Source: an uncultured Candidatus Izemoplasmatales bacterium
GTDB taxonomy: Bacteria; Bacillota_I; Bacilli_A; Izemoplasmatales; Hujiaoplasmataceae
Assembly (NCBI GenBank): GCA_964567465.1
Contig: CAZMMT010000001.1
Span: 27,794-91,793, forward strand
Direction of reading: 5' to 3'
Length of the DNA: 64,000 nucleotides
Made by a program: the position numbers and the translations under genes. The notes under the pieces were generated by a model, which was given only the letters and a program-made list of their open reading frames with translations, searched no databases and had not been told where the DNA came from. Shown piece after piece: positions 1 to 64,000 of this stretch (positions within the stretch are counted from its first letter, which is position 1; every line of letters begins with the position of its first letter).

Positions 1-233
1 AGCCTTATAATGTCATCTTTTCTCTCTTGTAAAGACTTGCCATACTCATATTCTTTTTGAATAGCTCGTATTTGTTCCTCGTCTAAAGAACCGGTTTTTT
101 CTTTACGGTATCTAGCGATAAAAGGAACCGTATTTCCTTCCTCTAGAAGTTCTAAAACCGTTTCTACTTGTTTAATACTAATACCTTGAGTTTTGGCGAC
201 TTGTTTAATCAGTTCATCATTAATATATTCCAT
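1..233 (-). CDS. tex: Tex-like transcription accessory protein, N-terminal fragment; the gene continues beyond the window start
   Basis: Absent from the ORF track because it runs off the edge. Reverse-strand translation from the ATG at 233-231 gives MEYINDELIKQVAKTQGISIKQVETVLELLEEGNTVPFIARYRKEKTGSLDEEQIRAIQKEY. This includes the conserved Tex/YdcI N-terminal motif TVPFIARYRKE.TG.LDE. Confidence 0.8.
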   Translation of the reverse strand, partial: MEYINDELIKQVAKTQGISIKQVETVLELLEEGNTVPFIARYRKEKTGSLDEEQIRAIQKEYEYGKSLQERKDDIIR

Positions 234-283
234 TTTTGTCTCCTTGTCCTTATGAATATTTTACCATATATTACGAAAAAATG

Positions 284-313
284 CTAAAAAAAAGAGCCTT
301 TGGCAGGCTCTTT
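284..313 (-). terminator. Rho-independent terminator after the thioredoxin-like gene
   Basis: Stem AAAGAGCC (291-298) pairs with GGCTCTTT (306-313). The A-run at 284-293 on the plus strand gives a U-tail on the minus strand. Confidence 0.6.
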
Positions 314-318
314 ATTAG

Positions 319-852
319 TTATTCATTAAATGGTTCGTATGTTCCTTCTTCAATTGATGTTAAAGTATTAATTACAGCGGTTGGTCCAACATGAATTTCT
401 TCAAAGTTACCATTAACTACTACAACAAGCATCGGAGTAGGAATTTGATCTTTTCCAATTGTTTCTAAGAAACTTGTGTAAGCTGGTAAAGTATTGTTTT
501 CGCTATCTTTAGTAGTCAGTGTAGAAGAATTTAGCAAGAAGAATACATTTTCATCTAATTTGTTACCTAATCTTAAAATATCATTCTTGTTTTCTTTACA
601 ACTTAAACATGTGTCTGAATAAACATATATTACATAATCACCAAGTTCAACTTCTGCATCATCTTTCATTTGAAAAACATCTGCGTAATTTTCTACTTGA
701 TCATAACTCTTGTAATCTTGCCATTTTGTAACTGTGTTATAAAGAAATGCTATAGCTACTAGCAGTATAACTGAGACGATTACAACTACAATCGTCTTTA
801 ATAATACCATCTCTGTATTTTGTTTTTTAAATCCCTTTTTATAAGTCGCCAT
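319..852 (-). CDS. Membrane-anchored thioredoxin-fold protein with a CLSC CxxC motif
   Basis: 177 aa. A basic N-terminus and one TM helix (LLKTIVVVIVSVILLVAIAFL) precede a thioredoxin-like core containing YVYSDTCLSCKENK. No specific function can be assigned. Confidence 0.55.
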   Translation of the reverse strand: MATYKKGFKKQNTEMVLLKTIVVVIVSVILLVAIAFLYNTVTKWQDYKSYDQVENYADVFQMKDDAEVELGDYVIYVYSDTCLSCKENKNDILRLGNKLDENVFFLLNSSTLTTKDSENNTLPAYTSFLETIGKDQIPTPMLVVVVNGNFEEIHVGPTAVINTLTSIEEGTYEPFNE

Positions 853-922
853 TTTTTCACCTCAGTATTAACATTTTATCTAATTTTTAGATAATTTGCA
901 ACTATTATTTTATTTTAAATGT

Positions 923-1267
923 CTATTCTAAAGATTCGATTATCGCAAAAGCAACACTATACTCTTTTTCATGTGAAATTGATACTAAAATTCTAAAATT
1001 CTCAAACCTTGGATATTCAACATATGGCCGGTTTAAATTATCATTTAACACGATAATATCTCTCATATAAACTTCTATATCTGCTTGAGAACAAGCTTTA
1101 ATTATCGCTTCTTTTGCTGCAAATCTGCCACATAAGAACTCTAGTTTCCTTTTGTCCAATTTCAATTGAGCAAAAATCTCAAGTTCTTTTTGATTTAGTA
1201 CCCTTTTAGCTATTGATTGTTCTATTCTGATATTTTCTACTATATCAGTGCCTATACCCTTTATCAT
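923..1267 (-). CDS. acpS: Holo-[acyl-carrier-protein] synthase
   Basis: 114 aa. The N-terminal GIGTDIVENIRI motif and the length are typical of AcpS. It overlaps the end of whiA by 4 nt. Confidence 0.85.
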   Translation of the reverse strand: MIKGIGTDIVENIRIEQSIAKRVLNQKELEIFAQLKLDKRKLEFLCGRFAAKEAIIKACSQADIEVYMRDIIVLNDNLNRPYVEYPRFENFRILVSISHEKEYSVAFAIIESLE

Positions 1268-2214
1268 TTTATACCTTCTTCAATCATCACTTTATTTGCT
1301 AAATCCTTTATTGCCCGGAATCGATGATTTAATGCTGATTTAGATATTTGTTCATCAAAATGTTCTACTGAAACATATGATAGTTCAAGTAAAGAAGCTT
1401 CAGGATAAGTTTTCCTTAAAAATATCGCTTCTTGAATGCTCTTAGGTAAATTAGTTTTAGCCTTTTTTTCAATTATATCGATGTATTCAAGTTGCTTGTT
1501 AGCTGCATCCATAGCTTTCTTTTCATTTGCGAGATCACAATTAATTACTCTATTAATTGAATTTTTAAAATCTCGCTTAATCCTTGAATCTTCAAAATCA
1601 AATAATGAATTGTTAGCTCCAATAACCCTTAAGAAGTCTGCAATTTTTTCCGCCTCTTTAACATATGTTATATATCCTCTTTTATTACTTGAGACTTTTG
1701 CATTTAATGCAAATTCATTACATAATTCTTGAATTACCTTGGCTTGCTCTAATGAGTAAGATTGAATTTCCATATGGTATGCACTAGTTTCAGGAGAATT
1801 AATTGAGCCAGAAGCTAAAAAAACGCCTCTTAAATATGCTTTTTTACAGCATTCATCACTAATTAAACGCGCATCTACATCCTGGAAAAAAAGTGAGGAT
1901 TCATTTATTAACGACAAATCACTGATAAGGAAGTTAACCTTTTCAGTGATTTTGGCAACAAACAAATCATGTTTACGCAACTGTTTTACTTGCTTTTTTA
2001 ATATAGTTAATTCGATTTTGTAAAGATCTTTTGTCAAAGTCATAAATCTTCTAATAACTGCATTATTAGTTGTTTGAAAAACTATACTTATGCCTTCTGA
2101 GTTCTTTTCAATCGAGCCATTAATATGTAACATAGCCGATAATTCAGCTTTATTACAACAGCTTAAGTGCTTTAAACTTTGTAGTTCTGTCTTAACTTGT
2201 TGGGAAAAAGACAT
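1264..2214 (-). CDS. whiA: DNA-binding regulator WhiA
   Basis: 316 aa. It starts MSFSQQVKTEL and ends in an HTH-like region (SKSALNHRFRAIKDLA), as in WhiA/YvcL proteins. Confidence 0.85.
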   Translation of the reverse strand: MSFSQQVKTELQSLKHLSCCNKAELSAMLHINGSIEKNSEGISIVFQTTNNAVIRRFMTLTKDLYKIELTILKKQVKQLRKHDLFVAKITEKVNFLISDLSLINESSLFFQDVDARLISDECCKKAYLRGVFLASGSINSPETSAYHMEIQSYSLEQAKVIQELCNEFALNAKVSSNKRGYITYVKEAEKIADFLRVIGANNSLFDFEDSRIKRDFKNSINRVINCDLANEKKAMDAANKQLEYIDIIEKKAKTNLPKSIQEAIFLRKTYPEASLLELSYVSVEHFDEQISKSALNHRFRAIKDLANKVMIEEGIK

Positions 2215-2232
2215 CTAAATCACTCCTATTTT

Positions 2233-3459
2233 TTAAAACCAACTACCCTCAACAGTGGAATAGTCCATACCCTTGCGCCTAATTCTTATGTAAACAGATA
2301 ATGCAACTCCTGCTAATATCATCAAAGTGGATGTTACAATAGCTGATTTCAATGTCATACCGAATATTTCAAACACTAATGGATCGGTTCTCATTGTTTC
2401 AATAAATATTCTTACTCCACCATACCAAACTAAATAGAATGCTAATAATTCGCCAAAGTGAATCTTCTTATATCTTCTAAGAACCAACATGATAACAAAG
2501 CCTAAAATGTTCAGTGTAGACTCATAAAAGAATGTTGGATGATAATATCCCGTGAAAGGTTCAACCGCATAAGAATGAAGCCCTTCTTGGATATACATAT
2601 TGTTTACTATAAATTCTGGAATGTGAAGTGTATATCTTAGGTAATTAAATTGTTGATCAACAGACAAGTTCATTGTACCATTGACGGCGCCGCCTACGAT
2701 ACCACCATGAGCTTCTTGATTGAAGAAATTACCCCAACGACCAAAAGCTTGTGCAATAATAAAGCCGACTGCAATAATATCAAATACTTTATAAATGTCC
2801 ATCTTTCTTTTTCTAGTATAAAAATAAGCACAAATTACTGCAGTAATAAAGGCCCCATGAATCGCAAGTCCTGATAAACCAAAAGTTGAAAAATCTAATG
2901 TTCCGCTTGAAAAACCAATCATTCTCAAGAGTGAAGGGAAAAATCCTCCGCCAACAAATTGGTCAAGTTCAAATATTACATACCATAATCTAGCGCCAAT
3001 AATTGATATCGGAACAATCCATAAGAATCCATCGATTAAATCATCTTTCTTCAAACCAATTCTTTTTGTTTCTCTAAGCCCTATACCTAAAGCTACAAAA
3101 ATACCTGTCATTATGAAAAAAGAATAAAAATAAATAGATCTGCCGAATACAGTAACTAGTCTATTATCAAGTGTATATATCGGTTTAATTACAGTATCTT
3201 TATCAATTTCATCAAAATTGCTTTCCAAAACTGACCATCTAGTAAAATACCTTTGACCTATGTCTTCTGGGGATTGTGGCGGCGTTATATTACATTCGCT
3301 GACGCCATCACAATTTATTTCTTTTAAAATATTCCCATCATAATCAACAAAAGTTATCTTATAAGGTTCATCATTTTCAATATTATTTTGACATCCGGAT
3401 AGATTTAATAAAATCACCCCAAAAAATATAAAATATATAATGATTCTAATCTTCTTCAT
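2233..3459 (-). CDS. lgt: Prolipoprotein diacylglyceryl transferase fused to an N-terminal lipobox signal peptide and a B-repeat-like extracellular domain
   Basis: The Lgt signature GRWGNFFNQEAHGG sits in a polytopic membrane core. The N-terminus MKKIRIIIYFIFFGVILLNLSGC carries the lipobox LSGC and is followed by YKITFVDYDGNILKE...YFTRWSV. The ATG at 3459 is preferred over 3465 because the RBS AGGAGA lies 6 nt upstream. Confidence 0.85.
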   Translation of the reverse strand: MKKIRIIIYFIFFGVILLNLSGCQNNIENDEPYKITFVDYDGNILKEINCDGVSECNITPPQSPEDIGQRYFTRWSVLESNFDEIDKDTVIKPIYTLDNRLVTVFGRSIYFYSFFIMTGIFVALGIGLRETKRIGLKKDDLIDGFLWIVPISIIGARLWYVIFELDQFVGGGFFPSLLRMIGFSSGTLDFSTFGLSGLAIHGAFITAVICAYFYTRKRKMDIYKVFDIIAVGFIIAQAFGRWGNFFNQEAHGGIVGGAVNGTMNLSVDQQFNYLRYTLHIPEFIVNNMYIQEGLHSYAVEPFTGYYHPTFFYESTLNILGFVIMLVLRRYKKIHFGELLAFYLVWYGGVRIFIETMRTDPLVFEIFGMTLKSAIVTSTLMILAGVALSVYIRIRRKGMDYSTVEGSWF

Positions 3460-4393
3460 TGTCATTCTCCTGGTTTAATTTAATATGGTCGTTCAACTTC
3501 TTATTAAATTCTTCAGCTGAATTATACCCCAAATTTTTAGATTTATAATCAAACGCCGCTGCCTCTACTAAAGTAGCTGCGTTACGTGCCTCAGTAATTG
3601 GTAAAGCTGCATATGATACATAAGTATCGAATATTTTTCTTCTATCCGCTTTTAATCCTAAGCGATCATAGTTTTGACTATCATCATTCCATTTTTGTAA
3701 CTCAACAATTAAAGATATTCTTTTCTTTTCTCTGTAAGACTTAACGCCATACAAATAAACTACATTAACAACCCCGACTCCACGAATCTCTAAATATTTT
3801 TTCAAAACATTCGGAGCTTCTCCGACAAGCATACCCTTTTCTACTTGATAAATTTCTACAGTATCATCAGCTACCAAGATATAGCCTCGCCTTATAAGTT
3901 CTAACGCAACTTCACTTTTACCAAGACCACTTTTACCTGTCATTAAGACACCAACACCATTAATATCTAGCAAAACACCATGCATAGTTGTTCTTTCCGC
4001 TAAAGCTGCTTGTAAGAATGAATACAGTTCGCTAACAAGCGATGTAGTTTTATAAAAACTTTTTAATATTGGGATATTATAGATGTCGCCATAATGAATA
4101 AAAACTTCAGGCACATCTACATTCTTAGTGAATATAAAGGCTGGAGCGTCCTTTTCAAAAAGAGCTTTAATTCTTTCTTCTTGAAGTTCCGTCTCCAAAG
4201 AATGAAAGAAAGCGGCTTCTTTAGAGCCCATAATTTGGATTCTGTCATTCTCATAGAACTCTAACATCCCAGCTAATTCAATACCGGGCTTAACTAAGGC
4301 CGGATTGAATACTTTTCGGCTAACTCCTTCATGACCAGCTAAAAGTTCTAATCTTAACCCTTCAATAACTTCTTTAATTGTTACTGATGTCAT
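3446..4393 (-). CDS. hprK: HPr kinase/phosphorylase
   Basis: P-loop GKSGLGKSE with the overall HprK pattern (LEIRGVG). The ATG at 4393 has the RBS GAAGGTGA 5 nt upstream and is preferred over the track's GTG at 4402. Its 3' end overlaps the lgt start by 14 nt (20 nt with the ORF-track ATG at 3465). Confidence 0.9.
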   Translation of the reverse strand: MTSVTIKEVIEGLRLELLAGHEGVSRKVFNPALVKPGIELAGMLEFYENDRIQIMGSKEAAFFHSLETELQEERIKALFEKDAPAFIFTKNVDVPEVFIHYGDIYNIPILKSFYKTTSLVSELYSFLQAALAERTTMHGVLLDINGVGVLMTGKSGLGKSEVALELIRRGYILVADDTVEIYQVEKGMLVGEAPNVLKKYLEIRGVGVVNVVYLYGVKSYREKKRISLIVELQKWNDDSQNYDRLGLKADRRKIFDTYVSYAALPITEARNAATLVEAAAFDYKSKNLGYNSAEEFNKKLNDHIKLNQENDNEED

Positions 4394-4398
4394 ACAAT

Positions 4399-4959
4399 TC
4401 ACCTTCTTCGTCTTAATCTCTTTAAATTAATTTGCTTAACGATTCTTATGTAGATGATTTTAATTATTGTTCTTACAAAATGTAAAAACATAACAAATAT
4501 TATCGGATCCCAATGACTATTAAAATAAAATTGATCTCTAAAAATTACTAAATCTATAAAATATAATAAAATTAAGTTCATCAAAAAGAAAATCAAACCC
4601 GAAGAAAACACTACGACTGACATGAAATTTTTGACTAAATATCTTCTTAATAATTCTTCATAAAACGTTAATATTAAAGCTATCAAAACAATATAAATCG
4701 GATCTGCAATATAAGCAAAATTAATCAAGTTAAACAAAACAAAAATTATGAGAAAATTAACCACAAAACTAAGAAGCAAATTTACAAAGATGTTCCTTGA
4801 GTATTCCATACCAAGGTTGATTTTAATTACAACAGGTCCTCTAGGGCCTAAATTCTTCTTTTGTTTTTGCTTTTCTTCTTCGTTTTGTTTACGAACTTGC
4901 TCAATCAGTTTTTCTAATTCTTCAATTTCTTTTCTTATATCTTTATCGTCTTTATCCAT
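4399..4959 (-). CDS. Membrane protein of unknown function with a charged coiled-coil N-terminus and about 4 TM helices
   Basis: 186 aa. The N-terminus MDKDDKDIRKEIEELEKLIEQVRKQNEEEKQKQKK is followed by hydrophobic segments and a C-terminal RLRRRR. Its TGA stop lies 5 nt before the hprK ATG. I do not recognise the family. Confidence 0.5.
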   Translation of the reverse strand: MDKDDKDIRKEIEELEKLIEQVRKQNEEEKQKQKKNLGPRGPVVIKINLGMEYSRNIFVNLLLSFVVNFLIIFVLFNLINFAYIADPIYIVLIALILTFYEELLRRYLVKNFMSVVVFSSGLIFFLMNLILLYFIDLVIFRDQFYFNSHWDPIIFVMFLHFVRTIIKIIYIRIVKQINLKRLRRRR

Positions 4960-5028
4960 AGTAAAATCCCTTGATTATTTAATACAACTATAATATCATA
5001 ATTAACTCAAAATTACGAGATATTATCC

Positions 5029-7839
5029 TTATGCCTTTAATATTTCCTTTAAATATTGACCTGTATAAGATTTTTTATTTTTAATGACTTCTTCCGGCGT
5101 TCCTAAAGCGATTATTTCTCCGCCTCTATCTCCGCCTTCTGGTCCTAAATCAATGATATGGTCGGCAACTTTAATTACGTCTAAATTATGCTCAATCAAT
5201 ATAACAGTAGCTCCTTTATCGACAATATCATTCAAAACTTCAATCAACTTTTTAATATCATGTGTGTGTAATCCTGTAGTCGGTTCATCTAAAATATAAA
5301 TCGAATGATTAGAAATCTTCTTATATAGTTCACTAGCGAGTTTAACTCTTTGTGCTTCACCACCAGATAGTGTTGTCGAAGACTGTCCTAGTTGTATATA
5401 TCCTAACCCCACATCATTAATGGTTTTTAAACGATTATAGATTTTCGGAAGGTTTTCAAAGAATTTTAAACTTTCCTCTACTCGCATATTCAACACGTCA
5501 GCTATAGTTTTACCTTTATATTTAACTTGCAATGTTTCTTTATTATATCTCTTACCATGGCATTCTTCACATTCCACATATAAATCTGGCATAAAGTGCA
5601 TTTCGATTTTTATAACGCCATCTCCTTGGCAATGTTCACATCTTCCGCCTTTAACGTTGAAAGAAAATCTCCCTTTATCATAACCTCTAAGCTTCGCTTC
5701 TTTTGTTCTTGCGAAAAGGTCGCGAATATGGTCAAAAACTCCAGTATAGGTAGCCGGATTAGATCTAGGGGTTCTACCAATAGCAGACTGATCTATATCA
5801 ATTATTTTATCGAATATTTGATAATTCTCAATTCTTTCTACTTTTCCAGCAGTTTCATTTCTTCTCGTAATCAAATTTGCTAAATTAGTATATAAAACAT
5901 CATTAACTAACGATGATTTCCCAGAACCTGAAACTCCAGTAACAACAGTAAAACATCCGATTGGAAAATCGACAGAAATATTTTTTAGGTTATTTTGAGA
6001 GGCTTTTTCAACCCTTAAATATCCATTATTATGTTCTCTTCTTTTTTTAGGAATCGGTATTTTATACTCGCCTCTTAAATACTTAGCGGTAATTGACTTT
6101 TCATCTTTTAATAACTCTGCAGGGGTTCCAACAAAAACAACTTCGCCTCCGTGATCACCTGCTCCTGGCCCAATATCAACAACTAAGTCACTATCCATAA
6201 TCATTTCATGGTCATGTTCAACAACAATCATTGTATTTCCTAAATCACGCATATCTTTTAATGTATTTATAAGTCTTCGATTATCTCTTTGGTGAAGGCC
6301 AATTGAAGGTTCATCCAAAACATACAAAACTCCAGTTAATCTAGAACCTATTTGTGTTGCTAATCTTATTCTTTGGGCTTCACCACCAGACAAAGTACCA
6401 GCAAGTCTTGATAATGACAAATAATCTAGTCCCACATTAATTAAAAATCCTAACCGAGCCTTCATTTCCTTAATAATTGGTTTAGCAATCTCAAATTCTT
6501 TTTCCGTTAAATTGATATTATTTAAGAAATCCACTAAGTGCAAAATACTTAATTCGGATATTTCATAGATATTCAATCCGTCTACATAGACAGATAAGGC
6601 TTCTTGATTGAGTTTTTTTCCATGGCAAACATCACACGGAATATCATTCATCATTGACTCAATCCAATTTCTAACAGCTTTAGATGTAGAACTTAAATAT
6701 CTTCTTTCTAAACTTGTAACAACACCTTCAAAAGGCCTTTTTGCATTGTGATACATGTTACCAGTTCTTGAAATATAACGGAAATTAATAAGTTCATTAG
6801 TACCGTATAAAATAACATTCTTTTGTTTTTCGGTCAAATCTCTAAATGGTTTATCTAAAGGTATATCCAAAGCGATAGCTGTTTGTTCAATTTGTTGATA
6901 ATAAAGCGAATCCATATTTGCATATTTTCTAAAGACATTTTCTCTTAAACTTAATCCTTGATCTGGCAATAAGATATTTGGATCAACTTTTCGTTTAAAT
7001 CCTAATCCCGCACAAGTTTCGCAAGCTCCGTAAGGAGCGTTAAAAGAAAATAGTCTCGGTTCTAATTCCGGTACTGTAAATCCACAAATAGGACAAGCGA
7101 AATGTTCGCTGAATAATTGTTCCTCGCCATTAATTAAAACTTTTACATGTCCTTCTCCAAGTTTCGATGCTACTTCTAACGAGTCATATAATCTTGATGT
7201 TGCACTCTCTTTAACGATGATTCTATCAATCACAACATCGATATCATACCTTAGATTCTTCTCTAATTTAATATCTTCATCTAACTCATGTTCTTCTTTA
7301 TTAATCCTTACTCTTGTATATCCATCTTTTCGTAAATTCTCAATAATATTTTTATGCGTACCCTTCTTTCCTCTTACAATTGGGGCTAAAATAACAAGCT
7401 TTTGACCATCGTTCTCTAAAACTTTATTAGTCATCTCTTGTATCGTTTGAGATTTTATTTCAATTTTATGAGTAGGACAATATACTCTACCAATTCTTGC
7501 AAAAAGCAATCTAACATAGTCATATATTTCCGTAACTGTTCCTACAGTGGACCTTGGATTGTTAGATGTGGTTTTTTGATCTATCGATATCGCTGGAGAT
7601 AAACCTTCAATAACATCAACATCCGGTTTTTCCATATTTCCAAGAAATTGTCTTGCGTAAGAACTCAAAGATTCGACGTATCTTCTTCTTCCTTCTTCAT
7701 ATATAGTATCAAATGCCAAACTGGTCTTTCCTGAACCGGAAAGACCTGTCATAACAATTAATTGATTTTTTTTAAACTCAAGGTCTATTGATTTTAAATT
7801 ATTCTCTCTAGCACCCTTTATAGTAATATAATCACTCAA
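5029..7839 (-). CDS. uvrA: Excinuclease ABC subunit A
   Basis: 936 aa. It has two ABC ATPase modules (GLSGSGKTS and GVSGSGKSS, each with LSGGE signatures) and zinc-finger CxxC pairs. Confidence 0.95.
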   Translation of the reverse strand: MSDYITIKGARENNLKSIDLEFKKNQLIVMTGLSGSGKTSLAFDTIYEEGRRRYVESLSSYARQFLGNMEKPDVDVIEGLSPAISIDQKTTSNNPRSTVGTVTEIYDYVRLLFARIGRVYCPTHKIEIKSQTIQEMTNKVLENDGQKLVILAPIVRGKKGTHKNIIENLRKDGYTRVRINKEEHELDEDIKLEKNLRYDIDVVIDRIIVKESATSRLYDSLEVASKLGEGHVKVLINGEEQLFSEHFACPICGFTVPELEPRLFSFNAPYGACETCAGLGFKRKVDPNILLPDQGLSLRENVFRKYANMDSLYYQQIEQTAIALDIPLDKPFRDLTEKQKNVILYGTNELINFRYISRTGNMYHNAKRPFEGVVTSLERRYLSSTSKAVRNWIESMMNDIPCDVCHGKKLNQEALSVYVDGLNIYEISELSILHLVDFLNNINLTEKEFEIAKPIIKEMKARLGFLINVGLDYLSLSRLAGTLSGGEAQRIRLATQIGSRLTGVLYVLDEPSIGLHQRDNRRLINTLKDMRDLGNTMIVVEHDHEMIMDSDLVVDIGPGAGDHGGEVVFVGTPAELLKDEKSITAKYLRGEYKIPIPKKRREHNNGYLRVEKASQNNLKNISVDFPIGCFTVVTGVSGSGKSSLVNDVLYTNLANLITRRNETAGKVERIENYQIFDKIIDIDQSAIGRTPRSNPATYTGVFDHIRDLFARTKEAKLRGYDKGRFSFNVKGGRCEHCQGDGVIKIEMHFMPDLYVECEECHGKRYNKETLQVKYKGKTIADVLNMRVEESLKFFENLPKIYNRLKTINDVGLGYIQLGQSSTTLSGGEAQRVKLASELYKKISNHSIYILDEPTTGLHTHDIKKLIEVLNDIVDKGATVILIEHNLDVIKVADHIIDLGPEGGDRGGEIIALGTPEEVIKNKKSYTGQYLKEILKA

Positions 7840-7843
7840 ATTA

Positions 7844-12015
<4,172 letters not shown>

Positions 12016-12106
12016 GTTATCACCTTTAAATATTATATCATAATCTTGCAGATATAATAATATATATGAACGATATTTCTCGGAAAGCATCTACTGAGCA
12101 TATGCT

Positions 12107-12135
12107 TTGAAATACATCGAGATTTGTGAGATAAT
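12107..12135 (+). promoter_or_regulatory. Sigma-A type promoter of sodA
   Basis: -35 TTGAAA (12107-12112), a 17-nt spacer and an extended -10 TGAGATAAT (12127-12135), 36 nt before the sodA ATG. Confidence 0.55.
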
Positions 12136-12170
12136 TAGGGTACAAACAAATACGAAGGAGTGATTTTATA

Positions 12171-12779
12171 ATGAAACACATTTTACCAGAACTATCTTAT
12201 AAATACGATGCATTGGAACCTTATATCGATGCAAAAACTATGGAAATTCATCATACCAAACATCATCAAGGCTACATAACAAAATATGTTAATGCCCTTG
12301 AAGGACATAACGAATTACTAAACAAAGATGTTGAAGAGGTTCTAAAAAACATTAATTTAGTACCAGAAAAAATTCGCCAAGCTGTAATAAACAATGGTGG
12401 CGGCTACTTTAATCACAGACTTTTCTGGGAGATTATGTCACCTGAAAAAACTGCTATGAGCGAAAAGTTAGAAAAAGCAATTAACAAAGACTTTGGATCA
12501 GTTGAAAAATTCAAAGAAGAATTCTCAAATGCTGCAGCTACTAGATTCGGTAGTGGATGGGCATGGTTAGTAGTTAATAAAGACGGAAAACTAATCGTCA
12601 CATCAACAGCTAATCAAGACGCACCTTTTGATAAAGGAAATCCAATTTTAGGATTAGATGTCTGGGAACACGCATATTATCTTAATTATCAAAACAGAAG
12701 ACCAGATTATATTGAAAATTTCTGGAATGTAGTTAACTGGAAAAAAGTATCAGATAATTTTGATAAAGAATGTAAATAA
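12171..12779 (+). CDS. sodA: Mn/Fe superoxide dismutase
   Basis: 202 aa. [28 protein letters not shown] and DVWEHAYYL are canonical Fe/Mn-SOD motifs. Confidence 0.95.
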
Positions 12780-12788
12780 GTATATATT

Positions 12789-12811
12789 AAAACGCCCTAT
12801 GGCGTTTTTTT
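12789..12811 (+). terminator. Rho-independent terminator of sodA
   Basis: AAAACGCC-ctat-GGCGTTTT hairpin followed by a T-run. Confidence 0.8.
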
Positions 12812-12842
12812 ATTGCCTTTATTTCAGTAAAAATAATAAAAG

Positions 12843-12851
12843 TGATATAAT
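12843..12851 (+). promoter_or_regulatory. Extended -10 promoter element for pncA-pncB
   Basis: TGATATAAT, 27 nt upstream of the pncA ATG. Confidence 0.45.
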
Positions 12852-12877
12852 AATTACAGAAACTATTGAGGTGAGTT

Positions 12878-13405
12878 ATGAAAAAATTATTAATAGTTGT
12901 AGATTATCAAAATGATTTTATTGATGGCAGTTTAGGTTTTGAGTCTGCTATCAATATTAAAGATAACATAATCAAAAAGATTATTGATTATAGGAAAGAA
13001 AATAATGATATAATCTTTACTATGGACACACACTCAGATGACTATCTAGAAACTGAAGAAGGAAGAAATTTAAATATTAAACATTGTATTAAAAACACCA
13101 AAGGTCATCAAATTCAATCTGATGTAAATGCTTTAAAAAGCCCAAAAGATAAGGTTTTTGAAAAACACACCTTCCCGTCCTTAGAGTTAGGAAAATATCT
13201 AGAAAACAAAAACTATGACCAAATAGAACTATGTGGTTTAGTGTCAAATATCTGTGTAATAAGTAATGCCATAATCGTAAAGAGCGCAGTTCCTAATGCT
13301 CATATTATAGTTGACGCTTTAGCAACTGACTCATATGATAAAGATTTACATAATAAAACTATGGATGTACTTGAAGGACTCCATATAGAAGTGGTGAACA
13401 AATGA
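12878..13405 (+). CDS. pncA: Nicotinamidase, isochorismatase family
   Basis: 175 aa. LLIVVDYQNDF and the catalytic Cys context (LCGLVSNICV) fit the family. It overlaps pncB by 4 nt. Confidence 0.8.
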   Translation: MKKLLIVVDYQNDFIDGSLGFESAINIKDNIIKKIIDYRKENNDIIFTMDTHSDDYLETEEGRNLNIKHCIKNTKGHQIQSDVNALKSPKDKVFEKHTFPSLELGKYLENKNYDQIELCGLVSNICVISNAIIVKSAVPNAHIIVDALATDSYDKDLHNKTMDVLEGLHIEVVNK

Positions 13406-14832
13406 AAAATTATCGAGAATCAATGCTAACGGATTTATATGAATTAACAATGGCTAACGGTTATTACTTGGAAAACAAACAAGATGATATCGGTTATTTT
13501 GATTTATATTATCGAAAAACAACTGACGAAGGTGGCTATGCTATTTTTGCTGGTTTGGAAACAATAATAAAATTTATTGAGTCGCTAAAATTTACCGAAG
13601 AAGATATTGCTTTTCTTCGTAAAAAAGCAATATTCAATGAAGGATTTTTAGAATATTTAAAAACCTTTAAATTCACTGGCGATATCTATTCTTTTAAAGA
13701 AGGAAGTATCATCTTCCCTAATGAACCGATTATGACAATTCGAGCTAAATTGATTGAAGCTCAAATAATCGAAACATTCTTGCTTCAAACAGTTAACCAT
13801 CAAAGCCTAATCGCTACAAAAGCAGCAAGAATTAAACAAGCTGCTAAAGGCAGAATCGTACTTGAAATGGGAGCTAGAAGAGCTCATGGAGCTTCAAGTA
13901 GTGTTCTAGGTGCTCGTTCTGCTTATATAGCTGGTATTGACGGCACCAGTAATGTTCTAGCTGATCAAATTTATGGCGTACCTTCAGGTGGTACAATGGC
14001 TCATTCTTGGGTTCAACTTTTCGACAGCGAATATGAAGCTTTTAAAGCTTATGCTAAGCATTACCCTAATTCAACGACTTTTCTAGTAGACACTTATGAT
14101 ACTCTAGATAGTGGCGTACCAAATGCAATAAAAGCTATTAAGGAAGTATTAATTCCACTGGGAGCTACGAACTACTCAATAAGAATTGATTCAGGCGACC
14201 TGACTTATCTAGCAAAACAATCAAGAGCTTTACTAGATGAAGCTGGATTACAAAATTGTAAGATAGTTGTAAGTAATGCACTTGATGAAAGATTAATCAA
14301 CACACTTCTATCTCAAGGCGCTCCGATTGACGTGTTTGGAGTCGGAGAAAGACTTATCACCGCAAAAAGCGATCCTGTATTTGGTTCTGTCTATAAACTA
14401 GTCGCAATTGAAAAAAATAATGAAATTATTCCTAAAATCAAAATAAGTGACAATGTTGAAAAAATAACTACTCCACATTTCAAAAAAATATACCGTATTT
14501 ATTCTAAAGATAGTAAAGCTGAAGCGGACTTAATAACAATTCATAATGAGGTAATTGACTCTAATAAACCATTAACTATTTTTGATCAACATAATACCTG
14601 GAAAACAAAAACATTTACTAATTATACAGTAAAAGAACTTCATCATACTATATTCAAGAATGGTGAATTAGTCTATAAAAGCCCTAAAATAAAAGCAATT
14701 AGAGAATTTGCTTTTGAAGAACTAAATAGTCTTTGGGATGAAGTAAAAAGATTTGACTTTCCTCATAAATACTATGTAGACTTATCAAAAGCGCTTTGGG
14801 ATGTAAAACAAAACCTAATAAATTCAAATTAA
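13402..14832 (+). CDS. pncB: Nicotinate phosphoribosyltransferase
   Basis: 476 aa. The N-terminus (LTDLYELTMANGY) and the central GTMAHSW motif are typical of NAPRTase. Confidence 0.9.
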   Translation: MKNYRESMLTDLYELTMANGYYLENKQDDIGYFDLYYRKTTDEGGYAIFAGLETIIKFIESLKFTEEDIAFLRKKAIFNEGFLEYLKTFKFTGDIYSFKEGSIIFPNEPIMTIRAKLIEAQIIETFLLQTVNHQSLIATKAARIKQAAKGRIVLEMGARRAHGASSSVLGARSAYIAGIDGTSNVLADQIYGVPSGGTMAHSWVQLFDSEYEAFKAYAKHYPNSTTFLVDTYDTLDSGVPNAIKAIKEVLIPLGATNYSIRIDSGDLTYLAKQSRALLDEAGLQNCKIVVSNALDERLINTLLSQGAPIDVFGVGERLITAKSDPVFGSVYKLVAIEKNNEIIPKIKISDNVEKITTPHFKKIYRIYSKDSKAEADLITIHNEVIDSNKPLTIFDQHNTWKTKTFTNYTVKELHHTIFKNGELVYKSPKIKAIREFAFEELNSLWDEVKRFDFPHKYYVDLSKALWDVKQNLINSN

Positions 14833-14860
14833 AAGAGACGAAATTTTTCGTCTCTTGTTC
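14831..14860. terminator. Bidirectional terminator between pncB and glnS
   Basis: AGAGACG-aaattttt-CGTCTCT hairpin flanked by an A-run and a T-rich tract, sitting between convergent genes. Confidence 0.75.
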
Positions 14861-14861
14861 T

Positions 14862-16496
14862 TTAATTAAATGATGATTTTAATTCAACGATTCGATTAAA
14901 AATTAATCGATCTTTTTTTGAATCATAATCAGTAGTAAAATATCCTTTTCTTATAAATTGGAATCTTTCTAGAACTGAAGTATCAATTAGTGATGGTTCA
15001 ACGAACCCTTTAAATGTTGCCCATGAATTAGGATTCAATCTTGTAAATAAATCTTTTTTCCCATCAGAATCAGTAAGTAATGGTTCAAACAAGTTAATCT
15101 CCGCTGGTAAAGCTGTTGATGCTTCTACGAAATGAATATTTCCATTTGGTTTTCTTTCATCAAAACCACTACCTGATTTCGTTAACTCATCATAAGTACA
15201 ATGTAGCTCTTTTATCGAACCATCTTCATTATAAATGACTTCATTACATTTAATGAAATATGCATGCATTAATCTGACTTCAATACCTAAGGATAATCTC
15301 TTCCATTTTTTATTTGGTTTTTCTTCGATAAAATCTTCTCTTTCGATGTAAATTTCTTTACCAAAAGCGATCTTACGTTTACCTAATTCTAAATTATCAT
15401 TATTGAATTCAACATCAATCCACTCTACATTATTATCTGGGTAATTTGTAATTATTACTTTTAACGGATCAATAACAGCGTTTACTCTTTTAACCTTAGT
15501 ATTCAAGTCATTTCTTAGAGAGGTTTCTAACATTTCGCTTGAAACAGTAGAGTTAATTCTTGAAAGTCCCGTGGACAAAATAAAGCTAACAATTGATTCC
15601 TTAGTATAGCCTCTTCTTCTTAATCCAGCCAATGTAGGCATTCTAGGATCGTCATAGCCTTTAACCATTTTTTCATCAACTAATTGTTTTAAGTATCTTT
15701 TTGACATAATGGTATTTGTAATATTAAGTCTTCCAAATTCATATTGGTGAGGAACATGCTCCATTTCACATTTTTCAACGAACCAATCATATAAAACTCG
15801 GTGATCATCATATTCCAATGAACAAAGTGAATGAGTTACGCCTTCAAAAGCATCTTGCAAAGGATGAGCGAAATCATACATTGGATAGATGCACCATTTG
15901 TTTCCCGTGTTATGATGTTCAATATGAATTATTCTATAAATTACCGGATCTCTCATATTCATATTCGGAGAAGACATATCAATTTTAGCCCTTAAAGTCT
16001 TTTCACCATCTTGATATTTACCATTCTTCATGTTTTCAAACAACATAAGATTTTCTTCAATACTTCTATTTCGATATGGAGAATCTTTTCCTGGAGTTGT
16101 TAATGTTCCTCGATATTCTCTCATTTCATCTGGGTTTAAATCACAAACATAAGCCAAACCTTTTTTTATTAATTTAATCGCTAATTCAAAAGTTGCTTCA
16201 AAATAATCTGAACCGAATAAAATATTAGCTGGTTTATATCCTAACCATTCAATATCTTTTTTTATCGCTTCAACAAAAGAACTATCTTCTTTTACCGGAT
16301 TGGTATCATCAAATCTTAAATTTGTTTTTCCACCAAAATGTCTCGCTAATTCAAAATTAGTAATTATCGCCCTTGCATGCCCTATATGCAAATATGCATT
16401 AGGTTCTGGTGGGAATCTAGTTATAATTTCATTAACTTTTCCGCTATTTAAATCCTCTTCCATAATTGATTTTATGAAATTTGATGTTATTTCCAT
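14862..16496 (-). CDS. glnS: Glutamine--tRNA ligase
   Basis: 544 aa. [18 protein letters not shown]...NLRFDDTNP closely parallels the E. coli GlnRS N-terminus as I recall it. The class I HIGH motif and the KMSKS-like IMSKR are present. Confidence 0.85.
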
Positions 16497-16498
16497 TT

Positions 16499-17497
16499 CT
16501 ATTCCTCCATATTTAGTCTTGATTGACCATTTAGATACAAATCATCTGCTTTAAATCCCTTTTGATACTGAAAATATCCCGCTGTAGCAATCATTGCTGC
16601 ATTATCAGTGCAATATGCCATATTTGGAAAATATATCGGCACATCTTTAATTTTCTCTATCATTTTTCTTCTTAAACCCGAATTTGCAGCTACGCCTCCA
16701 GCTACAATAATCTGTTTTATATTATACTCATTTTTTGCCATAATAGTTTTATGAACCAATACATCTGTAACTGCTTCTTGAAAACTTGCGCAAAAATCTT
16801 CAATATTTATATCTTCTTTACGCTGGACCATATTATGATGAGTGTTAATGACATGAGATTTTAAACCTGAGAAACTAAAGTTATAATCTCCGCTATCAAT
16901 CATTGGTCGAGGAAAATTCAAAGTATCTTTCCCTTTATTTGCCATCTTATCAACAATTGGTCCGCCTGGGTAAGGTAAACCTAAAACTCTTGCAACTTTA
17001 TCGTATGCCTCACCGACAGCATCGTCTTGAGTTTCTCCTAGTTTAAAGAAATCATAATGCTCTTTCATTAATATTAATTCCGTATGGCCGCCTGAAACTA
17101 CTAAAGCTAAAAGCGGAAATTCCATCGTATTATCAATATTATTTGCATATATATGTCCAGCAATATGATGAACTCCAACAATAGGGATATCATAATTTAA
17201 GCTTATTACCTTTGCCGCGTTAACTCCGATTAGTAAAGAACCTATCAATCCTGGCCCTTTAGTAACCGCAATCAAATCTAAATCTTCATATTCAATCTGA
17301 GCTTCCTTGATAGCTTTATCGAAAACATAGGTAACGCCCTTTACATGTTCTCTTGAAGCTATTTCTGGAACAACTCCCCCATATTCCTTATGAATATCTA
17401 TCTGTGATAAAACAACATTAGATAAAACTTTTTTACCGTCTTTTACAACGCTAACACTGGTTTCATCACAACTAGTTTCAACTCCTAGTACATACAT
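16499..17497 (-). CDS. tsaD: tRNA N6-adenosine threonylcarbamoyltransferase
   Basis: [15 protein letters not shown] and HHIAGHI motifs. The ATG at 17497 is preferred over the track's GTG at 17506 because the RBS GGAAGTGA lies upstream. Confidence 0.9.
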
Positions 17498-17498
17498 A

Positions 17499-17936
17499 TT
17501 ATTCACTTCCCAATCTTTTATACATTAAATAAGCATCTTCGCCATTATTATAATATGCTTTTCTAATAGAAACTTGCTTAAAACCAGATTTAACATACAA
17601 ATTTAACGCAGCTATATTCGATGGTCTAACCTCTAAAGTAACTTCGATGACGCCATACTCACTTAATATTTCTAAAGTATTATCTAAAAAATACTTACCA
17701 TACCCTCTTCTTCGAAGTTCTTCAATAACAACAAAAGAGTTTATTTGTGCTTTATCTTCATCAATCCAAAGTATTATATAACCAAGAACTTCTTCATCCA
17801 CCAATAAATAGAAGTGGATCAAAGGATTGTAAAAATCCTCATATAGTTTTTCTAGCGTAGTAAAATTATGAAAATATTTATTCTCATATTCTAGTATTAT
17901 TCCTAAATCTTCTAATACGGCTTTTCTAATTTTCAT
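17499..17936 (-). CDS. rimI: Ribosomal-protein-alanine N-acetyltransferase, GNAT family
   Basis: 145 aa GNAT fold ([10 protein letters not shown]) located between tsaB and tsaD, the usual rimI position. Confidence 0.75.
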
Positions 17937-18537
17937 TTCTTAAGTTTCTCTCCGCTTCAGTAACTTGGAGATAGTTTGGAGTTAGACTATGTACATCGTC
18001 TACTTTGATTAATATGTTAGATTTTAATATCTTATTTACGTCTGGTTTTCCTTCTTCTACAACTTCAAAATCAATCTCTAGAGAAGTCTTGAATTTTTCA
18101 ATATTTTGTAGGCAATCATCTTTAACTATATTTAATTTTTCGTCACTATTAGCATATAAACCCATAAATGCATTTCCTCTTCTTGCGTCAATAAGGGCTA
18201 AAACATAAGGTTTGTTTGATGAAGAAGCCATTAAAGCTAGTGATGAAACTTTATATAAAGATAAATTATTAAGATAAGCAATCATCTTAGCAACCGTAAC
18301 TCCGATTCTTACTCCAGTATAACTACCCGGTCCTACACCAACGATTATTTCATCAATTTCTTGTAATTTGATTTTTTCATTTTCCAACATTTTTTGAAGA
18401 TAAGGAATAATCGTTACAGAATGATTATTTATACCTACTTCATAAAAATGTTGTTTTTCAACTCCATCAATCACTAACGATAAGAAGATATATTTAGTTG
18501 CTGTATCTATTATTAATTGCTTCAATAATTTTTTCAT
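17926..18537 (-). CDS. tsaB: tRNA threonylcarbamoyladenosine biosynthesis protein TsaB
   Basis: IDTATKYIFLSL...GVGPGSYTGVRIGV motifs. The ATG at 18537 is preferred over the track's TTG at 18555. Confidence 0.85.
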   Translation of the reverse strand: MKKLLKQLIIDTATKYIFLSLVIDGVEKQHFYEVGINNHSVTIIPYLQKMLENEKIKLQEIDEIIVGVGPGSYTGVRIGVTVAKMIAYLNNLSLYKVSSLALMASSSNKPYVLALIDARRGNAFMGLYANSDEKLNIVKDDCLQNIEKFKTSLEIDFEVVEEGKPDVNKILKSNILIKVDDVHSLTPNYLQVTEAERNLRNEN

Positions 18538-18976
18538 ATCTTCCCTTTCCTTCAATTAATAGACTTCTTTGAAATTCTCCATCTGCTTGAATATCTATTG
18601 TTAGTAATTCTTCTGGTAATTGATCTCTTATATATGTATACCACTCAATTACACTTACACCTTCACCATATATAAAATCATCCAACTCGTAATCATATCC
18701 AACATCTTCTAGTCTATATACATCCATATGATATAAATCATAATTCCCTTGATAAATCTTCAAAATTGTAAAAGTTGGTGAATTTATATTATCATTCACA
18801 CCGATATTTTTTGCTAAATATTTCGTAAATGTTGTTTTCCCCGATCCTAAGTCACCTGCTAAACCTATTATCATACCTGAAAACGCATAATCAGCAATAA
18901 TTTTTGCTAATTTTTTTGTATCTTCAATTGAATTTAAAACTATTTTTGTTTTCAAATAAATACACTCATTTCTCAT
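18494..18976 (-). CDS. tsaE: tRNA threonylcarbamoyladenosine biosynthesis ATPase TsaE
   Basis: 160 aa with the P-loop GDLGSGKTTFTK and SPTFT motifs. The start is uncertain because the -10 element lies only 16 nt upstream. Confidence 0.85.
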   Translation of the reverse strand: MRNECIYLKTKIVLNSIEDTKKLAKIIADYAFSGMIIGLAGDLGSGKTTFTKYLAKNIGVNDNINSPTFTILKIYQGNYDLYHMDVYRLEDVGYDYELDDFIYGEGVSVIEWYTYIRDQLPEELLTIDIQADGEFQRSLLIEGKGRYEKIIEAINNRYSN

Positions 18977-18992
18977 AAATATTCATAGTAAA

Positions 18993-19001
18993 ATTATATC
19001 A
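18993..19001 (-). promoter_or_regulatory. Extended -10 element for the tsaE operon
   Basis: The reverse complement reads TGATATAAT, 16 nt upstream of the tsaE ATG. This implies a very short leader. Confidence 0.4.
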
Positions 19002-19089
19002 TATAAACCGTAAAAACAAATCAAAATCATGTTATAAGGTACTTTTTCATTACAATCTAAAACATTTATATCCTTAAAATTATTCTTTA

Positions 19090-19098
19090 TGTTATAAT
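19090..19098 (+). promoter_or_regulatory. Extended -10 element for the lipid kinase gene
   Basis: TGTTATAAT, 37 nt upstream of the ATG at 19136. The RBS AAGGAG follows. Confidence 0.5.
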
Positions 19099-19135
19099 AA
19101 TTCATGATGATTCAGGTAAAAATAAGGAGCTTATA

Positions 19136-20014
19136 ATGTTTCTAATCGTACACAATCCTCTATCGAGTAATCGCAAGTCTAAAAAAACCACATATAAGTA
19201 CGTAAAATTCTTTAAAAAATATAAAATACCTTTCCGTTTAAGATCGACTTTAAAAATTAAAAACTTAAACGTATTTCTTGATTCTAATCCAGAAATCACT
19301 GATATTTTATACTTAGGTGGAGATGGTTCAATCAATCACTTAATCAATAATGTTGATGTCAATGATATCAAGCAAAACATATATCTTGGCAAAAGCGGTT
19401 CCGGAAATGACTTTTTACGTACGTTAAAGAAATTTAAAGAAGCCAATATTACTCTAGGTGAAGCGAAAACCAACATTGGCTCTACTAAATTTATTAACGG
19501 ATGCGGACTAGGTTTCGACGGGTTAGTTTGTCATTATGTTAATAACGACAAGAAAAAAGGAAAATTATCTTATTTTATAAACGTTTTTCGTTCCATAATT
19601 AAGTATCAACCAGTTGAAATCGATATAAATGTTGATGGTAAGGATTACCATTTCAAAAAAGTGTTTATTTCCGCAATTCAAAACGGAAGATATTTTGGTG
19701 GAGGCATGAAAGCTACTCCAAACGCCGATCCAACAGATGATAATTACATAATCTGCGTTGCTCATAACTTATCAAAATTAACCCTTCAACTTCTACTATT
19801 AACAATTTATCCTGGATGGCATAGATTCATAAAAGGAAAAGTAACGATGTTAACCGGAACAAATATTAAAATTAAACATCCTTCAGAAACCTATTTCCAA
19901 GCAGACGGTGAAGTAATGGGTAATATTAATGAAGTCGAAATTAAACCTATTCAAAAACGAACATTCATTGCTTTTAACAAAAAAGAGTTTAAAAATAAAT
20001 CAGCCACTAAATGA
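19136..20014 (+). CDS. Diacylglycerol kinase catalytic-domain family lipid kinase
   Basis: 292 aa. LGGDGSINHL is the DAGK_cat GGDG motif. A paralogue lies at 39067-39975. Confidence 0.75.
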   Translation: MFLIVHNPLSSNRKSKKTTYKYVKFFKKYKIPFRLRSTLKIKNLNVFLDSNPEITDILYLGGDGSINHLINNVDVNDIKQNIYLGKSGSGNDFLRTLKKFKEANITLGEAKTNIGSTKFINGCGLGFDGLVCHYVNNDKKKGKLSYFINVFRSIIKYQPVEIDINVDGKDYHFKKVFISAIQNGRYFGGGMKATPNADPTDDNYIICVAHNLSKLTLQLLLLTIYPGWHRFIKGKVTMLTGTNIKIKHPSETYFQADGEVMGNINEVEIKPIQKRTFIAFNKKEFKNKSATK

Positions 20015-20027
20015 TGGCTGATTTTTT

Positions 20028-21359
20028 TTATAAATTCTCTTCCAGCTTTTTTCTTAAAGCTTCATAGCCAGGTTTGCCAAGCAAAGCAAACATATTCTTT
20101 TTATATGCTTCTACTCCAGGTTGATCGAATGGATTAACTCCCAACAAATATCCGCTTACTCCAACGGCTAACTCAAAAAAGTAAACCAAATATCCAAATG
20201 TGTAAGGACTAATCTTATCAATTTCGATAACTATATTAGGAACTCCTCCGTCTCTATGAGCTAATAAGGTTCCTTGAAGTGCTTTCTTATTTACAAAGTC
20301 TAAACCCTTTTGTTTTAGGTAATTTAAGCCATCTAAATCGTTTTGCTCTTCTTCGATTATTACATCTTTTTCTGGATTCTTAACATTTATAACTGTTTCA
20401 AAAAGAATTCTTTCACCATCTTGGATATACTGTCCCAAAGAATGAAGATCTGTTGAAAAAGAAGCGCTTGATATAAATAATCCTTTATGATCTTTTCCTT
20501 CTGATTCTCCAAATAGTTGTTTCCACCATTCAGCAAAATATGTTAATTTAGGTTCATAGTTTACTAACATCTCGATACTATAATTATTTCTATATAATAG
20601 ATTTCTCAACGCTACATACATATGAACATCATTCTTATAAACACTATACTTATCATATTCTTTTCTTGAAGCTTTAGCTCCAGCTAACATTTGCTTAATG
20701 TTAATACCACTAGCAGCTATCGGCAATAAACCTACCGCTGTTAAAACTGAAAATCTTCCTCCGATATCATCAGGCACTACGAATGTTGTGTAGCCATTTG
20801 AGTTAGCCAATTCTCTTAAAGCGCCTTTAGACTTGTCAGTTGTTGCATAAATTCGGTTAGCTGCCTCTTTTTCGCCATATTTTTCTTCTAACAATCTTTT
20901 TAATACTCTAAAAGCGATAGCTGGTTCAGTAGTTGTCCCAGATTTCGATATCACGTTAATTGCAAAATTCTTATTTTTTAGAAAATCTGCTAATTCATTT
21001 AGATACGTACTGCTCATATTATGTCCAGCAAATATTATGTCTACATTCTTTCTCTTTGGAAAATAAGGTTTTAAAAATTCAATAGCTGCTTTAGCCCCTA
21101 AATAAGATCCTCCAATACCAATGACAACCAATATATTAGCTTGCTTTCTTATCTTTTTCGCAGCTTCGTAAATTCTTTCAATCTCGTCATTATCATAGTT
21201 TTCTGGTAAATCTAACCAACCTAAATATTCACTTCCAAGACCGCTTTTATCTTCTAGCATTTTTCTCGCTTGTTTAATCTCTTTATTGATTGAATCAAGA
21301 TCTTTATCATTAATAAAAGGTAAAGCAAATCTATAATCTAAATTTAAATGTTTACTCAT
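20028..21359 (-). CDS. pgi: Glucose-6-phosphate isomerase
   Basis: 443 aa. [18 protein letters not shown] and DQPGVE motifs match the short Firmicutes-type PGI. Confidence 0.95.
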
Positions 21360-21446
21360 TATAATATCCTCCTATATACAACAAATATTATAACATAAAG
21401 ATATCAAATCCAGCCTCTTAATGTTCAAAATGCAACCACTTTCATT

Positions 21447-21479
21447 AAAAAAACAACTCAAATTTTATACAAAATTTGA
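21447..21479 (-). terminator. Rho-independent terminator of the S1-domain gene
   Basis: TCAAATTTT-atac-AAAATTTGA hairpin, with an A-run at 21447-21453 on the plus strand giving a U-tail on the minus strand. Confidence 0.6.
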
Positions 21480-21490
21480 ATCGCCTTTTT

Positions 21491-21820
21491 CTAGTTATTG
21501 TCTTTTTGATACTTTTCAACCCAAGCTTTTAGTTGCGTTTCAAAAGGTTTGAAACCACTTGTAACTTCAGTTGATTCTCTTTTTTTACGTCTTTTCTTAT
21601 TTTGGGTTTTATAACTTAAACTAAGTTTATTGTTATCAATTTTGATAACTTCTAGCGTTACTTCATCCCCGACACTAAGATAGTCTTCTATACTTCTAAC
21701 ATAACCATCACTAATTTCTGAAATATGGATTAATCCATCAATCTCATTGTCAATTTTAACAAATGCTCCGTATGGCTTAATATTAGTAATCCGACCTTTG
21801 ACGATGTCACCTTGTTTCAT
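21491..21820 (-). CDS. S1 RNA-binding domain protein (YugI/YabR-like)
   Basis: GDIVKGRITNIKPYGAFV...GLIHISE is a canonical S1 domain, followed by a basic tail. The ATG at 21820 has the RBS GAGGGGTG 6 nt upstream and is preferred over the track's GTG at 21829. Confidence 0.8.
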   Translation of the reverse strand: MKQGDIVKGRITNIKPYGAFVKIDNEIDGLIHISEISDGYVRSIEDYLSVGDEVTLEVIKIDNNKLSLSYKTQNKKRRKKRESTEVTSGFKPFETQLKAWVEKYQKDNN

Positions 21821-21849
21821 ATTTAACACCCCTCAAAGAAACTGTAAAT

Positions 21850-21858
21850 ATTATAACA
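21850..21858 (-). promoter_or_regulatory. Extended -10 element for the S1-domain gene
   Basis: The reverse complement reads TGTTATAAT, 29 nt upstream of the ATG at 21820. Confidence 0.5.
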
Positions 21859-21922
21859 CATCACAGTTTTTTTTCAAGTAATAATCCCGCTCGATAAAAA
21901 TAAAAGACTAACTCTAAAAAAG

Positions 21923-22426
21923 TTAATCTTTATCTCCTACTGCATTATGAGCAATTGAACTAGCTGCAGCCGCTGCTATAGCACCAATAATATCATCCAT
22001 AAAAGTATGACATTTATCAGGTTGCTTCCCAATTTCATCTAACTCACCAATTATACCTGGTTTCACTTTATCTACATAACCAAAATTAGTTAATCCTATC
22101 GATCCATAGACATTTGTAATTGATAAAACTAAGATTTCATCAATTCCATAAAGCGGATTGTCTTCACTGACCAAAGTTTGTAATGGTTCAGAAAGCATTT
22201 TCTTTTCAGCTAACATGTCTAGTTCTAATCCTGTAACAATTGCGTTTTGAACTTCTCTTTTGTCCAAAACTCTACTAACAGCATTTAAACAAAGCTCATT
22301 AGTAATATTAGGAATGTATTTTTTTTGCAAATCATAAACAATTTCAACAATTTTATCAAGAGTAACTCCTCTTGATTCAAGCAAATTTACACAAATTTCC
22401 TTCATTCTTTTTTGTTTTTCTACCAT
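21923..22426 (-). CDS. Phosphatidylglycerophosphatase A family protein (YutG-like)
   Basis: 167 aa. Resemblance to the B. subtilis YutG/PgpA-like family and the neighbouring yut-type genes support the call, which is made from memory. Confidence 0.55.
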   Translation of the reverse strand: MVEKQKRMKEICVNLLESRGVTLDKIVEIVYDLQKKYIPNITNELCLNAVSRVLDKREVQNAIVTGLELDMLAEKKMLSEPLQTLVSEDNPLYGIDEILVLSITNVYGSIGLTNFGYVDKVKPGIIGELDEIGKQPDKCHTFMDDIIGAIAAAAASSIAHNAVGDKD

Positions 22427-22656
22427 ATATGCTCAACTCCTATAACTCCAGGAACTCTTTCCAAAAGTGTATCTTCAATCAAATCTGACATTGTAGACTC
22501 AAATCCAGCGCAACCTACACAAGCTCCTTGCAATTTAACATAAACTATTCCATCTTCAAATTTTACAAACTCAATATCGCCACCATCGCGATTAATATAT
22601 GGTCTAATAAGTTTAATTACTTCTTTAATTTCAGCAATAATTTCTTCGTAATCCAT
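22420..22656 (-). CDS. NifU C-terminal-domain Fe-S cluster assembly protein (YutI/Nfu-like)
   Basis: 78 aa. RPYINRDGGDIEFVKFEDGIVYVKLQGACVGC is the classic Nfu/NifU C-terminal motif. Confidence 0.85.
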   Translation of the reverse strand: MDYEEIIAEIKEVIKLIRPYINRDGGDIEFVKFEDGIVYVKLQGACVGCAGFESTMSDLIEDTLLERVPGVIGVEHIW

Positions 22657-22667
22657 TCAAATCACCT

Positions 22668-22940
22668 CTATTCTTCAAACTTCTTATTTTTATCATAATT
22701 AGGATTCTTTAAAATATAATAAGCACAGTTCGGTGAACACGATTCAACAACATAATCGGGAATTAATTGATAATTATCGTCTGAAAAACCTTTCAAACGC
22801 AAAATACCCGCCGAATAATCTCCGACTAAATAAGGATAAATATCAAAAAAATCTACATATCTCTTATTGAAGTCATCCATAACAAAGGCTTCACGATAAT
22901 TTTTAATTAATTCAAATTCTCCATGCACTGATTCAATCAT
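22668..22940 (-). CDS. YutD-like protein (DUF1027)
   Basis: 90 aa. NYREAF...KRY...YLVGDYSAGILRLKGF matches my recollection of the YutD family pattern. Confidence 0.6.
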   Translation of the reverse strand: MIESVHGEFELIKNYREAFVMDDFNKRYVDFFDIYPYLVGDYSAGILRLKGFSDDNYQLIPDYVVESCSPNCAYYILKNPNYDKNKKFEE

Positions 22941-23009
22941 ATAATATCACTCCTAGCATTAATATTTTATCACAGTAATATTTTTTTTAAAAACATATTT
23001 ACTTTAAAA

Positions 23010-23035
23010 GAAAAAACTAAGAGAAAATCTCTTAG
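23010..23035 (-). terminator. Rho-independent terminator ending the ispF-containing operon
   Basis: CTAAGAGA-aaa-TCTCTTAG hairpin (23017-23035), with an A-run at 23011-23016 on the plus strand giving a U-tail on the minus strand. Confidence 0.75.
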
Positions 23036-23038
23036 CAA

Positions 23039-23530
23039 TTAATCTAACATATAATCTGACTTCTCTAAAATCACTACAGATTCGCAGATAATTCCTTCTT
23101 CTCTGCCTACAAATCCTAAGCCTTCAAATGTAGTAGCCTTGACTGATATTAAATGGATATCACAATTAAGGATTGAAGCTATGTTTTCTCTAATAGCTTT
23201 AATATAAGGTCTAATCTTTGGTTCTTGCAGAGAAACCATTGTATCGATATTTGATACTTCATATCCTTTTGAACTGATGTAATTAAATACTTCTTTCAAT
23301 ATTAATCCTGAATCATAATCTTTATATTTCGGATCATCATCGGGGAAAAATTTACCTAAATCTCCAAGAGCTAAAGCTCCCAACATAGATTCAGCAATCG
23401 CATGTAACAAACAATCTCCGTCAGAATAACCGACAGTACCTTTATAATGTGGTATTTCAATACCGCCTAAAATAAATTTTGATCCTTCTTGTAATGGATG
23501 AACATCTTTTGAAAATCCTATTTTAATCAT
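23039..23530 (-). CDS. ispF: 2-C-methyl-D-erythritol 2,4-cyclodiphosphate synthase
   Basis: 163 aa. GFSKDVH...SDGDCLLHAI...LGDLGKFFP motifs are present. It overlaps ispD by 4 nt. Confidence 0.95.
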   Translation of the reverse strand: MIKIGFSKDVHPLQEGSKFILGGIEIPHYKGTVGYSDGDCLLHAIAESMLGALALGDLGKFFPDDDPKYKDYDSGLILKEVFNYISSKGYEVSNIDTMVSLQEPKIRPYIKAIRENIASILNCDIHLISVKATTFEGLGFVGREEGIICESVVILEKSDYMLD

Positions 23531-24177
23531 AACAAAGCCTCCAAAATCTTTATGTCAAGTTCAGTGGTTAATTTAATGTTATTTTCATTGCCTTCTAATA
23601 TTATAACATCTTCTTGTAGTTCTTGCATATATAAACTTGCATCGTCACTATAAGAATTTTCATTAACCATAGCTAACTCATAAGCCTTAATAATTTTATC
23701 TGTAGTAAAAGCCTGAGGTGTTTGTAATAACATATAATTATCTCTATTAACATAACTCTTCAATTTTCCGAATGAAACTTTAGCGATAGAATCTTTTACT
23801 TTTTTGGCTAAAACACAAGGATTTTCCTTTACTGTAATCTTCAACTTTTCAATATCAAATTTATCAATAAAAGGACGAGCACCATCATGAATCAAAACAA
23901 ACTTATTGTTGACTTTCTTTAAACCGTTGTAAACACTTTCTTGTCTAGTGATACCACCTAGAGTTATTTTTATATCTTTTCCTTTTAGTAATTCTTTAAC
24001 GTGAGATTGATCTTTTTCAGTTGTCACAATAATTATTTCCGAGAATGAAGAGTCTTTTAAAAAATACTCAACAGAATATTCTAAAATTGACTTTTGATGT
24101 ATTTCATAAAAAACTTTATTATAACCCAAGTTCAAACGGGTTCCTTTTCCTGCCGCTAAAATGATTACCGAATACAT
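23527..24177 (-). CDS. ispD: 2-C-methyl-D-erythritol 4-phosphate cytidylyltransferase
   Basis: 216 aa. The N-terminal ILAAGKGTRL nucleotidyltransferase motif and HDGARPF are present. Confidence 0.9.
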   Translation of the reverse strand: MYSVIILAAGKGTRLNLGYNKVFYEIHQKSILEYSVEYFLKDSSFSEIIIVTTEKDQSHVKELLKGKDIKITLGGITRQESVYNGLKKVNNKFVLIHDGARPFIDKFDIEKLKITVKENPCVLAKKVKDSIAKVSFGKLKSYVNRDNYMLLQTPQAFTTDKIIKAYELAMVNENSYSDDASLYMQELQEDVIILEGNENNIKLTTELDIKILEALL

Positions 24178-24180
24178 AGC

Positions 24181-25353
24181 CTATCCTCCGAAAATTGAAT
24201 AGTTTTGTTTGTTATTTCTAATCGCTTCTTCTAAAGCTTTATTACTTAAGCTTATAAACTCTGTGATTTCAATTGATTGCCACGGATCATTCTTAATTAT
24301 TCCGATATTTGGATAAACAATTTGGACTATCCCACCAACATTAATTCTAACGTTAATTAAATCGCCACCACTGACCAAAGCTCTATGAAGATTAGCATAT
24401 CTTTGTTCATCTTCAATTATTACTGCAAATTGAATTCCCGTAACCCTAAAAACTGTATAATTATCCTTCGCAAAATGAAACTTCATTTGCTTAATATATT
24501 CAGCTATCATTAAATTTCCAACGTCTCTACCAAAACGTTTGTTAATATCGGGAATATTAGTTAGATGCATCATTGCTAAATAGAATGGTTTTCTTTCTTT
24601 TCTCAAGTATGAAATTTGATTTGTCAAATCATCTTCACCCGGCAAACCATCTACTAACTGAAGTGATGTTTCTGGAAATAACTTTATATCTAACTTCTTA
24701 ATAACAGATATTAAGTAGTCTAATTTATCATGACTAAAGATTTTTAATTTTTCTTCAACCCAAGTGTATGTATCACCTATTTTGAGACGATACTTGTGTA
24801 AAAACTCAGGTATCTTCTTACTGACTTTTTTCAAGTTTATAATGTATGAGGCTTTATCCTCTGGATGTAAGTAACTACTATACTCCTCTAGTGTCATTTG
24901 CGGTTTATCTGCATTAATTATTTTTAAAACTTCATCAGTCATAAACAAACCATTTCGGTCATCATCATAAAAAATTAAGCCATCATTTAGCAGTCCAATT
25001 GTATGAATAAATCTCTTTCTTAAAAGTTCTGATGAATCCCTTGTATTATTTAATTCTTTTTCTAATTCAAAAAAATCATAATCAGTTAAGTTCTGAGTGA
25101 TCTTAATCTTATTTTTAAAACTAATGGCCAAAACAATAACAATTAAATATAAGTAATAATGAAGATATTCTTTTATATTTATATCCTCTAAGAAAACTAG
25201 AAGATCTGGAAAGAACTCAATTATAACAAATAAAATCAAGGAAAATATAACTAAAACCAATTTCCAGATACGAAGTTTTTTATATAAAATTGTACTGAAT
25301 ACAAATAGCAAGACAATTATTAAAATCGAGCCATAATATAGATAATCATTCAT
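24181..25353 (-). CDS. Membrane protein with about 3 TM helices, a PAS-like domain and a degenerate GGDEF domain
   Basis: 390 aa. A hydrophobic N-terminus is followed by a PAS-like stretch (LNDGLIFYDDDRNGLFMTDEVL...YLHPEDK...) and a GGDEF-like alignment. In that alignment the signature reads RVTGIQFAV where R.GGDEF is expected, and the upstream acidic and GH/GD positions are also changed. Confidence 0.6.
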   Translation of the reverse strand: MNDYLYYGSILIIVLLFVFSTILYKKLRIWKLVLVIFSLILFVIIEFFPDLLVFLEDINIKEYLHYYLYLIVIVLAISFKNKIKITQNLTDYDFFELEKELNNTRDSSELLRKRFIHTIGLLNDGLIFYDDDRNGLFMTDEVLKIINADKPQMTLEEYSSYLHPEDKASYIINLKKVSKKIPEFLHKYRLKIGDTYTWVEEKLKIFSHDKLDYLISVIKKLDIKLFPETSLQLVDGLPGEDDLTNQISYLRKERKPFYLAMMHLTNIPDINKRFGRDVGNLMIAEYIKQMKFHFAKDNYTVFRVTGIQFAVIIEDEQRYANLHRALVSGGDLINVRINVGGIVQIVYPNIGIIKNDPWQSIEITEFISLSNKALEEAIRNNKQNYSIFGG

Positions 25354-25365
25354 AATTTTCTCCTA

Positions 25366-27708
25366 TTATTTCTTAATGCTAGTTCTAACATAGATAATTG
25401 GATAGAAATACGTTAATAATATTCCAAAGAATAAGAAGCTATAAAACATTGTTACATAACTGTTCCCAACTAAGTAAGTTCCTCCTAGAATAACTAAGAA
25501 GATGAACCCCCAGATAAAAGTTAATCCATTTGTGATTATTCTAAACAATTTGGTATTTCGATAATCTGATTTCATGTCGTATCGATGATAAAGATAAACA
25601 ATAGGTTGATTAATTATCACCGAGGTTAAAAATACCAAAATAATAAATCCTAGAAAAATATCATCTGAATAAAAGTTATTAAATTTTGATATAACTATAG
25701 ATAAGATTGAAAAGATAAGGAGACCCGAATTCAATACAATTTCAAACCAACTTATGTGCTCATAAGTTTGATATTTTATGATGCTTACTATAATGCTTAG
25801 ACAAAAAGCTACTGGAAAAATATAAACATTGGGATAATAATTACTTAATAACGAAGCGATTGAATAGATAAATACATGCATAAAGAATAATTTTACTCCA
25901 AAATACTTATACTTTGATGTCAAATACTCCTCTTGAACAAACTCTTGATAATCATCGAGTTTAAATGCATCTACAGCTTTATAAAGCAGTTCTAAATCTC
26001 CGCGATATTTCAATGAACCTGATTCCAATACTGATTTAAAACTTGATTTTTTAAGCAATAAATCACTTAATTTGTCATTTGTTGTATAAATAGAAAGGTC
26101 TGAATTATTATATCTTCCATGGTGAACTATTATGTTCTTTCCTTTAGTTCTAATATAATAATTACTTTTCCCGATGTGAAAGTTAATATGTATTTCTTTA
26201 GTACCTAGCTTTTGGTAATCATAATTATGTCTTATCATCATCATGATTTCATCATTAGAGAAATACTCAAAATCATCGGTATTATCTCCATAATAGAGTT
26301 TATCTTCAATCTTATCTGCATAAATGATGCTTTGGTTAATCGCTCCAAAAAATCCTGCTTCCGGACGAATAAATTCTCCACCTATGAATAAATTTTCAAA
26401 TACTTGGATATGTTCAAAAATTTCAACATTAATCATTTCATTTATTGATAAGTTTCTTCTTAGTTTGGAATCTCTAAGCATCGACAAATATTTAAATGAT
26501 TTCCCGATTTTCAAATCGCCAATGAATTTTCTAAGTTTAGGAAGATAAATGTCAACTAACTTCAATAAGTCTTCCTTGCTAGGAACAACTTCTCCGACAT
26601 AAGTAAAATCAATACATAATAAACCTTCTTTTTTACGCATATCTTGATTTATAGCTTTGCTATAATTATACATCCTCAATAGTTTTAATGGGTTTAAATT
26701 ATCATTCTTGAAATAATATATCAAATCTTCAATACCAATATCGGTAAGCTTTGTGTTTAAAGCTAAATATAATGTAGAAATTTTCTGATCACTATTGATG
26801 TTTGGATAATACAAATTCAATAGTTCCAGATCTTTACTTGATATATCAAAATATTTTTCATAAAAATCAATCGGATTTCCGCTGGCGAAAAAATATTTTG
26901 CATAAATCAAGTTATTTTCCGTATCAATAATACATTCAATCTTTTTATCTTTTACAACAAACTCTTTAACCGAAGTTGATAAAAATGCTTTTGGATTAAC
27001 TAAAGTAATCTTTTCAATAGCTTTTAAGCAAATGTCTTTATAAGAATTATTTAGTAGATAAAAACCTGATTCTAATCCTAAAAAGTAGTTAGAAAAAAAA
27101 CTATAGGCATTTACTTGCTCTATCGGTAATCCACTTATAAAGTTGTTGTATGTAAATTCTTTAATTAGTTCATCGCTAGAAAAATATTTAACTAAAAGTT
27201 CCTCTAAAGAATAGTCTCCCCATTCAATCATCAAAGAGGATAGAGTATAATCCGTATTAATTAGCATATTTAAGAATTGTTCTTTATAATTTATATAATG
27301 TTTTTTCAAAATCTCGAAAAAGTTATCTATTTCTTTGATATTTTTAGGATAATGTCTTACGAGATATATTCTAAAACCTTCTAATGAACTAAGTTGCTTA
27401 TGAAAATCACTATTTTGATTTATCAATGTATTTTCATCAATTTTTTCATAAGAAAGCGACTTAACTAAACCTAAATTATCTAAATATGCATATAAAAGCC
27501 CTGATTCATCTAAACCAGAAACGATATTGTTGCGATTGTAAGCGAGATTAAATTTTTTATCCGCAAAAGATAAACGAACCTTTTCAAAGTCACTACTCTG
27601 ATGAGAATCTTGAAGTACTAAAACCTTTCTCATCTTCCTCGATAAAAACAAAGCGACGGTAAGAGCATATAAATCTTCACCAACTACTACTAAATCGTAT
27701 ATTTTCAA
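25366..27708 (-). CDS. Multidomain membrane protein with a CrtI/amine-oxidase-like domain carrying a degenerate dinucleotide motif, an SCP2-like domain and a polytopic TM tail
   Basis: 780 aa, with a TTG start at 27708 and the RBS GGGGGTGA. The N-terminus reads DLVVVGEDLYALTVALFL...VLVLQD. A CrtI-like C-terminal motif, FIGGEFIRPEAGFFGAINQS, follows. An SCP2-like segment reads DLSIYTTNDKLSDLLLKKSSFKSVLESGSLKYRGDLELLYKAVDAF. About 5-6 hydrophobic helices complete the protein. Confidence 0.55.
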   Translation of the reverse strand: MKIYDLVVVGEDLYALTVALFLSRKMRKVLVLQDSHQSSDFEKVRLSFADKKFNLAYNRNNIVSGLDESGLLYAYLDNLGLVKSLSYEKIDENTLINQNSDFHKQLSSLEGFRIYLVRHYPKNIKEIDNFFEILKKHYINYKEQFLNMLINTDYTLSSLMIEWGDYSLEELLVKYFSSDELIKEFTYNNFISGLPIEQVNAYSFFSNYFLGLESGFYLLNNSYKDICLKAIEKITLVNPKAFLSTSVKEFVVKDKKIECIIDTENNLIYAKYFFASGNPIDFYEKYFDISSKDLELLNLYYPNINSDQKISTLYLALNTKLTDIGIEDLIYYFKNDNLNPLKLLRMYNYSKAINQDMRKKEGLLCIDFTYVGEVVPSKEDLLKLVDIYLPKLRKFIGDLKIGKSFKYLSMLRDSKLRRNLSINEMINVEIFEHIQVFENLFIGGEFIRPEAGFFGAINQSIIYADKIEDKLYYGDNTDDFEYFSNDEIMMMIRHNYDYQKLGTKEIHINFHIGKSNYYIRTKGKNIIVHHGRYNNSDLSIYTTNDKLSDLLLKKSSFKSVLESGSLKYRGDLELLYKAVDAFKLDDYQEFVQEEYLTSKYKYFGVKLFFMHVFIYSIASLLSNYYPNVYIFPVAFCLSIIVSIIKYQTYEHISWFEIVLNSGLLIFSILSIVISKFNNFYSDDIFLGFIILVFLTSVIINQPIVYLYHRYDMKSDYRNTKLFRIITNGLTFIWGFIFLVILGGTYLVGNSYVTMFYSFLFFGILLTYFYPIIYVRTSIKK

Positions 27709-27735
27709 GTTCTCACCCCCTTAATATCAAATCAA

Positions 27736-27744
27736 ATTATAACA
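27736..27744 (-). promoter_or_regulatory. Extended -10 element for the 780-aa gene operon
   Basis: The reverse complement reads TGTTATAAT, 27 nt upstream of the TTG start at 27708 and just downstream of the cdaA terminator. Confidence 0.5.
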
Positions 27745-27770
27745 TAAACAAGGTAATATTTCTATTAGCC

Positions 27771-27797
27771 AAAAAAATAAAGCGCTAAAAGCGCTCT
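27771..27797 (-). terminator. Rho-independent terminator of cdaA
   Basis: AGCGCT-aaa-AGCGCT hairpin (27781-27795), with an A-run at 27771-27777 on the plus strand giving a U-tail on the minus strand. It overlaps the cdaA stop codon. Confidence 0.7.
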
Positions 27798-28539
27798 ATT
27801 CCATTTTTAAAAATTTTTCAAAGTAGAGATTCAATGTTTCTCTACTAATATTGTACTCAATTTCCTTATTGACAGTAATACTTACATGTCCTGTTTCTTC
27901 AGAAACAACAATTGTAAAAGCATCACTTTGTTCACTAATACCTATTGCGGCTCTATGTCTAGTTCCAAAGTGCATAGGTAAGTCAGTTCTCTTTGTTGAA
28001 GGATAATATGCTTTTGCACAAAGAATTTTATCGCCTCTAATAATAACAGCTCCATCATGTAAAGGTGCATTAGGAATAAAAATCGAAGTTAGCAATTCTT
28101 TAGAAACATCCGCGTTAAGCATTAAAGCTTTGTTAACGATTTTTGATAAATCTACATTTCTTTCAACTGTTATCAATGCGCCAATTTGATTTTTAGATAA
28201 AAATTCCACGGCTTGATATAAATGATCAGCTAAATCATTATTAACAAAATAAGCTTTATCTCTCGACGACTTTATTCCTGTTTTTTTAGCAAACTTATAG
28301 ATATCTTCAGTAAATATCATAAAAATCAAATAAATTACCGGTAAATAAACAACTATTCTTAGCCAAAGAGGTAGATTTACTACTTCTTCTGTAATCAAAA
28401 AGTACAAACTTGCAAGCGATAAAACCAAGAAAATAATCTTGGTAATTCCAGCTTTAATGTATGTAACTTTTGATTCCAACTGCAAAACAAACACTGCATA
28501 CAAATATGTAATTATTACCAATAATTCAAAAATACTCAT
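27796..28539 (-). CDS. cdaA: Diadenylate cyclase (c-di-AMP synthase), membrane-anchored CdaA type
   Basis: 247 aa. Three N-terminal TM helices precede a DAC domain with the motifs DGAVIIRGDKI and GTRHRAA. Confidence 0.9.
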   Translation of the reverse strand: MSIFELLVIITYLYAVFVLQLESKVTYIKAGITKIIFLVLSLASLYFLITEEVVNLPLWLRIVVYLPVIYLIFMIFTEDIYKFAKKTGIKSSRDKAYFVNNDLADHLYQAVEFLSKNQIGALITVERNVDLSKIVNKALMLNADVSKELLTSIFIPNAPLHDGAVIIRGDKILCAKAYYPSTKRTDLPMHFGTRHRAAIGISEQSDAFTIVVSEETGHVSITVNKEIEYNISRETLNLYFEKFLKME

Positions 28540-28588
28540 AATATTACCTCTATCTCAATTATAAACTATATTCTTTATGAAATAAATA

Positions 28589-29053
28589 CTATTTTGCAAC
28601 ATCTGTCTTCTTGAAAACGATATCTAATGCAAAATATGCTATCGGTATTAAAAGTGCTGATGCAAAGAAAGGTGCTATTGATTTAGCAATAGGGTAAACT
28701 GCATAATCAATTCCAATCCAATTAATAACAATAAAATCAAATAATTCAGCTAATAAACTACTTACCAATAATCTAGATAAGAATACTAAAATGACAATTG
28801 AAAATTGCATAGTATTCTTGTTTTTTGGTTTAAAGGTAAAATATGCGTTTGCAAAATAAGAAAAAATTGAAGCCCCAATAAAAGCAATTGAGTTTGAGAA
28901 AAATGCACCGCCAATAAATCCTGTTGTATTCTCATTATAAATTAAAGAGTAAATCAATAGGTGAATAAACGTATTTAATATTCCAATAATTCCAAAAGTT
29001 AAAAATTTCTTAGTCAAAAAATGCTTTTTAACAAATAACCATATCTTATTCAA
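28589..29053 (-). CDS. GtrA-family membrane protein, a putative polyprenol-phosphate-sugar flippase
   Basis: 154 aa with 4 TM helices and an N-terminus KFLTFGIIGILNTFIHLLIY typical of the GtrA family. It overlaps the upstream GT2 gene by 8 nt. Confidence 0.75.
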   Translation of the reverse strand: MNKIWLFVKKHFLTKKFLTFGIIGILNTFIHLLIYSLIYNENTTGFIGGAFFSNSIAFIGASIFSYFANAYFTFKPKNKNTMQFSIVILVFLSRLLVSSLLAELFDFIVINWIGIDYAVYPIAKSIAPFFASALLIPIAYFALDIVFKKTDVAK

Positions 29054-29972
29054 ATGTTATATCCTCCGATGTTTCTTCCACCAAGTAAATAGGTCGATTG
29101 AGGATTTGCTTACGATTAGAGTAGAGCAAATATATCACCACGTATGAAAAAATGCTTAGAACTATAAATAATAACGACATATGAAGACTTAAAATCATAC
29201 TTGTTAAATCTATTACATTAGTGAAATACAAAACTAAATCTGCAGCCACTAACAACAATCCCATAAAGAAGAATATTACTGGCAAAACTAATAGAATCGT
29301 TGAAAATTGATTCATTCCGTTAAAAGCGTATTTAACTAGAGATTTAAAACTCCATGAACTTTTTCCATGTTGTCTTGGGATAAAATCATATTCTATACAT
29401 TTTCGTGGATATCCTACCCAAGAGAAAATACCTTTAATAAAACGATAATTATCTTTAATTTTCAAAAATGCATCAACAACTATCTTGTCCATCAATTGAT
29501 AATCTTTTGCGCCATTGTCTAAAGGTTTTTCGGTATAAGCATTATAGATTTTATAAAATATATTCGCAAAAAATGTTCTTAATTTCGGTTCGCCTTTTCT
29601 AGATTTGCTTCTAGTATAAACAATTTTGTATCCTTCTCTATAATGTTTAACCATTTCCGTAATTAATTGTGGCGGTTGTTGCAAATCACAATCAATAATA
29701 ATTATAAAATCTTTATCCCTTGAACTTTCTAATCCGGCATGCATTGCTGCTTCCTTACCAAAATTTCTTGACAAAGATATATATTTTACCATTTTATCTT
29801 TTTTATTAAGCTTTATGATTTCTTCTAAAGTTTTATCTTTTGATCCATCATTGATAAACAAGATATCAAATTCGATATCATCGTATTTAAGATATTTTGT
29901 TGCTTCTTCATAAAATAACGCAATATTCTCTTGCTCATTATATGCAGGAACAATTAATCTTGCTTTTTTCAT
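29046..29972 (-). CDS. Family 2 glycosyltransferase, polyprenol-phosphate glycosyltransferase type (CsbB/GtrB-like)
   Basis: LIVPAYNEQENI, FINDGSKD and DCDLQ motifs are followed by two C-terminal TM helices. The ATG at 29972 has the RBS GAGGA and lies 4 nt after the yfhO TGA. It is preferred over the track's start at 30002. Confidence 0.8.
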   Translation of the reverse strand: MKKARLIVPAYNEQENIALFYEEATKYLKYDDIEFDILFINDGSKDKTLEEIIKLNKKDKMVKYISLSRNFGKEAAMHAGLESSRDKDFIIIIDCDLQQPPQLITEMVKHYREGYKIVYTRSKSRKGEPKLRTFFANIFYKIYNAYTEKPLDNGAKDYQLMDKIVVDAFLKIKDNYRFIKGIFSWVGYPRKCIEYDFIPRQHGKSSWSFKSLVKYAFNGMNQFSTILLVLPVIFFFMGLLLVAADLVLYFTNVIDLTSMILSLHMSLLFIVLSIFSYVVIYLLYSNRKQILNRPIYLVEETSEDITFE

Positions 29973-29976
29973 ATAA

Positions 29977-32900
29977 TCATCCTCTTTTTTTCTTATTAAC
30001 AATTAATGGCGTTATAAAAATCAAACCATAGATTGCCAAAGATCCTAAACTAATATACAAGCCTAAGTCCATGTATTTTGGCGAAAATTTCATAGTTATC
30101 TCTACTTGAGAAGTGCCTTTAGGAATAACTATTCCAAGAAAACCTCCGCTTACACTAATTGTATCATATACTTGGTCTGATGTGAATTGCCAATCTTCAG
30201 AATAAGCAACTGGTATAACTACTATTTGGTCTTTTTCTGAACTTATTAAATTATTGTACTTCAAATCAATTTTTGCATTGTTAATGCTTAGATATTTGTT
30301 ATCAATATTATTTTCTATAAGCATATCATCTAAATCTTCATAAGTTTCTGCAATATATCTTAATCTTAAATTATAGAGATCATAATAACTATACATACCT
30401 GAAGTTTTAAAAATATAAAGTTTATCTGGTTTAGTCTCATAATGATAGTACCCATCTAAAACTTCATATCTGTCACCAAACTCATCGACAATAAATACTT
30501 TTTCAAACGGTTTTTCAATACCCATATCAAAAACTAAAAATCCTTTTTCACTAGGTAAATCAAGTTGAGAAAGATCATAGGTTAAATATGCAGCAAACTC
30601 AAGAGCTCTTTCATTTCTCATTTTGAACACCGGAGCTGTTGTTAAATTTTCATTTTTTTCAACAAATATTTTTACCGGTCTTTTCCAAAATTCACATTTA
30701 ATATGATAAGGTGACTTTATTTCATTTTCACCGACTCCAAAACTATATACACTACAAGCTTGTCTAGTCCCGTCACTAAACTCCATAAAAACTTGGCTTA
30801 AATTCGAAACTAAATCATTGTTATCAAAGAACTTAATATATGCAGCTCCAACAGTAAAGTTGATGTCTATCGTTTCTTCATCGTATAGGTAAAATTCTCT
30901 TTCTATCTCATCATTAAATCCCGTTGTCATAACGGTTGTACCGCTTATTACTGTATAAGAAGAAATTGATTGCATATTAGTCGAACTAAAATCATCTAAG
31001 TAATTTAAGTCATATTGACTCATGTCATATTCTTTTTCAGTATCTATAATCGCTGACATAAGAAACGCTTTTTGTCTGACTAAAGCAGAATTTATATCTT
31101 GCAAACTGTTATTTACTTCCATATCAATATCATCGGAATAAAAATAAGTATCGAAAACTTTAAAACTTGATGCGTAATTCATTTCATACAATTTATATTT
31201 TTCATTTTCAGCAACTATACTGAAATAATCCTCTTCAAAATCAAATTCATATGTAGCGTCAACTAGAACATACTTATAGCCTAAAAAATGATTTATGTAA
31301 AAACCAAAATAATTCATTCTACTCTTTGACTGATATTCATTTGAGTTAAAAATCATTTTTCCAATACCGTTTGTTTCCGAATCTGTCCAAGAATGGAAGA
31401 TATAAGTATTGGTTGGAAAAACGGTCATTCGATTGAAATTGGTTTTATCTAAGCCGATTCTACTTAAATCTATATATACGCGATAGAATTCTTCTTGATC
31501 TAAATTAGCTTCTAAAAATTCATTAACATCATGGCTTCTTTCAAAAACATCTATCTTATCCCTAATAGAAAAAGGACCAGAATAGATATATCCTAATGCA
31601 ACTATAACTTCAATCCATACAAACCACTTAATTACTGTAAATTTCTTAAGCCATCCAAAAACAATAATAATTACAAGATAAACTATCGATACTCCAATCA
31701 TTACAGTATCTGCGGTTAATGTTTCTCTTCCCGCATATCTAATATTAATATCTAATTTTTGAATATAATAATAAACTAAGAAACTTGACAATAAGATTAG
31801 TAAAGATGCAACTATTGTCATTTGTTTCATTTTTATTTTTTCGAAACCGTAGTGATCAAATACGTGTGCTAAAGCTAAAACTTCAATCAGCGGTAAAAGG
31901 TTAATCCATCTAGTATAAGGTTTATCAAGTGTCCCTGAAAAAACATATGAAAAAAGTGGAAAGAACATAAATACTAGTGCAATTAGAAAACTCACTTTAT
32001 AAACTCTACTAATCTTATCCTTCATGAAGAAAATTAAACTCATGTAGGCAAACCCAATTATTGTTATATATAGTGATGCATGTTCTAGGCCGTAATCATT
32101 TTCAAAACCATAGAATCCAATTGGTTTTTGTTCCGCAACTAATTTTGCTAAGTATCTAATGTATATTTCTGGTCGGAATAATTTCAACTCATAAGAACCA
32201 ATGTTTATAATCCAAGCATTGAAAGTTGCGGTGCTACGATAAGTTTCTTCTAAAATAAAATTGATTGATGGCAATAAAATCACAGCTGCCATTCCTACTC
32301 CTAGAAGTAATAAGCCAAGGAAAATAACTCCTTTTTTCATAAAATCAAAAACATTAAATTTATAGCGTTTGAAATACTCTAAAATAAAGGCGAATGATGT
32401 AAATGCCAAAATCATATACCCCAAATAGAAATTATAAAAAATGATTATAAGCGCGAAAAGAGGTAGTATCCATCTCTTCTTGTTAAAGAAGTAGTGAATA
32501 ACTATTAATGATAGCGGAAGATAAAAGGCCATTGAAAGGAATGCTGGAAAAGCCATAAAACTTACCATGCCACCACTAACAAAATAGAAAATACTAGCCC
32601 AAAAAATTGTTCTATTCTTTCTTCCTTCAAGATGTAAGAAGTATGCTAACGCCATTACCCCAGCGAATATCTTGAATAACTCCATGATAGAATATGCTAT
32701 CTCAACATTCATTACATAACTAAGTATAAAGGTTAAAAATGTAAATATATCTAATGGAATATAATAGATATCTGAGAAGAACGATGCTCCAAGATAATTA
32801 TTTAAATTAAATAATGATAAAGAACCTCCTTTTACAGAAGCTATGAAATCATTCATTATTGTATAATATTGCAAAATATCGTCAGAAAAATTGTTATAAA

Positions 32901-33063
32901 AGCTGTTATTAACAATGATTATACCGGCTTGAATTATAAATAAAGCAGTAAATACTACTAAGGCTAGAATCTTAAAAGTTTTTCTTCTACTCTTGAAACT
33001 AGCTGAGAAGTAATTAGAAAAAGAATCTCTAATTTTGATTAAAAAAGTTCTAATATGTGTCAT
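29977..33063 (-). CDS. yfhO: YfhO-family polytopic membrane glycosyltransferase
   Basis: 1028 aa. About 500 aa with many TM helices are followed by a large extracytoplasmic region and a terminal TM helix (LGLYISLGSLAIYGLIFITPLIV). The architecture and the partnership with CsbB-like and GtrA-like genes fit YfhO. Confidence 0.7.
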   Translation of the reverse strand: MTHIRTFLIKIRDSFSNYFSASFKSRRKTFKILALVVFTALFIIQAGIIIVNNSFYNNFSDDILQYYTIMNDFIASVKGGSLSLFNLNNYLGASFFSDIYYIPLDIFTFLTFILSYVMNVEIAYSIMELFKIFAGVMALAYFLHLEGRKNRTIFWASIFYFVSGGMVSFMAFPAFLSMAFYLPLSLIVIHYFFNKKRWILPLFALIIIFYNFYLGYMILAFTSFAFILEYFKRYKFNVFDFMKKGVIFLGLLLLGVGMAAVILLPSINFILEETYRSTATFNAWIINIGSYELKLFRPEIYIRYLAKLVAEQKPIGFYGFENDYGLEHASLYITIIGFAYMSLIFFMKDKISRVYKVSFLIALVFMFFPLFSYVFSGTLDKPYTRWINLLPLIEVLALAHVFDHYGFEKIKMKQMTIVASLLILLSSFLVYYYIQKLDINIRYAGRETLTADTVMIGVSIVYLVIIIVFGWLKKFTVIKWFVWIEVIVALGYIYSGPFSIRDKIDVFERSHDVNEFLEANLDQEEFYRVYIDLSRIGLDKTNFNRMTVFPTNTYIFHSWTDSETNGIGKMIFNSNEYQSKSRMNYFGFYINHFLGYKYVLVDATYEFDFEEDYFSIVAENEKYKLYEMNYASSFKVFDTYFYSDDIDMEVNNSLQDINSALVRQKAFLMSAIIDTEKEYDMSQYDLNYLDDFSSTNMQSISSYTVISGTTVMTTGFNDEIEREFYLYDEETIDINFTVGAAYIKFFDNNDLVSNLSQVFMEFSDGTRQACSVYSFGVGENEIKSPYHIKCEFWKRPVKIFVEKNENLTTAPVFKMRNERALEFAAYLTYDLSQLDLPSEKGFLVFDMGIEKPFEKVFIVDEFGDRYEVLDGYYHYETKPDKLYIFKTSGMYSYYDLYNLRLRYIAETYEDLDDMLIENNIDNKYLSINNAKIDLKYNNLISSEKDQIVVIPVAYSEDWQFTSDQVYDTISVSGGFLGIVIPKGTSQVEITMKFSPKYMDLGLYISLGSLAIYGLIFITPLIVNKKKRG

Positions 33064-33100
33064 TTTTACTCCTAATTTCAGTTAATATTCATAGAATATT

Positions 33101-33109
33101 ATTATATCA
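33101..33109 (-). promoter_or_regulatory. Extended -10 element for the yfhO operon
   Basis: The reverse complement reads TGATATAAT, 37 nt upstream of the yfhO ATG at 33063. Confidence 0.45.
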
Positions 33110-33193
33110 TAATTGGTTTGGTTTATATAGTTATTATTTAAGTTTAATTGCTTTTAATTGCCAGATTATATATAATATTTATGAGGTAATTAT

Positions 33194-34432
33194 ATGGAAA
33201 AAGCAATTTTAGTAGGATTAGACTATCACAATGATGAATACTTTGAAGAAACAATGGAAGAACTTGAAAACTTAGCTATTGCTTGTGAGGTTGAAGTTCA
33301 AGACAAATTGATTCAAAGACGGGAAGCTCCAACTGCAAATTTTTTTATTGGATCCGGTAAAATCTCTGAATTAAAGAATCTTATAAATTTACATGATGCA
33401 AATCTTGTTATTTTTAATGACGAGTTAAGCCCAAGTCACATAAGAAATTTGGAGGAAAAATTAGAGATAAAAGTTATTGATCGAACTGTTCTAATACTAG
33501 ATATCTTCGCAAAAAGGGCCAAAACAAAAGAGGCTATGCTACAAGTAGAACTAGCTCAATCACAATATATGCTGCCAAGAGTTGTTGGCATGTATAAATC
33601 TCTTTCAAGACAAAAATCTGGAACCGGATCAAAGGGGCCTGGTGAACAACAATTAGAACTTGATCGAAGAATATTAAGAGATAAAATAACCAAACTAAAA
33701 AGAGAACTTAAAGAGTTGGTAAAAGTAAGAAGAACTCAAAGGCAAAAAAGAAGCGAAAGCGCTACTAAAACAGTAGCTATTGCTGGTTATACAAACTCTG
33801 GAAAATCAACCTTAATGAATGCGATTATTAAACATTCTATCCAACCCGAAAAAGATACTATGTTTAGTAAAGATATGTTATTTGCGACATTAGAAACAAA
33901 AACAAGAAAAATCGAACTAGAAAATAATAATAATTTTCTTTTAACTGATACCGTAGGCTTTATAAGAATGCTACCACATGATTTGATTGAAGCTTTTAAA
34001 TCAACTCTTGAAGAAATTAATGAAGCTTCTTTGATACTTCATGTTATTGATATATCTAATCCTAATTTCCCACACCAAATACAATCCGTTGAAGAAGTGC
34101 TCCAAGATTTAGGTGTGCATGACGTGCCAATAATTCATGTGTATAATAAAATCGATTTATTAACAGACATTCCAAATATCCCTACTTCCGATTCGATATT
34201 TGTATCCGCTAAAGAAGATCAAAACATTAAAAGACTACTAGAAGAAATTAATCGAATATTATACAAAAATATTGAAGTCAGCATGATTGTTCCTTATAAC
34301 AATGGTAATGTATTCTCGGATTTAAAAGAAAACTCAAAAATTATAGAAGCCATGTATTTTGAAGATGGTATTCATATAAAAGCTATAATAAATGAATATT
34401 ACTATCAAAAATATAAACAATACATAATATAA
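33194..34432 (+). CDS. hflX: GTPase HflX
   Basis: 412 aa. The HflX N-domain is followed by a G-domain with GYTNSGKST and DTVGF. A possible promoter has -35 TTGCTT at 33148-33153 and -10 TATAAT at 33171-33176. Confidence 0.9.
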   Translation: MEKAILVGLDYHNDEYFEETMEELENLAIACEVEVQDKLIQRREAPTANFFIGSGKISELKNLINLHDANLVIFNDELSPSHIRNLEEKLEIKVIDRTVLILDIFAKRAKTKEAMLQVELAQSQYMLPRVVGMYKSLSRQKSGTGSKGPGEQQLELDRRILRDKITKLKRELKELVKVRRTQRQKRSESATKTVAIAGYTNSGKSTLMNAIIKHSIQPEKDTMFSKDMLFATLETKTRKIELENNNNFLLTDTVGFIRMLPHDLIEAFKSTLEEINEASLILHVIDISNPNFPHQIQSVEEVLQDLGVHDVPIIHVYNKIDLLTDIPNIPTSDSIFVSAKEDQNIKRLLEEINRILYKNIEVSMIVPYNNGNVFSDLKENSKIIEAMYFEDGIHIKAIINEYYYQKYKQYII

Positions 34433-34463
34433 AAATCATCTCATTTTTGAGATGATTTTTTTT
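34432..34463. terminator. Bidirectional terminator between hflX and dusB
   Basis: AAAATCATCTCA-tttt-TGAGATGATTTT hairpin flanked by A- and T-runs. Confidence 0.8.
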
Positions 34464-35436
34464 ATTGAATTGAATCAAAATAATTATTGATAATATCAAC
34501 AATTTCCTCAACACTTTTAGCATGAACAATTTGAGTCTTAATCTTAGTAGCTCCTGGCAACCCTTTAACATACCATGCTCCATGTGTTCTCATTTCTAAA
34601 ATAGCTATGTGTTCGCCTTTATATTTTATCAAATTATCTAAATGTTTTAAAAGGTAAGCTTTCTTAGTAGCTATACTAATTTCTCTCTCATAATTACCGG
34701 TTTCTAGATAATCTACCGTTTGCTTAATAAGCCAAGGATTACCCATTAAGCCTCTTCCTATCATTACTCCATCGCAATTTGTATACTCAATCATCATTTT
34801 TGCATCTTCTGGAGATTTTATATCTCCATTCCCAATAACTGGTATTTTTACCGCTTCTTTAACGGCTTTAATTATATCCAAGTCAACTCTTCCGGAATAC
34901 ATATCAGTTCTAGTTCTTCCATGAATTGCTATTAAAGATGCTCCAGCTTCTTCCATAGCTTTTGCAAAAGAAACCGCATTAATACTTTTATGATCCCACC
35001 CACTTCTAAATTTCACAGATACGGGCTTATTTACAACTTTAACAATTGAACTTACAATCTCTTTTGCAAGTTCAGGAGTTGTCATTAGTTTTGATCCACT
35101 GCCTGCTTTTGTGACTTTAGGTACTGGACATCCCATATTAATATCAATGATATCGCAATTAGATTCTCTATCTATTAATATTGCCGCATTAACCATTGAT
35201 TCAACATCACTACCGAACAATTGTAATGCTATTGGTTTTTCATAATCAGAAATTGCAATCATATCTTTAGTCTTTTGATTTTCATATAGCAAGCCTTTGT
35301 CAGAAATCATTTCTGTATATATAAGTCCTGCTCCAAACTCTTTTAAAATCAAGCGATAAGATAAATCGGTCACACCAGCCATTGGTGCGACAAAAACATT
35401 ATTATCTAGTATTACATCTTTAACTCGCAATTTCAT
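34462..35436 (-). CDS. dusB: tRNA-dihydrouridine synthase
   Basis: 324 aa. The motifs APMAGVTD, DINMGCP and HGRT are present. Confidence 0.9.
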   Translation of the reverse strand: MKLRVKDVILDNNVFVAPMAGVTDLSYRLILKEFGAGLIYTEMISDKGLLYENQKTKDMIAISDYEKPIALQLFGSDVESMVNAAILIDRESNCDIIDINMGCPVPKVTKAGSGSKLMTTPELAKEIVSSIVKVVNKPVSVKFRSGWDHKSINAVSFAKAMEEAGASLIAIHGRTRTDMYSGRVDLDIIKAVKEAVKIPVIGNGDIKSPEDAKMMIEYTNCDGVMIGRGLMGNPWLIKQTVDYLETGNYEREISIATKKAYLLKHLDNLIKYKGEHIAILEMRTHGAWYVKGLPGATKIKTQIVHAKSVEEIVDIINNYFDSIQ

Positions 35437-35510
35437 ATTATCACCCTTATCAACAACAATTATATAACAAAAATACTGAATTACAAAATAATAGATTTTT
35501 AATTCGTTTA

Positions 35511-35519
35511 TGTTATAAT
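35511..35519 (+). promoter_or_regulatory. Extended -10 element for hslO
   Basis: TGTTATAAT, 23 nt upstream of the ATG at 35543. Confidence 0.45.
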
Positions 35520-35542
35520 ACTGTCTGTGGAAGGTGATTTAA

Positions 35543-36406
35543 ATGAATGATTATTTAGTTAAAGCTTATGCTTTTGATGGAACCGTAAGAATCTATGCAG
35601 CAACAACAACGAATCTTGTTGAACACGCAAGAAAAATACATGATACATTTCCCGCTGCTAGCGCTGCTTTCGGGAGAACACTAACGGCATCTTTAATTAT
35701 GGGAGCCATGTATAAAGGCGATCAAACACTGACAATTAGAATTGATGGTGGTGGACCTATTGGGAAAATTATAACTCAAGTTAATGCTAATGGAGTTGTA
35801 AAAGGTTTAGTAGAAAATCCTCATGTACATATATCAAAAAAAGATAAATTAGCTGTCGGTATGGTTGTTGGAAATAATGGATTTATTCACGTTACTAAAG
35901 ACTTAAAAGTAAGGGATGTATTTACGTCCTCTGCAGAACTTCAAACAGGAGAAATTGCAGAAGACTTCACATACTATTTTGCTAAAAGCGAACAGATTCC
36001 ATCTTCTGTAGGATTAGGTGTTTTAGTAAATGAAAAAAATGAAGTTTTTGCAAGCGGTGGTTTTATCCTACAAGTTATGCCTGGGGTAAAAGACGAAACA
36101 ATCGCCAAAATAGAAAGCAAAATCAATTCTATGAAACCTATATCAGAATTAATTAAAGATAATTATAAACCAGAAGACATCATTAATCTTATAACCGAAG
36201 GTGATCATGAATTTGTTGAAGAAATGCCTTTAAAATACGAATGTGATTGTTCAAAAGAAAGATTTTACAATGGTCTTTCAACTCTTGATAAAAATGAAAT
36301 TGACTCTTTAATTGAGCATAACGAAAACATCGAAATTCTATGTGAATTTTGTAAAACAAATTATACTTTTACAATCGAAGAGTTAAATGATATAAGAAAC
36401 AAATAA
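35543..36406 (+). CDS. hslO: Redox-regulated chaperone Hsp33
   Basis: 287 aa. The C-terminal zinc centre CDCS...CEFC is typical of Hsp33. Confidence 0.9.
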   Translation: MNDYLVKAYAFDGTVRIYAATTTNLVEHARKIHDTFPAASAAFGRTLTASLIMGAMYKGDQTLTIRIDGGGPIGKIITQVNANGVVKGLVENPHVHISKKDKLAVGMVVGNNGFIHVTKDLKVRDVFTSSAELQTGEIAEDFTYYFAKSEQIPSSVGLGVLVNEKNEVFASGGFILQVMPGVKDETIAKIESKINSMKPISELIKDNYKPEDIINLITEGDHEFVEEMPLKYECDCSKERFYNGLSTLDKNEIDSLIEHNENIEILCEFCKTNYTFTIEELNDIRNK

Positions 36407-36446
36407 AAAAGTTTGCGATTTGAATTCGCAAACTTTATTTTTTTAA
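36407..36446. terminator. Bidirectional terminator between hslO and glyA
   Basis: AGTTTGCGA...TCGCAAACT hairpin flanked by A- and T-runs. Confidence 0.8.
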
Positions 36447-37681
36447 TATTCTAAAGGATATTTATCAGTTAAAAGTTTAACTCTCTTCTTAACTTCATTT
36501 AAAACTTCTTCATTTTCAGGATTCATTAAAATCATATCAATTAAAATTGCAACTTCCACAAAATCATCTTCTTTAAATCCTCTGGTGGTCATTGCCGGAG
36601 TTCCTAATCTAATACCACTAGTTATAAAAGGTTTTTTGGTATCATAAGGAATAGTGTTTTTGTTGCAGGTTATATTAGCTAAATCTAATAAGTTTTCGGC
36701 TTTTTTACCAGACATATTCGCTTTAGATAAAACATCCAACAATAATAAGTGATTATCAGTCCCATTACTAACAACATGATATCCTAACTCAATGAATTTT
36801 TCAGCGAAAACTTTAGCGTTTTTAACTACTTGTTTTTGATATTGAACAAAACCATCAGTTAGAGCTTCTTTAAAAGCGGCTGCCTTTGCAGCTATTATAT
36901 GCATTAAAGGTCCACCTTGAATTCCAGGGAAAACTACTCTATCAACATTTTTAGCAATTTCTTCATTGTTAGTAAGAATGATTCCGCCTCTTGGCCCTCT
37001 TAATGTTTTATGTGTGGTTGAAGTTACAATGTCTGCATAATCACATGGATTTGGATGCAATCCTGCGGCTACTAGCCCTGCTATATGAGCCATATCAACC
37101 ATTAACATAGCTCCAACTTTATCACAAATTTCTCTGAATTTCTTAAAATCAATCACTCTAGGGTATGCACTAGCGCCTGCAACAATTAGTTTTGGTTTTA
37201 TTTCTAATGCTTGTTTTTCCAAATCTTCATAGTCAATCATCTCAGTTTCCTTATTAACAAAATAAGGATGGAACTCGTAATCAATACCGCTAAAACTTAA
37301 TGGATGCCCGTGAGTTAAATGGCCACCTTGATCCAAGGCCATACCTAAAACTACATCTCCATGGTTTAATATAGCGCGATAAGCTCCCATATTAGCTGTT
37401 GATCCAGAATGTGGTTGTACATTAGCATATTTAACATTAAATAATTGTTTTACTCTTTCTCTTGCTAGTTCTTCTGCTTCATCGACAAACTCACACCCAC
37501 CATAATATCTTTTGCCTGGATAGCCTTCAGCATACTTATTCGTTAAAACACTTCCATCAGCTTCTAAAACGGCTTTTGAAACAAAATTTTCTGAAGCAAT
37601 TAACTCAATGTGCGATTGCTGACGATCTAATTCTTTTTGAATGACTTGAAAAAGTTCATTATCAGAATTCTTTAAATACAT
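36443..37681 (-). CDS. glyA: Serine hydroxymethyltransferase
   Basis: 412 aa. IELIASENF and the PLP-lysine context [12 protein letters not shown] are present. Confidence 0.95.
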
Positions 37682-38541
37682 GAATTTCTCTCCTTTATAA
37701 AATCTCTAAATATTTTTTTAAACTCTTCTATATCAAGAGCTTCTCCTCTAATTGTATCAATTATATTATTTCTTTCAAGCAAATTCTTAAAAAACTGCTT
37801 CGAACAATCTTTATAATTTTCACTCAAATTATTAATTAATGTTTTTCTTCTTTGTGAGAAAGAATTATGCAAAAATTTATAAAAATCTACTTTATTAAAA
37901 TTATCAAAACTATCTTTTCTTTCTAACCTAATAACTGCCGAATCAACTTGGGGTCGTGGCTTAAAAACTGTCTTTGGAACTTTGAATAAATACTTTACGT
38001 CCGCTTGATCTTGAATGATAATACTCAAAGCATTATAGTCTTTTGTGTTTGGTTTTGAAGTTAAACGTTGACCAACTTCAAGTTGCATCATTAATGTCAA
38101 ATCCCTTATGTTTTCGGTCTCTTCTAACACTTTCATGATTATCGGAGTTGTAATGTGATAAGGCAAGTTGCTAATAAGGCTAATATTTTTACTTCCGTCA
38201 AGATACAAATCAATGTCATTGTTTAAGTTAGATTTTAAGAAATCTTGATTAATAATTTTTATGTTTTTTTTGTCTTTGAAAAATCCTTCCAAAATTGGAA
38301 TTAAGTCTTGATCAACTTCATAGATAAGAACTTTTTTTGCTTGGTCTACAATATACTTTGTTAAAGCTCCTAACCCCGGTCCTATTTCAATAACATATGA
38401 ATTCTTATCTATTTTAGATTCTTTTATTATATTCTTAATAATGTTTTCATCCAGTAAAAAATTTTGACTAAACTTCTTTTTTATAAAAAAATTGTCTTCG
38501 TTAATTATTTTTTTAGCTGATATATTATGATTTGAACTCAT
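37672..38541 (-). CDS. rsmA: 16S rRNA (adenine1518/1519-N6)-dimethyltransferase
   Basis: 289 aa. FSQNFL, the SAM motif [12 protein letters not shown] and NLPY are present. Confidence 0.9.
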
Positions 38542-39070
38542 CTATTATTTCATCAACCCTTTCCAAATTTATTCCTAACATATTTAAATTTCTTAGCAAG
38601 GCTTTTCCATTCACATATGGAATGTTTAGCTTTTCACATAAAATACTTCTTTTATTAGCAGAGTTTTCATTACTAATAAGCCCTCTTCTAAGAAGGTCTA
38701 ATCTTGTAATTAAATCTCTTGTATAATCAAGGCTAATTAAATTATCTAAAGCAAACACAATGTCTTCTCTATTACAATGCTCGATTCCAACTTTTGTATT
38801 TGTTTTATTTAATGCTTTCTTTTTATTAACATATGCAATCTTAAAATTACCTTTTGTATCTAAAATCTCATTTGTAATTTTCTTGCCTGGAAAGTCTGGA
38901 TCGAGAAATAAAATAACATCCCTAATTAAACTCGTCTGATAAATTAAATTTAAAGTTTCTTTAGAAATTTCGCTTCCATTTGTTACTATACAATCAATAT
39001 TAGGATAAATTGACTTAATCTTTTGTTCATCATGAGTTCCTTCGACAACGATTACTTGATTATAATTCAT
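38525..39070 (-). CDS. rnmV: Ribonuclease M5 (TOPRIM)
   Basis: 181 aa. VIVVEGTHDE and LDPDFPGKKI are TOPRIM motifs. The position upstream of rsmA matches that in Bacilli. Confidence 0.85.
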   Translation of the reverse strand: MNYNQVIVVEGTHDEQKIKSIYPNIDCIVTNGSEISKETLNLIYQTSLIRDVILFLDPDFPGKKITNEILDTKGNFKIAYVNKKKALNKTNTKVGIEHCNREDIVFALDNLISLDYTRDLITRLDLLRRGLISNENSANKRSILCEKLNIPYVNGKALLRNLNMLGINLERVDEIIDEFKS

Positions 39071-39975
39071 TGATTTTTAAAATACCTTTTCTTTATTTTG
39101 TGCGGAACAATTATCTCGATAGCTTTGCTAGCGACTTCAATAATTTGATTACCCTGACCGCCATATTCACCATCAATATTCCATCTTGCTTTTGACTCGG
39201 TTTTTATTTCCATTTTTTCAGTTTTAAACCTAGTAACTAAAGGAGTAGACCAAAAAGGAAAAATAAAAGCTAATGCATAAAGATAAAAGTTAAATGGAAA
39301 GATATTTTTGTATAAAACAACATTGACTAATCCATCATCTAAACTCGGTTTATAAATCATATTTATTCCTGCTACTCTTTTAGAATTAATTATCATTACT
39401 AGCGAAAAAACACCTTTATAAACTTCATCATTGTGATGAATTGTCATCTTCATTTTTGGAATAGTAAAAACTTCTTCAAAAGCTTTAATAATATAAGCTA
39501 TATAGCCTATTTTTTTCTTTAATTTTGAGTCAGTAACATAACTAATGTCAATAAAAGCTCCAGATGCTGTAACATAGCAAGAATATCGATCGTTTGTTTT
39601 AACAATATCCATTTTAACCGGTATACCTTTTAAAATAATATCAACTGATTTTTCTACATTTTTAGACAATCCTAAACTCATACCAATATCGCAACATGTC
39701 CCTGCAGGAATGTATCCTATTTTCGGTCTCTTTTCATATCGCATCAACCCATTTACGCACTCATTAAATGTACCATCTCCACCAACAATAACTAACATAT
39801 CATAGTTTTCTTTACAAGCTATTTCCGCTAAGTCTGTGGCGTGATTTGGATACTCTGTCGCAAAGACAAAAATATCATGAAAATGAGGTTTAAATCTTTC
39901 CATGACATATTCTAACTTTTTTACAAAGTTTTGCTTACCACTTTTAGGGTTGTAAATAAGCATTAGTTTATCCAT
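39067..39975 (-). CDS. Diacylglycerol kinase family lipid kinase (DagK/YegS-like)
   Basis: 302 aa. LIYNPKSGK and VIVGGDGTFNE motifs are present. It overlaps rnmV by 4 nt. Confidence 0.8.
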   Translation of the reverse strand: MDKLMLIYNPKSGKQNFVKKLEYVMERFKPHFHDIFVFATEYPNHATDLAEIACKENYDMLVIVGGDGTFNECVNGLMRYEKRPKIGYIPAGTCCDIGMSLGLSKNVEKSVDIILKGIPVKMDIVKTNDRYSCYVTASGAFIDISYVTDSKLKKKIGYIAYIIKAFEEVFTIPKMKMTIHHNDEVYKGVFSLVMIINSKRVAGINMIYKPSLDDGLVNVVLYKNIFPFNFYLYALAFIFPFWSTPLVTRFKTEKMEIKTESKARWNIDGEYGGQGNQIIEVASKAIEIIVPHKIKKRYFKNQ

Positions 39976-39990
39976 CTAATCACCAAAACA

Positions 39991-39999
39991 ATTATATCA
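39991..39999 (-). promoter_or_regulatory. Extended -10 element for the lipid kinase-rnmV-rsmA-glyA operon
   Basis: The reverse complement reads TGATATAAT, 15 nt upstream of the ATG at 39975. Confidence 0.4.
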
Positions 40000-40078
40000 T
40001 AATCAAAATTAAAATGTAACTTGTCTTTACTATAAAGACAATTGTTTATTCAAAAGTAATGAAACCTAAATGATTATT

Positions 40079-40087
40079 TGATATAAT
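40079..40087 (+). promoter_or_regulatory. Extended -10 element for the HAD-HIT gene pair
   Basis: TGATATAAT, 17 nt upstream of the TTG start at 40105. The RBS GGTGATGA lies between them. Confidence 0.4.
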
Positions 40088-40104
40088 GTAATTGGTGATG
40101 AAAA

Positions 40105-40755
40105 TTGGGAAAAATTAATACTATACTTTTTGATTTAGATGGAACTTTAGTTGACTCGAATGAAATTATTATTCAATCATTTAAAGAAACGTTTAAATAT
40201 TATCAACCGAACATTGAATATACTCGCAATCAAATTATTGAAATGATTGGTCCGCCTCTAAAAGAAACTTTCAAAATAGTTAGCGAAGAAACTAAAGTAA
40301 TCAATGAGATGATTGATTACTACCGTACTTTCTATCAAAAACACGAGTTCGAATATATTAAACTCTATGATAACGTAATCGAAACCTTGGAAAAACTCAG
40401 TAAGTTAAATGTTAATCTAGGAATTGTAACTACTAAGTTTGAGGAATCAGCTATGCCATCGATAAAATTGTTCTCAATAGATAAATATATTAAAAATTAC
40501 TCTTTTTTAGGAAGTGTTCCTGAGCATAAACCAAGCCCCGAGCCTATATTCTATGTTTTGAATCAATTTAATAACGTCGATGAGGCATTAATGATTGGAG
40601 ATAATCCTTCGGATATTTTTGCTGGGAAAAATGCTGGAATACTAACTTGTGGTATCGAATGGACATTGGTAAAAGATAAATTAAAAGCAACAAATCCGGA
40701 TTTTTGGATTAAAGATTATAAAGAAATTCTCAAAATCATTGAAAAGGAGATCTAA
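40105..40755 (+). CDS. HAD-IA family phosphatase (PpaX/Gph-like)
   Basis: 216 aa with a TTG start. Motif I FDLDGTLVDS, GIVTTK and the C-terminal GDNPSD are present. Confidence 0.75.
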   Translation: MGKINTILFDLDGTLVDSNEIIIQSFKETFKYYQPNIEYTRNQIIEMIGPPLKETFKIVSEETKVINEMIDYYRTFYQKHEFEYIKLYDNVIETLEKLSKLNVNLGIVTTKFEESAMPSIKLFSIDKYIKNYSFLGSVPEHKPSPEPIFYVLNQFNNVDEALMIGDNPSDIFAGKNAGILTCGIEWTLVKDKLKATNPDFWIKDYKEILKIIEKEI

Positions 40756-40757
40756 TA

Positions 40758-41168
40758 ATGGATTGTATTTTTTGTAAAATTGTAAATAACGAAATACCTA
40801 GTTATAAAGTTTATGAAGACGATATTTTGATTGCTATTCTTGATATCTCACAAACAACAAAAGGTCACACTTTGGTTATCCCTAAAAAACACTACAAAAA
40901 TCTTTATGAGTTGGATGCTTCAGCTAGTTCGGAAATTTTTAAAACTGTTCCAAAAATAGCTAACGCTTTAAAAAATGCATTCAACCCAATAGGCTTAAAT
41001 TTAATAGTTAACACGGAGAAACCATTACAAACCGTAAATCACTTCCATATTCACTTGATTCCAAGATACAACAATGACAATCTTGAAATAACTTTCCAAA
41101 ACAATCAAAAAGATATGACTCCAGAGAAGTATAATTCAATAAAAGAATCTATAATTAGTAATTTATAA
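40758..41168 (+). CDS. HIT-family nucleotide hydrolase/transferase
   Basis: 136 aa. CIFCKI and the histidine triad HFHIHLIP are present. Confidence 0.9.
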   Translation: MDCIFCKIVNNEIPSYKVYEDDILIAILDISQTTKGHTLVIPKKHYKNLYELDASASSEIFKTVPKIANALKNAFNPIGLNLIVNTEKPLQTVNHFHIHLIPRYNNDNLEITFQNNQKDMTPEKYNSIKESIISNL

Positions 41169-41178
41169 CTTATAATTT

Positions 41179-41219
41179 AAAACGTGATAAATCCTCATAA
41201 AGGTTTATCACGTTTTTTT
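41179..41219. terminator. Bidirectional terminator between the HIT gene and the DUF1858 gene
   Basis: AAAACGTGATAAA.CCT-cataa-AGG.TTTATCACGTTTT long hairpin followed by a T-run. Confidence 0.8.
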
Positions 41220-41220
41220 A

Positions 41221-41448
41221 CTATTCTTCTCTAAACTCAACACCAACTTTTAAGAACGCTTGTTTAGCTAATTCATAATCTATTTTTCTAAACTCGCAGC
41301 CCTTCTTTAAAGTCATAATTCTTCCGGCAGTTTGTAACATACCTGGTTTTATTATATCTTCAAATCCAAGGCCCTTCATTATATTCAAAGTTTCTTCACA
41401 CTCTTTTGATAATTTATATATTGTTGTTTTATCTGATAATATTTTCAT
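41221..41448 (-). CDS. DUF1858-like small protein
   Basis: About 75 aa. The pattern T.I..L....P....IM...G...I..PGML...GR.MTL..G matches my recollection of DUF1858. The ATG at 41448 is preferred over the track's TTG at 41466. Confidence 0.5.
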   Translation of the reverse strand: MKILSDKTTIYKLSKECEETLNIMKGLGFEDIIKPGMLQTAGRIMTLKKGCEFRKIDYELAKQAFLKVGVEFREE

Positions 41449-41509
41449 ATACTCCCCCTTTAACAATTATATAGTCTATTCACTTTCTAAAGCAAATGAT
41501 TTAGCTTAA

Positions 41510-41539
41510 TAAAAAAACTCCCTATCTCAATTAGGGAGT
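41510..41539 (-). terminator. Rho-independent terminator after the DUF3137-like gene
   Basis: ACTCCCTA-tctcaat-TAGGGAGT hairpin, with an A-run at 41511-41517 on the plus strand giving a U-tail on the minus strand. Confidence 0.75.
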
Positions 41540-41556
41540 CTTCAACTTTTAATATC

Positions 41557-42417
41557 CTATTTAAATAATGTTGAATTCAAATTTAGAACCGTTATAAAAT
41601 CTCTTATATCTTGGAATTCTTCCTGATATTCTTTTATTAAACTCTCATCAACTTTTTTATATGTTTTTATGTCAAAATAATCTTTTCTACTATCAATAGC
41701 AATAAATAACTTGTTATCCTTAAATGAAAAACTAATTTTATCTAGGTATTTCTTATCTAAATATCTAATCTTTTCCATGAAATCTGGAGTTAAAATAAAG
41801 AAAGCCTCGTGATCGTCTTTAGCATAGATTTTTAGCTCGCTATTAAATTCAATGCTCTCTGTTTCAACCTTGCTAAAACCGCTAAAAGGTCTAAAATTGA
41901 AGGGTTGTAGCAATAGCAAATCATGTTTGAATGATTTATGAAAATCAAATTCGTAAAAGCGTCCATGAAAAACTGTAACAACTCTTGTTGATTTTCCTGA
42001 CTTCCTAACGTCTTCTTGTTTAACATCTGAACAACGGAAATTTACCCCTTCAAAACTTCCTATAATTAAGTCTTCGCTATAATAACGATCTCTTTCAAAA
42101 AGAAGATTTGAGTATACAACCTCTTTTTCTTTAAATCCGTCATGAGGTTTATAATCGCTATACGGAAAAAATTTAACTAATTCTTTTTCAAGGTATTCCT
42201 TTTTAAAATTAACACTGATTTCTTTTATTTTTTGCGATTGTTTACCTGAATATATCGCTCCACCCATAAAAGGAATCATCATTAAAAACGCTCCTAAAGG
42301 TCCAGCTGCGGCACCGGCCGGAATAAAAAGAATAAAAGCTATTGCACTAATAGTTAAACCAATTTTCATTTTTCTTTCGTAAAATGCTTTTTCTTGATTA
42401 ATCTTGTCAAACATCAA
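41557..42417 (-). CDS. DUF3137-like membrane protein of unknown function
   Basis: 286 aa. Two N-terminal TM helices (Gly/Ala-rich) precede a soluble region with an F.G..F...D......G......F.GRFYEF pattern that I associate with DUF3137. Confidence 0.5.
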   Translation of the reverse strand: MMFDKINQEKAFYERKMKIGLTISAIAFILFIPAGAAAGPLGAFLMMIPFMGGAIYSGKQSQKIKEISVNFKKEYLEKELVKFFPYSDYKPHDGFKEKEVVYSNLLFERDRYYSEDLIIGSFEGVNFRCSDVKQEDVRKSGKSTRVVTVFHGRFYEFDFHKSFKHDLLLLQPFNFRPFSGFSKVETESIEFNSELKIYAKDDHEAFFILTPDFMEKIRYLDKKYLDKISFSFKDNKLFIAIDSRKDYFDIKTYKKVDESLIKEYQEEFQDIRDFITVLNLNSTLFK

Positions 42418-42433
42418 GTACCTCCTAATTATT

Positions 42434-42458
42434 TAAAAGAAAAAGCTATATAGCTTTA
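42434..42458 (-). terminator. Terminator-like hairpin after pth
   Basis: AAAGCTAT/ATAGCTTT palindrome (42442-42457) with an adjacent A-rich tract on the plus strand. The stem is short. Confidence 0.45.
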
Positions 42459-42474
42459 AAAAATTAATTTTTAA

Positions 42475-43050
42475 CTATATAGCATCCTTTTCATTACTAG
42501 TATTATATTTATTCATAATTTCTTCAAAACGAACTCCATTAATAAAATCAGTCATTAAATTAACAACGTCAATCATAACATCATCAAGAACCTTCAACTC
42601 AGCTTTAGAAAAATCACTTAAAACATAATCTTTCATTTCTTTATTATCTGATTTATCAATTCCGATTCTTAAACGATTAAAACTTTCGGATCCTAAATGA
42701 GTTAATATTGATTTAATTCCATTATGCCCGCCCGATCCGCCTTTATATCTCAATCTAAGTTTACTAAACGGTAGAGCAACATCGTCATAAATTACTAATA
42801 CGTCTTCTAAATCTACATTATAGTATTCAACTATTTTTAAAATCGCATAGCCGGAATTATTCATAAAGGTTTTAGGTTTTGCTAAAACACAATCATCAAA
42901 CTCAAAAATCTCAGAATTAAATTTAACTGAATTTTTTGCTTTAATTTTGTAAATTTGGGCAAATTTATCCACCGCTATAAAACCAATATTATGCTTGGAG
43001 TTAGCGTATTTTTTACCTGGATTTCCTAATCCGACAATTAATCTTTTCAT
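42475..43050 (-). CDS. pth: Peptidyl-tRNA hydrolase
   Basis: 191 aa. LIVGLGNPGKKY..SKHNIGF and GGHNG motifs are present. Confidence 0.95.
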   Translation of the reverse strand: MKRLIVGLGNPGKKYANSKHNIGFIAVDKFAQIYKIKAKNSVKFNSEIFEFDDCVLAKPKTFMNNSGYAILKIVEYYNVDLEDVLVIYDDVALPFSKLRLRYKGGSGGHNGIKSILTHLGSESFNRLRIGIDKSDNKEMKDYVLSDFSKAELKVLDDVMIDVVNLMTDFINGVRFEEIMNKYNTSNEKDAI

Positions 43051-43670
43051 TATTTTTTTGACGGTGAAATTACTACATATCTATTTGGTTCCTCGCCTTC
43101 AGATACGGTAGTAACATCTCTCCAATCTGACAGTTTAGTGTGAATGACTCTTCTTTCATAAGCGTTCATTTTACTCAATTTTGTTGGAACTTTAGATTTA
43201 ACAACTTCCATAGCGGTTTTTGTGGCCAATATTTCTAATTGTTTTTTTCTTTGTTCTTTATAACCGCCAATATCAATCAAAACAACATAGTATTCGTCTG
43301 TATATAGATTAATATAGTTTTTAACTAAACTTTGGATAGCCTCTAAAGTCTTACCGTTTTTACCGATTAAAATTGGATTTTCTTTCGCTTCTACAGAAAA
43401 AAGCACATGTCTATCTCCAGTTAACTTTCCTTCGATAACTGCTTCAATTTCCATATTTTCTAATAATTTTTTTAAATATTCAATACCATCATTTATAACA
43501 TTAAAATCAACAACCGCTTCAACAACATAAGATTTATTTAAGCCTAATAAAGATTTCTTTTCTTCAATAATGTTAAGTTCGATAAAATCTTTATTTACTC
43601 TTAATTCTTTTGCTGCATACATTAAAGTTTGATCATTTAATGCTTTTGCTTCAAACTGTATTTTTTTCAT
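43050..43670 (-). CDS. jag: Jag/KhpB RNA-binding protein with KH and R3H domains
   Basis: 206 aa. The KH-like core (LIGKNGKTLEAIQ) and R3H motif (ERRVIHTKL) are present. The position after yidC is conserved. Confidence 0.85.
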   Translation of the reverse strand: MKKIQFEAKALNDQTLMYAAKELRVNKDFIELNIIEEKKSLLGLNKSYVVEAVVDFNVINDGIEYLKKLLENMEIEAVIEGKLTGDRHVLFSVEAKENPILIGKNGKTLEAIQSLVKNYINLYTDEYYVVLIDIGGYKEQRKKQLEILATKTAMEVVKSKVPTKLSKMNAYERRVIHTKLSDWRDVTTVSEGEEPNRYVVISPSKK

Positions 43671-43693
43671 TAAAACTTAATCTCCCCTTATTG

Positions 43694-44782
43694 TTATATT
43701 CTTGACTGTAATTGGTCTTTTCTTTTTCCCACGTTTCTATGACTGATGTAACTTTGGAACAATTGATATCCAGTACCGATAATCCAATAGAAAGCAATAC
43801 CTGCATTACCAATCGAAATATAAGCCATCATAATAACCATAAAATACATCATGTATTTCATTGTTTTTTGTGTTTGTTGAGCTTTAGGGTTTTGATATGT
43901 ATTATGTTTTTGAGCGCTTTGAGTACGTTTTGTTGTTAACCATTGGCTCAAGAACATTAATCCAGCAACTATTAAAGCTAAAGGTAAATTTGGTAACCAG
44001 TCAGTATTTCCTAAATCAGTCCACAAAAATCTTGTATTTACATCATCAAACATTCCTGTTAATGGGAATCTTTGAACAACTTGATACATAGCAATGAAGA
44101 TTGGCATTTGTAATAATGGCATTAAACATCCAAAAAGATTAATTTTATAACGTTTATATATTTCCATTGTTTCCATTTGCATTCTTTGTTGTGAAGCTTG
44201 ATCTTTTTTATTACGATATTTTTCTTGAATTTTATTTAACTCCGGTTGCGCCATTTGCATTTTTAATGACATATCATTTGTCTTTGCATAAATTGGCCAA
44301 CCTAAAGTTCTAATAATCAATGTCATAAACAAAAGTCCTAACCAATAATAATTAGCACTTAATAATCCAAACAGATTACCTGCATAATAAGTAAAATATC
44401 CGATTTGAAGAATAATCCATTCCCAAACCCCTTCTTTTTCACCTAATGGCGTTCTGTAAGTTGATTCATATAACCCAACAGATGTCTTTTCAGTTACTAA
44501 ATCATTTTCTAATACTATTGTTACTGTAGCTTGTTCATCAGTATCTTCCCAAACAATAGTACCTTCTTTGTTTGCATAAGCCGATGCATCCATGCCTTCA
44601 GTTCCAAATAAGTCGATAAGTTCAGCATAATTAGTAGCTGCATCGCTATTAGTTCCATCAAATATAACTACTTTTTCAAAATTTTGATAAGTTATTCCAC
44701 GGCTATCTCCACCGCAAGAAGCAACTCCAAAAACCAATAAAACTGCAAAAATTGCTAGTAATATTTTATTTTTTGTTTTCAT
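43694..44782 (-). CDS. yidC: Membrane protein insertase YidC, lipoprotein type
   Basis: 362 aa. The lipobox VASC lies in a signal peptide. The 60-kDa insertase core and a basic C-terminal tail are present, and the gene is adjacent to rnpA. Confidence 0.9.
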   Translation of the reverse strand: MKTKNKILLAIFAVLLVFGVASCGGDSRGITYQNFEKVVIFDGTNSDAATNYAELIDLFGTEGMDASAYANKEGTIVWEDTDEQATVTIVLENDLVTEKTSVGLYESTYRTPLGEKEGVWEWIILQIGYFTYYAGNLFGLLSANYYWLGLLFMTLIIRTLGWPIYAKTNDMSLKMQMAQPELNKIQEKYRNKKDQASQQRMQMETMEIYKRYKINLFGCLMPLLQMPIFIAMYQVVQRFPLTGMFDDVNTRFLWTDLGNTDWLPNLPLALIVAGLMFLSQWLTTKRTQSAQKHNTYQNPKAQQTQKTMKYMMYFMVIMMAYISIGNAGIAFYWIIGTGYQLFQSYISHRNVGKRKDQLQSRI

Positions 44783-45123
44783 TTGACCCTCTCTTCTAAT
44801 AAGTTTGCTTTTTTTAATAAATCTTCAACACTCTCTTTAATCTCGGAAAAAACTAAATCTTTTGATTTAAGCTTAGCAATTATAAAGAAATCAGCCTCGT
44901 TTTTGATCGAGTTAGTTTTTATTACTTCTCTGATTCTTCGCTTCATTAAATTTCTTTCATGAGCTTTACCTAATTTTTTAGAAACACTAAGCGCAAACCG
45001 AAAATTGATATTATCATGGTTTTTTTGATAGTACAAAACAAAATAACTATTTCCAACAGTATTTCTCTTACTCATCAACTGTTGAATTTCATCACTTTTT
45101 TTAATACGAAATTTCTTTTTCAA
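44779..45123 (-). CDS. rnpA: Ribonuclease P protein component
   Basis: 114 aa basic protein with the RNR-like motif (ERNLMKRRIRE), downstream of rpmH. Confidence 0.9.
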   Translation of the reverse strand: MKKKFRIKKSDEIQQLMSKRNTVGNSYFVLYYQKNHDNINFRFALSVSKKLGKAHERNLMKRRIREVIKTNSIKNEADFFIIAKLKSKDLVFSEIKESVEDLLKKANLLEERVK

Positions 45124-45135
45124 GTTTTCCTCCCT

Positions 45136-45181
45136 AAAAAATCAAAAAATCACCATATATTATATATTGTTCAGGTGATTT
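45136..45181 (-). terminator. Terminator-like hairpin between rpmH and rnpA
   Basis: AATCACC (45148-45154) pairs with GGTGATT (45174-45180) around an AT-palindromic loop. The A-rich tract at 45136-45149 on the plus strand gives a U-tail on the minus strand. Confidence 0.45.
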
Positions 45182-45225
45182 CAGGTATAAATATATATTT
45201 TATTGGTGTTGTTTTTATTAATTTT

Positions 45226-45369
45226 TTATCGGTCTGATACAGATAAAGATTTTCTTCCTTTAGCTCTTCTTCTTGATAATACTTTACGACCGTTAGCTGA
45301 TTCCATTCTAGCTCTGAAGCCATGAGTTCTAGCTCTTTTAGTCTTACTTGGTTGGTATGTTTTACTCAT
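45226..45369 (-). CDS. rpmH: 50S ribosomal protein L34
   Basis: Absent from the ORF track because it is too short. The reverse strand reads [47 protein letters not shown] (47 aa), with the RBS GGAGG upstream. Confidence 0.95.
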
Positions 45370-45471
45370 AGTCAACACCTCCTCATTTATTTTTGAAAAC
45401 CATGCTATCTAATTATACTTAATTTTATATTTGATGTCAACATATTTTATTTCCTGTTTTTTTTGAAATCT

Positions 45472-45611
45472 TTTTCCACGTTGAAAACTTCTTTTTCCAC
45501 CGTTGAATTGTTTAAAAGTCTATTTTTTGGCTAAAATACGTTATAAGTTTTCCACAATCGGGTTGTTGATAAGTGCTTTTTAAAAAAGTTTTCCACAATT
45601 TTTGTTGAAAA
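45472..45611. other. oriC DnaA-box cluster upstream of dnaA
   Basis: DnaA-box-like 9-mers are TTTTCCACG (45472-45480), TTTTCCACC (45493-45501) and TTTTCCACA (45548-45556 and 45589-45597). The last two lie within an exact 14-nt repeat, AAGTTTTCCACAAT. Inverted boxes are TGTTGATAA (45564-45572) and TGTTGAAAA (45603-45611). Confidence 0.8.
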
Positions 45612-45672
45612 ATAATTTAACATCTTCTATTTTTTTATGTTATATTTATATGTAAGAAATGGGGTGAGTTAT

Positions 45673-47046
45673 GTGTATAATTTTGAAGACATCTGGAAAA
45701 AAATAAAATCGACATTACAAACTGAATTCGATAATGATATATATAACGAACATTTCGCAGAGATTAACAACGTTTTTAGAGTAAATAATAACCTTGTTTA
45801 TCTTATTGCCCCAAACTCATTTATTAAGAATAAGATTGAAAACTTTTATATAAACCGTCTTAATTATTATCTTAATAACTTTGTAGAAGAAAAATACTTA
45901 TTTAAAATCATAACTAAAGAACAAGCTGCAATTGAAATAAGTAAAGAACAACCGTATGAAATAAATAAACCGGAAGAAAATTTGGAAAATAAATACAAAA
46001 CTGGTTTGAATAATACCTATACTTTTGACAATTTTGTTGTTGGTTCTAGTAATCGATTAGCTTATACATCAGCTATGAAAGTTGCAGATCAACCAGGAAT
46101 ATTTGCTAACCCATTATATATATTTGGTGATGTTGGTTTAGGAAAAACTCACTTAATGGAATGTATTGGTAATTATGCGATAGAAAACAACATTAATTTA
46201 AAAGTTCTATATGTTAAAACAGATCAATTTATTGAAGATTATGCTTCAGCTGCTCAAAACAAAACTTTTGATGATTTTTCAAAAAAATATGAAGATATTG
46301 ATATTTTATTAGTAGATGATATTCAATTCTTATCCGGTAAAAATAAAACTCAATTAGAATTCTTCAAAATTTTTGAAAAATTAAAAGATAATAATAAACA
46401 AATTGTCATAACTTCTGACCGCCCTGCATCAGACTTATACGATATAATGTCTCGTTTAACATCAAGATTTGAATGGGGATTATCGGTTGATATATCCAAA
46501 CCTAATCTAGATCATCGAATTTCGATTTTAAAGAAAAAACTTAGTATTGAAACTTCTGATCCAGAACTTATCTCTGAAGATATTTTAGAATACATTGCAA
46601 GTGTGTTTGATAATAACATAAGAGAACTAGAAGGCGCGTTAAAAAGAGTATTGTTTTATTGTACTGCTTTTAATTATAAGTTTACTATTGAAAATACAAA
46701 AGATGCCTTAAAAAATTTGATTAATTCAAAGAATATTGGAAGTAAAGATATTGATAGAAACAATTATAACAATATTTTAGATATTGTAAGTAATTATTAT
46801 AACATCAATACTTCTGATTTATTATCTAAAAAAAGACAAAAGAAATATGTTTTTGCTAGACAAATATCAATGTATATAATTAAAGATCTTTATGACTTAA
46901 CTTTTAAAAGAATTGGGCAAATATTTAATGGTAGAGATCACTCAACTGTTATCTATGGAATAGAACAAATTTCTAACTATATTCAAACTGATGAATCAGT
47001 AAAAAAGGATGTAGATAAATTGTTAATAAAATGTGGAAAAAAATAG
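45673..47046 (+). CDS. dnaA: Chromosomal replication initiator protein DnaA
   Basis: AAA+ Walker A GDVGLGKTHL and the C-terminal DNA-binding helix (GRDHSTVIYG) are present. The GTG at 45673 has the RBS GGGGTGA 6 nt upstream and gives MYNFEDIWKKIK. It is preferred over the track's ATG at 45637. Confidence 0.95.
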   Translation: MYNFEDIWKKIKSTLQTEFDNDIYNEHFAEINNVFRVNNNLVYLIAPNSFIKNKIENFYINRLNYYLNNFVEEKYLFKIITKEQAAIEISKEQPYEINKPEENLENKYKTGLNNTYTFDNFVVGSSNRLAYTSAMKVADQPGIFANPLYIFGDVGLGKTHLMECIGNYAIENNINLKVLYVKTDQFIEDYASAAQNKTFDDFSKKYEDIDILLVDDIQFLSGKNKTQLEFFKIFEKLKDNNKQIVITSDRPASDLYDIMSRLTSRFEWGLSVDISKPNLDHRISILKKKLSIETSDPELISEDILEYIASVFDNNIRELEGALKRVLFYCTAFNYKFTIENTKDALKNLINSKNIGSKDIDRNNYNNILDIVSNYYNINTSDLLSKKRQKKYVFARQISMYIIKDLYDLTFKRIGQIFNGRDHSTVIYGIEQISNYIQTDESVKKDVDKLLIKCGKK

Positions 47047-47086
47047 GTTTTTAACACTATATCTTATATACTTAATTCGCTAAATA

Positions 47087-47095
47087 TGGTATAAT
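47087..47095 (+). promoter_or_regulatory. Extended -10 element for dnaN
   Basis: TGGTATAAT in the dnaA-dnaN spacer. Confidence 0.4.
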
Positions 47096-47188
47096 ATTTA
47101 TGTTAAACTTTTTATTTTTCCCCGTATCAACAAAACTAATAACAATAAGTTAAAAAGAAAAAAGATTATTTATATATAGGAGGTTCTC

Positions 47189-48313
47189 ATGAATTTTTCA
47201 ATTCAGACCGAAATTTTATTAAACAACTTATTAATTTCTCAAAAAGCATTATCAACTAAAACACCTGCTCCTTATCTACAAGGAATCAAAATGGAAGTTT
47301 ATGAAAATGAACTGGTTCTTTTGACTAGTAATTCTGATATTTCTATAAAACTTTCAATTAAAGATGAAAGTTTGAATGTAGAAAACACTGGAGAAATATT
47401 AATTCCAGGAAGAGTATTTGTCGACTTTATTAGAAAGTTAGATAAAGGTATAGTAGAATTTTCGGTAATAGATAATAATGTTTTAAAAATTCATTCTCAT
47501 AATACGGATCTTTCCTTGAATTTATTAACAATTGAAGATTATCCGGAAATATCTTTCCATTTGAATGACTTACCAATAAAATTAGATTCAAAAATTATGA
47601 GAGCTGTTATAAGACAAACTACTTTTGCTGCATCTTCAGTTGAAAATAGACCAATTTTAACCGGGGTTAACATTAGAGTTGAAGATGATAAATTAATAGC
47701 TATAGCTACTGACTCATTCAGATTGAGTCAAAAGAAAATTGATATTCAAAAAAATTATGAGAATATGAATGTAGTTATACCAAGTAAAAGTTTAGATGAA
47801 TTATCAAAAGTACTTGAATTAGATTTAGATGAAATTTTAATTCATTTAAATTCAAAATCAATTGTATTTGAATATGGAAATATTCTATTTCAATCTAGAT
47901 TATTAGAAGGTAATTTTCCAGAAACATCAAGATTGATTCCAATAGATTTTCCAATAATTTTAAAATTTAAATTAAACGATTTAGCTATAGCTGTTGAGAG
48001 AGCTTCTCTTCTTTCAATAAAAGATAGTTATAACAGTATCGTAAAATTGACTTTAAAACCTAACAACGAAGTAGAAATAACTTCAAACTCTCCTGAAATA
48101 GGAAAAGTTGTGGAAGAAATAACGCCAATAGAAAAAGTTTCTACTACTCCAATTAAAATTGCGTTTAGTTCAAAATATTTCTTAGACGCATTAAAAACAT
48201 TTAATTCTTCAGAAATATATGTTAAATTTACTGGAGAAATTAGACCTTTTATAATTGAAGGAAATGATGATCCTGGATTAATTCAATTGATTTTACCAGT
48301 AAGAACTGAATAA
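47189..48313 (+). CDS. dnaN: DNA polymerase III beta sliding clamp
   Basis: 374 aa with the RBS AGGAGG. The position after dnaA, the length and the pattern (RPILTGVN, ATDSFRL) fit DnaN. Confidence 0.95.
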   Translation: MNFSIQTEILLNNLLISQKALSTKTPAPYLQGIKMEVYENELVLLTSNSDISIKLSIKDESLNVENTGEILIPGRVFVDFIRKLDKGIVEFSVIDNNVLKIHSHNTDLSLNLLTIEDYPEISFHLNDLPIKLDSKIMRAVIRQTTFAASSVENRPILTGVNIRVEDDKLIAIATDSFRLSQKKIDIQKNYENMNVVIPSKSLDELSKVLELDLDEILIHLNSKSIVFEYGNILFQSRLLEGNFPETSRLIPIDFPIILKFKLNDLAIAVERASLLSIKDSYNSIVKLTLKPNNEVEITSNSPEIGKVVEEITPIEKVSTTPIKIAFSSKYFLDALKTFNSSEIYVKFTGEIRPFIIEGNDDPGLIQLILPVRTE

Positions 48314-48330
48314 ATAATTTTTAATAAATA

Positions 48331-48367
48331 AAGTGATATTTTCAAACAAAAATATCGCTTTTTTTTA
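48331..48367 (+). terminator. Rho-independent terminator of dnaN
   Basis: AAGTGATATTT...AAATATCGCTT hairpin with one G-U pair, followed by an 8-nt T-run. Confidence 0.7.
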
Positions 48368-48457
48368 TGTTTAAATATAAATTACTTATTTATTTATTGT
48401 ATTGATTTATAAGGGTATAAATGTTAAAATTTTATTGTGCCTGAAAAGGAGTTTTTT

Positions 48458-51167
<2,710 letters not shown>

Positions 51168-51182
51168 AAAAAGGGTGTGAAT

Positions 51183-52415
51183 ATGAAAAGAATTGTCGGC
51201 AAACACGCTGAACACAAAAAATTAGAGTCAAATATTCTCCAAATTTCTCAAGAAGCAAAAGCTGCTAAAAAGAAATATTCAGATGTAATTGACGCTACAG
51301 TAGGTATGCTTCACCGCGAAGAAGGAAATGTATTTAGATTTGATGTTGTTGATGATGTTTTACATCATTTAAATGACGCTGAAACATATCACTACGCTCC
51401 TGTAAGAGGCACAAAAGATTTTACAGAAGGTGTTTTTGATTGGGTTTTTGGAGAAAATGCTGAAATGATAAGAAAAAATTTCAAATACAGCGTTATTCCT
51501 ACAACCGGTGGTAGCGGAGCTATCTCAAACTCATTCTATAATTTTAATGATTTTAATCAAAAAGTTTTACTTCCAAATTATTATTGGTCACCTTATCAAA
51601 ACTTTGCTTTAGAAGCTAACGTTGATTTAAAGACTTTTTTAATGTATGATGAAAACTTTAAATTTAATGTCGCAGATTTTAAAGAAAAAGCTTTAGATTT
51701 AGCTAAAGAACAAGGAAGATTATGTGTTTTGTTAAATGATCCAAGTAATAATCCAACCGGATTATGCATGACAAAATCAGATTGGCAAGAAGTTGTTAAA
51801 ACATTAAATGAAATTAATAAGTTAGATATTCCAACAATTTTAATTCATGATATTGCTTATATTGATTATCAAATGAAAGATAGTAAATATTCAAGAGAAA
51901 TCTTTGAAGCTTATAAAGATTTAGATGAAGATATTCTAGCGATTGTAGTGTTTTCTGGATCTAAGACTTTTTCTCTATATGGATTCAGAGTAGGAGCACA
52001 AATCGGATTATCTAAATCACAAGAAGTTGTAGATCATTTTGTAAGAGTTGGAGATTATTCCGTAAGAGGCCGTTTCTCAAGCGTTTCTCAACCAGGGATA
52101 AATACTATAGGAAAAATTTTTAGCAATCCAGATCATAAGAATCGTTTTAAGGCAGAAGTTTCTGTAGCTACTAAGTTATTAAAAGATAGAGCTTCATTGT
52201 TTTTAGAAGAAGCTGAAAAGAATGAATTGAATATATTACCATATTGTGGAGGATTCTTTGTCAGTATTCCTACTAAAAACAAGAATATATTTAAAGATTT
52301 AGTTGATGATCATGTTTATGTTATACCGATGCAAGACATCATTAGAGTAGCTATTTCATCTTTATCTCTTCAAGATATACCTGAACTGGTAAGAAAGATA
52401 AAAAAACATATATAA
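51183..52415 (+). CDS. aspC: Class I aminotransferase, AspC/TyrB-like (aspartate/aromatic)
   Basis: NNPTG and the PLP-lysine context SGSKTFSLYGFRVGA parallel the E. coli AspC sequence S.SKNFGLYNERVGA as I recall it. The ATG at 51183 is preferred over the track's GTG at 51177. Confidence 0.75.
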   Translation: MKRIVGKHAEHKKLESNILQISQEAKAAKKKYSDVIDATVGMLHREEGNVFRFDVVDDVLHHLNDAETYHYAPVRGTKDFTEGVFDWVFGENAEMIRKNFKYSVIPTTGGSGAISNSFYNFNDFNQKVLLPNYYWSPYQNFALEANVDLKTFLMYDENFKFNVADFKEKALDLAKEQGRLCVLLNDPSNNPTGLCMTKSDWQEVVKTLNEINKLDIPTILIHDIAYIDYQMKDSKYSREIFEAYKDLDEDILAIVVFSGSKTFSLYGFRVGAQIGLSKSQEVVDHFVRVGDYSVRGRFSSVSQPGINTIGKIFSNPDHKNRFKAEVSVATKLLKDRASLFLEEAEKNELNILPYCGGFFVSIPTKNKNIFKDLVDDHVYVIPMQDIIRVAISSLSLQDIPELVRKIKKHI

Positions 52416-52448
52416 AAAAAATTGTAAGGATTTTCCTTACAATTTTTT
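52415..52448. terminator. Bidirectional terminator between aspC and the small membrane protein gene
   Basis: AAAAAATTGTAAGGA-tttt-TCCTTACAATTTTTT, a perfect hairpin flanked by A- and T-runs. Confidence 0.85.
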
Positions 52449-52460
52449 AATAAATTTAAT

Positions 52461-52676
52461 TTATACCAAGAAAGTTACTTTACCATGAAGTACAATTGTA
52501 ACAATGTCAATAATCCAAAAAATAGTAGCACCTAGTAGTATCCAAATTAAACCAACAATAAGTCTTCCTTTAGCGATTCGATACAATCCATAGGCGATTC
52601 CGTCAATACCAGGCAAGGCTAAAATAATCTTTAGAATCAATGGGAAGCCATCAATCAATTTTACATATTCGTTCAT
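52461..52676 (-). CDS. Small two-TM membrane protein of unknown function
   Basis: 71 aa with two hydrophobic helices. It has a strong RBS (AAAGGAGGA) and its own -10 element. I do not recognise the family. Confidence 0.5.
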   Translation of the reverse strand: MNEYVKLIDGFPLILKIILALPGIDGIAYGLYRIAKGRLIVGLIWILLGATIFWIIDIVTIVLHGKVTFLV

Positions 52677-52698
52677 TTTAAATCCTCCTTTTGGACTA

Positions 52699-52707
52699 AT
52701 TATATCA
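52699..52707 (-). promoter_or_regulatory. Extended -10 element for the small membrane protein gene
   Basis: The reverse complement reads TGATATAAT, 22 nt upstream of the ATG at 52676. No terminator is visible between aroF and this gene. Confidence 0.4.
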
Positions 52708-52742
52708 CTGAAGGAAAAATAAATAAAGGTGTGGGCAATATT

Positions 52743-53759
52743 TTATTCTAACGTCCTATCAATAGCTTCAGCTATTTTTTTACATTTAGCAACTAAAGCT
52801 TTAAATTTTTCTGGTTTTAGCGATTGTTGCCCGTCGCTAAGTGCTGTTTCAGGAGTTTGATGAACTTCAACAATCAAACCATCAGCCCCAGCAGCGATAG
52901 AGGCAAGAGACAAAGATTCAATATATTCCCATCTTCCAGCTGCGTGTGAAGGATCAACGATAATAGGTAAATGCGACAATTTTTTTATAACCGGTATAGA
53001 GGATAAATCTAAAGTGTTTCTGGTAGAAGATTCAAAAGTTCTAATACCTCTTTCGCATAATATAACGTTGGTATTACCACCAGCAAGAATATATTCCGCA
53101 GACATCAACCATTCTTCAATAGTGTTTGCAATACCTCTTTTTAAGAGAATCGGTTTATTGATTTTACCTAACTCTTTAAGTAAAGCAAAGTTTTGCATAT
53201 TACGAGCACCAACTTGGATTAAATCAACATGTTTAACAAACAAATCAATATCGTCAACACTCATAATCTCACTTACTACTGGAATATTATATTTTTGTTT
53301 TGCTTGGCTTAAAATTTCTAAACCCTCTTGTTCTAGGCCTTGAAAAGAGTAAGGACTAGTTCTAGGTTTATAAGCTCCGCCACGCAATATCTTAGCACCA
53401 GCTTCAATTACAAGCGGAGTGATTTCTTGGATTTGTTGATTTGATTCGACAGCGCAAGGGCCGCCAATAACAACAACATTTTTTCCACCGATTTTTATAC
53501 CAGCAACATCAACAATAGTATCATCAGGCTTGAATTTACGATTTACCTTTTTAAAAGCTTCTTGAACTCTTAAAACAGTATCGACATATTCATATGCATA
53601 TAAACTATTAGGATCAATAGTTGTAGTATCGCCAATTACACCAATAATAGTAGTCGATTTACCAAAACTCTCATGAATTTCAAAACCTTTACTGATTAAG
53701 TGCTTTTTTAATTCGTTTATTTGTTCTTGTGTTGCATTGTTTTTTATTTTAACTATCAT
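52743..53759 (-). CDS. aroF: 3-deoxy-7-phosphoheptulonate (DAHP) synthase, type I-beta, with an N-terminal ferredoxin-like regulatory domain
   Basis: 338 aa. The N-terminus MIVKIKNNATQEQINELKKHL...TIIGVIGD resembles the Thermotoga-type regulatory domain. The catalytic core carries GPCAVES and KPRTSPYSFQG. Confidence 0.85.
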   Translation of the reverse strand: MIVKIKNNATQEQINELKKHLISKGFEIHESFGKSTTIIGVIGDTTTIDPNSLYAYEYVDTVLRVQEAFKKVNRKFKPDDTIVDVAGIKIGGKNVVVIGGPCAVESNQQIQEITPLVIEAGAKILRGGAYKPRTSPYSFQGLEQEGLEILSQAKQKYNIPVVSEIMSVDDIDLFVKHVDLIQVGARNMQNFALLKELGKINKPILLKRGIANTIEEWLMSAEYILAGGNTNVILCERGIRTFESSTRNTLDLSSIPVIKKLSHLPIIVDPSHAAGRWEYIESLSLASIAAGADGLIVEVHQTPETALSDGQQSLKPEKFKALVAKCKKIAEAIDRTLE

Positions 53760-53761
53760 AA

Positions 53762-54190
53762 TTAGACCTCTTCATTTAAGTATTTAATAGCATCGATGTA
53801 ACTTTCAAAACCTTTACCGTAAAACTGTTTTTCGCATGCAGCTTTTATAACTGAAACCTTTCGAAAATCTTCGCGATTATAAATGTCTGATAAATGGACT
53901 TCTATACTCTTAATATTAATTGATAATAAACAATCATAAATAGCGTAAGAGTAATGGGTAAAAGCCCCTGGATTTATGATTAAAGCATCAAATTCAAGAT
54001 ATTTATTTTGGATTATATCAATAATTTCACCTTCGTGATTAGACTGATATATTTCAATATAATGATTACTATTTTTAGCATAATCAAACAAATAATTTTT
54101 TAAATCATCATAACTTTTATTACCATAGATTTCAGGTTCTCTTTTTCCTAAGAAATTAAGGTTAGGACCGTTAACGATTAAGATACGCAT
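53762..54190 (-). CDS. aroQ: Type II 3-dehydroquinate dehydratase
   Basis: 142 aa. ILIVNGPNLNFLGKREPEIYG and SNHEGE motifs are present. Confidence 0.95.
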   Translation of the reverse strand: MRILIVNGPNLNFLGKREPEIYGNKSYDDLKNYLFDYAKNSNHYIEIYQSNHEGEIIDIIQNKYLEFDALIINPGAFTHYSYAIYDCLLSINIKSIEVHLSDIYNREDFRKVSVIKAACEKQFYGKGFESYIDAIKYLNEEV

Positions 54191-55421
54191 CGATTTTCTC
54201 CTTTATCTCATTAATATGATACACTGTATCCTTATTAATATCAATTAATATGTCGCAGGCTTTTTTGTACAAAGGAATTCGCTCTTCTGCCAACGTTAAA
54301 ATATCTTCATTTTTCTTAATAAGAGGTCTTCCTCTTATTTTTTTCTCAGCTATTTTTAGAGGATCTTTATTTAAATATATAACGATTCCATTTTGCTTTA
54401 GTTGTTCAATATTCTTCCATACTTTTACTGTTCCGCCACCAGTGGAGACAATATGGTTATGTTTTTTGTATACTAGTTTAACGATTTCGGCTTCAAACAT
54501 TCTAAATTCAGCTTCAGAGTGAGTTTGAAAGAAATCAAAAATACTCATATTTATAATTTTTTCAATCTCGACATCAGTATCATAAAGTTTCTTGTTTAGC
54601 ATACTTTCCAGTAATTTTGAGTATTTACTTTTTCCGCTTAATGGCAAACCAACAAAAACTATATTATAAAGTTTTCTTGCTAGTTTTTTATAAACTTTAT
54701 TGCTCACATTCAAAGGAATATCACAGTTAAAGAATAATTCGTGAGCTTTTTTAGCTTGCATAACTAACATGTATAATCCATTAATAGCTTTTATATTCAA
54801 GTTCTCAGCCGTAAGCAAAAATTTTGTTCTTAAAGGATTATATATTAAGTCAAAGGCTAACTCTAGTTTGGAGAAATAACTTAAATCGAAAAGCAAATTA
54901 TCTTCATTGTTAGGATACATTCCAATAGGAGTTGTATTTATTATTATTTGATAATTAATGTATTTTTCATAGTTATAGATATAATCATCAATTTCAGATT
55001 TTGCGTTTCTACAAAGTCTGACAATATTCTTAGCTTTTAAGTTTTTAAGAGCTAAAACAACAGTGTTTGACACTGAGCCATTACCTAAAATTATAACGTC
55101 TTTGTTTTCGATATTTATATTGTAATATTTTAGAGTTTCAACAAAACCATAGTAATCAGTATTATAACCATATAACTTATTATCTCTAACAACAACCGTA
55201 TTTACAGAATTTGTTTGCAACGAAATTGGGTCTAGCTCATTGATAAATTTAACAATTTCACTTTTATATGGAATAGTGATATTAAAACCGTCTAATTTGT
55301 TTGTTTTAATGAAATTTTCAATATTGTCAATGTTAATAAGCTCATAATCTTTATTTCCAAAAGCTTGATGAATATCTTTTGAAAAACTATGGCTTAATTT
55401 TTTCCCAATTAAGCCGTACAT
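54171..55421 (-). CDS. aroE-aroK: Bifunctional shikimate dehydrogenase / shikimate kinase fusion
   Basis: 416 aa. The N-terminal roughly 250 aa are AroE-like (YGLIGKKLSHSFS, NITIPYK, NTD). The C-terminal roughly 165 aa are AroK-like, with P-loop GLPLSGKS, DTD and GGG. Confidence 0.8.
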   Translation of the reverse strand: MYGLIGKKLSHSFSKDIHQAFGNKDYELINIDNIENFIKTNKLDGFNITIPYKSEIVKFINELDPISLQTNSVNTVVVRDNKLYGYNTDYYGFVETLKYYNINIENKDVIILGNGSVSNTVVLALKNLKAKNIVRLCRNAKSEIDDYIYNYEKYINYQIIINTTPIGMYPNNEDNLLFDLSYFSKLELAFDLIYNPLRTKFLLTAENLNIKAINGLYMLVMQAKKAHELFFNCDIPLNVSNKVYKKLARKLYNIVFVGLPLSGKSKYSKLLESMLNKKLYDTDVEIEKIINMSIFDFFQTHSEAEFRMFEAEIVKLVYKKHNHIVSTGGGTVKVWKNIEQLKQNGIVIYLNKDPLKIAEKKIRGRPLIKKNEDILTLAEERIPLYKKACDILIDINKDTVYHINEIKEKIDAYLNR

Positions 55422-56515
55422 TATTTATACCAACTTTTATTAGAGGTATAGATAAACAAATCCAAGATTGCAAAATTAATTACTGAGTTGATGACTTGTA
55501 AAACTCTAGATACTATTTGCGGATCATGCCTTCCGTTGATTACTAACTCAACATTAGTATGTTTTTCTAAGTCAATAGACATTTGCTTTTTTGATATAGA
55601 TGAAGTTGGCTTAACGGCTAATCTTATTATAAGAGGTTGACCAGTTGATAAACCACCAAGGATTCCACCGTTATTATTAGAAAGAAAAGCAATTTTACCC
55701 TCTTTGTACTCATATTGATCATTTGACTCAGACCCATTCATTCTAGCCAAATTAAAGCCTTCACCAAATTCAATCCCCTTAATTGCTGGAATTGAAAACA
55801 AAAGGTTAGAAAGATAACTTTCTACAGATAAAAATAAAGGTTCTCCTAAACCAATAGGTAAGTTGATAACAGCCGATTCAATTGTACCGCCTAAAGAATC
55901 ACCCACACTCTTGGTTTTTTCAATTAACTCAGTCATTTTTGGCTTAATGTCATTATTTATTAAAGGGAAAAATGATTTATTCAAATCAATTAATAAATCT
56001 TTCTCAATTGCTAAACGATCAAAAGAATTATCATATACATTTTTAATGCTCTCGATATGAGATGCTACATAGATATTCTTTTTCTCTAATATTTGTTGAC
56101 AAATAGATCCTACTATAACCCATAATACCGTCAATCTTCCGGAAAAAATACCTCCACCAGATTTGTCGTTATAATTGTCATATTTAAAATGAGCAGGAAA
56201 GTCGGAATGACCAGGTCTAGGAACATTATCCAATGAATCATAATCACCCTTTTTATAGTCTTTATTAGGAACTAAAAATGTTAAAGCAGCACCAGTTGTA
56301 TAACCATTTTTGAATCCTGATACAATCTCATAATTATCATTTTCAATTCTAGAGGTACTAATTTTACCATCTGGTCTTCTCTTACTTAAGTTAAAATCTA
56401 GCAATTCAAAATCTAATTTGATTCCAGCAGGAATTTGATCTAAAACAACCCCAAGGAATTTGCCATGGGATTCACCAAAAAAAGTTAGTTTTATATTATT
56501 ACCGATATTATTCAT
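55421..56515 (-). CDS. aroC: Chorismate synthase
   Basis: 364 aa. FGESHG, RPGHSD and GRHDP motifs are present. Confidence 0.95.
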   Translation of the reverse strand: MNNIGNNIKLTFFGESHGKFLGVVLDQIPAGIKLDFELLDFNLSKRRPDGKISTSRIENDNYEIVSGFKNGYTTGAALTFLVPNKDYKKGDYDSLDNVPRPGHSDFPAHFKYDNYNDKSGGGIFSGRLTVLWVIVGSICQQILEKKNIYVASHIESIKNVYDNSFDRLAIEKDLLIDLNKSFFPLINNDIKPKMTELIEKTKSVGDSLGGTIESAVINLPIGLGEPLFLSVESYLSNLLFSIPAIKGIEFGEGFNLARMNGSESNDQYEYKEGKIAFLSNNNGGILGGLSTGQPLIIRLAVKPTSSISKKQMSIDLEKHTNVELVINGRHDPQIVSRVLQVINSVINFAILDLFIYTSNKSWYK

Positions 56516-56531
56516 AAAATATCAACTCCGT

Positions 56532-57524
56532 TTACAATTCTTCGATTTGTTTTTTTATTATGTATGCTTCACCAATTTTATCTACTATTACTACAGAAAT
56601 ACCATTAGTTTGAGCTTTTTTATCTAATTTAACAAATTCTATTAAATCATCTTTCGTGGCTTTGTCTTCTGTAGGTAAATTATACTTAGATAATACTGTT
56701 TTTAAATCATTTTCAATATCTTTATCGATCATCAAAAGCATTCCTAAGCCAACAGCTTCGCCATGCAGATATTTATTATATTTGTAAAAAGCTTCATATG
56801 CGTGACCAAATGTGTGGCCAAAATTTAGTAAACGTCTTTCCTTTTCATCAAATTCATCTATTTCAACTAATTCTTGTTTTATAAGTAATGATTGATAAAT
56901 ATAATATCCAATATTCTCCTTAATATCAAGAGTTTTCAAATCATCAAACAGATGTTTAGATTTAATCATTCCATATTTAATCATTTCGGCTACGCCATTA
57001 TTAAAATGTCTTGTTGGTAATGTGTCTAATGTTTTTGGATCAATTAAGACTAAACTAGGGGGATAAATTGATCCAATACAGTTTTTTGCATTTTCAGTAT
57101 TGATGCCAACTTTACCGCCGATAGAAGAATCTATCTGTGATAATAACGTTGTAGGAATTTGAATATATTCGATACCTCTTAAAATTGTAGACGCTAAAAA
57201 ACCTGCAAGATCTCCTGTGACTCCTCCTCCTAAAGCGATAATTATACTATCTTTCTTTATTCCTTTTTCAAGAAGAATTTTTGCCATTCTCTCATATTGA
57301 AAAAAAGATTTAGAGGTTTCTCCTTCAGGGAATTCAATCAAGCAACTATTAGTTAATTTGTTTAGTAATTTATTTGCGAATAATTTAGAAACATTATCAT
57401 CGGAAATAATCACATAATTTTTACTAACATCCAAAAATTTTTCAATATTGTCGAGAAGATAATCTTTGATATAGATATCGTAATTTCTTCTTGTTGATTT
57501 AATAGTTAATTTCAATTTTATCAC
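56532..57524 (-). CDS. aroB: 3-dehydroquinate synthase
   Basis: 330 aa. GGGVTGDLAGF and the metal-binding FGHTFGHA...HGEAV motifs are present. Confidence 0.9.
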   Translation of the reverse strand: MIKLKLTIKSTRRNYDIYIKDYLLDNIEKFLDVSKNYVIISDDNVSKLFANKLLNKLTNSCLIEFPEGETSKSFFQYERMAKILLEKGIKKDSIIIALGGGVTGDLAGFLASTILRGIEYIQIPTTLLSQIDSSIGGKVGINTENAKNCIGSIYPPSLVLIDPKTLDTLPTRHFNNGVAEMIKYGMIKSKHLFDDLKTLDIKENIGYYIYQSLLIKQELVEIDEFDEKERRLLNFGHTFGHAYEAFYKYNKYLHGEAVGLGMLLMIDKDIENDLKTVLSKYNLPTEDKATKDDLIEFVKLDKKAQTNGISVVIVDKIGEAYIIKKQIEEL

Positions 57525-58781
57525 CTATAGATATTCTATTTTAATGCCAAGGGATTGTAAATCATCAAAGAAGTCTGGATATGACTTATTTATAGCCTCT
57601 GCTCTTTCAATGATTATTGGACCCTCAGCCCTTAGTGCAGCAATTGCAATTGACATTGCCATCCTATGGTCATTATAAGAATCTATCGTTCCTTTCTTAA
57701 AGGTTTCTGAAGCGTAAATAATATAGCTGTCTCCAAGAATATTAGTTTTTATCCCCAAAACAGATAGTATTTCATTAGTTGCCAGCAAGCGATCTGTCTC
57801 TTTTATCCTCAATCTATTTGCATTATAAATTAAGGTTTCTCCTTTTGAAACAGCACCTAATATTGATAATATAGGGCCAATATCTGGACATTGACTAACA
57901 TCAATATTAAGTCCAGAAGTTTCTGATTTAACAAACCTAAGAGAGTCTCTCTCCTTTAAGACTTTACCTCCCATTGACTTGATTAATTCAATTATTACAC
58001 TATCCGGTTGTAATGTATTCTTATTAACATTACTGATTTTAATATCGCCATTTATAATTCCAGCTACTGCAAAAAAGGCTAATTGTGAATAATCGGATTC
58101 GACAGAGTAGTTACACGATTTATAAGTTTGATTGCCCTTTATAAAATAAATATTATTTTCTTCAATTATATTAATGCCAAAACTATTTAAAACATCAATT
58201 GTAAGATCAACATATTTTTTAGACTCCAATTTGCCAATAATTTCAACTTTAGAATCCGAATTTTTTAAAGGTAAAGAAAATAATAAACCACTTATAAATT
58301 GAGAACTTACATTCCCAGGCAACTTATATATTCCGGGTTCAATTTCTCCTTTTATAAAAATATTATTTTCGGTTCTTTCAAATTTAATACTCTTACTTAT
58401 AAATATATCTTCATATACTGATAAAGGTCTTTTAAGCAAAGAATGTTTACCTGTAAAACTAATTCCTTTATTGTTGCAAAGAAGAGGTATAAGAAATCTT
58501 ATTGTTGATCCGGATTCTTTGCAATCAATTTCTTCATCTCCAAAAAAGGAAAGTTTTCCATTCCCATAGATATTTAAAGCGTTGTCCATTTTCTCAATTT
58601 TAATTCCAAGTTGTTTAAACGCATTAATTGTAGCTTTTATATCATCTGAGAAGGTTACATTTCTAATAGTAGATTTTCCATCAGCTAAACAAGCGCAAAT
58701 AATTGCGCGGTGAAGGATTGATTTAGATGGCGGAATTTTTACACTTCCTTTTGCAAAACCAGGATAAACTTTTACTTTCAT
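57525..58781 (-). CDS. aroA: 3-phosphoshikimate 1-carboxyvinyltransferase (EPSP synthase)
   Basis: 418 aa. PPSKSILHRA, LKRP and DHRMAMS motifs are present. Confidence 0.95.
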   Translation of the reverse strand: MKVKVYPGFAKGSVKIPPSKSILHRAIICACLADGKSTIRNVTFSDDIKATINAFKQLGIKIEKMDNALNIYGNGKLSFFGDEEIDCKESGSTIRFLIPLLCNNKGISFTGKHSLLKRPLSVYEDIFISKSIKFERTENNIFIKGEIEPGIYKLPGNVSSQFISGLLFSLPLKNSDSKVEIIGKLESKKYVDLTIDVLNSFGINIIEENNIYFIKGNQTYKSCNYSVESDYSQLAFFAVAGIINGDIKISNVNKNTLQPDSVIIELIKSMGGKVLKERDSLRFVKSETSGLNIDVSQCPDIGPILSILGAVSKGETLIYNANRLRIKETDRLLATNEILSVLGIKTNILGDSYIIYASETFKKGTIDSYNDHRMAMSIAIAALRAEGPIIIERAEAINKSYPDFFDDLQSLGIKIEYL

Positions 58782-58784
58782 TGG

Positions 58785-59627
58785 CTACCTAACTTTTTTA
58801 TATTTCTTTTTCAAATTATTGGATTTTTCCAGCAAAATCTTTAATTTATCAGGATCATTGTTTTGAATTTCTTTTTTAAGCAAATTCAATTCTTCAATAA
58901 ATAAATCAAGTCTTTTTATAATATATTTAGAGTTATTTAAAAAGATATCTGTCCATAAAATGCTATTATTTTGGGCTATTCTTGTTAAATCCTTGTAAGA
59001 ATCACCAGCAAAATCAACGATATTAATTTCTTCGTCATAGGAGTTAACCAAAGCCATTGAAATTAAATGAGTTATATGTGAAGTATAAGCTAATAAATCA
59101 TCATGAGTTTCCATTGAAACGCTTGAAATTTTATTGAAACCTATTTCTTCAGCTAGTTTTTTTGCTAAATTAACATTTTCTTTTTTGTTTTTAAAATAAT
59201 CAATAATAATGTAATTACTATTTTCAAAAATTGAACAATCTGAATTATAAACGCCACTTGATTCTTTACCCGCTATTGGGTGAGTGTAGATTATTTCAAT
59301 CTCGGATAAACTTAATTTTTCAATCTCTGATATTAAACTGCTTTTAATCCCTGATACTTCTATGAATATTGTTCCAGGCTGTATTAAGTGACTATTCATT
59401 TTAAAAAAACTTATAATATCATGGGGATACAAACACAAATACATTAATTTATTGTTTTTCAAGAAATCGGTTAGATTTTCAAAACTTTTATCAATGATAT
59501 TTTTATCTAAAGCATACTTTAAAGAGTTTACATCTTTATCGTATGCACTAATTTTGTGATTATTCTTTTTTAATCCTTGAGCAATTGAACCGCCAATTAA
59601 ACCCAAACCGATAATTCCTATTTCCAT
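58785..59627 (-). CDS. tyrA: Prephenate dehydrogenase
   Basis: 280 aa. The N-terminal Rossmann motif IGIIGLGLIGGS and the HPIAG motif are present. It is the first gene of the aro operon. Confidence 0.85.
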   Translation of the reverse strand: MEIGIIGLGLIGGSIAQGLKKNNHKISAYDKDVNSLKYALDKNIIDKSFENLTDFLKNNKLMYLCLYPHDIISFFKMNSHLIQPGTIFIEVSGIKSSLISEIEKLSLSEIEIIYTHPIAGKESSGVYNSDCSIFENSNYIIIDYFKNKKENVNLAKKLAEEIGFNKISSVSMETHDDLLAYTSHITHLISMALVNSYDEEINIVDFAGDSYKDLTRIAQNNSILWTDIFLNNSKYIIKRLDLFIEELNLLKKEIQNNDPDKLKILLEKSNNLKKKYKKVR

Positions 59628-59750
59628 ATAAAACTCCTTTTGTATGAAATAATTTTATCATAATTCACCATAAAAATATTATATTAAAAAAAATCAGGTT
59701 AAAAAAAGGCTTTCATTTGCCTATAATGCTTAAAAAACCATAATATTTTA

Positions 59751-59759
59751 TGTTATAAT
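59751..59759 (+). promoter_or_regulatory. Extended -10 element for the flavin reductase-folD-purB-pspC unit
   Basis: TGTTATAAT, 26 nt upstream of the ATG at 59786. The RBS AGAGGTGA follows. Confidence 0.5.
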
Positions 59760-59785
59760 TAGTATGAATAAAGAGGTGAATTGCT

Positions 59786-60298
59786 ATGTATAAAGAAATT
59801 GGAGTTTTTGAACATGCAAATATAGTTTTAGAAAAGATGACACCTGGAGTATTTTTAAACACCAAGAAAGACAATGTAATTAATACAATGATTATTGGTT
59901 GGGGCGGAATTAATGTTATTTGGGGAAGACCAATATTCATAGTGCTCGTTAGAGATTCTCGAGCTACATATGATTTGATTGAATCAAGTAACGAGTTCAC
60001 AGTAAGTGTTCCTCTAAATGACAACTTAAAAAGAGAAATAGGTATTTGTGGAACAAAATCTTTAAGAGACATGGATAAATTTAAAGAATGCAATTTTACA
60101 CCAGTTAAAGGAAGAAAAATAGATACTCCAATAATAGCTGAGGTGGGATTACATTATGAGTGTAAAGTTATATACAAACAAACTTTAAATCAGGATGTTG
60201 TACCACAAATTGTTAAATCGAGATATTATAATAAAACCGCAAATCACACTGTGTATTATGGCGAAATAGTTGACCAATACATTTATGAAAAGGAGTAA
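59786..60298 (+). CDS. Flavin reductase-like FMN-binding split-barrel protein
   Basis: 170 aa. The pattern VNTMIIGWGG...RPIFIVLVRDSR.TYDLI is typical of the flavin reductase-like domain family. The assignment is to family only. Confidence 0.6.
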   Translation: MYKEIGVFEHANIVLEKMTPGVFLNTKKDNVINTMIIGWGGINVIWGRPIFIVLVRDSRATYDLIESSNEFTVSVPLNDNLKREIGICGTKSLRDMDKFKECNFTPVKGRKIDTPIIAEVGLHYECKVIYKQTLNQDVVPQIVKSRYYNKTANHTVYYGEIVDQYIYEKE

Positions 60299-60301
60299 AC
60301 T

Positions 60302-61159
60302 ATGGATAAAATATTAGATGGTTCAGCTTTAGCAAAGAAAATAAGAGCTAACCTTAAAGTCCAAACAGAAGAATATATAAGTAAATATCAAAAAGTTCCT
60401 CATTTAGCAGTGATTTTGGTAGGTGCTGATCCAGCAAGCGAAACATATGTTAGATTCAAAGAAAAAGCTTGTAATCAAGTTGGAATTAAATCAACAGTAA
60501 TTAACTTACCAGAGGATATTACTGAAGAAAAATTGATTGAAGAAATAGATAAATTGAATAATGATAAGTCAATACACGGTATTTTACTTCAATTACCAAT
60601 CCCTAAACACTTGGATTCAGAAAAAATCATCAATCTTATTAGTCCAAAAAAAGATGTAGATGGATTTGCGAACGAAAATGTAGCTAAACTAAGTAAAAAT
60701 CAAGATGCATTAGTTCCTTGTACTCCCCTTGGAATTATTAGATTGCTTGAAGAGTATAATATTAAAACTCAAGGAGAACACTGTGTTATCCTTGGCAGAA
60801 GTCAAATAGTTGGAAAACCGATGGCACAATTAATGTTACAAAAGAATTCAACGGTCACAATTTGTCATTCAAAAACAAAGAATCTGAAAGAAATAGCTAA
60901 ACAAGCTGATATTTTGATAGCCGCGATTGGAAACGCTCATATGGTTGACGATACTTTTGTTAAAGATGGAGCTGTGGTTATTGATGTTGGGGTCTCAAGG
61001 GTTGATGGCAAGATTTATGGCGATGTTGATTTTGATAAAGTGATTGATAAAGTAAGTTATATTACACCAATGCCAGGTGGAACCGGGCCGATGACGATCG
61101 CTTGTCTATTAGAAAACACTCTAAAATGCTATTTAAATTTGGTAGAAAAAAATGATTGA
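60302..61159 (+). CDS. folD: Bifunctional methylenetetrahydrofolate dehydrogenase/cyclohydrolase
   Basis: 285 aa. ILLQLPIP, VDGF, GRSQIVGKP and PGGTGPMT motifs are present. Confidence 0.95.
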   Translation: MDKILDGSALAKKIRANLKVQTEEYISKYQKVPHLAVILVGADPASETYVRFKEKACNQVGIKSTVINLPEDITEEKLIEEIDKLNNDKSIHGILLQLPIPKHLDSEKIINLISPKKDVDGFANENVAKLSKNQDALVPCTPLGIIRLLEEYNIKTQGEHCVILGRSQIVGKPMAQLMLQKNSTVTICHSKTKNLKEIAKQADILIAAIGNAHMVDDTFVKDGAVVIDVGVSRVDGKIYGDVDFDKVIDKVSYITPMPGGTGPMTIACLLENTLKCYLNLVEKND

Positions 61160-62459
61160 ACGCTATACTAGACCAATAATGAAAAGAATTTGGTCAGAGA
61201 AAAGTAAATTTGATACATTTTTAAAAATTGAAATTCTTAATGCAGAAGCTCTAGAAAAAATAGGATTAGTTAGTTCTCAAGATTTAGAGTTAATTAAGAC
61301 TAAAGCCACCTATAATATCAAAAGAATAAAAGAAATTGAATTAGAAACAAAACATGATGTAATTGCTTTTACAAGAAATGTTTCTGAATCTTTAGGATCA
61401 GAAAAACGATATATTCATTATGGTTTAACTTCTACAGATGTAGTTGATACCGCAAATGGATATATCCTAAAAAAAGCAAACGAAGTTATAAAGAAGGATG
61501 TTTTATCATTTCTTAAAATTCTTAAAAATAAAGCTTTTGAATATAAAAACACATATTGTATTGGTAGAACTCACGGTATCCACGCCGATATTACTGTTTT
61601 TGGCTTAAAATTTGCACTCTGGTATGATGAATTATCTCGTAATTACAAACGTTTCTTAAAAGCGTGCGAAGAAATCGAAGTAGGAAAGATTAGTGGTGCA
61701 GTAGGAAATTACGCTTTTACCGAACTTGAAGTAGAAAAATACATTTGTGAAAAACTAGGGTTAAATACAGTAAATATTTCAACCCAAACACTTCAAAGAG
61801 ACCGACATGCATTTTATCTGAGCACTTTAGTTTTATTAGCTTCTTCTCTAGAAAAAATTGCTTTAGAAATAAGGCATCTTCAAAGAACTGAAGTAAACGA
61901 AGTAAGAGAACCTTTCTCGAAGAATCAAAAAGGATCTTCAGCAATGCCACATAAGAAAAATCCGATAGTAAGTGAGAATATTACCGGATTAACAAGAGTA
62001 CTAAGAGGTTATATGCTATCTGCTTATGAGAATATAGCTCTTTGGCATGAAAGAGACATAAGTCATTCTTCAGTAGAAAGAATTATTTTACCAGATGCAA
62101 CAACTTTAATTGACTATATGTTTAATCGTTATTCTAAAGTAATAGAAAATTTAGTTGTTTATGAAGAAAACATGATAAATAATATCTATAAAACCAATGG
62201 AATAATCTTTTCACAACGAGTTCTGACAAAGTTAATAGATGCTAGTGTTTCTCGAGAAAATGCTTATGATTTAGTTCAAACTTTAGCTAATGAAGCTTAT
62301 GAAAAGGGATTAAATTTTAAAGATTTAGTAAAAAGCAATCAATATATTTGTTCTTTACTCGATGAAAATGCAATTGATGAAATGTTTGACATGAGTTTTT
62401 ATAGCAAAAAAGTAGATTATATTTATAATAATGTATTTAATAATACAAAACGGAATTAG
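61152..62459 (+). CDS. purB: Adenylosuccinate lyase
   Basis: 435 aa. MIERYTRP and the fumarate-lyase signature GSSAMPHKKNP are present. It overlaps folD by 8 nt. Confidence 0.95.
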   Translation: MIERYTRPIMKRIWSEKSKFDTFLKIEILNAEALEKIGLVSSQDLELIKTKATYNIKRIKEIELETKHDVIAFTRNVSESLGSEKRYIHYGLTSTDVVDTANGYILKKANEVIKKDVLSFLKILKNKAFEYKNTYCIGRTHGIHADITVFGLKFALWYDELSRNYKRFLKACEEIEVGKISGAVGNYAFTELEVEKYICEKLGLNTVNISTQTLQRDRHAFYLSTLVLLASSLEKIALEIRHLQRTEVNEVREPFSKNQKGSSAMPHKKNPIVSENITGLTRVLRGYMLSAYENIALWHERDISHSSVERIILPDATTLIDYMFNRYSKVIENLVVYEENMINNIYKTNGIIFSQRVLTKLIDASVSRENAYDLVQTLANEAYEKGLNFKDLVKSNQYICSLLDENAIDEMFDMSFYSKKVDYIYNNVFNNTKRN

Positions 62460-62474
62460 GAGGTAGAAAAATTT

Positions 62475-62738
62475 ATGGAAAAGAAGAGACTTTATCGAGA
62501 TACGGAAAACCAGAAAATTTTTGGAGTTTGTTCTGGATTATCTGATTACTTAGATTTAGATGTAACTCTAATTAGAGTATTATGGCTAGCCGCAGTTTTA
62601 TTAGCAGGTTCTGGCTTGTTATTATATCTAATTTTTGCGATAGTTGTTGAACCAAAAAGTGTTGTTATGGCAAAAATCAAAAAAGAAGAACAAAAAAAAG
62701 ATGACAGTGATGATCCATTTGCAAAATACGATAAATAA
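62475..62738 (+). CDS. PspC-domain membrane protein
   Basis: 87 aa. LYRDTENQKIFGVCSGLSDYLDLDVTLIRVLW is a canonical PspC domain. One TM helix and an acidic tail follow. Confidence 0.85.
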   Translation: MEKKRLYRDTENQKIFGVCSGLSDYLDLDVTLIRVLWLAAVLLAGSGLLLYLIFAIVVEPKSVVMAKIKKEEQKKDDSDDPFAKYDK

Positions 62739-62753
62739 GAGTATGAATAATTT

Positions 62754-62788
62754 AAGACTGAGAATTAGAAAACTTTCAGTCTTTTTTC
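62754..62788 (+). terminator. Rho-independent terminator of the folD-purB-pspC unit
   Basis: AAGACTGA...TCAGTCTT hairpin followed by a T-run. Confidence 0.75.
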
Positions 62789-63062
62789 TTTGAATTCAAA
62801 TAAAATCTTATTTGTGCGGGAATTTTTATTCAACAAAAAAACAACAAACTTCAAAATTTTATTTTATTAATCAGATTAATTCAAAACAAAGCAAATGAAA
62901 ATTTTGGAAATGAATGTGTTTGTTTATCTGAGAAAAAAGTGTAATGGTTTTATTAAATGAAGAAAATGTTAATACTAAACGATTAATATTTATTCCAAAA
63001 AAAGAAATTAAAATATTATAAATAATATAATGAAATAAAAAATTTGAATATTTACTAAAAAT

Positions 63063-63095
63063 AAGTAAGATTGATACTAAATCTTACTTTTTTTA
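63063..63095 (+). terminator. Orphan terminator-like hairpin in the AT-rich spacer
   Basis: AGTAAGAT (63064-63071) pairs with ATCTTACT (63081-63088), followed by TTTTTT. No annotated gene lies upstream of it. Confidence 0.5.
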
Positions 63096-63206
63096 TATGC
63101 TTTTATGAATATTAATTACAAAAGTTTTTTATAGAGTTATTCTTAGGAAAACCATAGTTTTTTAGTAATGGAAAATGTATAATAATATTATAAGGAGGGA
63201 TTGCCT

Positions 63207-64000
63207 ATGGAAGAATATAGATTACATAAAAATATACTTTGCATAGATTTAAAAAGTTTCTATGCATCAGTAGAATGCGCTGTTTCTGGCCTAGATCCCT
63301 TCAAAACGCCTTTGGTAGTTGCGGACAAATCCAGAGGGGGAGGATCGATAGTTTTAGCGGTTACACCATATCTAAAAACCCTAGGAGTACCGAATCGTTG
63401 CCGAGTTTACGAACTACCAAAAAACATCGATATAATTTATCGAAAACCAAGGATGGAAAGATATTTAGAGTATTCTACAAAAATTATTGAAATTTATTTA
63501 CAATTTGTTTCTGAAGATGATCTATATGTTTATTCAGTAGATGAGGTTTTTTTAGATGTTACAGAATATTTACAATATTATAAGAAAACCGATTATGAAT
63601 TAGCAAAAACAATAATGGAAGAAATCTATAAACAAACAAAGATTTACTCTACTTGTGGCGTTGGACCGAATATGCTGATTGCTAAATTAGCATTAGATAT
63701 CGAAAGTAAACATTCTCCAGACTTTATCGCTAAATGGGACTATGATGATTTGCCAAATAAATTATGGCCGATAAAACCCTTATCCAAAATGTGGGGAATC
63801 GGACATAATACAGAGAGAAATCTCAATGCTTTAGGAATTGAAAAAATTGAAGATTTAGCTAATTATGACGTTAAAAAACTTAAGAAAAAGTTTGGCGTAA
63901 TCGGCGAAGAATTATATTATCATTCTCACGGAATCGATATGAGTTTGATTCAAGAAAAATTAAGATTAAAACCCGCTAGTAAAAGTTACGGCATAGGTCA
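63207..64000 (+). CDS. Y-family DNA polymerase (UmuC/DinB/ImpB family), N-terminal part; the gene continues beyond the window end
   Basis: Absent from the ORF track because there is no stop within the window. The RBS AAGGAGGGA precedes an ATG at 63207. Translation gives MEEYRLHKNILCIDLKSFYASVECAVSGLDPFKTPLVVADKSRGGGSIVLAVTPYLK...SVDEVFLDVT...CGVGPNMLIAKLA, which carries the catalytic motifs of Y-family polymerases. Confidence 0.85.
   Translation, partial: MEEYRLHKNILCIDLKSFYASVECAVSGLDPFKTPLVVADKSRGGGSIVLAVTPYLKTLGVPNRCRVYELPKNIDIIYRKPRMERYLEYSTKIIEIYLQFVSEDDLYVYSVDEVFLDVTEYLQYYKKTDYELAKTIMEEIYKQTKIYSTCGVGPNMLIAKLALDIESKHSPDFIAKWDYDDLPNKLWPIKPLSKMWGIGHNTERNLNALGIEKIEDLANYDVKKLKKKFGVIGEELYYHSHGIDMSLIQEKLRLKPASKSYGIG

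Follow-up and report, generated by a model that had tools for sequence, protein, structure and literature searches.

Two membrane proteins encoded ahead of ispD-ispF in Izemoplasmatales hint at an undescribed membrane-lipid sensing device

Genes and signals at the locus

In the window (the whole 64,000-nt stretch of DNA that was analyzed), four consecutive genes are encoded on the minus strand: X780 (25366-27708, with a TTG start at 27708-27706), Y390 (24181-25353), ispD (23527-24177), and ispF (23039-23530). The ispD product (216 aa) was identified as a 2-C-methyl-D-erythritol 4-phosphate cytidylyltransferase (TIGR00453, 187.6 bits with a cutoff of 181.3; Pfam IspD, 1.8e-48) and the ispF product (163 aa) as an MEcPP synthase (TIGR00151, 194.4 bits with a cutoff of 116.45; Pfam YgbB, 3e-58). 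The two upstream proteins had been described as uncharacterized in a sequence-only reading of this DNA, and this agrees with our literature search, which found no paper on X780 or Y390. The remainder of the window consists of ordinary housekeeping genes near oriC.

The predicted promoter of X780 (27736-27764, minus strand) comprises a -35-like TAGAAA (27764-27759), a 17-nt spacer, and the extended -10 element TGTTATAAT (27744-27736), and scored 10 out of 12 with the TG present. It is followed by a ribosome binding site (RBS), GGGGGTGA, read directly from the sequence at 27720-27713. X780 and Y390 are 12 nt apart, with the RBS AGGAGA (25364-25359) in between, the RBS of ispD (GGAGGA, 24189-24184) lies inside the final codons of Y390, only 3 nt separate Y390 from ispD, and ispD and ispF overlap by 4 nt (ATGA). 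An intrinsic terminator 3' of ispF (23006-23036, minus strand) consists of the hairpin GCTAAGAGA-TTT-TCTCTTAGT at 23036-23016 and a subsequent T-run, and the extended -10 element TGATAAAAT of the yutD unit (22964-22972, minus strand) marks the downstream boundary. Two more exact matches to TGTTATAAT occur within the unit, one in Y390 (25220-25228) that is common only to a 93%-identical relative, and one in ispD (23600-23608) that is limited to the closest clade.

Upstream lies cdaA (27796-28539, minus strand; stop codon TAG at 27798-27796), encoding a diadenylate cyclase of 247 aa (Pfam DAC, 5e-40) that reaches 179 bits against the CdaA model TIGR00159, under the cutoff of 188.8. It is the final gene of a YfhO-GT2-GtrA-cdaA unit and, in this window, stands outside the four-gene unit, from which it is separated by an intrinsic terminator (27771-27800, minus strand) with the palindrome AGCGCT-TTT-AGCGCT (27795-27781) followed by a T-run, TTATTTTTTT extending to 27771. 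The stem can be extended by A-T/G-T pairs, and the hairpin shows covariation from C:G to U:A in 19 of 45 sequences; as it is short, some read-through from cdaA into X780 may occur. The junctions, RBSs, gene overlap, extended -10 element, and both terminators were all positioned as in the sequence-only reading. Since CsbB/YfhO-type systems use undecaprenyl phosphate, the upstream YfhO, GT2, and GtrA genes suggest that polyprenyl lipids matter at this locus.

Conservation of the unit and its exceptions

The locus was compared across 63 species-level Izemoplasmatales genome loci and about 8 deeper relatives, in which the corresponding first two genes are referred to as X and Y. A strict terminator was defined as a perfect stem of at least 5 bp with at least 3 G-C pairs and at least 6 T in 8. 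Such terminators were found 3' of cdaA in 51 of 58 related loci and 3' of ispF in 33 of 44, the stem sequences of the latter differing between lineages. Internally, they were found after X in 0 of 57 loci, after Y in 0 of 49, and after ispD in 1 of 44, and coding control windows yielded 0 in 1,070. The extended -10 pattern TGnTAhAAT was present within 200 nt upstream of X in 45 of 58 loci, at a conserved position of -14 to -44 relative to the X start, compared to 5 of 55 for Y and 1 of 45 for ispD (background, 7/570 per 100 nt); an extended -10 element also precedes yutD in 35 of 45 loci. The start codon of X was TTG in 36 of 61 loci, ATG in 17, and GTG in 4. The gap between X and Y measured 2-30 nt in all 55 loci, and in most loci the genes are tightly coupled through gaps of 2-30 nt, gaps of at most 3 nt, or overlaps. 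Because terminators sit at both ends and almost never internally, with an extended -10 element before X, the four genes appear to form a single, translationally coupled transcription unit, a proposal that the conservation of these boundary signals across Izemoplasmatales now supports.

In keeping with the idea of a conserved module, gene-neighborhood comparison showed that X-Y-ispD-ispF is kept across Izemoplasmatales and in distant relatives. The order cdaA-X-Y-ispD-ispF was found in all informative loci among the 63 species-level loci, and the gene order and boundaries of the unit persist in much more distant relatives at identities of approximately 23-28% for X, 36-44% for cdaA, and 45-54% for ispF. 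The X-Y-ispD-ispF genes also stay together where the upstream context is wholly different, with RNR/HflX in L067, L068, and L077, and glmM-glmS in L075. In the latter, a terminator and TGTTATAAT come after cdaA-glmM-glmS and before X-MGS-Y-ispD-ispF; X thus heads the ispDF unit even with cdaA 3 kb away.

The persistence of the unit in these 4 loci, together with its very tight coupling, argues against the reading of the locus as an operon of convenience, in which X and Y would form a real membrane signaling pair without specificity for isoprenoids and ispD-ispF would merely share a housekeeping promoter through synteny inertia. We nevertheless regard this reading as only somewhat unlikely. Unrelated genes often share a promoter in Firmicute super-operons, and the unit accommodates further genes without terminators: an MGS-like gene between X and Y in L075, a 5-formyl-THF cyclo-ligase gene after Y in 8 of 47 loci, and a nitroreductase gene along with a 5-formyl-THF cyclo-ligase gene in L077. 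In 2 of the 8 loci, ispD is absent, with none found between Y and ispF, and in L064, Y and a fused ispDF are 487 nt apart; this spacer carries a TGATATAAT of its own, which uncouples ispDF. The link of X-Y to ispDF is therefore not exclusive, and co-transcription is weak evidence for shared function, as other lineages insert unrelated genes, uncouple ispDF, or lose ispD. Furthermore, the entire region from cdaA to pgi (cdaA...yutD-nifU-pgpA-S1-pgi) is syntenic, including units with their own promoters, so that the conserved order is partly inertia and adjacency need not mean shared function; the housekeeping character of the rest of the window points the same way.

The position of cdaA raises another alternative, namely a c-di-AMP module in which X and Y partner or regulate CdaA at the membrane and replace CdaR and GlmM, whose genes follow cdaA in walled Firmicutes, with Y resembling the sensor half of the c-di-AMP phosphodiesterase GdpP. 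Indeed, cdaA lies directly upstream of X in 58 of 58 informative Izemoplasmatales loci as well as in L064, L067, L068, L071, L072, and L077, and 4 loci (L058, L017, L064, and L072) lack a terminator between cdaA and X, with gaps of 15-44 nt. Moreover, cdaA-cdaR-glmM is a conserved operon elsewhere, in which CdaR contacts CdaA through transmembrane domains (PMC10243994). This alternative is nonetheless improbable in our view: a conserved terminator and promoter separate cdaA from X in most loci, and L075 carries glmM and glmS between cdaA and X, with the same terminator-promoter arrangement after glmS. The latter layout indicates that the adjacency is probably historical, with cdaA being what is left as the end of an old cdaA-(cdaR)-glmM-glmS operon, and that cdaA-X adjacency elsewhere is best explained by the loss of cell-wall genes.

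Domain composition of X780

X780 consists of a CrtI/amine-oxidase fold (residues 1-475), an SCP2-type domain (approximately 485-590), and 6-7 transmembrane (TM) helices (approximately 600-780). The description of X780 as an SCP2-like lipid-binding membrane protein was thus correct with respect to the SCP2-type domain (Pfam Alkyl_sulf_C, 4.1e-6; SCP2, 0.007, the SCP2 score being at or under curated cutoffs), but missed the main domain, which has lost its flavin motifs. In the AlphaFold2 (AF2) model (pLDDT 88.5, pTM 0.82), the top Foldseek matches were carotenoid/phytoene desaturases, amine oxidases, and Rab-GDI/REP, with the entries 4rep (6.9e-15) and 4dgk (7.8e-13) among them, the carotenoid desaturase match being no better than the amine oxidase match. 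The N- and C-terminal domains had no Pfam match at E ≤ 10, unlike a stand-alone paralogous family, the N-domain of which scores 3.6e-23 on Amino_oxidase. An HMM profile also reaches proteins of approximately 490 aa that cover the N-terminal domain only.

Comparison of motifs revealed that X780 has lost all 3 flavin fingerprints, namely GxGxxG, the acidic residue that closes beta-2, and a C-terminal motif, PGGG: the X780 clade carries G-x-[DN]-x-x-[SAG], QD, and RPE[AS]G in place of the paralogous G[SA]G[LIV]GGL, EKH, and PGGG. Given this loss within its 470-residue CrtI-fold domain, X780 appears to be a pseudoenzyme and can hardly be a flavin oxidoreductase. By analogy with Rab-GDI within the same fold, what it retains is most likely just a hydrophobic pocket for a ligand.

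Alternatively, X780 could still be an enzyme, such as a membrane-bound desaturase, isomerase, or oxidase that acts on an isoprenoid lipid with a non-canonical flavin or another cofactor, with Y390 as its regulator. The full CrtI-type fold is kept at high model confidence, X780 is under strong constraint along its full length with new invariant motifs (TSLMIEWGD and RPEAG) replacing the old ones, the early-branching members P0104 and P0228 retain GxGxx[SA], and the paralogs, whose flavin motifs are intact, have the same SCP2 and membrane domains. However, nearly all members carry Asp or Asn instead of the second glycine of GxGxxG, Gln has taken the place of the ribose-binding Glu, PE[AS]G stands in for PGGG, and no flavin-family Pfam model matches X780 even at E ≤ 10. 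Rossmann folds with an acidic residue in the pyrophosphate turn would not readily bind dinucleotides, and we consider retained catalysis very doubtful. One-third of the invariant residues fall in the helical subdomain at 116-205, outside the flavin site.

Domain composition of Y390

Y390 was predicted to contain 3 TM helices (3-87), a conserved linker, a PAS domain (approximately 125-220), and a pseudo-GGDEF domain (approximately 240-388). While the earlier designation as a PAS sensor protein is borne out by the PAS domain (Pfam PAS_3, 0.0017), it overlooked the degenerate GGDEF domain, which is apparent from both Pfam (GGDEF, 8.7e-9) and motif tables. Profile searches of the PDB matched 3icl and 3mr0, and the domains were also modeled with AF2 and compared by Foldseek. 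The motif of Y390 is TGIQF (304-309), and [ST]-G-I-[QERKN]-F was found in all of the approximately 120 family members; the first metal-binding Asp is replaced, and motif tables showed no conserved RxxD I-site. A function as diguanylate cyclase was therefore ruled out on the basis of the [ST]-G-I-x-F motif and, judged by this motif, Y390 cannot make c-di-GMP.

This architecture bears on the c-di-AMP alternative as well, since GdpP is composed of TM helices, PAS, degenerate GGDEF, and DHH/DHHA1 domains (PMC10243994). However, Y390 lacks the DHH domain, and at the sequence level it resembles GdpP only in its generic PAS and GGDEF domains.

Proposed role

The module is real, undescribed, and conserved. 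We tentatively favor the reading that it constitutes a self-contained, deeply conserved unit in which a lineage-specific membrane pair precedes ispD-ispF in Izemoplasmatales and related wall-less Bacilli, and acts as a lipid device tied to MEP expression. X780 would bind a lipid of the membrane, with polyprenyl/isoprenoid lipids as the most plausible candidates; Y390, interacting with X780, would turn its lipid state into a cytoplasmic signal through the PAS and nucleotide-binding-type domains; and the mRNA shared with IspD and IspF would couple this device to the expression of MEP-pathway enzymes. Both the fold family and the SCP2 domain of X780 suggest a hydrophobic, isoprenoid-like ligand, which argues against an operon of convenience. 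A role linked to isoprenoid-derived lipids had been suggested previously; the desaturase-type fold and the SCP2 domain fit this idea, but nothing in the data speaks for carotenoids or sterol-like lipids in particular. It is plausible that the module senses lipids in connection with isoprenoids, and the hint at such a device comes from gene order and domain inference.

Comparison with known systems

CrtI/CrtN phytoene desaturases and the flavin amine-oxidase superfamily (PF01593) share the overall fold of the N-terminal 470 residues of X780, with 4rep and 4dgk as best PDB matches and NicA2 and MAO close behind. In contrast to CrtI/CrtN, X780 lacks the 3 flavin fingerprints and a Pfam match, is fused to SCP2 and polytopic membrane domains, and is encoded outside any carotenoid gene cluster. 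Rab-GDI/REP, which has the same fold and was among the Foldseek matches (3cph, 1vg0, and 3p1w), is a flavoprotein fold without flavin that binds geranylgeranyl groups and offers a precedent for prenyl-lipid binding. Yet Rab-GDI and REP are soluble proteins of eukaryotes that bind Rabs, and X780 has no detectable sequence relationship to them, so that the analogy concerns mechanism, not membership. The three-part architecture of X780 recurs in a stand-alone bacterial family of FAD oxidoreductase, SCP2, and membrane domains (for example, P0243, P0246, and P0265) with a homologous C-terminal membrane domain. These likewise uncharacterized proteins have intact flavin motifs, unlike X780, and their genes adjoin those of TetR, ArsR, or LytTR regulators, whereas cdaA, ispDF, and Y390-like genes never occur next to them.

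With regard to Y390, the N-terminal region of GdpP (YybT) presents TM helices, PAS, and degenerate GGDEF in the same order (PMC10243994), but Y390 lacks DHH/DHHA1, has 3 predicted TM helices instead of 2, and showed no specific similarity to GdpP in Pfam, NCBIfam, and PDB searches. Degenerate GGDEF receptors/adaptors such as LapD and FimX, whose GGDEF domains were among the Foldseek matches of Y390, share a GGDEF fold with a non-catalytic motif, but Y390 has no EAL domain.

Finally, in the Bacillus subtilis radA-disA-yacL region, where yacL presumably directly precedes ispD-ispF, genes for a diadenylate cyclase and a membrane protein stand ahead of ispD-ispF, as they do here. The cyclase in the window is CdaA-type rather than DisA, X780 and Y390 are unrelated to YacL, and a terminator parts the cyclase gene from the ispD-ispF unit. 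In B. subtilis, radA is followed downstream by disA and yacL, and the sigma-M envelope-stress response includes the joint activation of IspD, IspF, and DisA, which sustains undecaprenyl phosphate (PMC6755099; bioRxiv 10.1101/2024.01.17.576085). The location of ispD-ispF next to a signaling or stress gene thus has a precedent in this organism.

Layout of the predicted transcription unit

The window is AT-rich (29.7% G+C), and by direct reading its minus strand carries all genes of the region from cdaA to ispF. The gene for the CdaA-type diadenylate cyclase (DAC; assigned by Pfam/NCBIfam) occupies positions 27796-28539, ends in a TAG stop codon and is immediately followed by a terminator (27795-27781), in which the palindrome AGCGCT-TTT-AGCGCT precedes a T-run. 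Downstream lies a promoter (27764-27736) composed of TAGAAA, a 17-nt spacer and the extended -10 element TGTTATAAT, which scored 10/12 with the TG extension in a consensus scan, and the ribosome-binding site GGGGGTGA (27720-27713) then leads to the TTG start at 27708 of a 780-aa open reading frame (25366-27708; product X780, or X). A 12-nt gap containing AGGAGA separates this gene from a 390-aa open reading frame (24181-25353; product Y390, or Y), which carries GGAGGA within its final codons and whose stop lies 3 nt before the start of ispD (23527-24177). ispD and ispF (23039-23530) overlap by ATGA, and the hairpin GCTAAGAGA-TTT-TCTCTTAGT, followed by a T-run, lies 3' of ispF at 23036-23016. 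Both enzymes score above their NCBIfam equivalog cutoffs (IspD, TIGR00453, 187.6 versus 181.3; IspF, TIGR00151, 194.4 versus 116.45). All elements that the sequence-only reading had named in proposing one four-gene operon, coupling two membrane proteins to ispD-ispF, were found again in this direct reading.

Promoters in this genome seem as a rule to combine an extended -10 element with a weak -35 box: TGNTAHAAT occurs 43 times in the window, mainly in intergenic stretches that precede genes, versus 26.5 expected copies, and 43 was reached in 0 of 100 shuffles. Searches of the whole window at Rfam gathering thresholds returned no RNA element (riboswitch or other), in the leader or elsewhere, and no tRNAs were found in the window. 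The chromosomal origin region lies at 42475-48313, where the minus strand carries pth, a jag/KhpB-like gene, yidC and rnpA and, beyond a 0.5-kb gap, the plus strand carries dnaA and dnaN; at a distance of about 20 kb from dnaA, the X-Y-ispDF unit has the orientation of the leftward replichore. Furthermore, a compact shikimate/aromatic operon (52743-59627, minus strand) encodes DAHP synthase, type II dehydroquinase, a fused shikimate dehydrogenase-kinase, chorismate synthase, DHQ synthase, EPSP synthase and prephenate dehydrogenase.

Conservation of the unit boundaries

The alignment of X780 homologues provided 63 loci, each from a different species-level genome, and with few exceptions these are labelled Izemoplasmatales, Tenericutes or Mycoplasmatota. 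The order cdaA-X-Y-ispD-ispF is preserved in every locus, as far as each contig extends, and the gene-neighbourhood check proposed in the sequence-only reading came out in favour of a conserved linkage of both genes to isp genes in related genomes. An apparent truncation of ispD with loss of ispF in a close relative (L022, 10320-10430) was rejected, as it coincides with an N-run in the scaffold. One 2.9-kb contig with typical Izemoplasmatales X and Y genes (L028, JAQTTF010000072.1) is filed as a 'Candidatus Paceibacterota' MAG, which is probably a binning error.

A terminator finder that tolerated mismatches and G-T pairs was positive in 42% of coding controls, and a strict version (3 or more G-C pairs in a perfect stem, and 6 or more T in 8) was used instead. 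Strict terminators follow cdaA in 51/58 loci and ispF in 33/44, while they were found after X in 0/57 loci, after Y in 0/49, after ispD in 1/44 and in 0/1070 coding control windows. Pairing in the cdaA hairpin is maintained through C:G to U:A changes in 19 of 45 sequences, and the stem sequence of the ispF hairpin varies between lineages. Extended -10 elements (TGnTAhAAT, counted within 200 nt upstream of a gene) precede X in 45 of 58 loci and yutD in 35 of 45, compared to 5 of 55 for Y, 1 of 45 for ispD and a coding background of 7/570 per 100 nt. Two internal copies of TGTTATAAT occur within the unit in the window (25220 and 23600) and were rejected as conserved promoters, since they are common only to close relatives. 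The predicted unit has a head promoter and a tail terminator, with no conserved promoter or terminator between them. Because of these counts across loci, and because the internal copies are confined to close relatives, we infer that the four genes form one unit, the boundaries of which are probably conserved by selection. The single transcription unit postulated from the sequence alone is computationally backed by this distribution.

The internal copy at 23600-23608 (minus strand) lies inside ispD, 70-78 nt ahead of the start codon of ispF, and its conservation is limited to the closest relatives (L001-L005, L007 and L015); it could be a minor ispF promoter or merely conserved coding sequence. 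The start codon of X780 (27706-27708 in the window) is TTG in 36 of 61 loci of the Izemoplasmatales set (L001-L063), ATG in 17 and GTG in 4, whereas each gene neighbouring X starts with ATG in about 78-98% of loci, which suggests that initiation of X translation is deliberately weak.

X780 as a putative pseudo-flavoprotein

All 104 close full-length homologues of X780 are about 780 aa long, belong to this lineage and are annotated as hypothetical, and the exact sequence in the window has no match on record. Pfam reports an SCP2-type domain at residues 497-583 and nothing else: Alkyl_sulf_C reaches 27.5 bits (cutoff 27; E 4.1e-6) and the SCP2 model, with 17.1 bits, stays below its cutoff of 21.3, with the SCP2/Alkyl_sulf_C match being present in many homologues. 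The AlphaFold2 model is confident (pLDDT 88.5, pTM 0.82) and comprises a first part (residues 1-475), an SCP2-like alpha/beta part (about 485-590) and, at about 600-780, six or seven membrane helices. According to Foldseek, the first part has the flavin amine-oxidase/CrtI fold, a two-domain FAD/substrate fold, with gamma-carotenoid desaturase 4rep as the best match (6.9e-15, TM (target) 0.64), followed by CrtI (4dgk, 7.8e-13) and, close behind, NicA2, monoamine oxidases and the flavin-less Rab-GDI/REP. A sequence search of the PDB gave no match at E<=1. Neither the N-terminal domain (family HMM PF01593 included) nor the membrane domain had a Pfam match at E<=10, and no Pfam or NCBIfam model matches either of them.

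The flavin fingerprints are absent from X780. In place of the N-terminal dinucleotide-binding motif GxGxxG, the window reads GEDLYA (G-x-[DN]-x-x-[SAG] in the clade); the acidic residue at the end of beta-2 is missing (...LQD in the window, QD in the X780 clade); and instead of the C-terminal flavin-contact PGGG, RPEAG is found (RPE[AS]G in the clade), of which P449 and E450 are invariant. The helical subdomain at 116-205 contains 20 of the 62 invariant residues, TSLMIEWGD among them. Judged by these residues, constraint on X780 is shifted away from the flavin fingerprints, and we conclude from sequence and model that X780 is a predicted membrane-anchored pseudo-flavoprotein with a putative lipid-binding domain. 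The losses of flavin motifs disfavour the alternative that X780 is still an active enzyme, which we consider very improbable.

An exhaustive profile search revealed a family of paralogs that are built from the same three parts and have canonical flavin fingerprints (G[SA]G[LIV]GGL, EKH and PGGG), in which the protein P0243 matches Amino_oxidase at 3.6e-23 and the SCP2 match is clear (9.4e-10). These FAD-intact paralogs adjoin TetR, ArsR or LytTR regulators and were never found beside cdaA, a Y-like gene or ispDF. Uncharacterised members at L065, L066, L073 and L074 (P0243, P0246, P0265 and relatives) combine flavin motifs, SCP2 and the same membrane domain, and the family probably represents an inducible oxidoreductase of the membrane with a hydrophobic substrate.

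Y390 and its degenerate GGDEF-fold domain

Three TM helices form the N-terminal part of Y390; an invariant linker leads to a PAS domain and then to a domain of the GGDEF fold, which was identified by Pfam (GGDEF, 8.7e-9, 35.8 bits versus a cutoff of 23.8), a PDB profile match to 3icl (1.7e-6) and Foldseek matches to GGDEF domains (TM (target) about 0.7). The catalytic GG[DE]EF is missing: the window has TGIQF, all 113 close and 7 distant members have [ST]-G-I-[QERKN]-F, and the Y protein of the distant locus L075 has GGIDY. Furthermore, the family has His, Gln, Glu or Lys at the position of the first metal-binding Asp, and the RxxD inhibitory site is missing (AKDNY in the window, ARE[NKH]N in the clade). 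By these motifs, Y390 is not a diguanylate cyclase. Homologues bear the name "diguanylate cyclase" in several databases, without the catalytic motif in any that we examined, and our result corrects this widespread annotation.

Reach of the linkage and the cdaA neighbourhood

The genomic loci of distant full-length X780 relatives (23-28% identity) were also inspected; identities there are 36-44% for cdaA, 45-54% for ispF and 52-59% for pgi. DAC-X-Y followed by ispD-ispF was found in L064, L067 (a MAG labelled Acholeplasmatales), L068-70, L071, L072 and L077, with ribonucleotide reductase and HflX as the upstream genes, in contrast to YfhO-GT2-GtrA in the window. On either side of the region, the window has a lipid kinase paralog of the DAGK_cat/YegS type (19136-20014, plus strand; 39067-39975, minus strand), and one of them is a conserved neighbour 3' of pgi in L067 and L068.

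Of 47 Izemoplasmatales loci, 8 (L024, L031, L034, L036, L045, L047, L048 and L050) have a 5-formyltetrahydrofolate (5-formyl-THF) cyclo-ligase gene inserted 3' of Y, between Y and ispD; two of these loci (L047 and L048) lack ispD. The same gene lies between Y and ispD in L068 (10387-10917) and, together with a nitroreductase gene, in L077 (10469-12353), and no terminator was found 3' of Y in loci with these insertions. In L064, cdaA and X are not separated by a terminator, and ahead of a fused ispDF lies a 487-nt spacer that carries a TGATATAAT of its own; this non-coding stretch (5459-5944) also contains a repeated element (GGAAAACCGCTATAAAT...). The linkage context is demonstrably permissive to unrelated genes. 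Such cargo within the unit, together with the general synteny of the region, speaks for an operon of convenience with no isoprenoid link, an explanation that we regard as possible and rather doubtful.

In L075 (2982-12478), a relative with 25% G+C, and likewise in L076, DAC-GlmM-GlmS is followed by a terminator and TGTTATAAT and then by X-MGS-Y-ispD-ispF with gaps of 2-12 nt, where MGS denotes an MGS-like gene between X and Y. The L075 Y protein has 544 aa with an extra N-terminal region, yutD lies only 9 nt 3' of ispF, and an ankyrin-repeat protein and a 1402-aa protein are encoded upstream of the DAC gene. Since cdaA always adjoins X in Izemoplasmatales, the idea that X and Y are regulators of CdaA was a serious rival to the ispDF reading. 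It was downgraded, and appears quite improbable, in view of the L075 order, with a true GlmM between cdaA and X, and of the terminator that separates cdaA from X. Neither YbbR (CdaR) nor phosphoglucosamine mutase (GlmM) domains were matched in X780 or Y390.

In B. subtilis, glmS comes after cdaA-cdaR-glmM. The cdaA-cdaR-glmM operon is conserved in Firmicutes (PMC10243994), and given this operon and the L075/L076 order, the simplest history is that the X-Y-ispDF unit was originally located downstream of cdaA-cdaR-glmM-glmS and has abutted cdaA since wall-less lineages lost cdaR, glmM and glmS. Such a loss would explain why a terminator and a promoter are conserved in the interval from cdaA to X.

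Upstream lies a unit (28589-33063, minus strand) whose genes overlap at their stop/start codons and specify a 1028-aa membrane protein of the YfhO family, a GT2 glycosyltransferase and GtrA, and in which cdaA is the last gene. It is a predicted polyprenyl-phosphate-type surface glycosylation system of a wall-less bacterium, with the c-di-AMP cyclase in last position. Most Izemoplasmatales loci share this arrangement, which is absent from L054, L056, L057 and the deeper relatives.

Proposed function and relation to known systems

X-Y-ispDF is a real, conserved module, the putative functional meaning of which is drawn only from context. As the best reading, held tentatively, we propose that X and Y are a lipid-binding and signal pair co-made with IspD and IspF. 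X would bind a hydrophobic membrane ligand in the pocket that once took up substrate, in the SCP2 domain, or in both, Y would relay the ligand state of X through its PAS and nucleotide-binding-type pseudo-GGDEF domains, and both would be translated from the ispD-ispF mRNA. The most economical guess for the ligand is an isoprenoid or polyprenyl lipid, because of the fold family, the Rab-GDI precedent, the IspD/IspF partners and the YfhO-GT2-GtrA genes just upstream. CsbB/YfhO-type units use undecaprenyl phosphate. Pfam scans found no other MEP, polyprenyl-synthase or carotenoid genes in the 64-kb window. In a more specific form, which we consider unlikely, X780 would be the first bacterial flavin-less, CrtI-fold, Rab-GDI-like, membrane-anchored binder of polyprenyl (e.g., undecaprenyl) phosphate or isoprenoids and would, with Y390, report the carrier pool and feed back on MEP flux or the diadenylate cyclase; if true, the two pseudoenzymes would constitute a lipid sensor of a new class, in bacteria that have lost their wall.

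Nothing on the module, or on isoprenoids in Izemoplasmatales, was found in the searchable literature, in keeping with the "undescribed module" of the sequence-only reading. The domains of X780 and Y390 are members of known superfamilies; undescribed in that literature are the flavin-less CrtI-fold, SCP2 and membrane architecture, the obligate pseudo-GGDEF partner, the conserved place of the pair heading ispD-ispF, and the N-terminal and membrane domains of X780, which lack a family model. To our knowledge, little is established about how bacteria sense and balance their isoprenoid lipid-carrier pool, and the same holds for control of the MEP pathway at the post-transcriptional level. The locus offers a concrete candidate for lipid-carrier sensing: a membrane pair of two dead domains (CrtI-fold and GGDEF-fold), retained with ispD-ispF over deep divergence in free-living wall-less Bacilli and adjoining a polyprenyl-phosphate-dependent glycosylation unit and a c-di-AMP cyclase. 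If the isoprenoid link is synteny only, the pair still represents two new protein families, and the case would then show how cell-wall loss remodelled the cdaA-glmM-glmS neighbourhood. The module occurs in a lineage with cultured members, Xianfuyuplasma coldseepsis zrk13 (bioRxiv 10.1101/2020.11.18.388454) being a cultured relative, and with completely sequenced strains (Izemoplasma sp. B36 and Mycoplasmatota WC30), and it is open to experiment.

Among known systems, Y390 shares the TM - PAS - degenerate GGDEF sensor region of GdpP-type c-di-AMP phosphodiesterases (PMC10243994). However, with its 390 residues it ends once the GGDEF-like domain is complete and lacks the DHH/DHHA1 catalytic domains (no DHH match in Pfam or NCBIfam), and kinship with GdpP was rejected in favour of architectural likeness, as Pfam, NCBIfam, PDB profile and Foldseek searches returned only generic PAS and GGDEF matches. 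In B. subtilis, where the gene order radA-disA-yacL is found (PMC6755099), sigma-M co-induces IspD, IspF and the cyclase DisA, by which the lipid carrier is sustained (bioRxiv 10.1101/2024.01.17.576085), and this co-induction provides a precedent for the envelope-homeostasis logic of such a neighbourhood.
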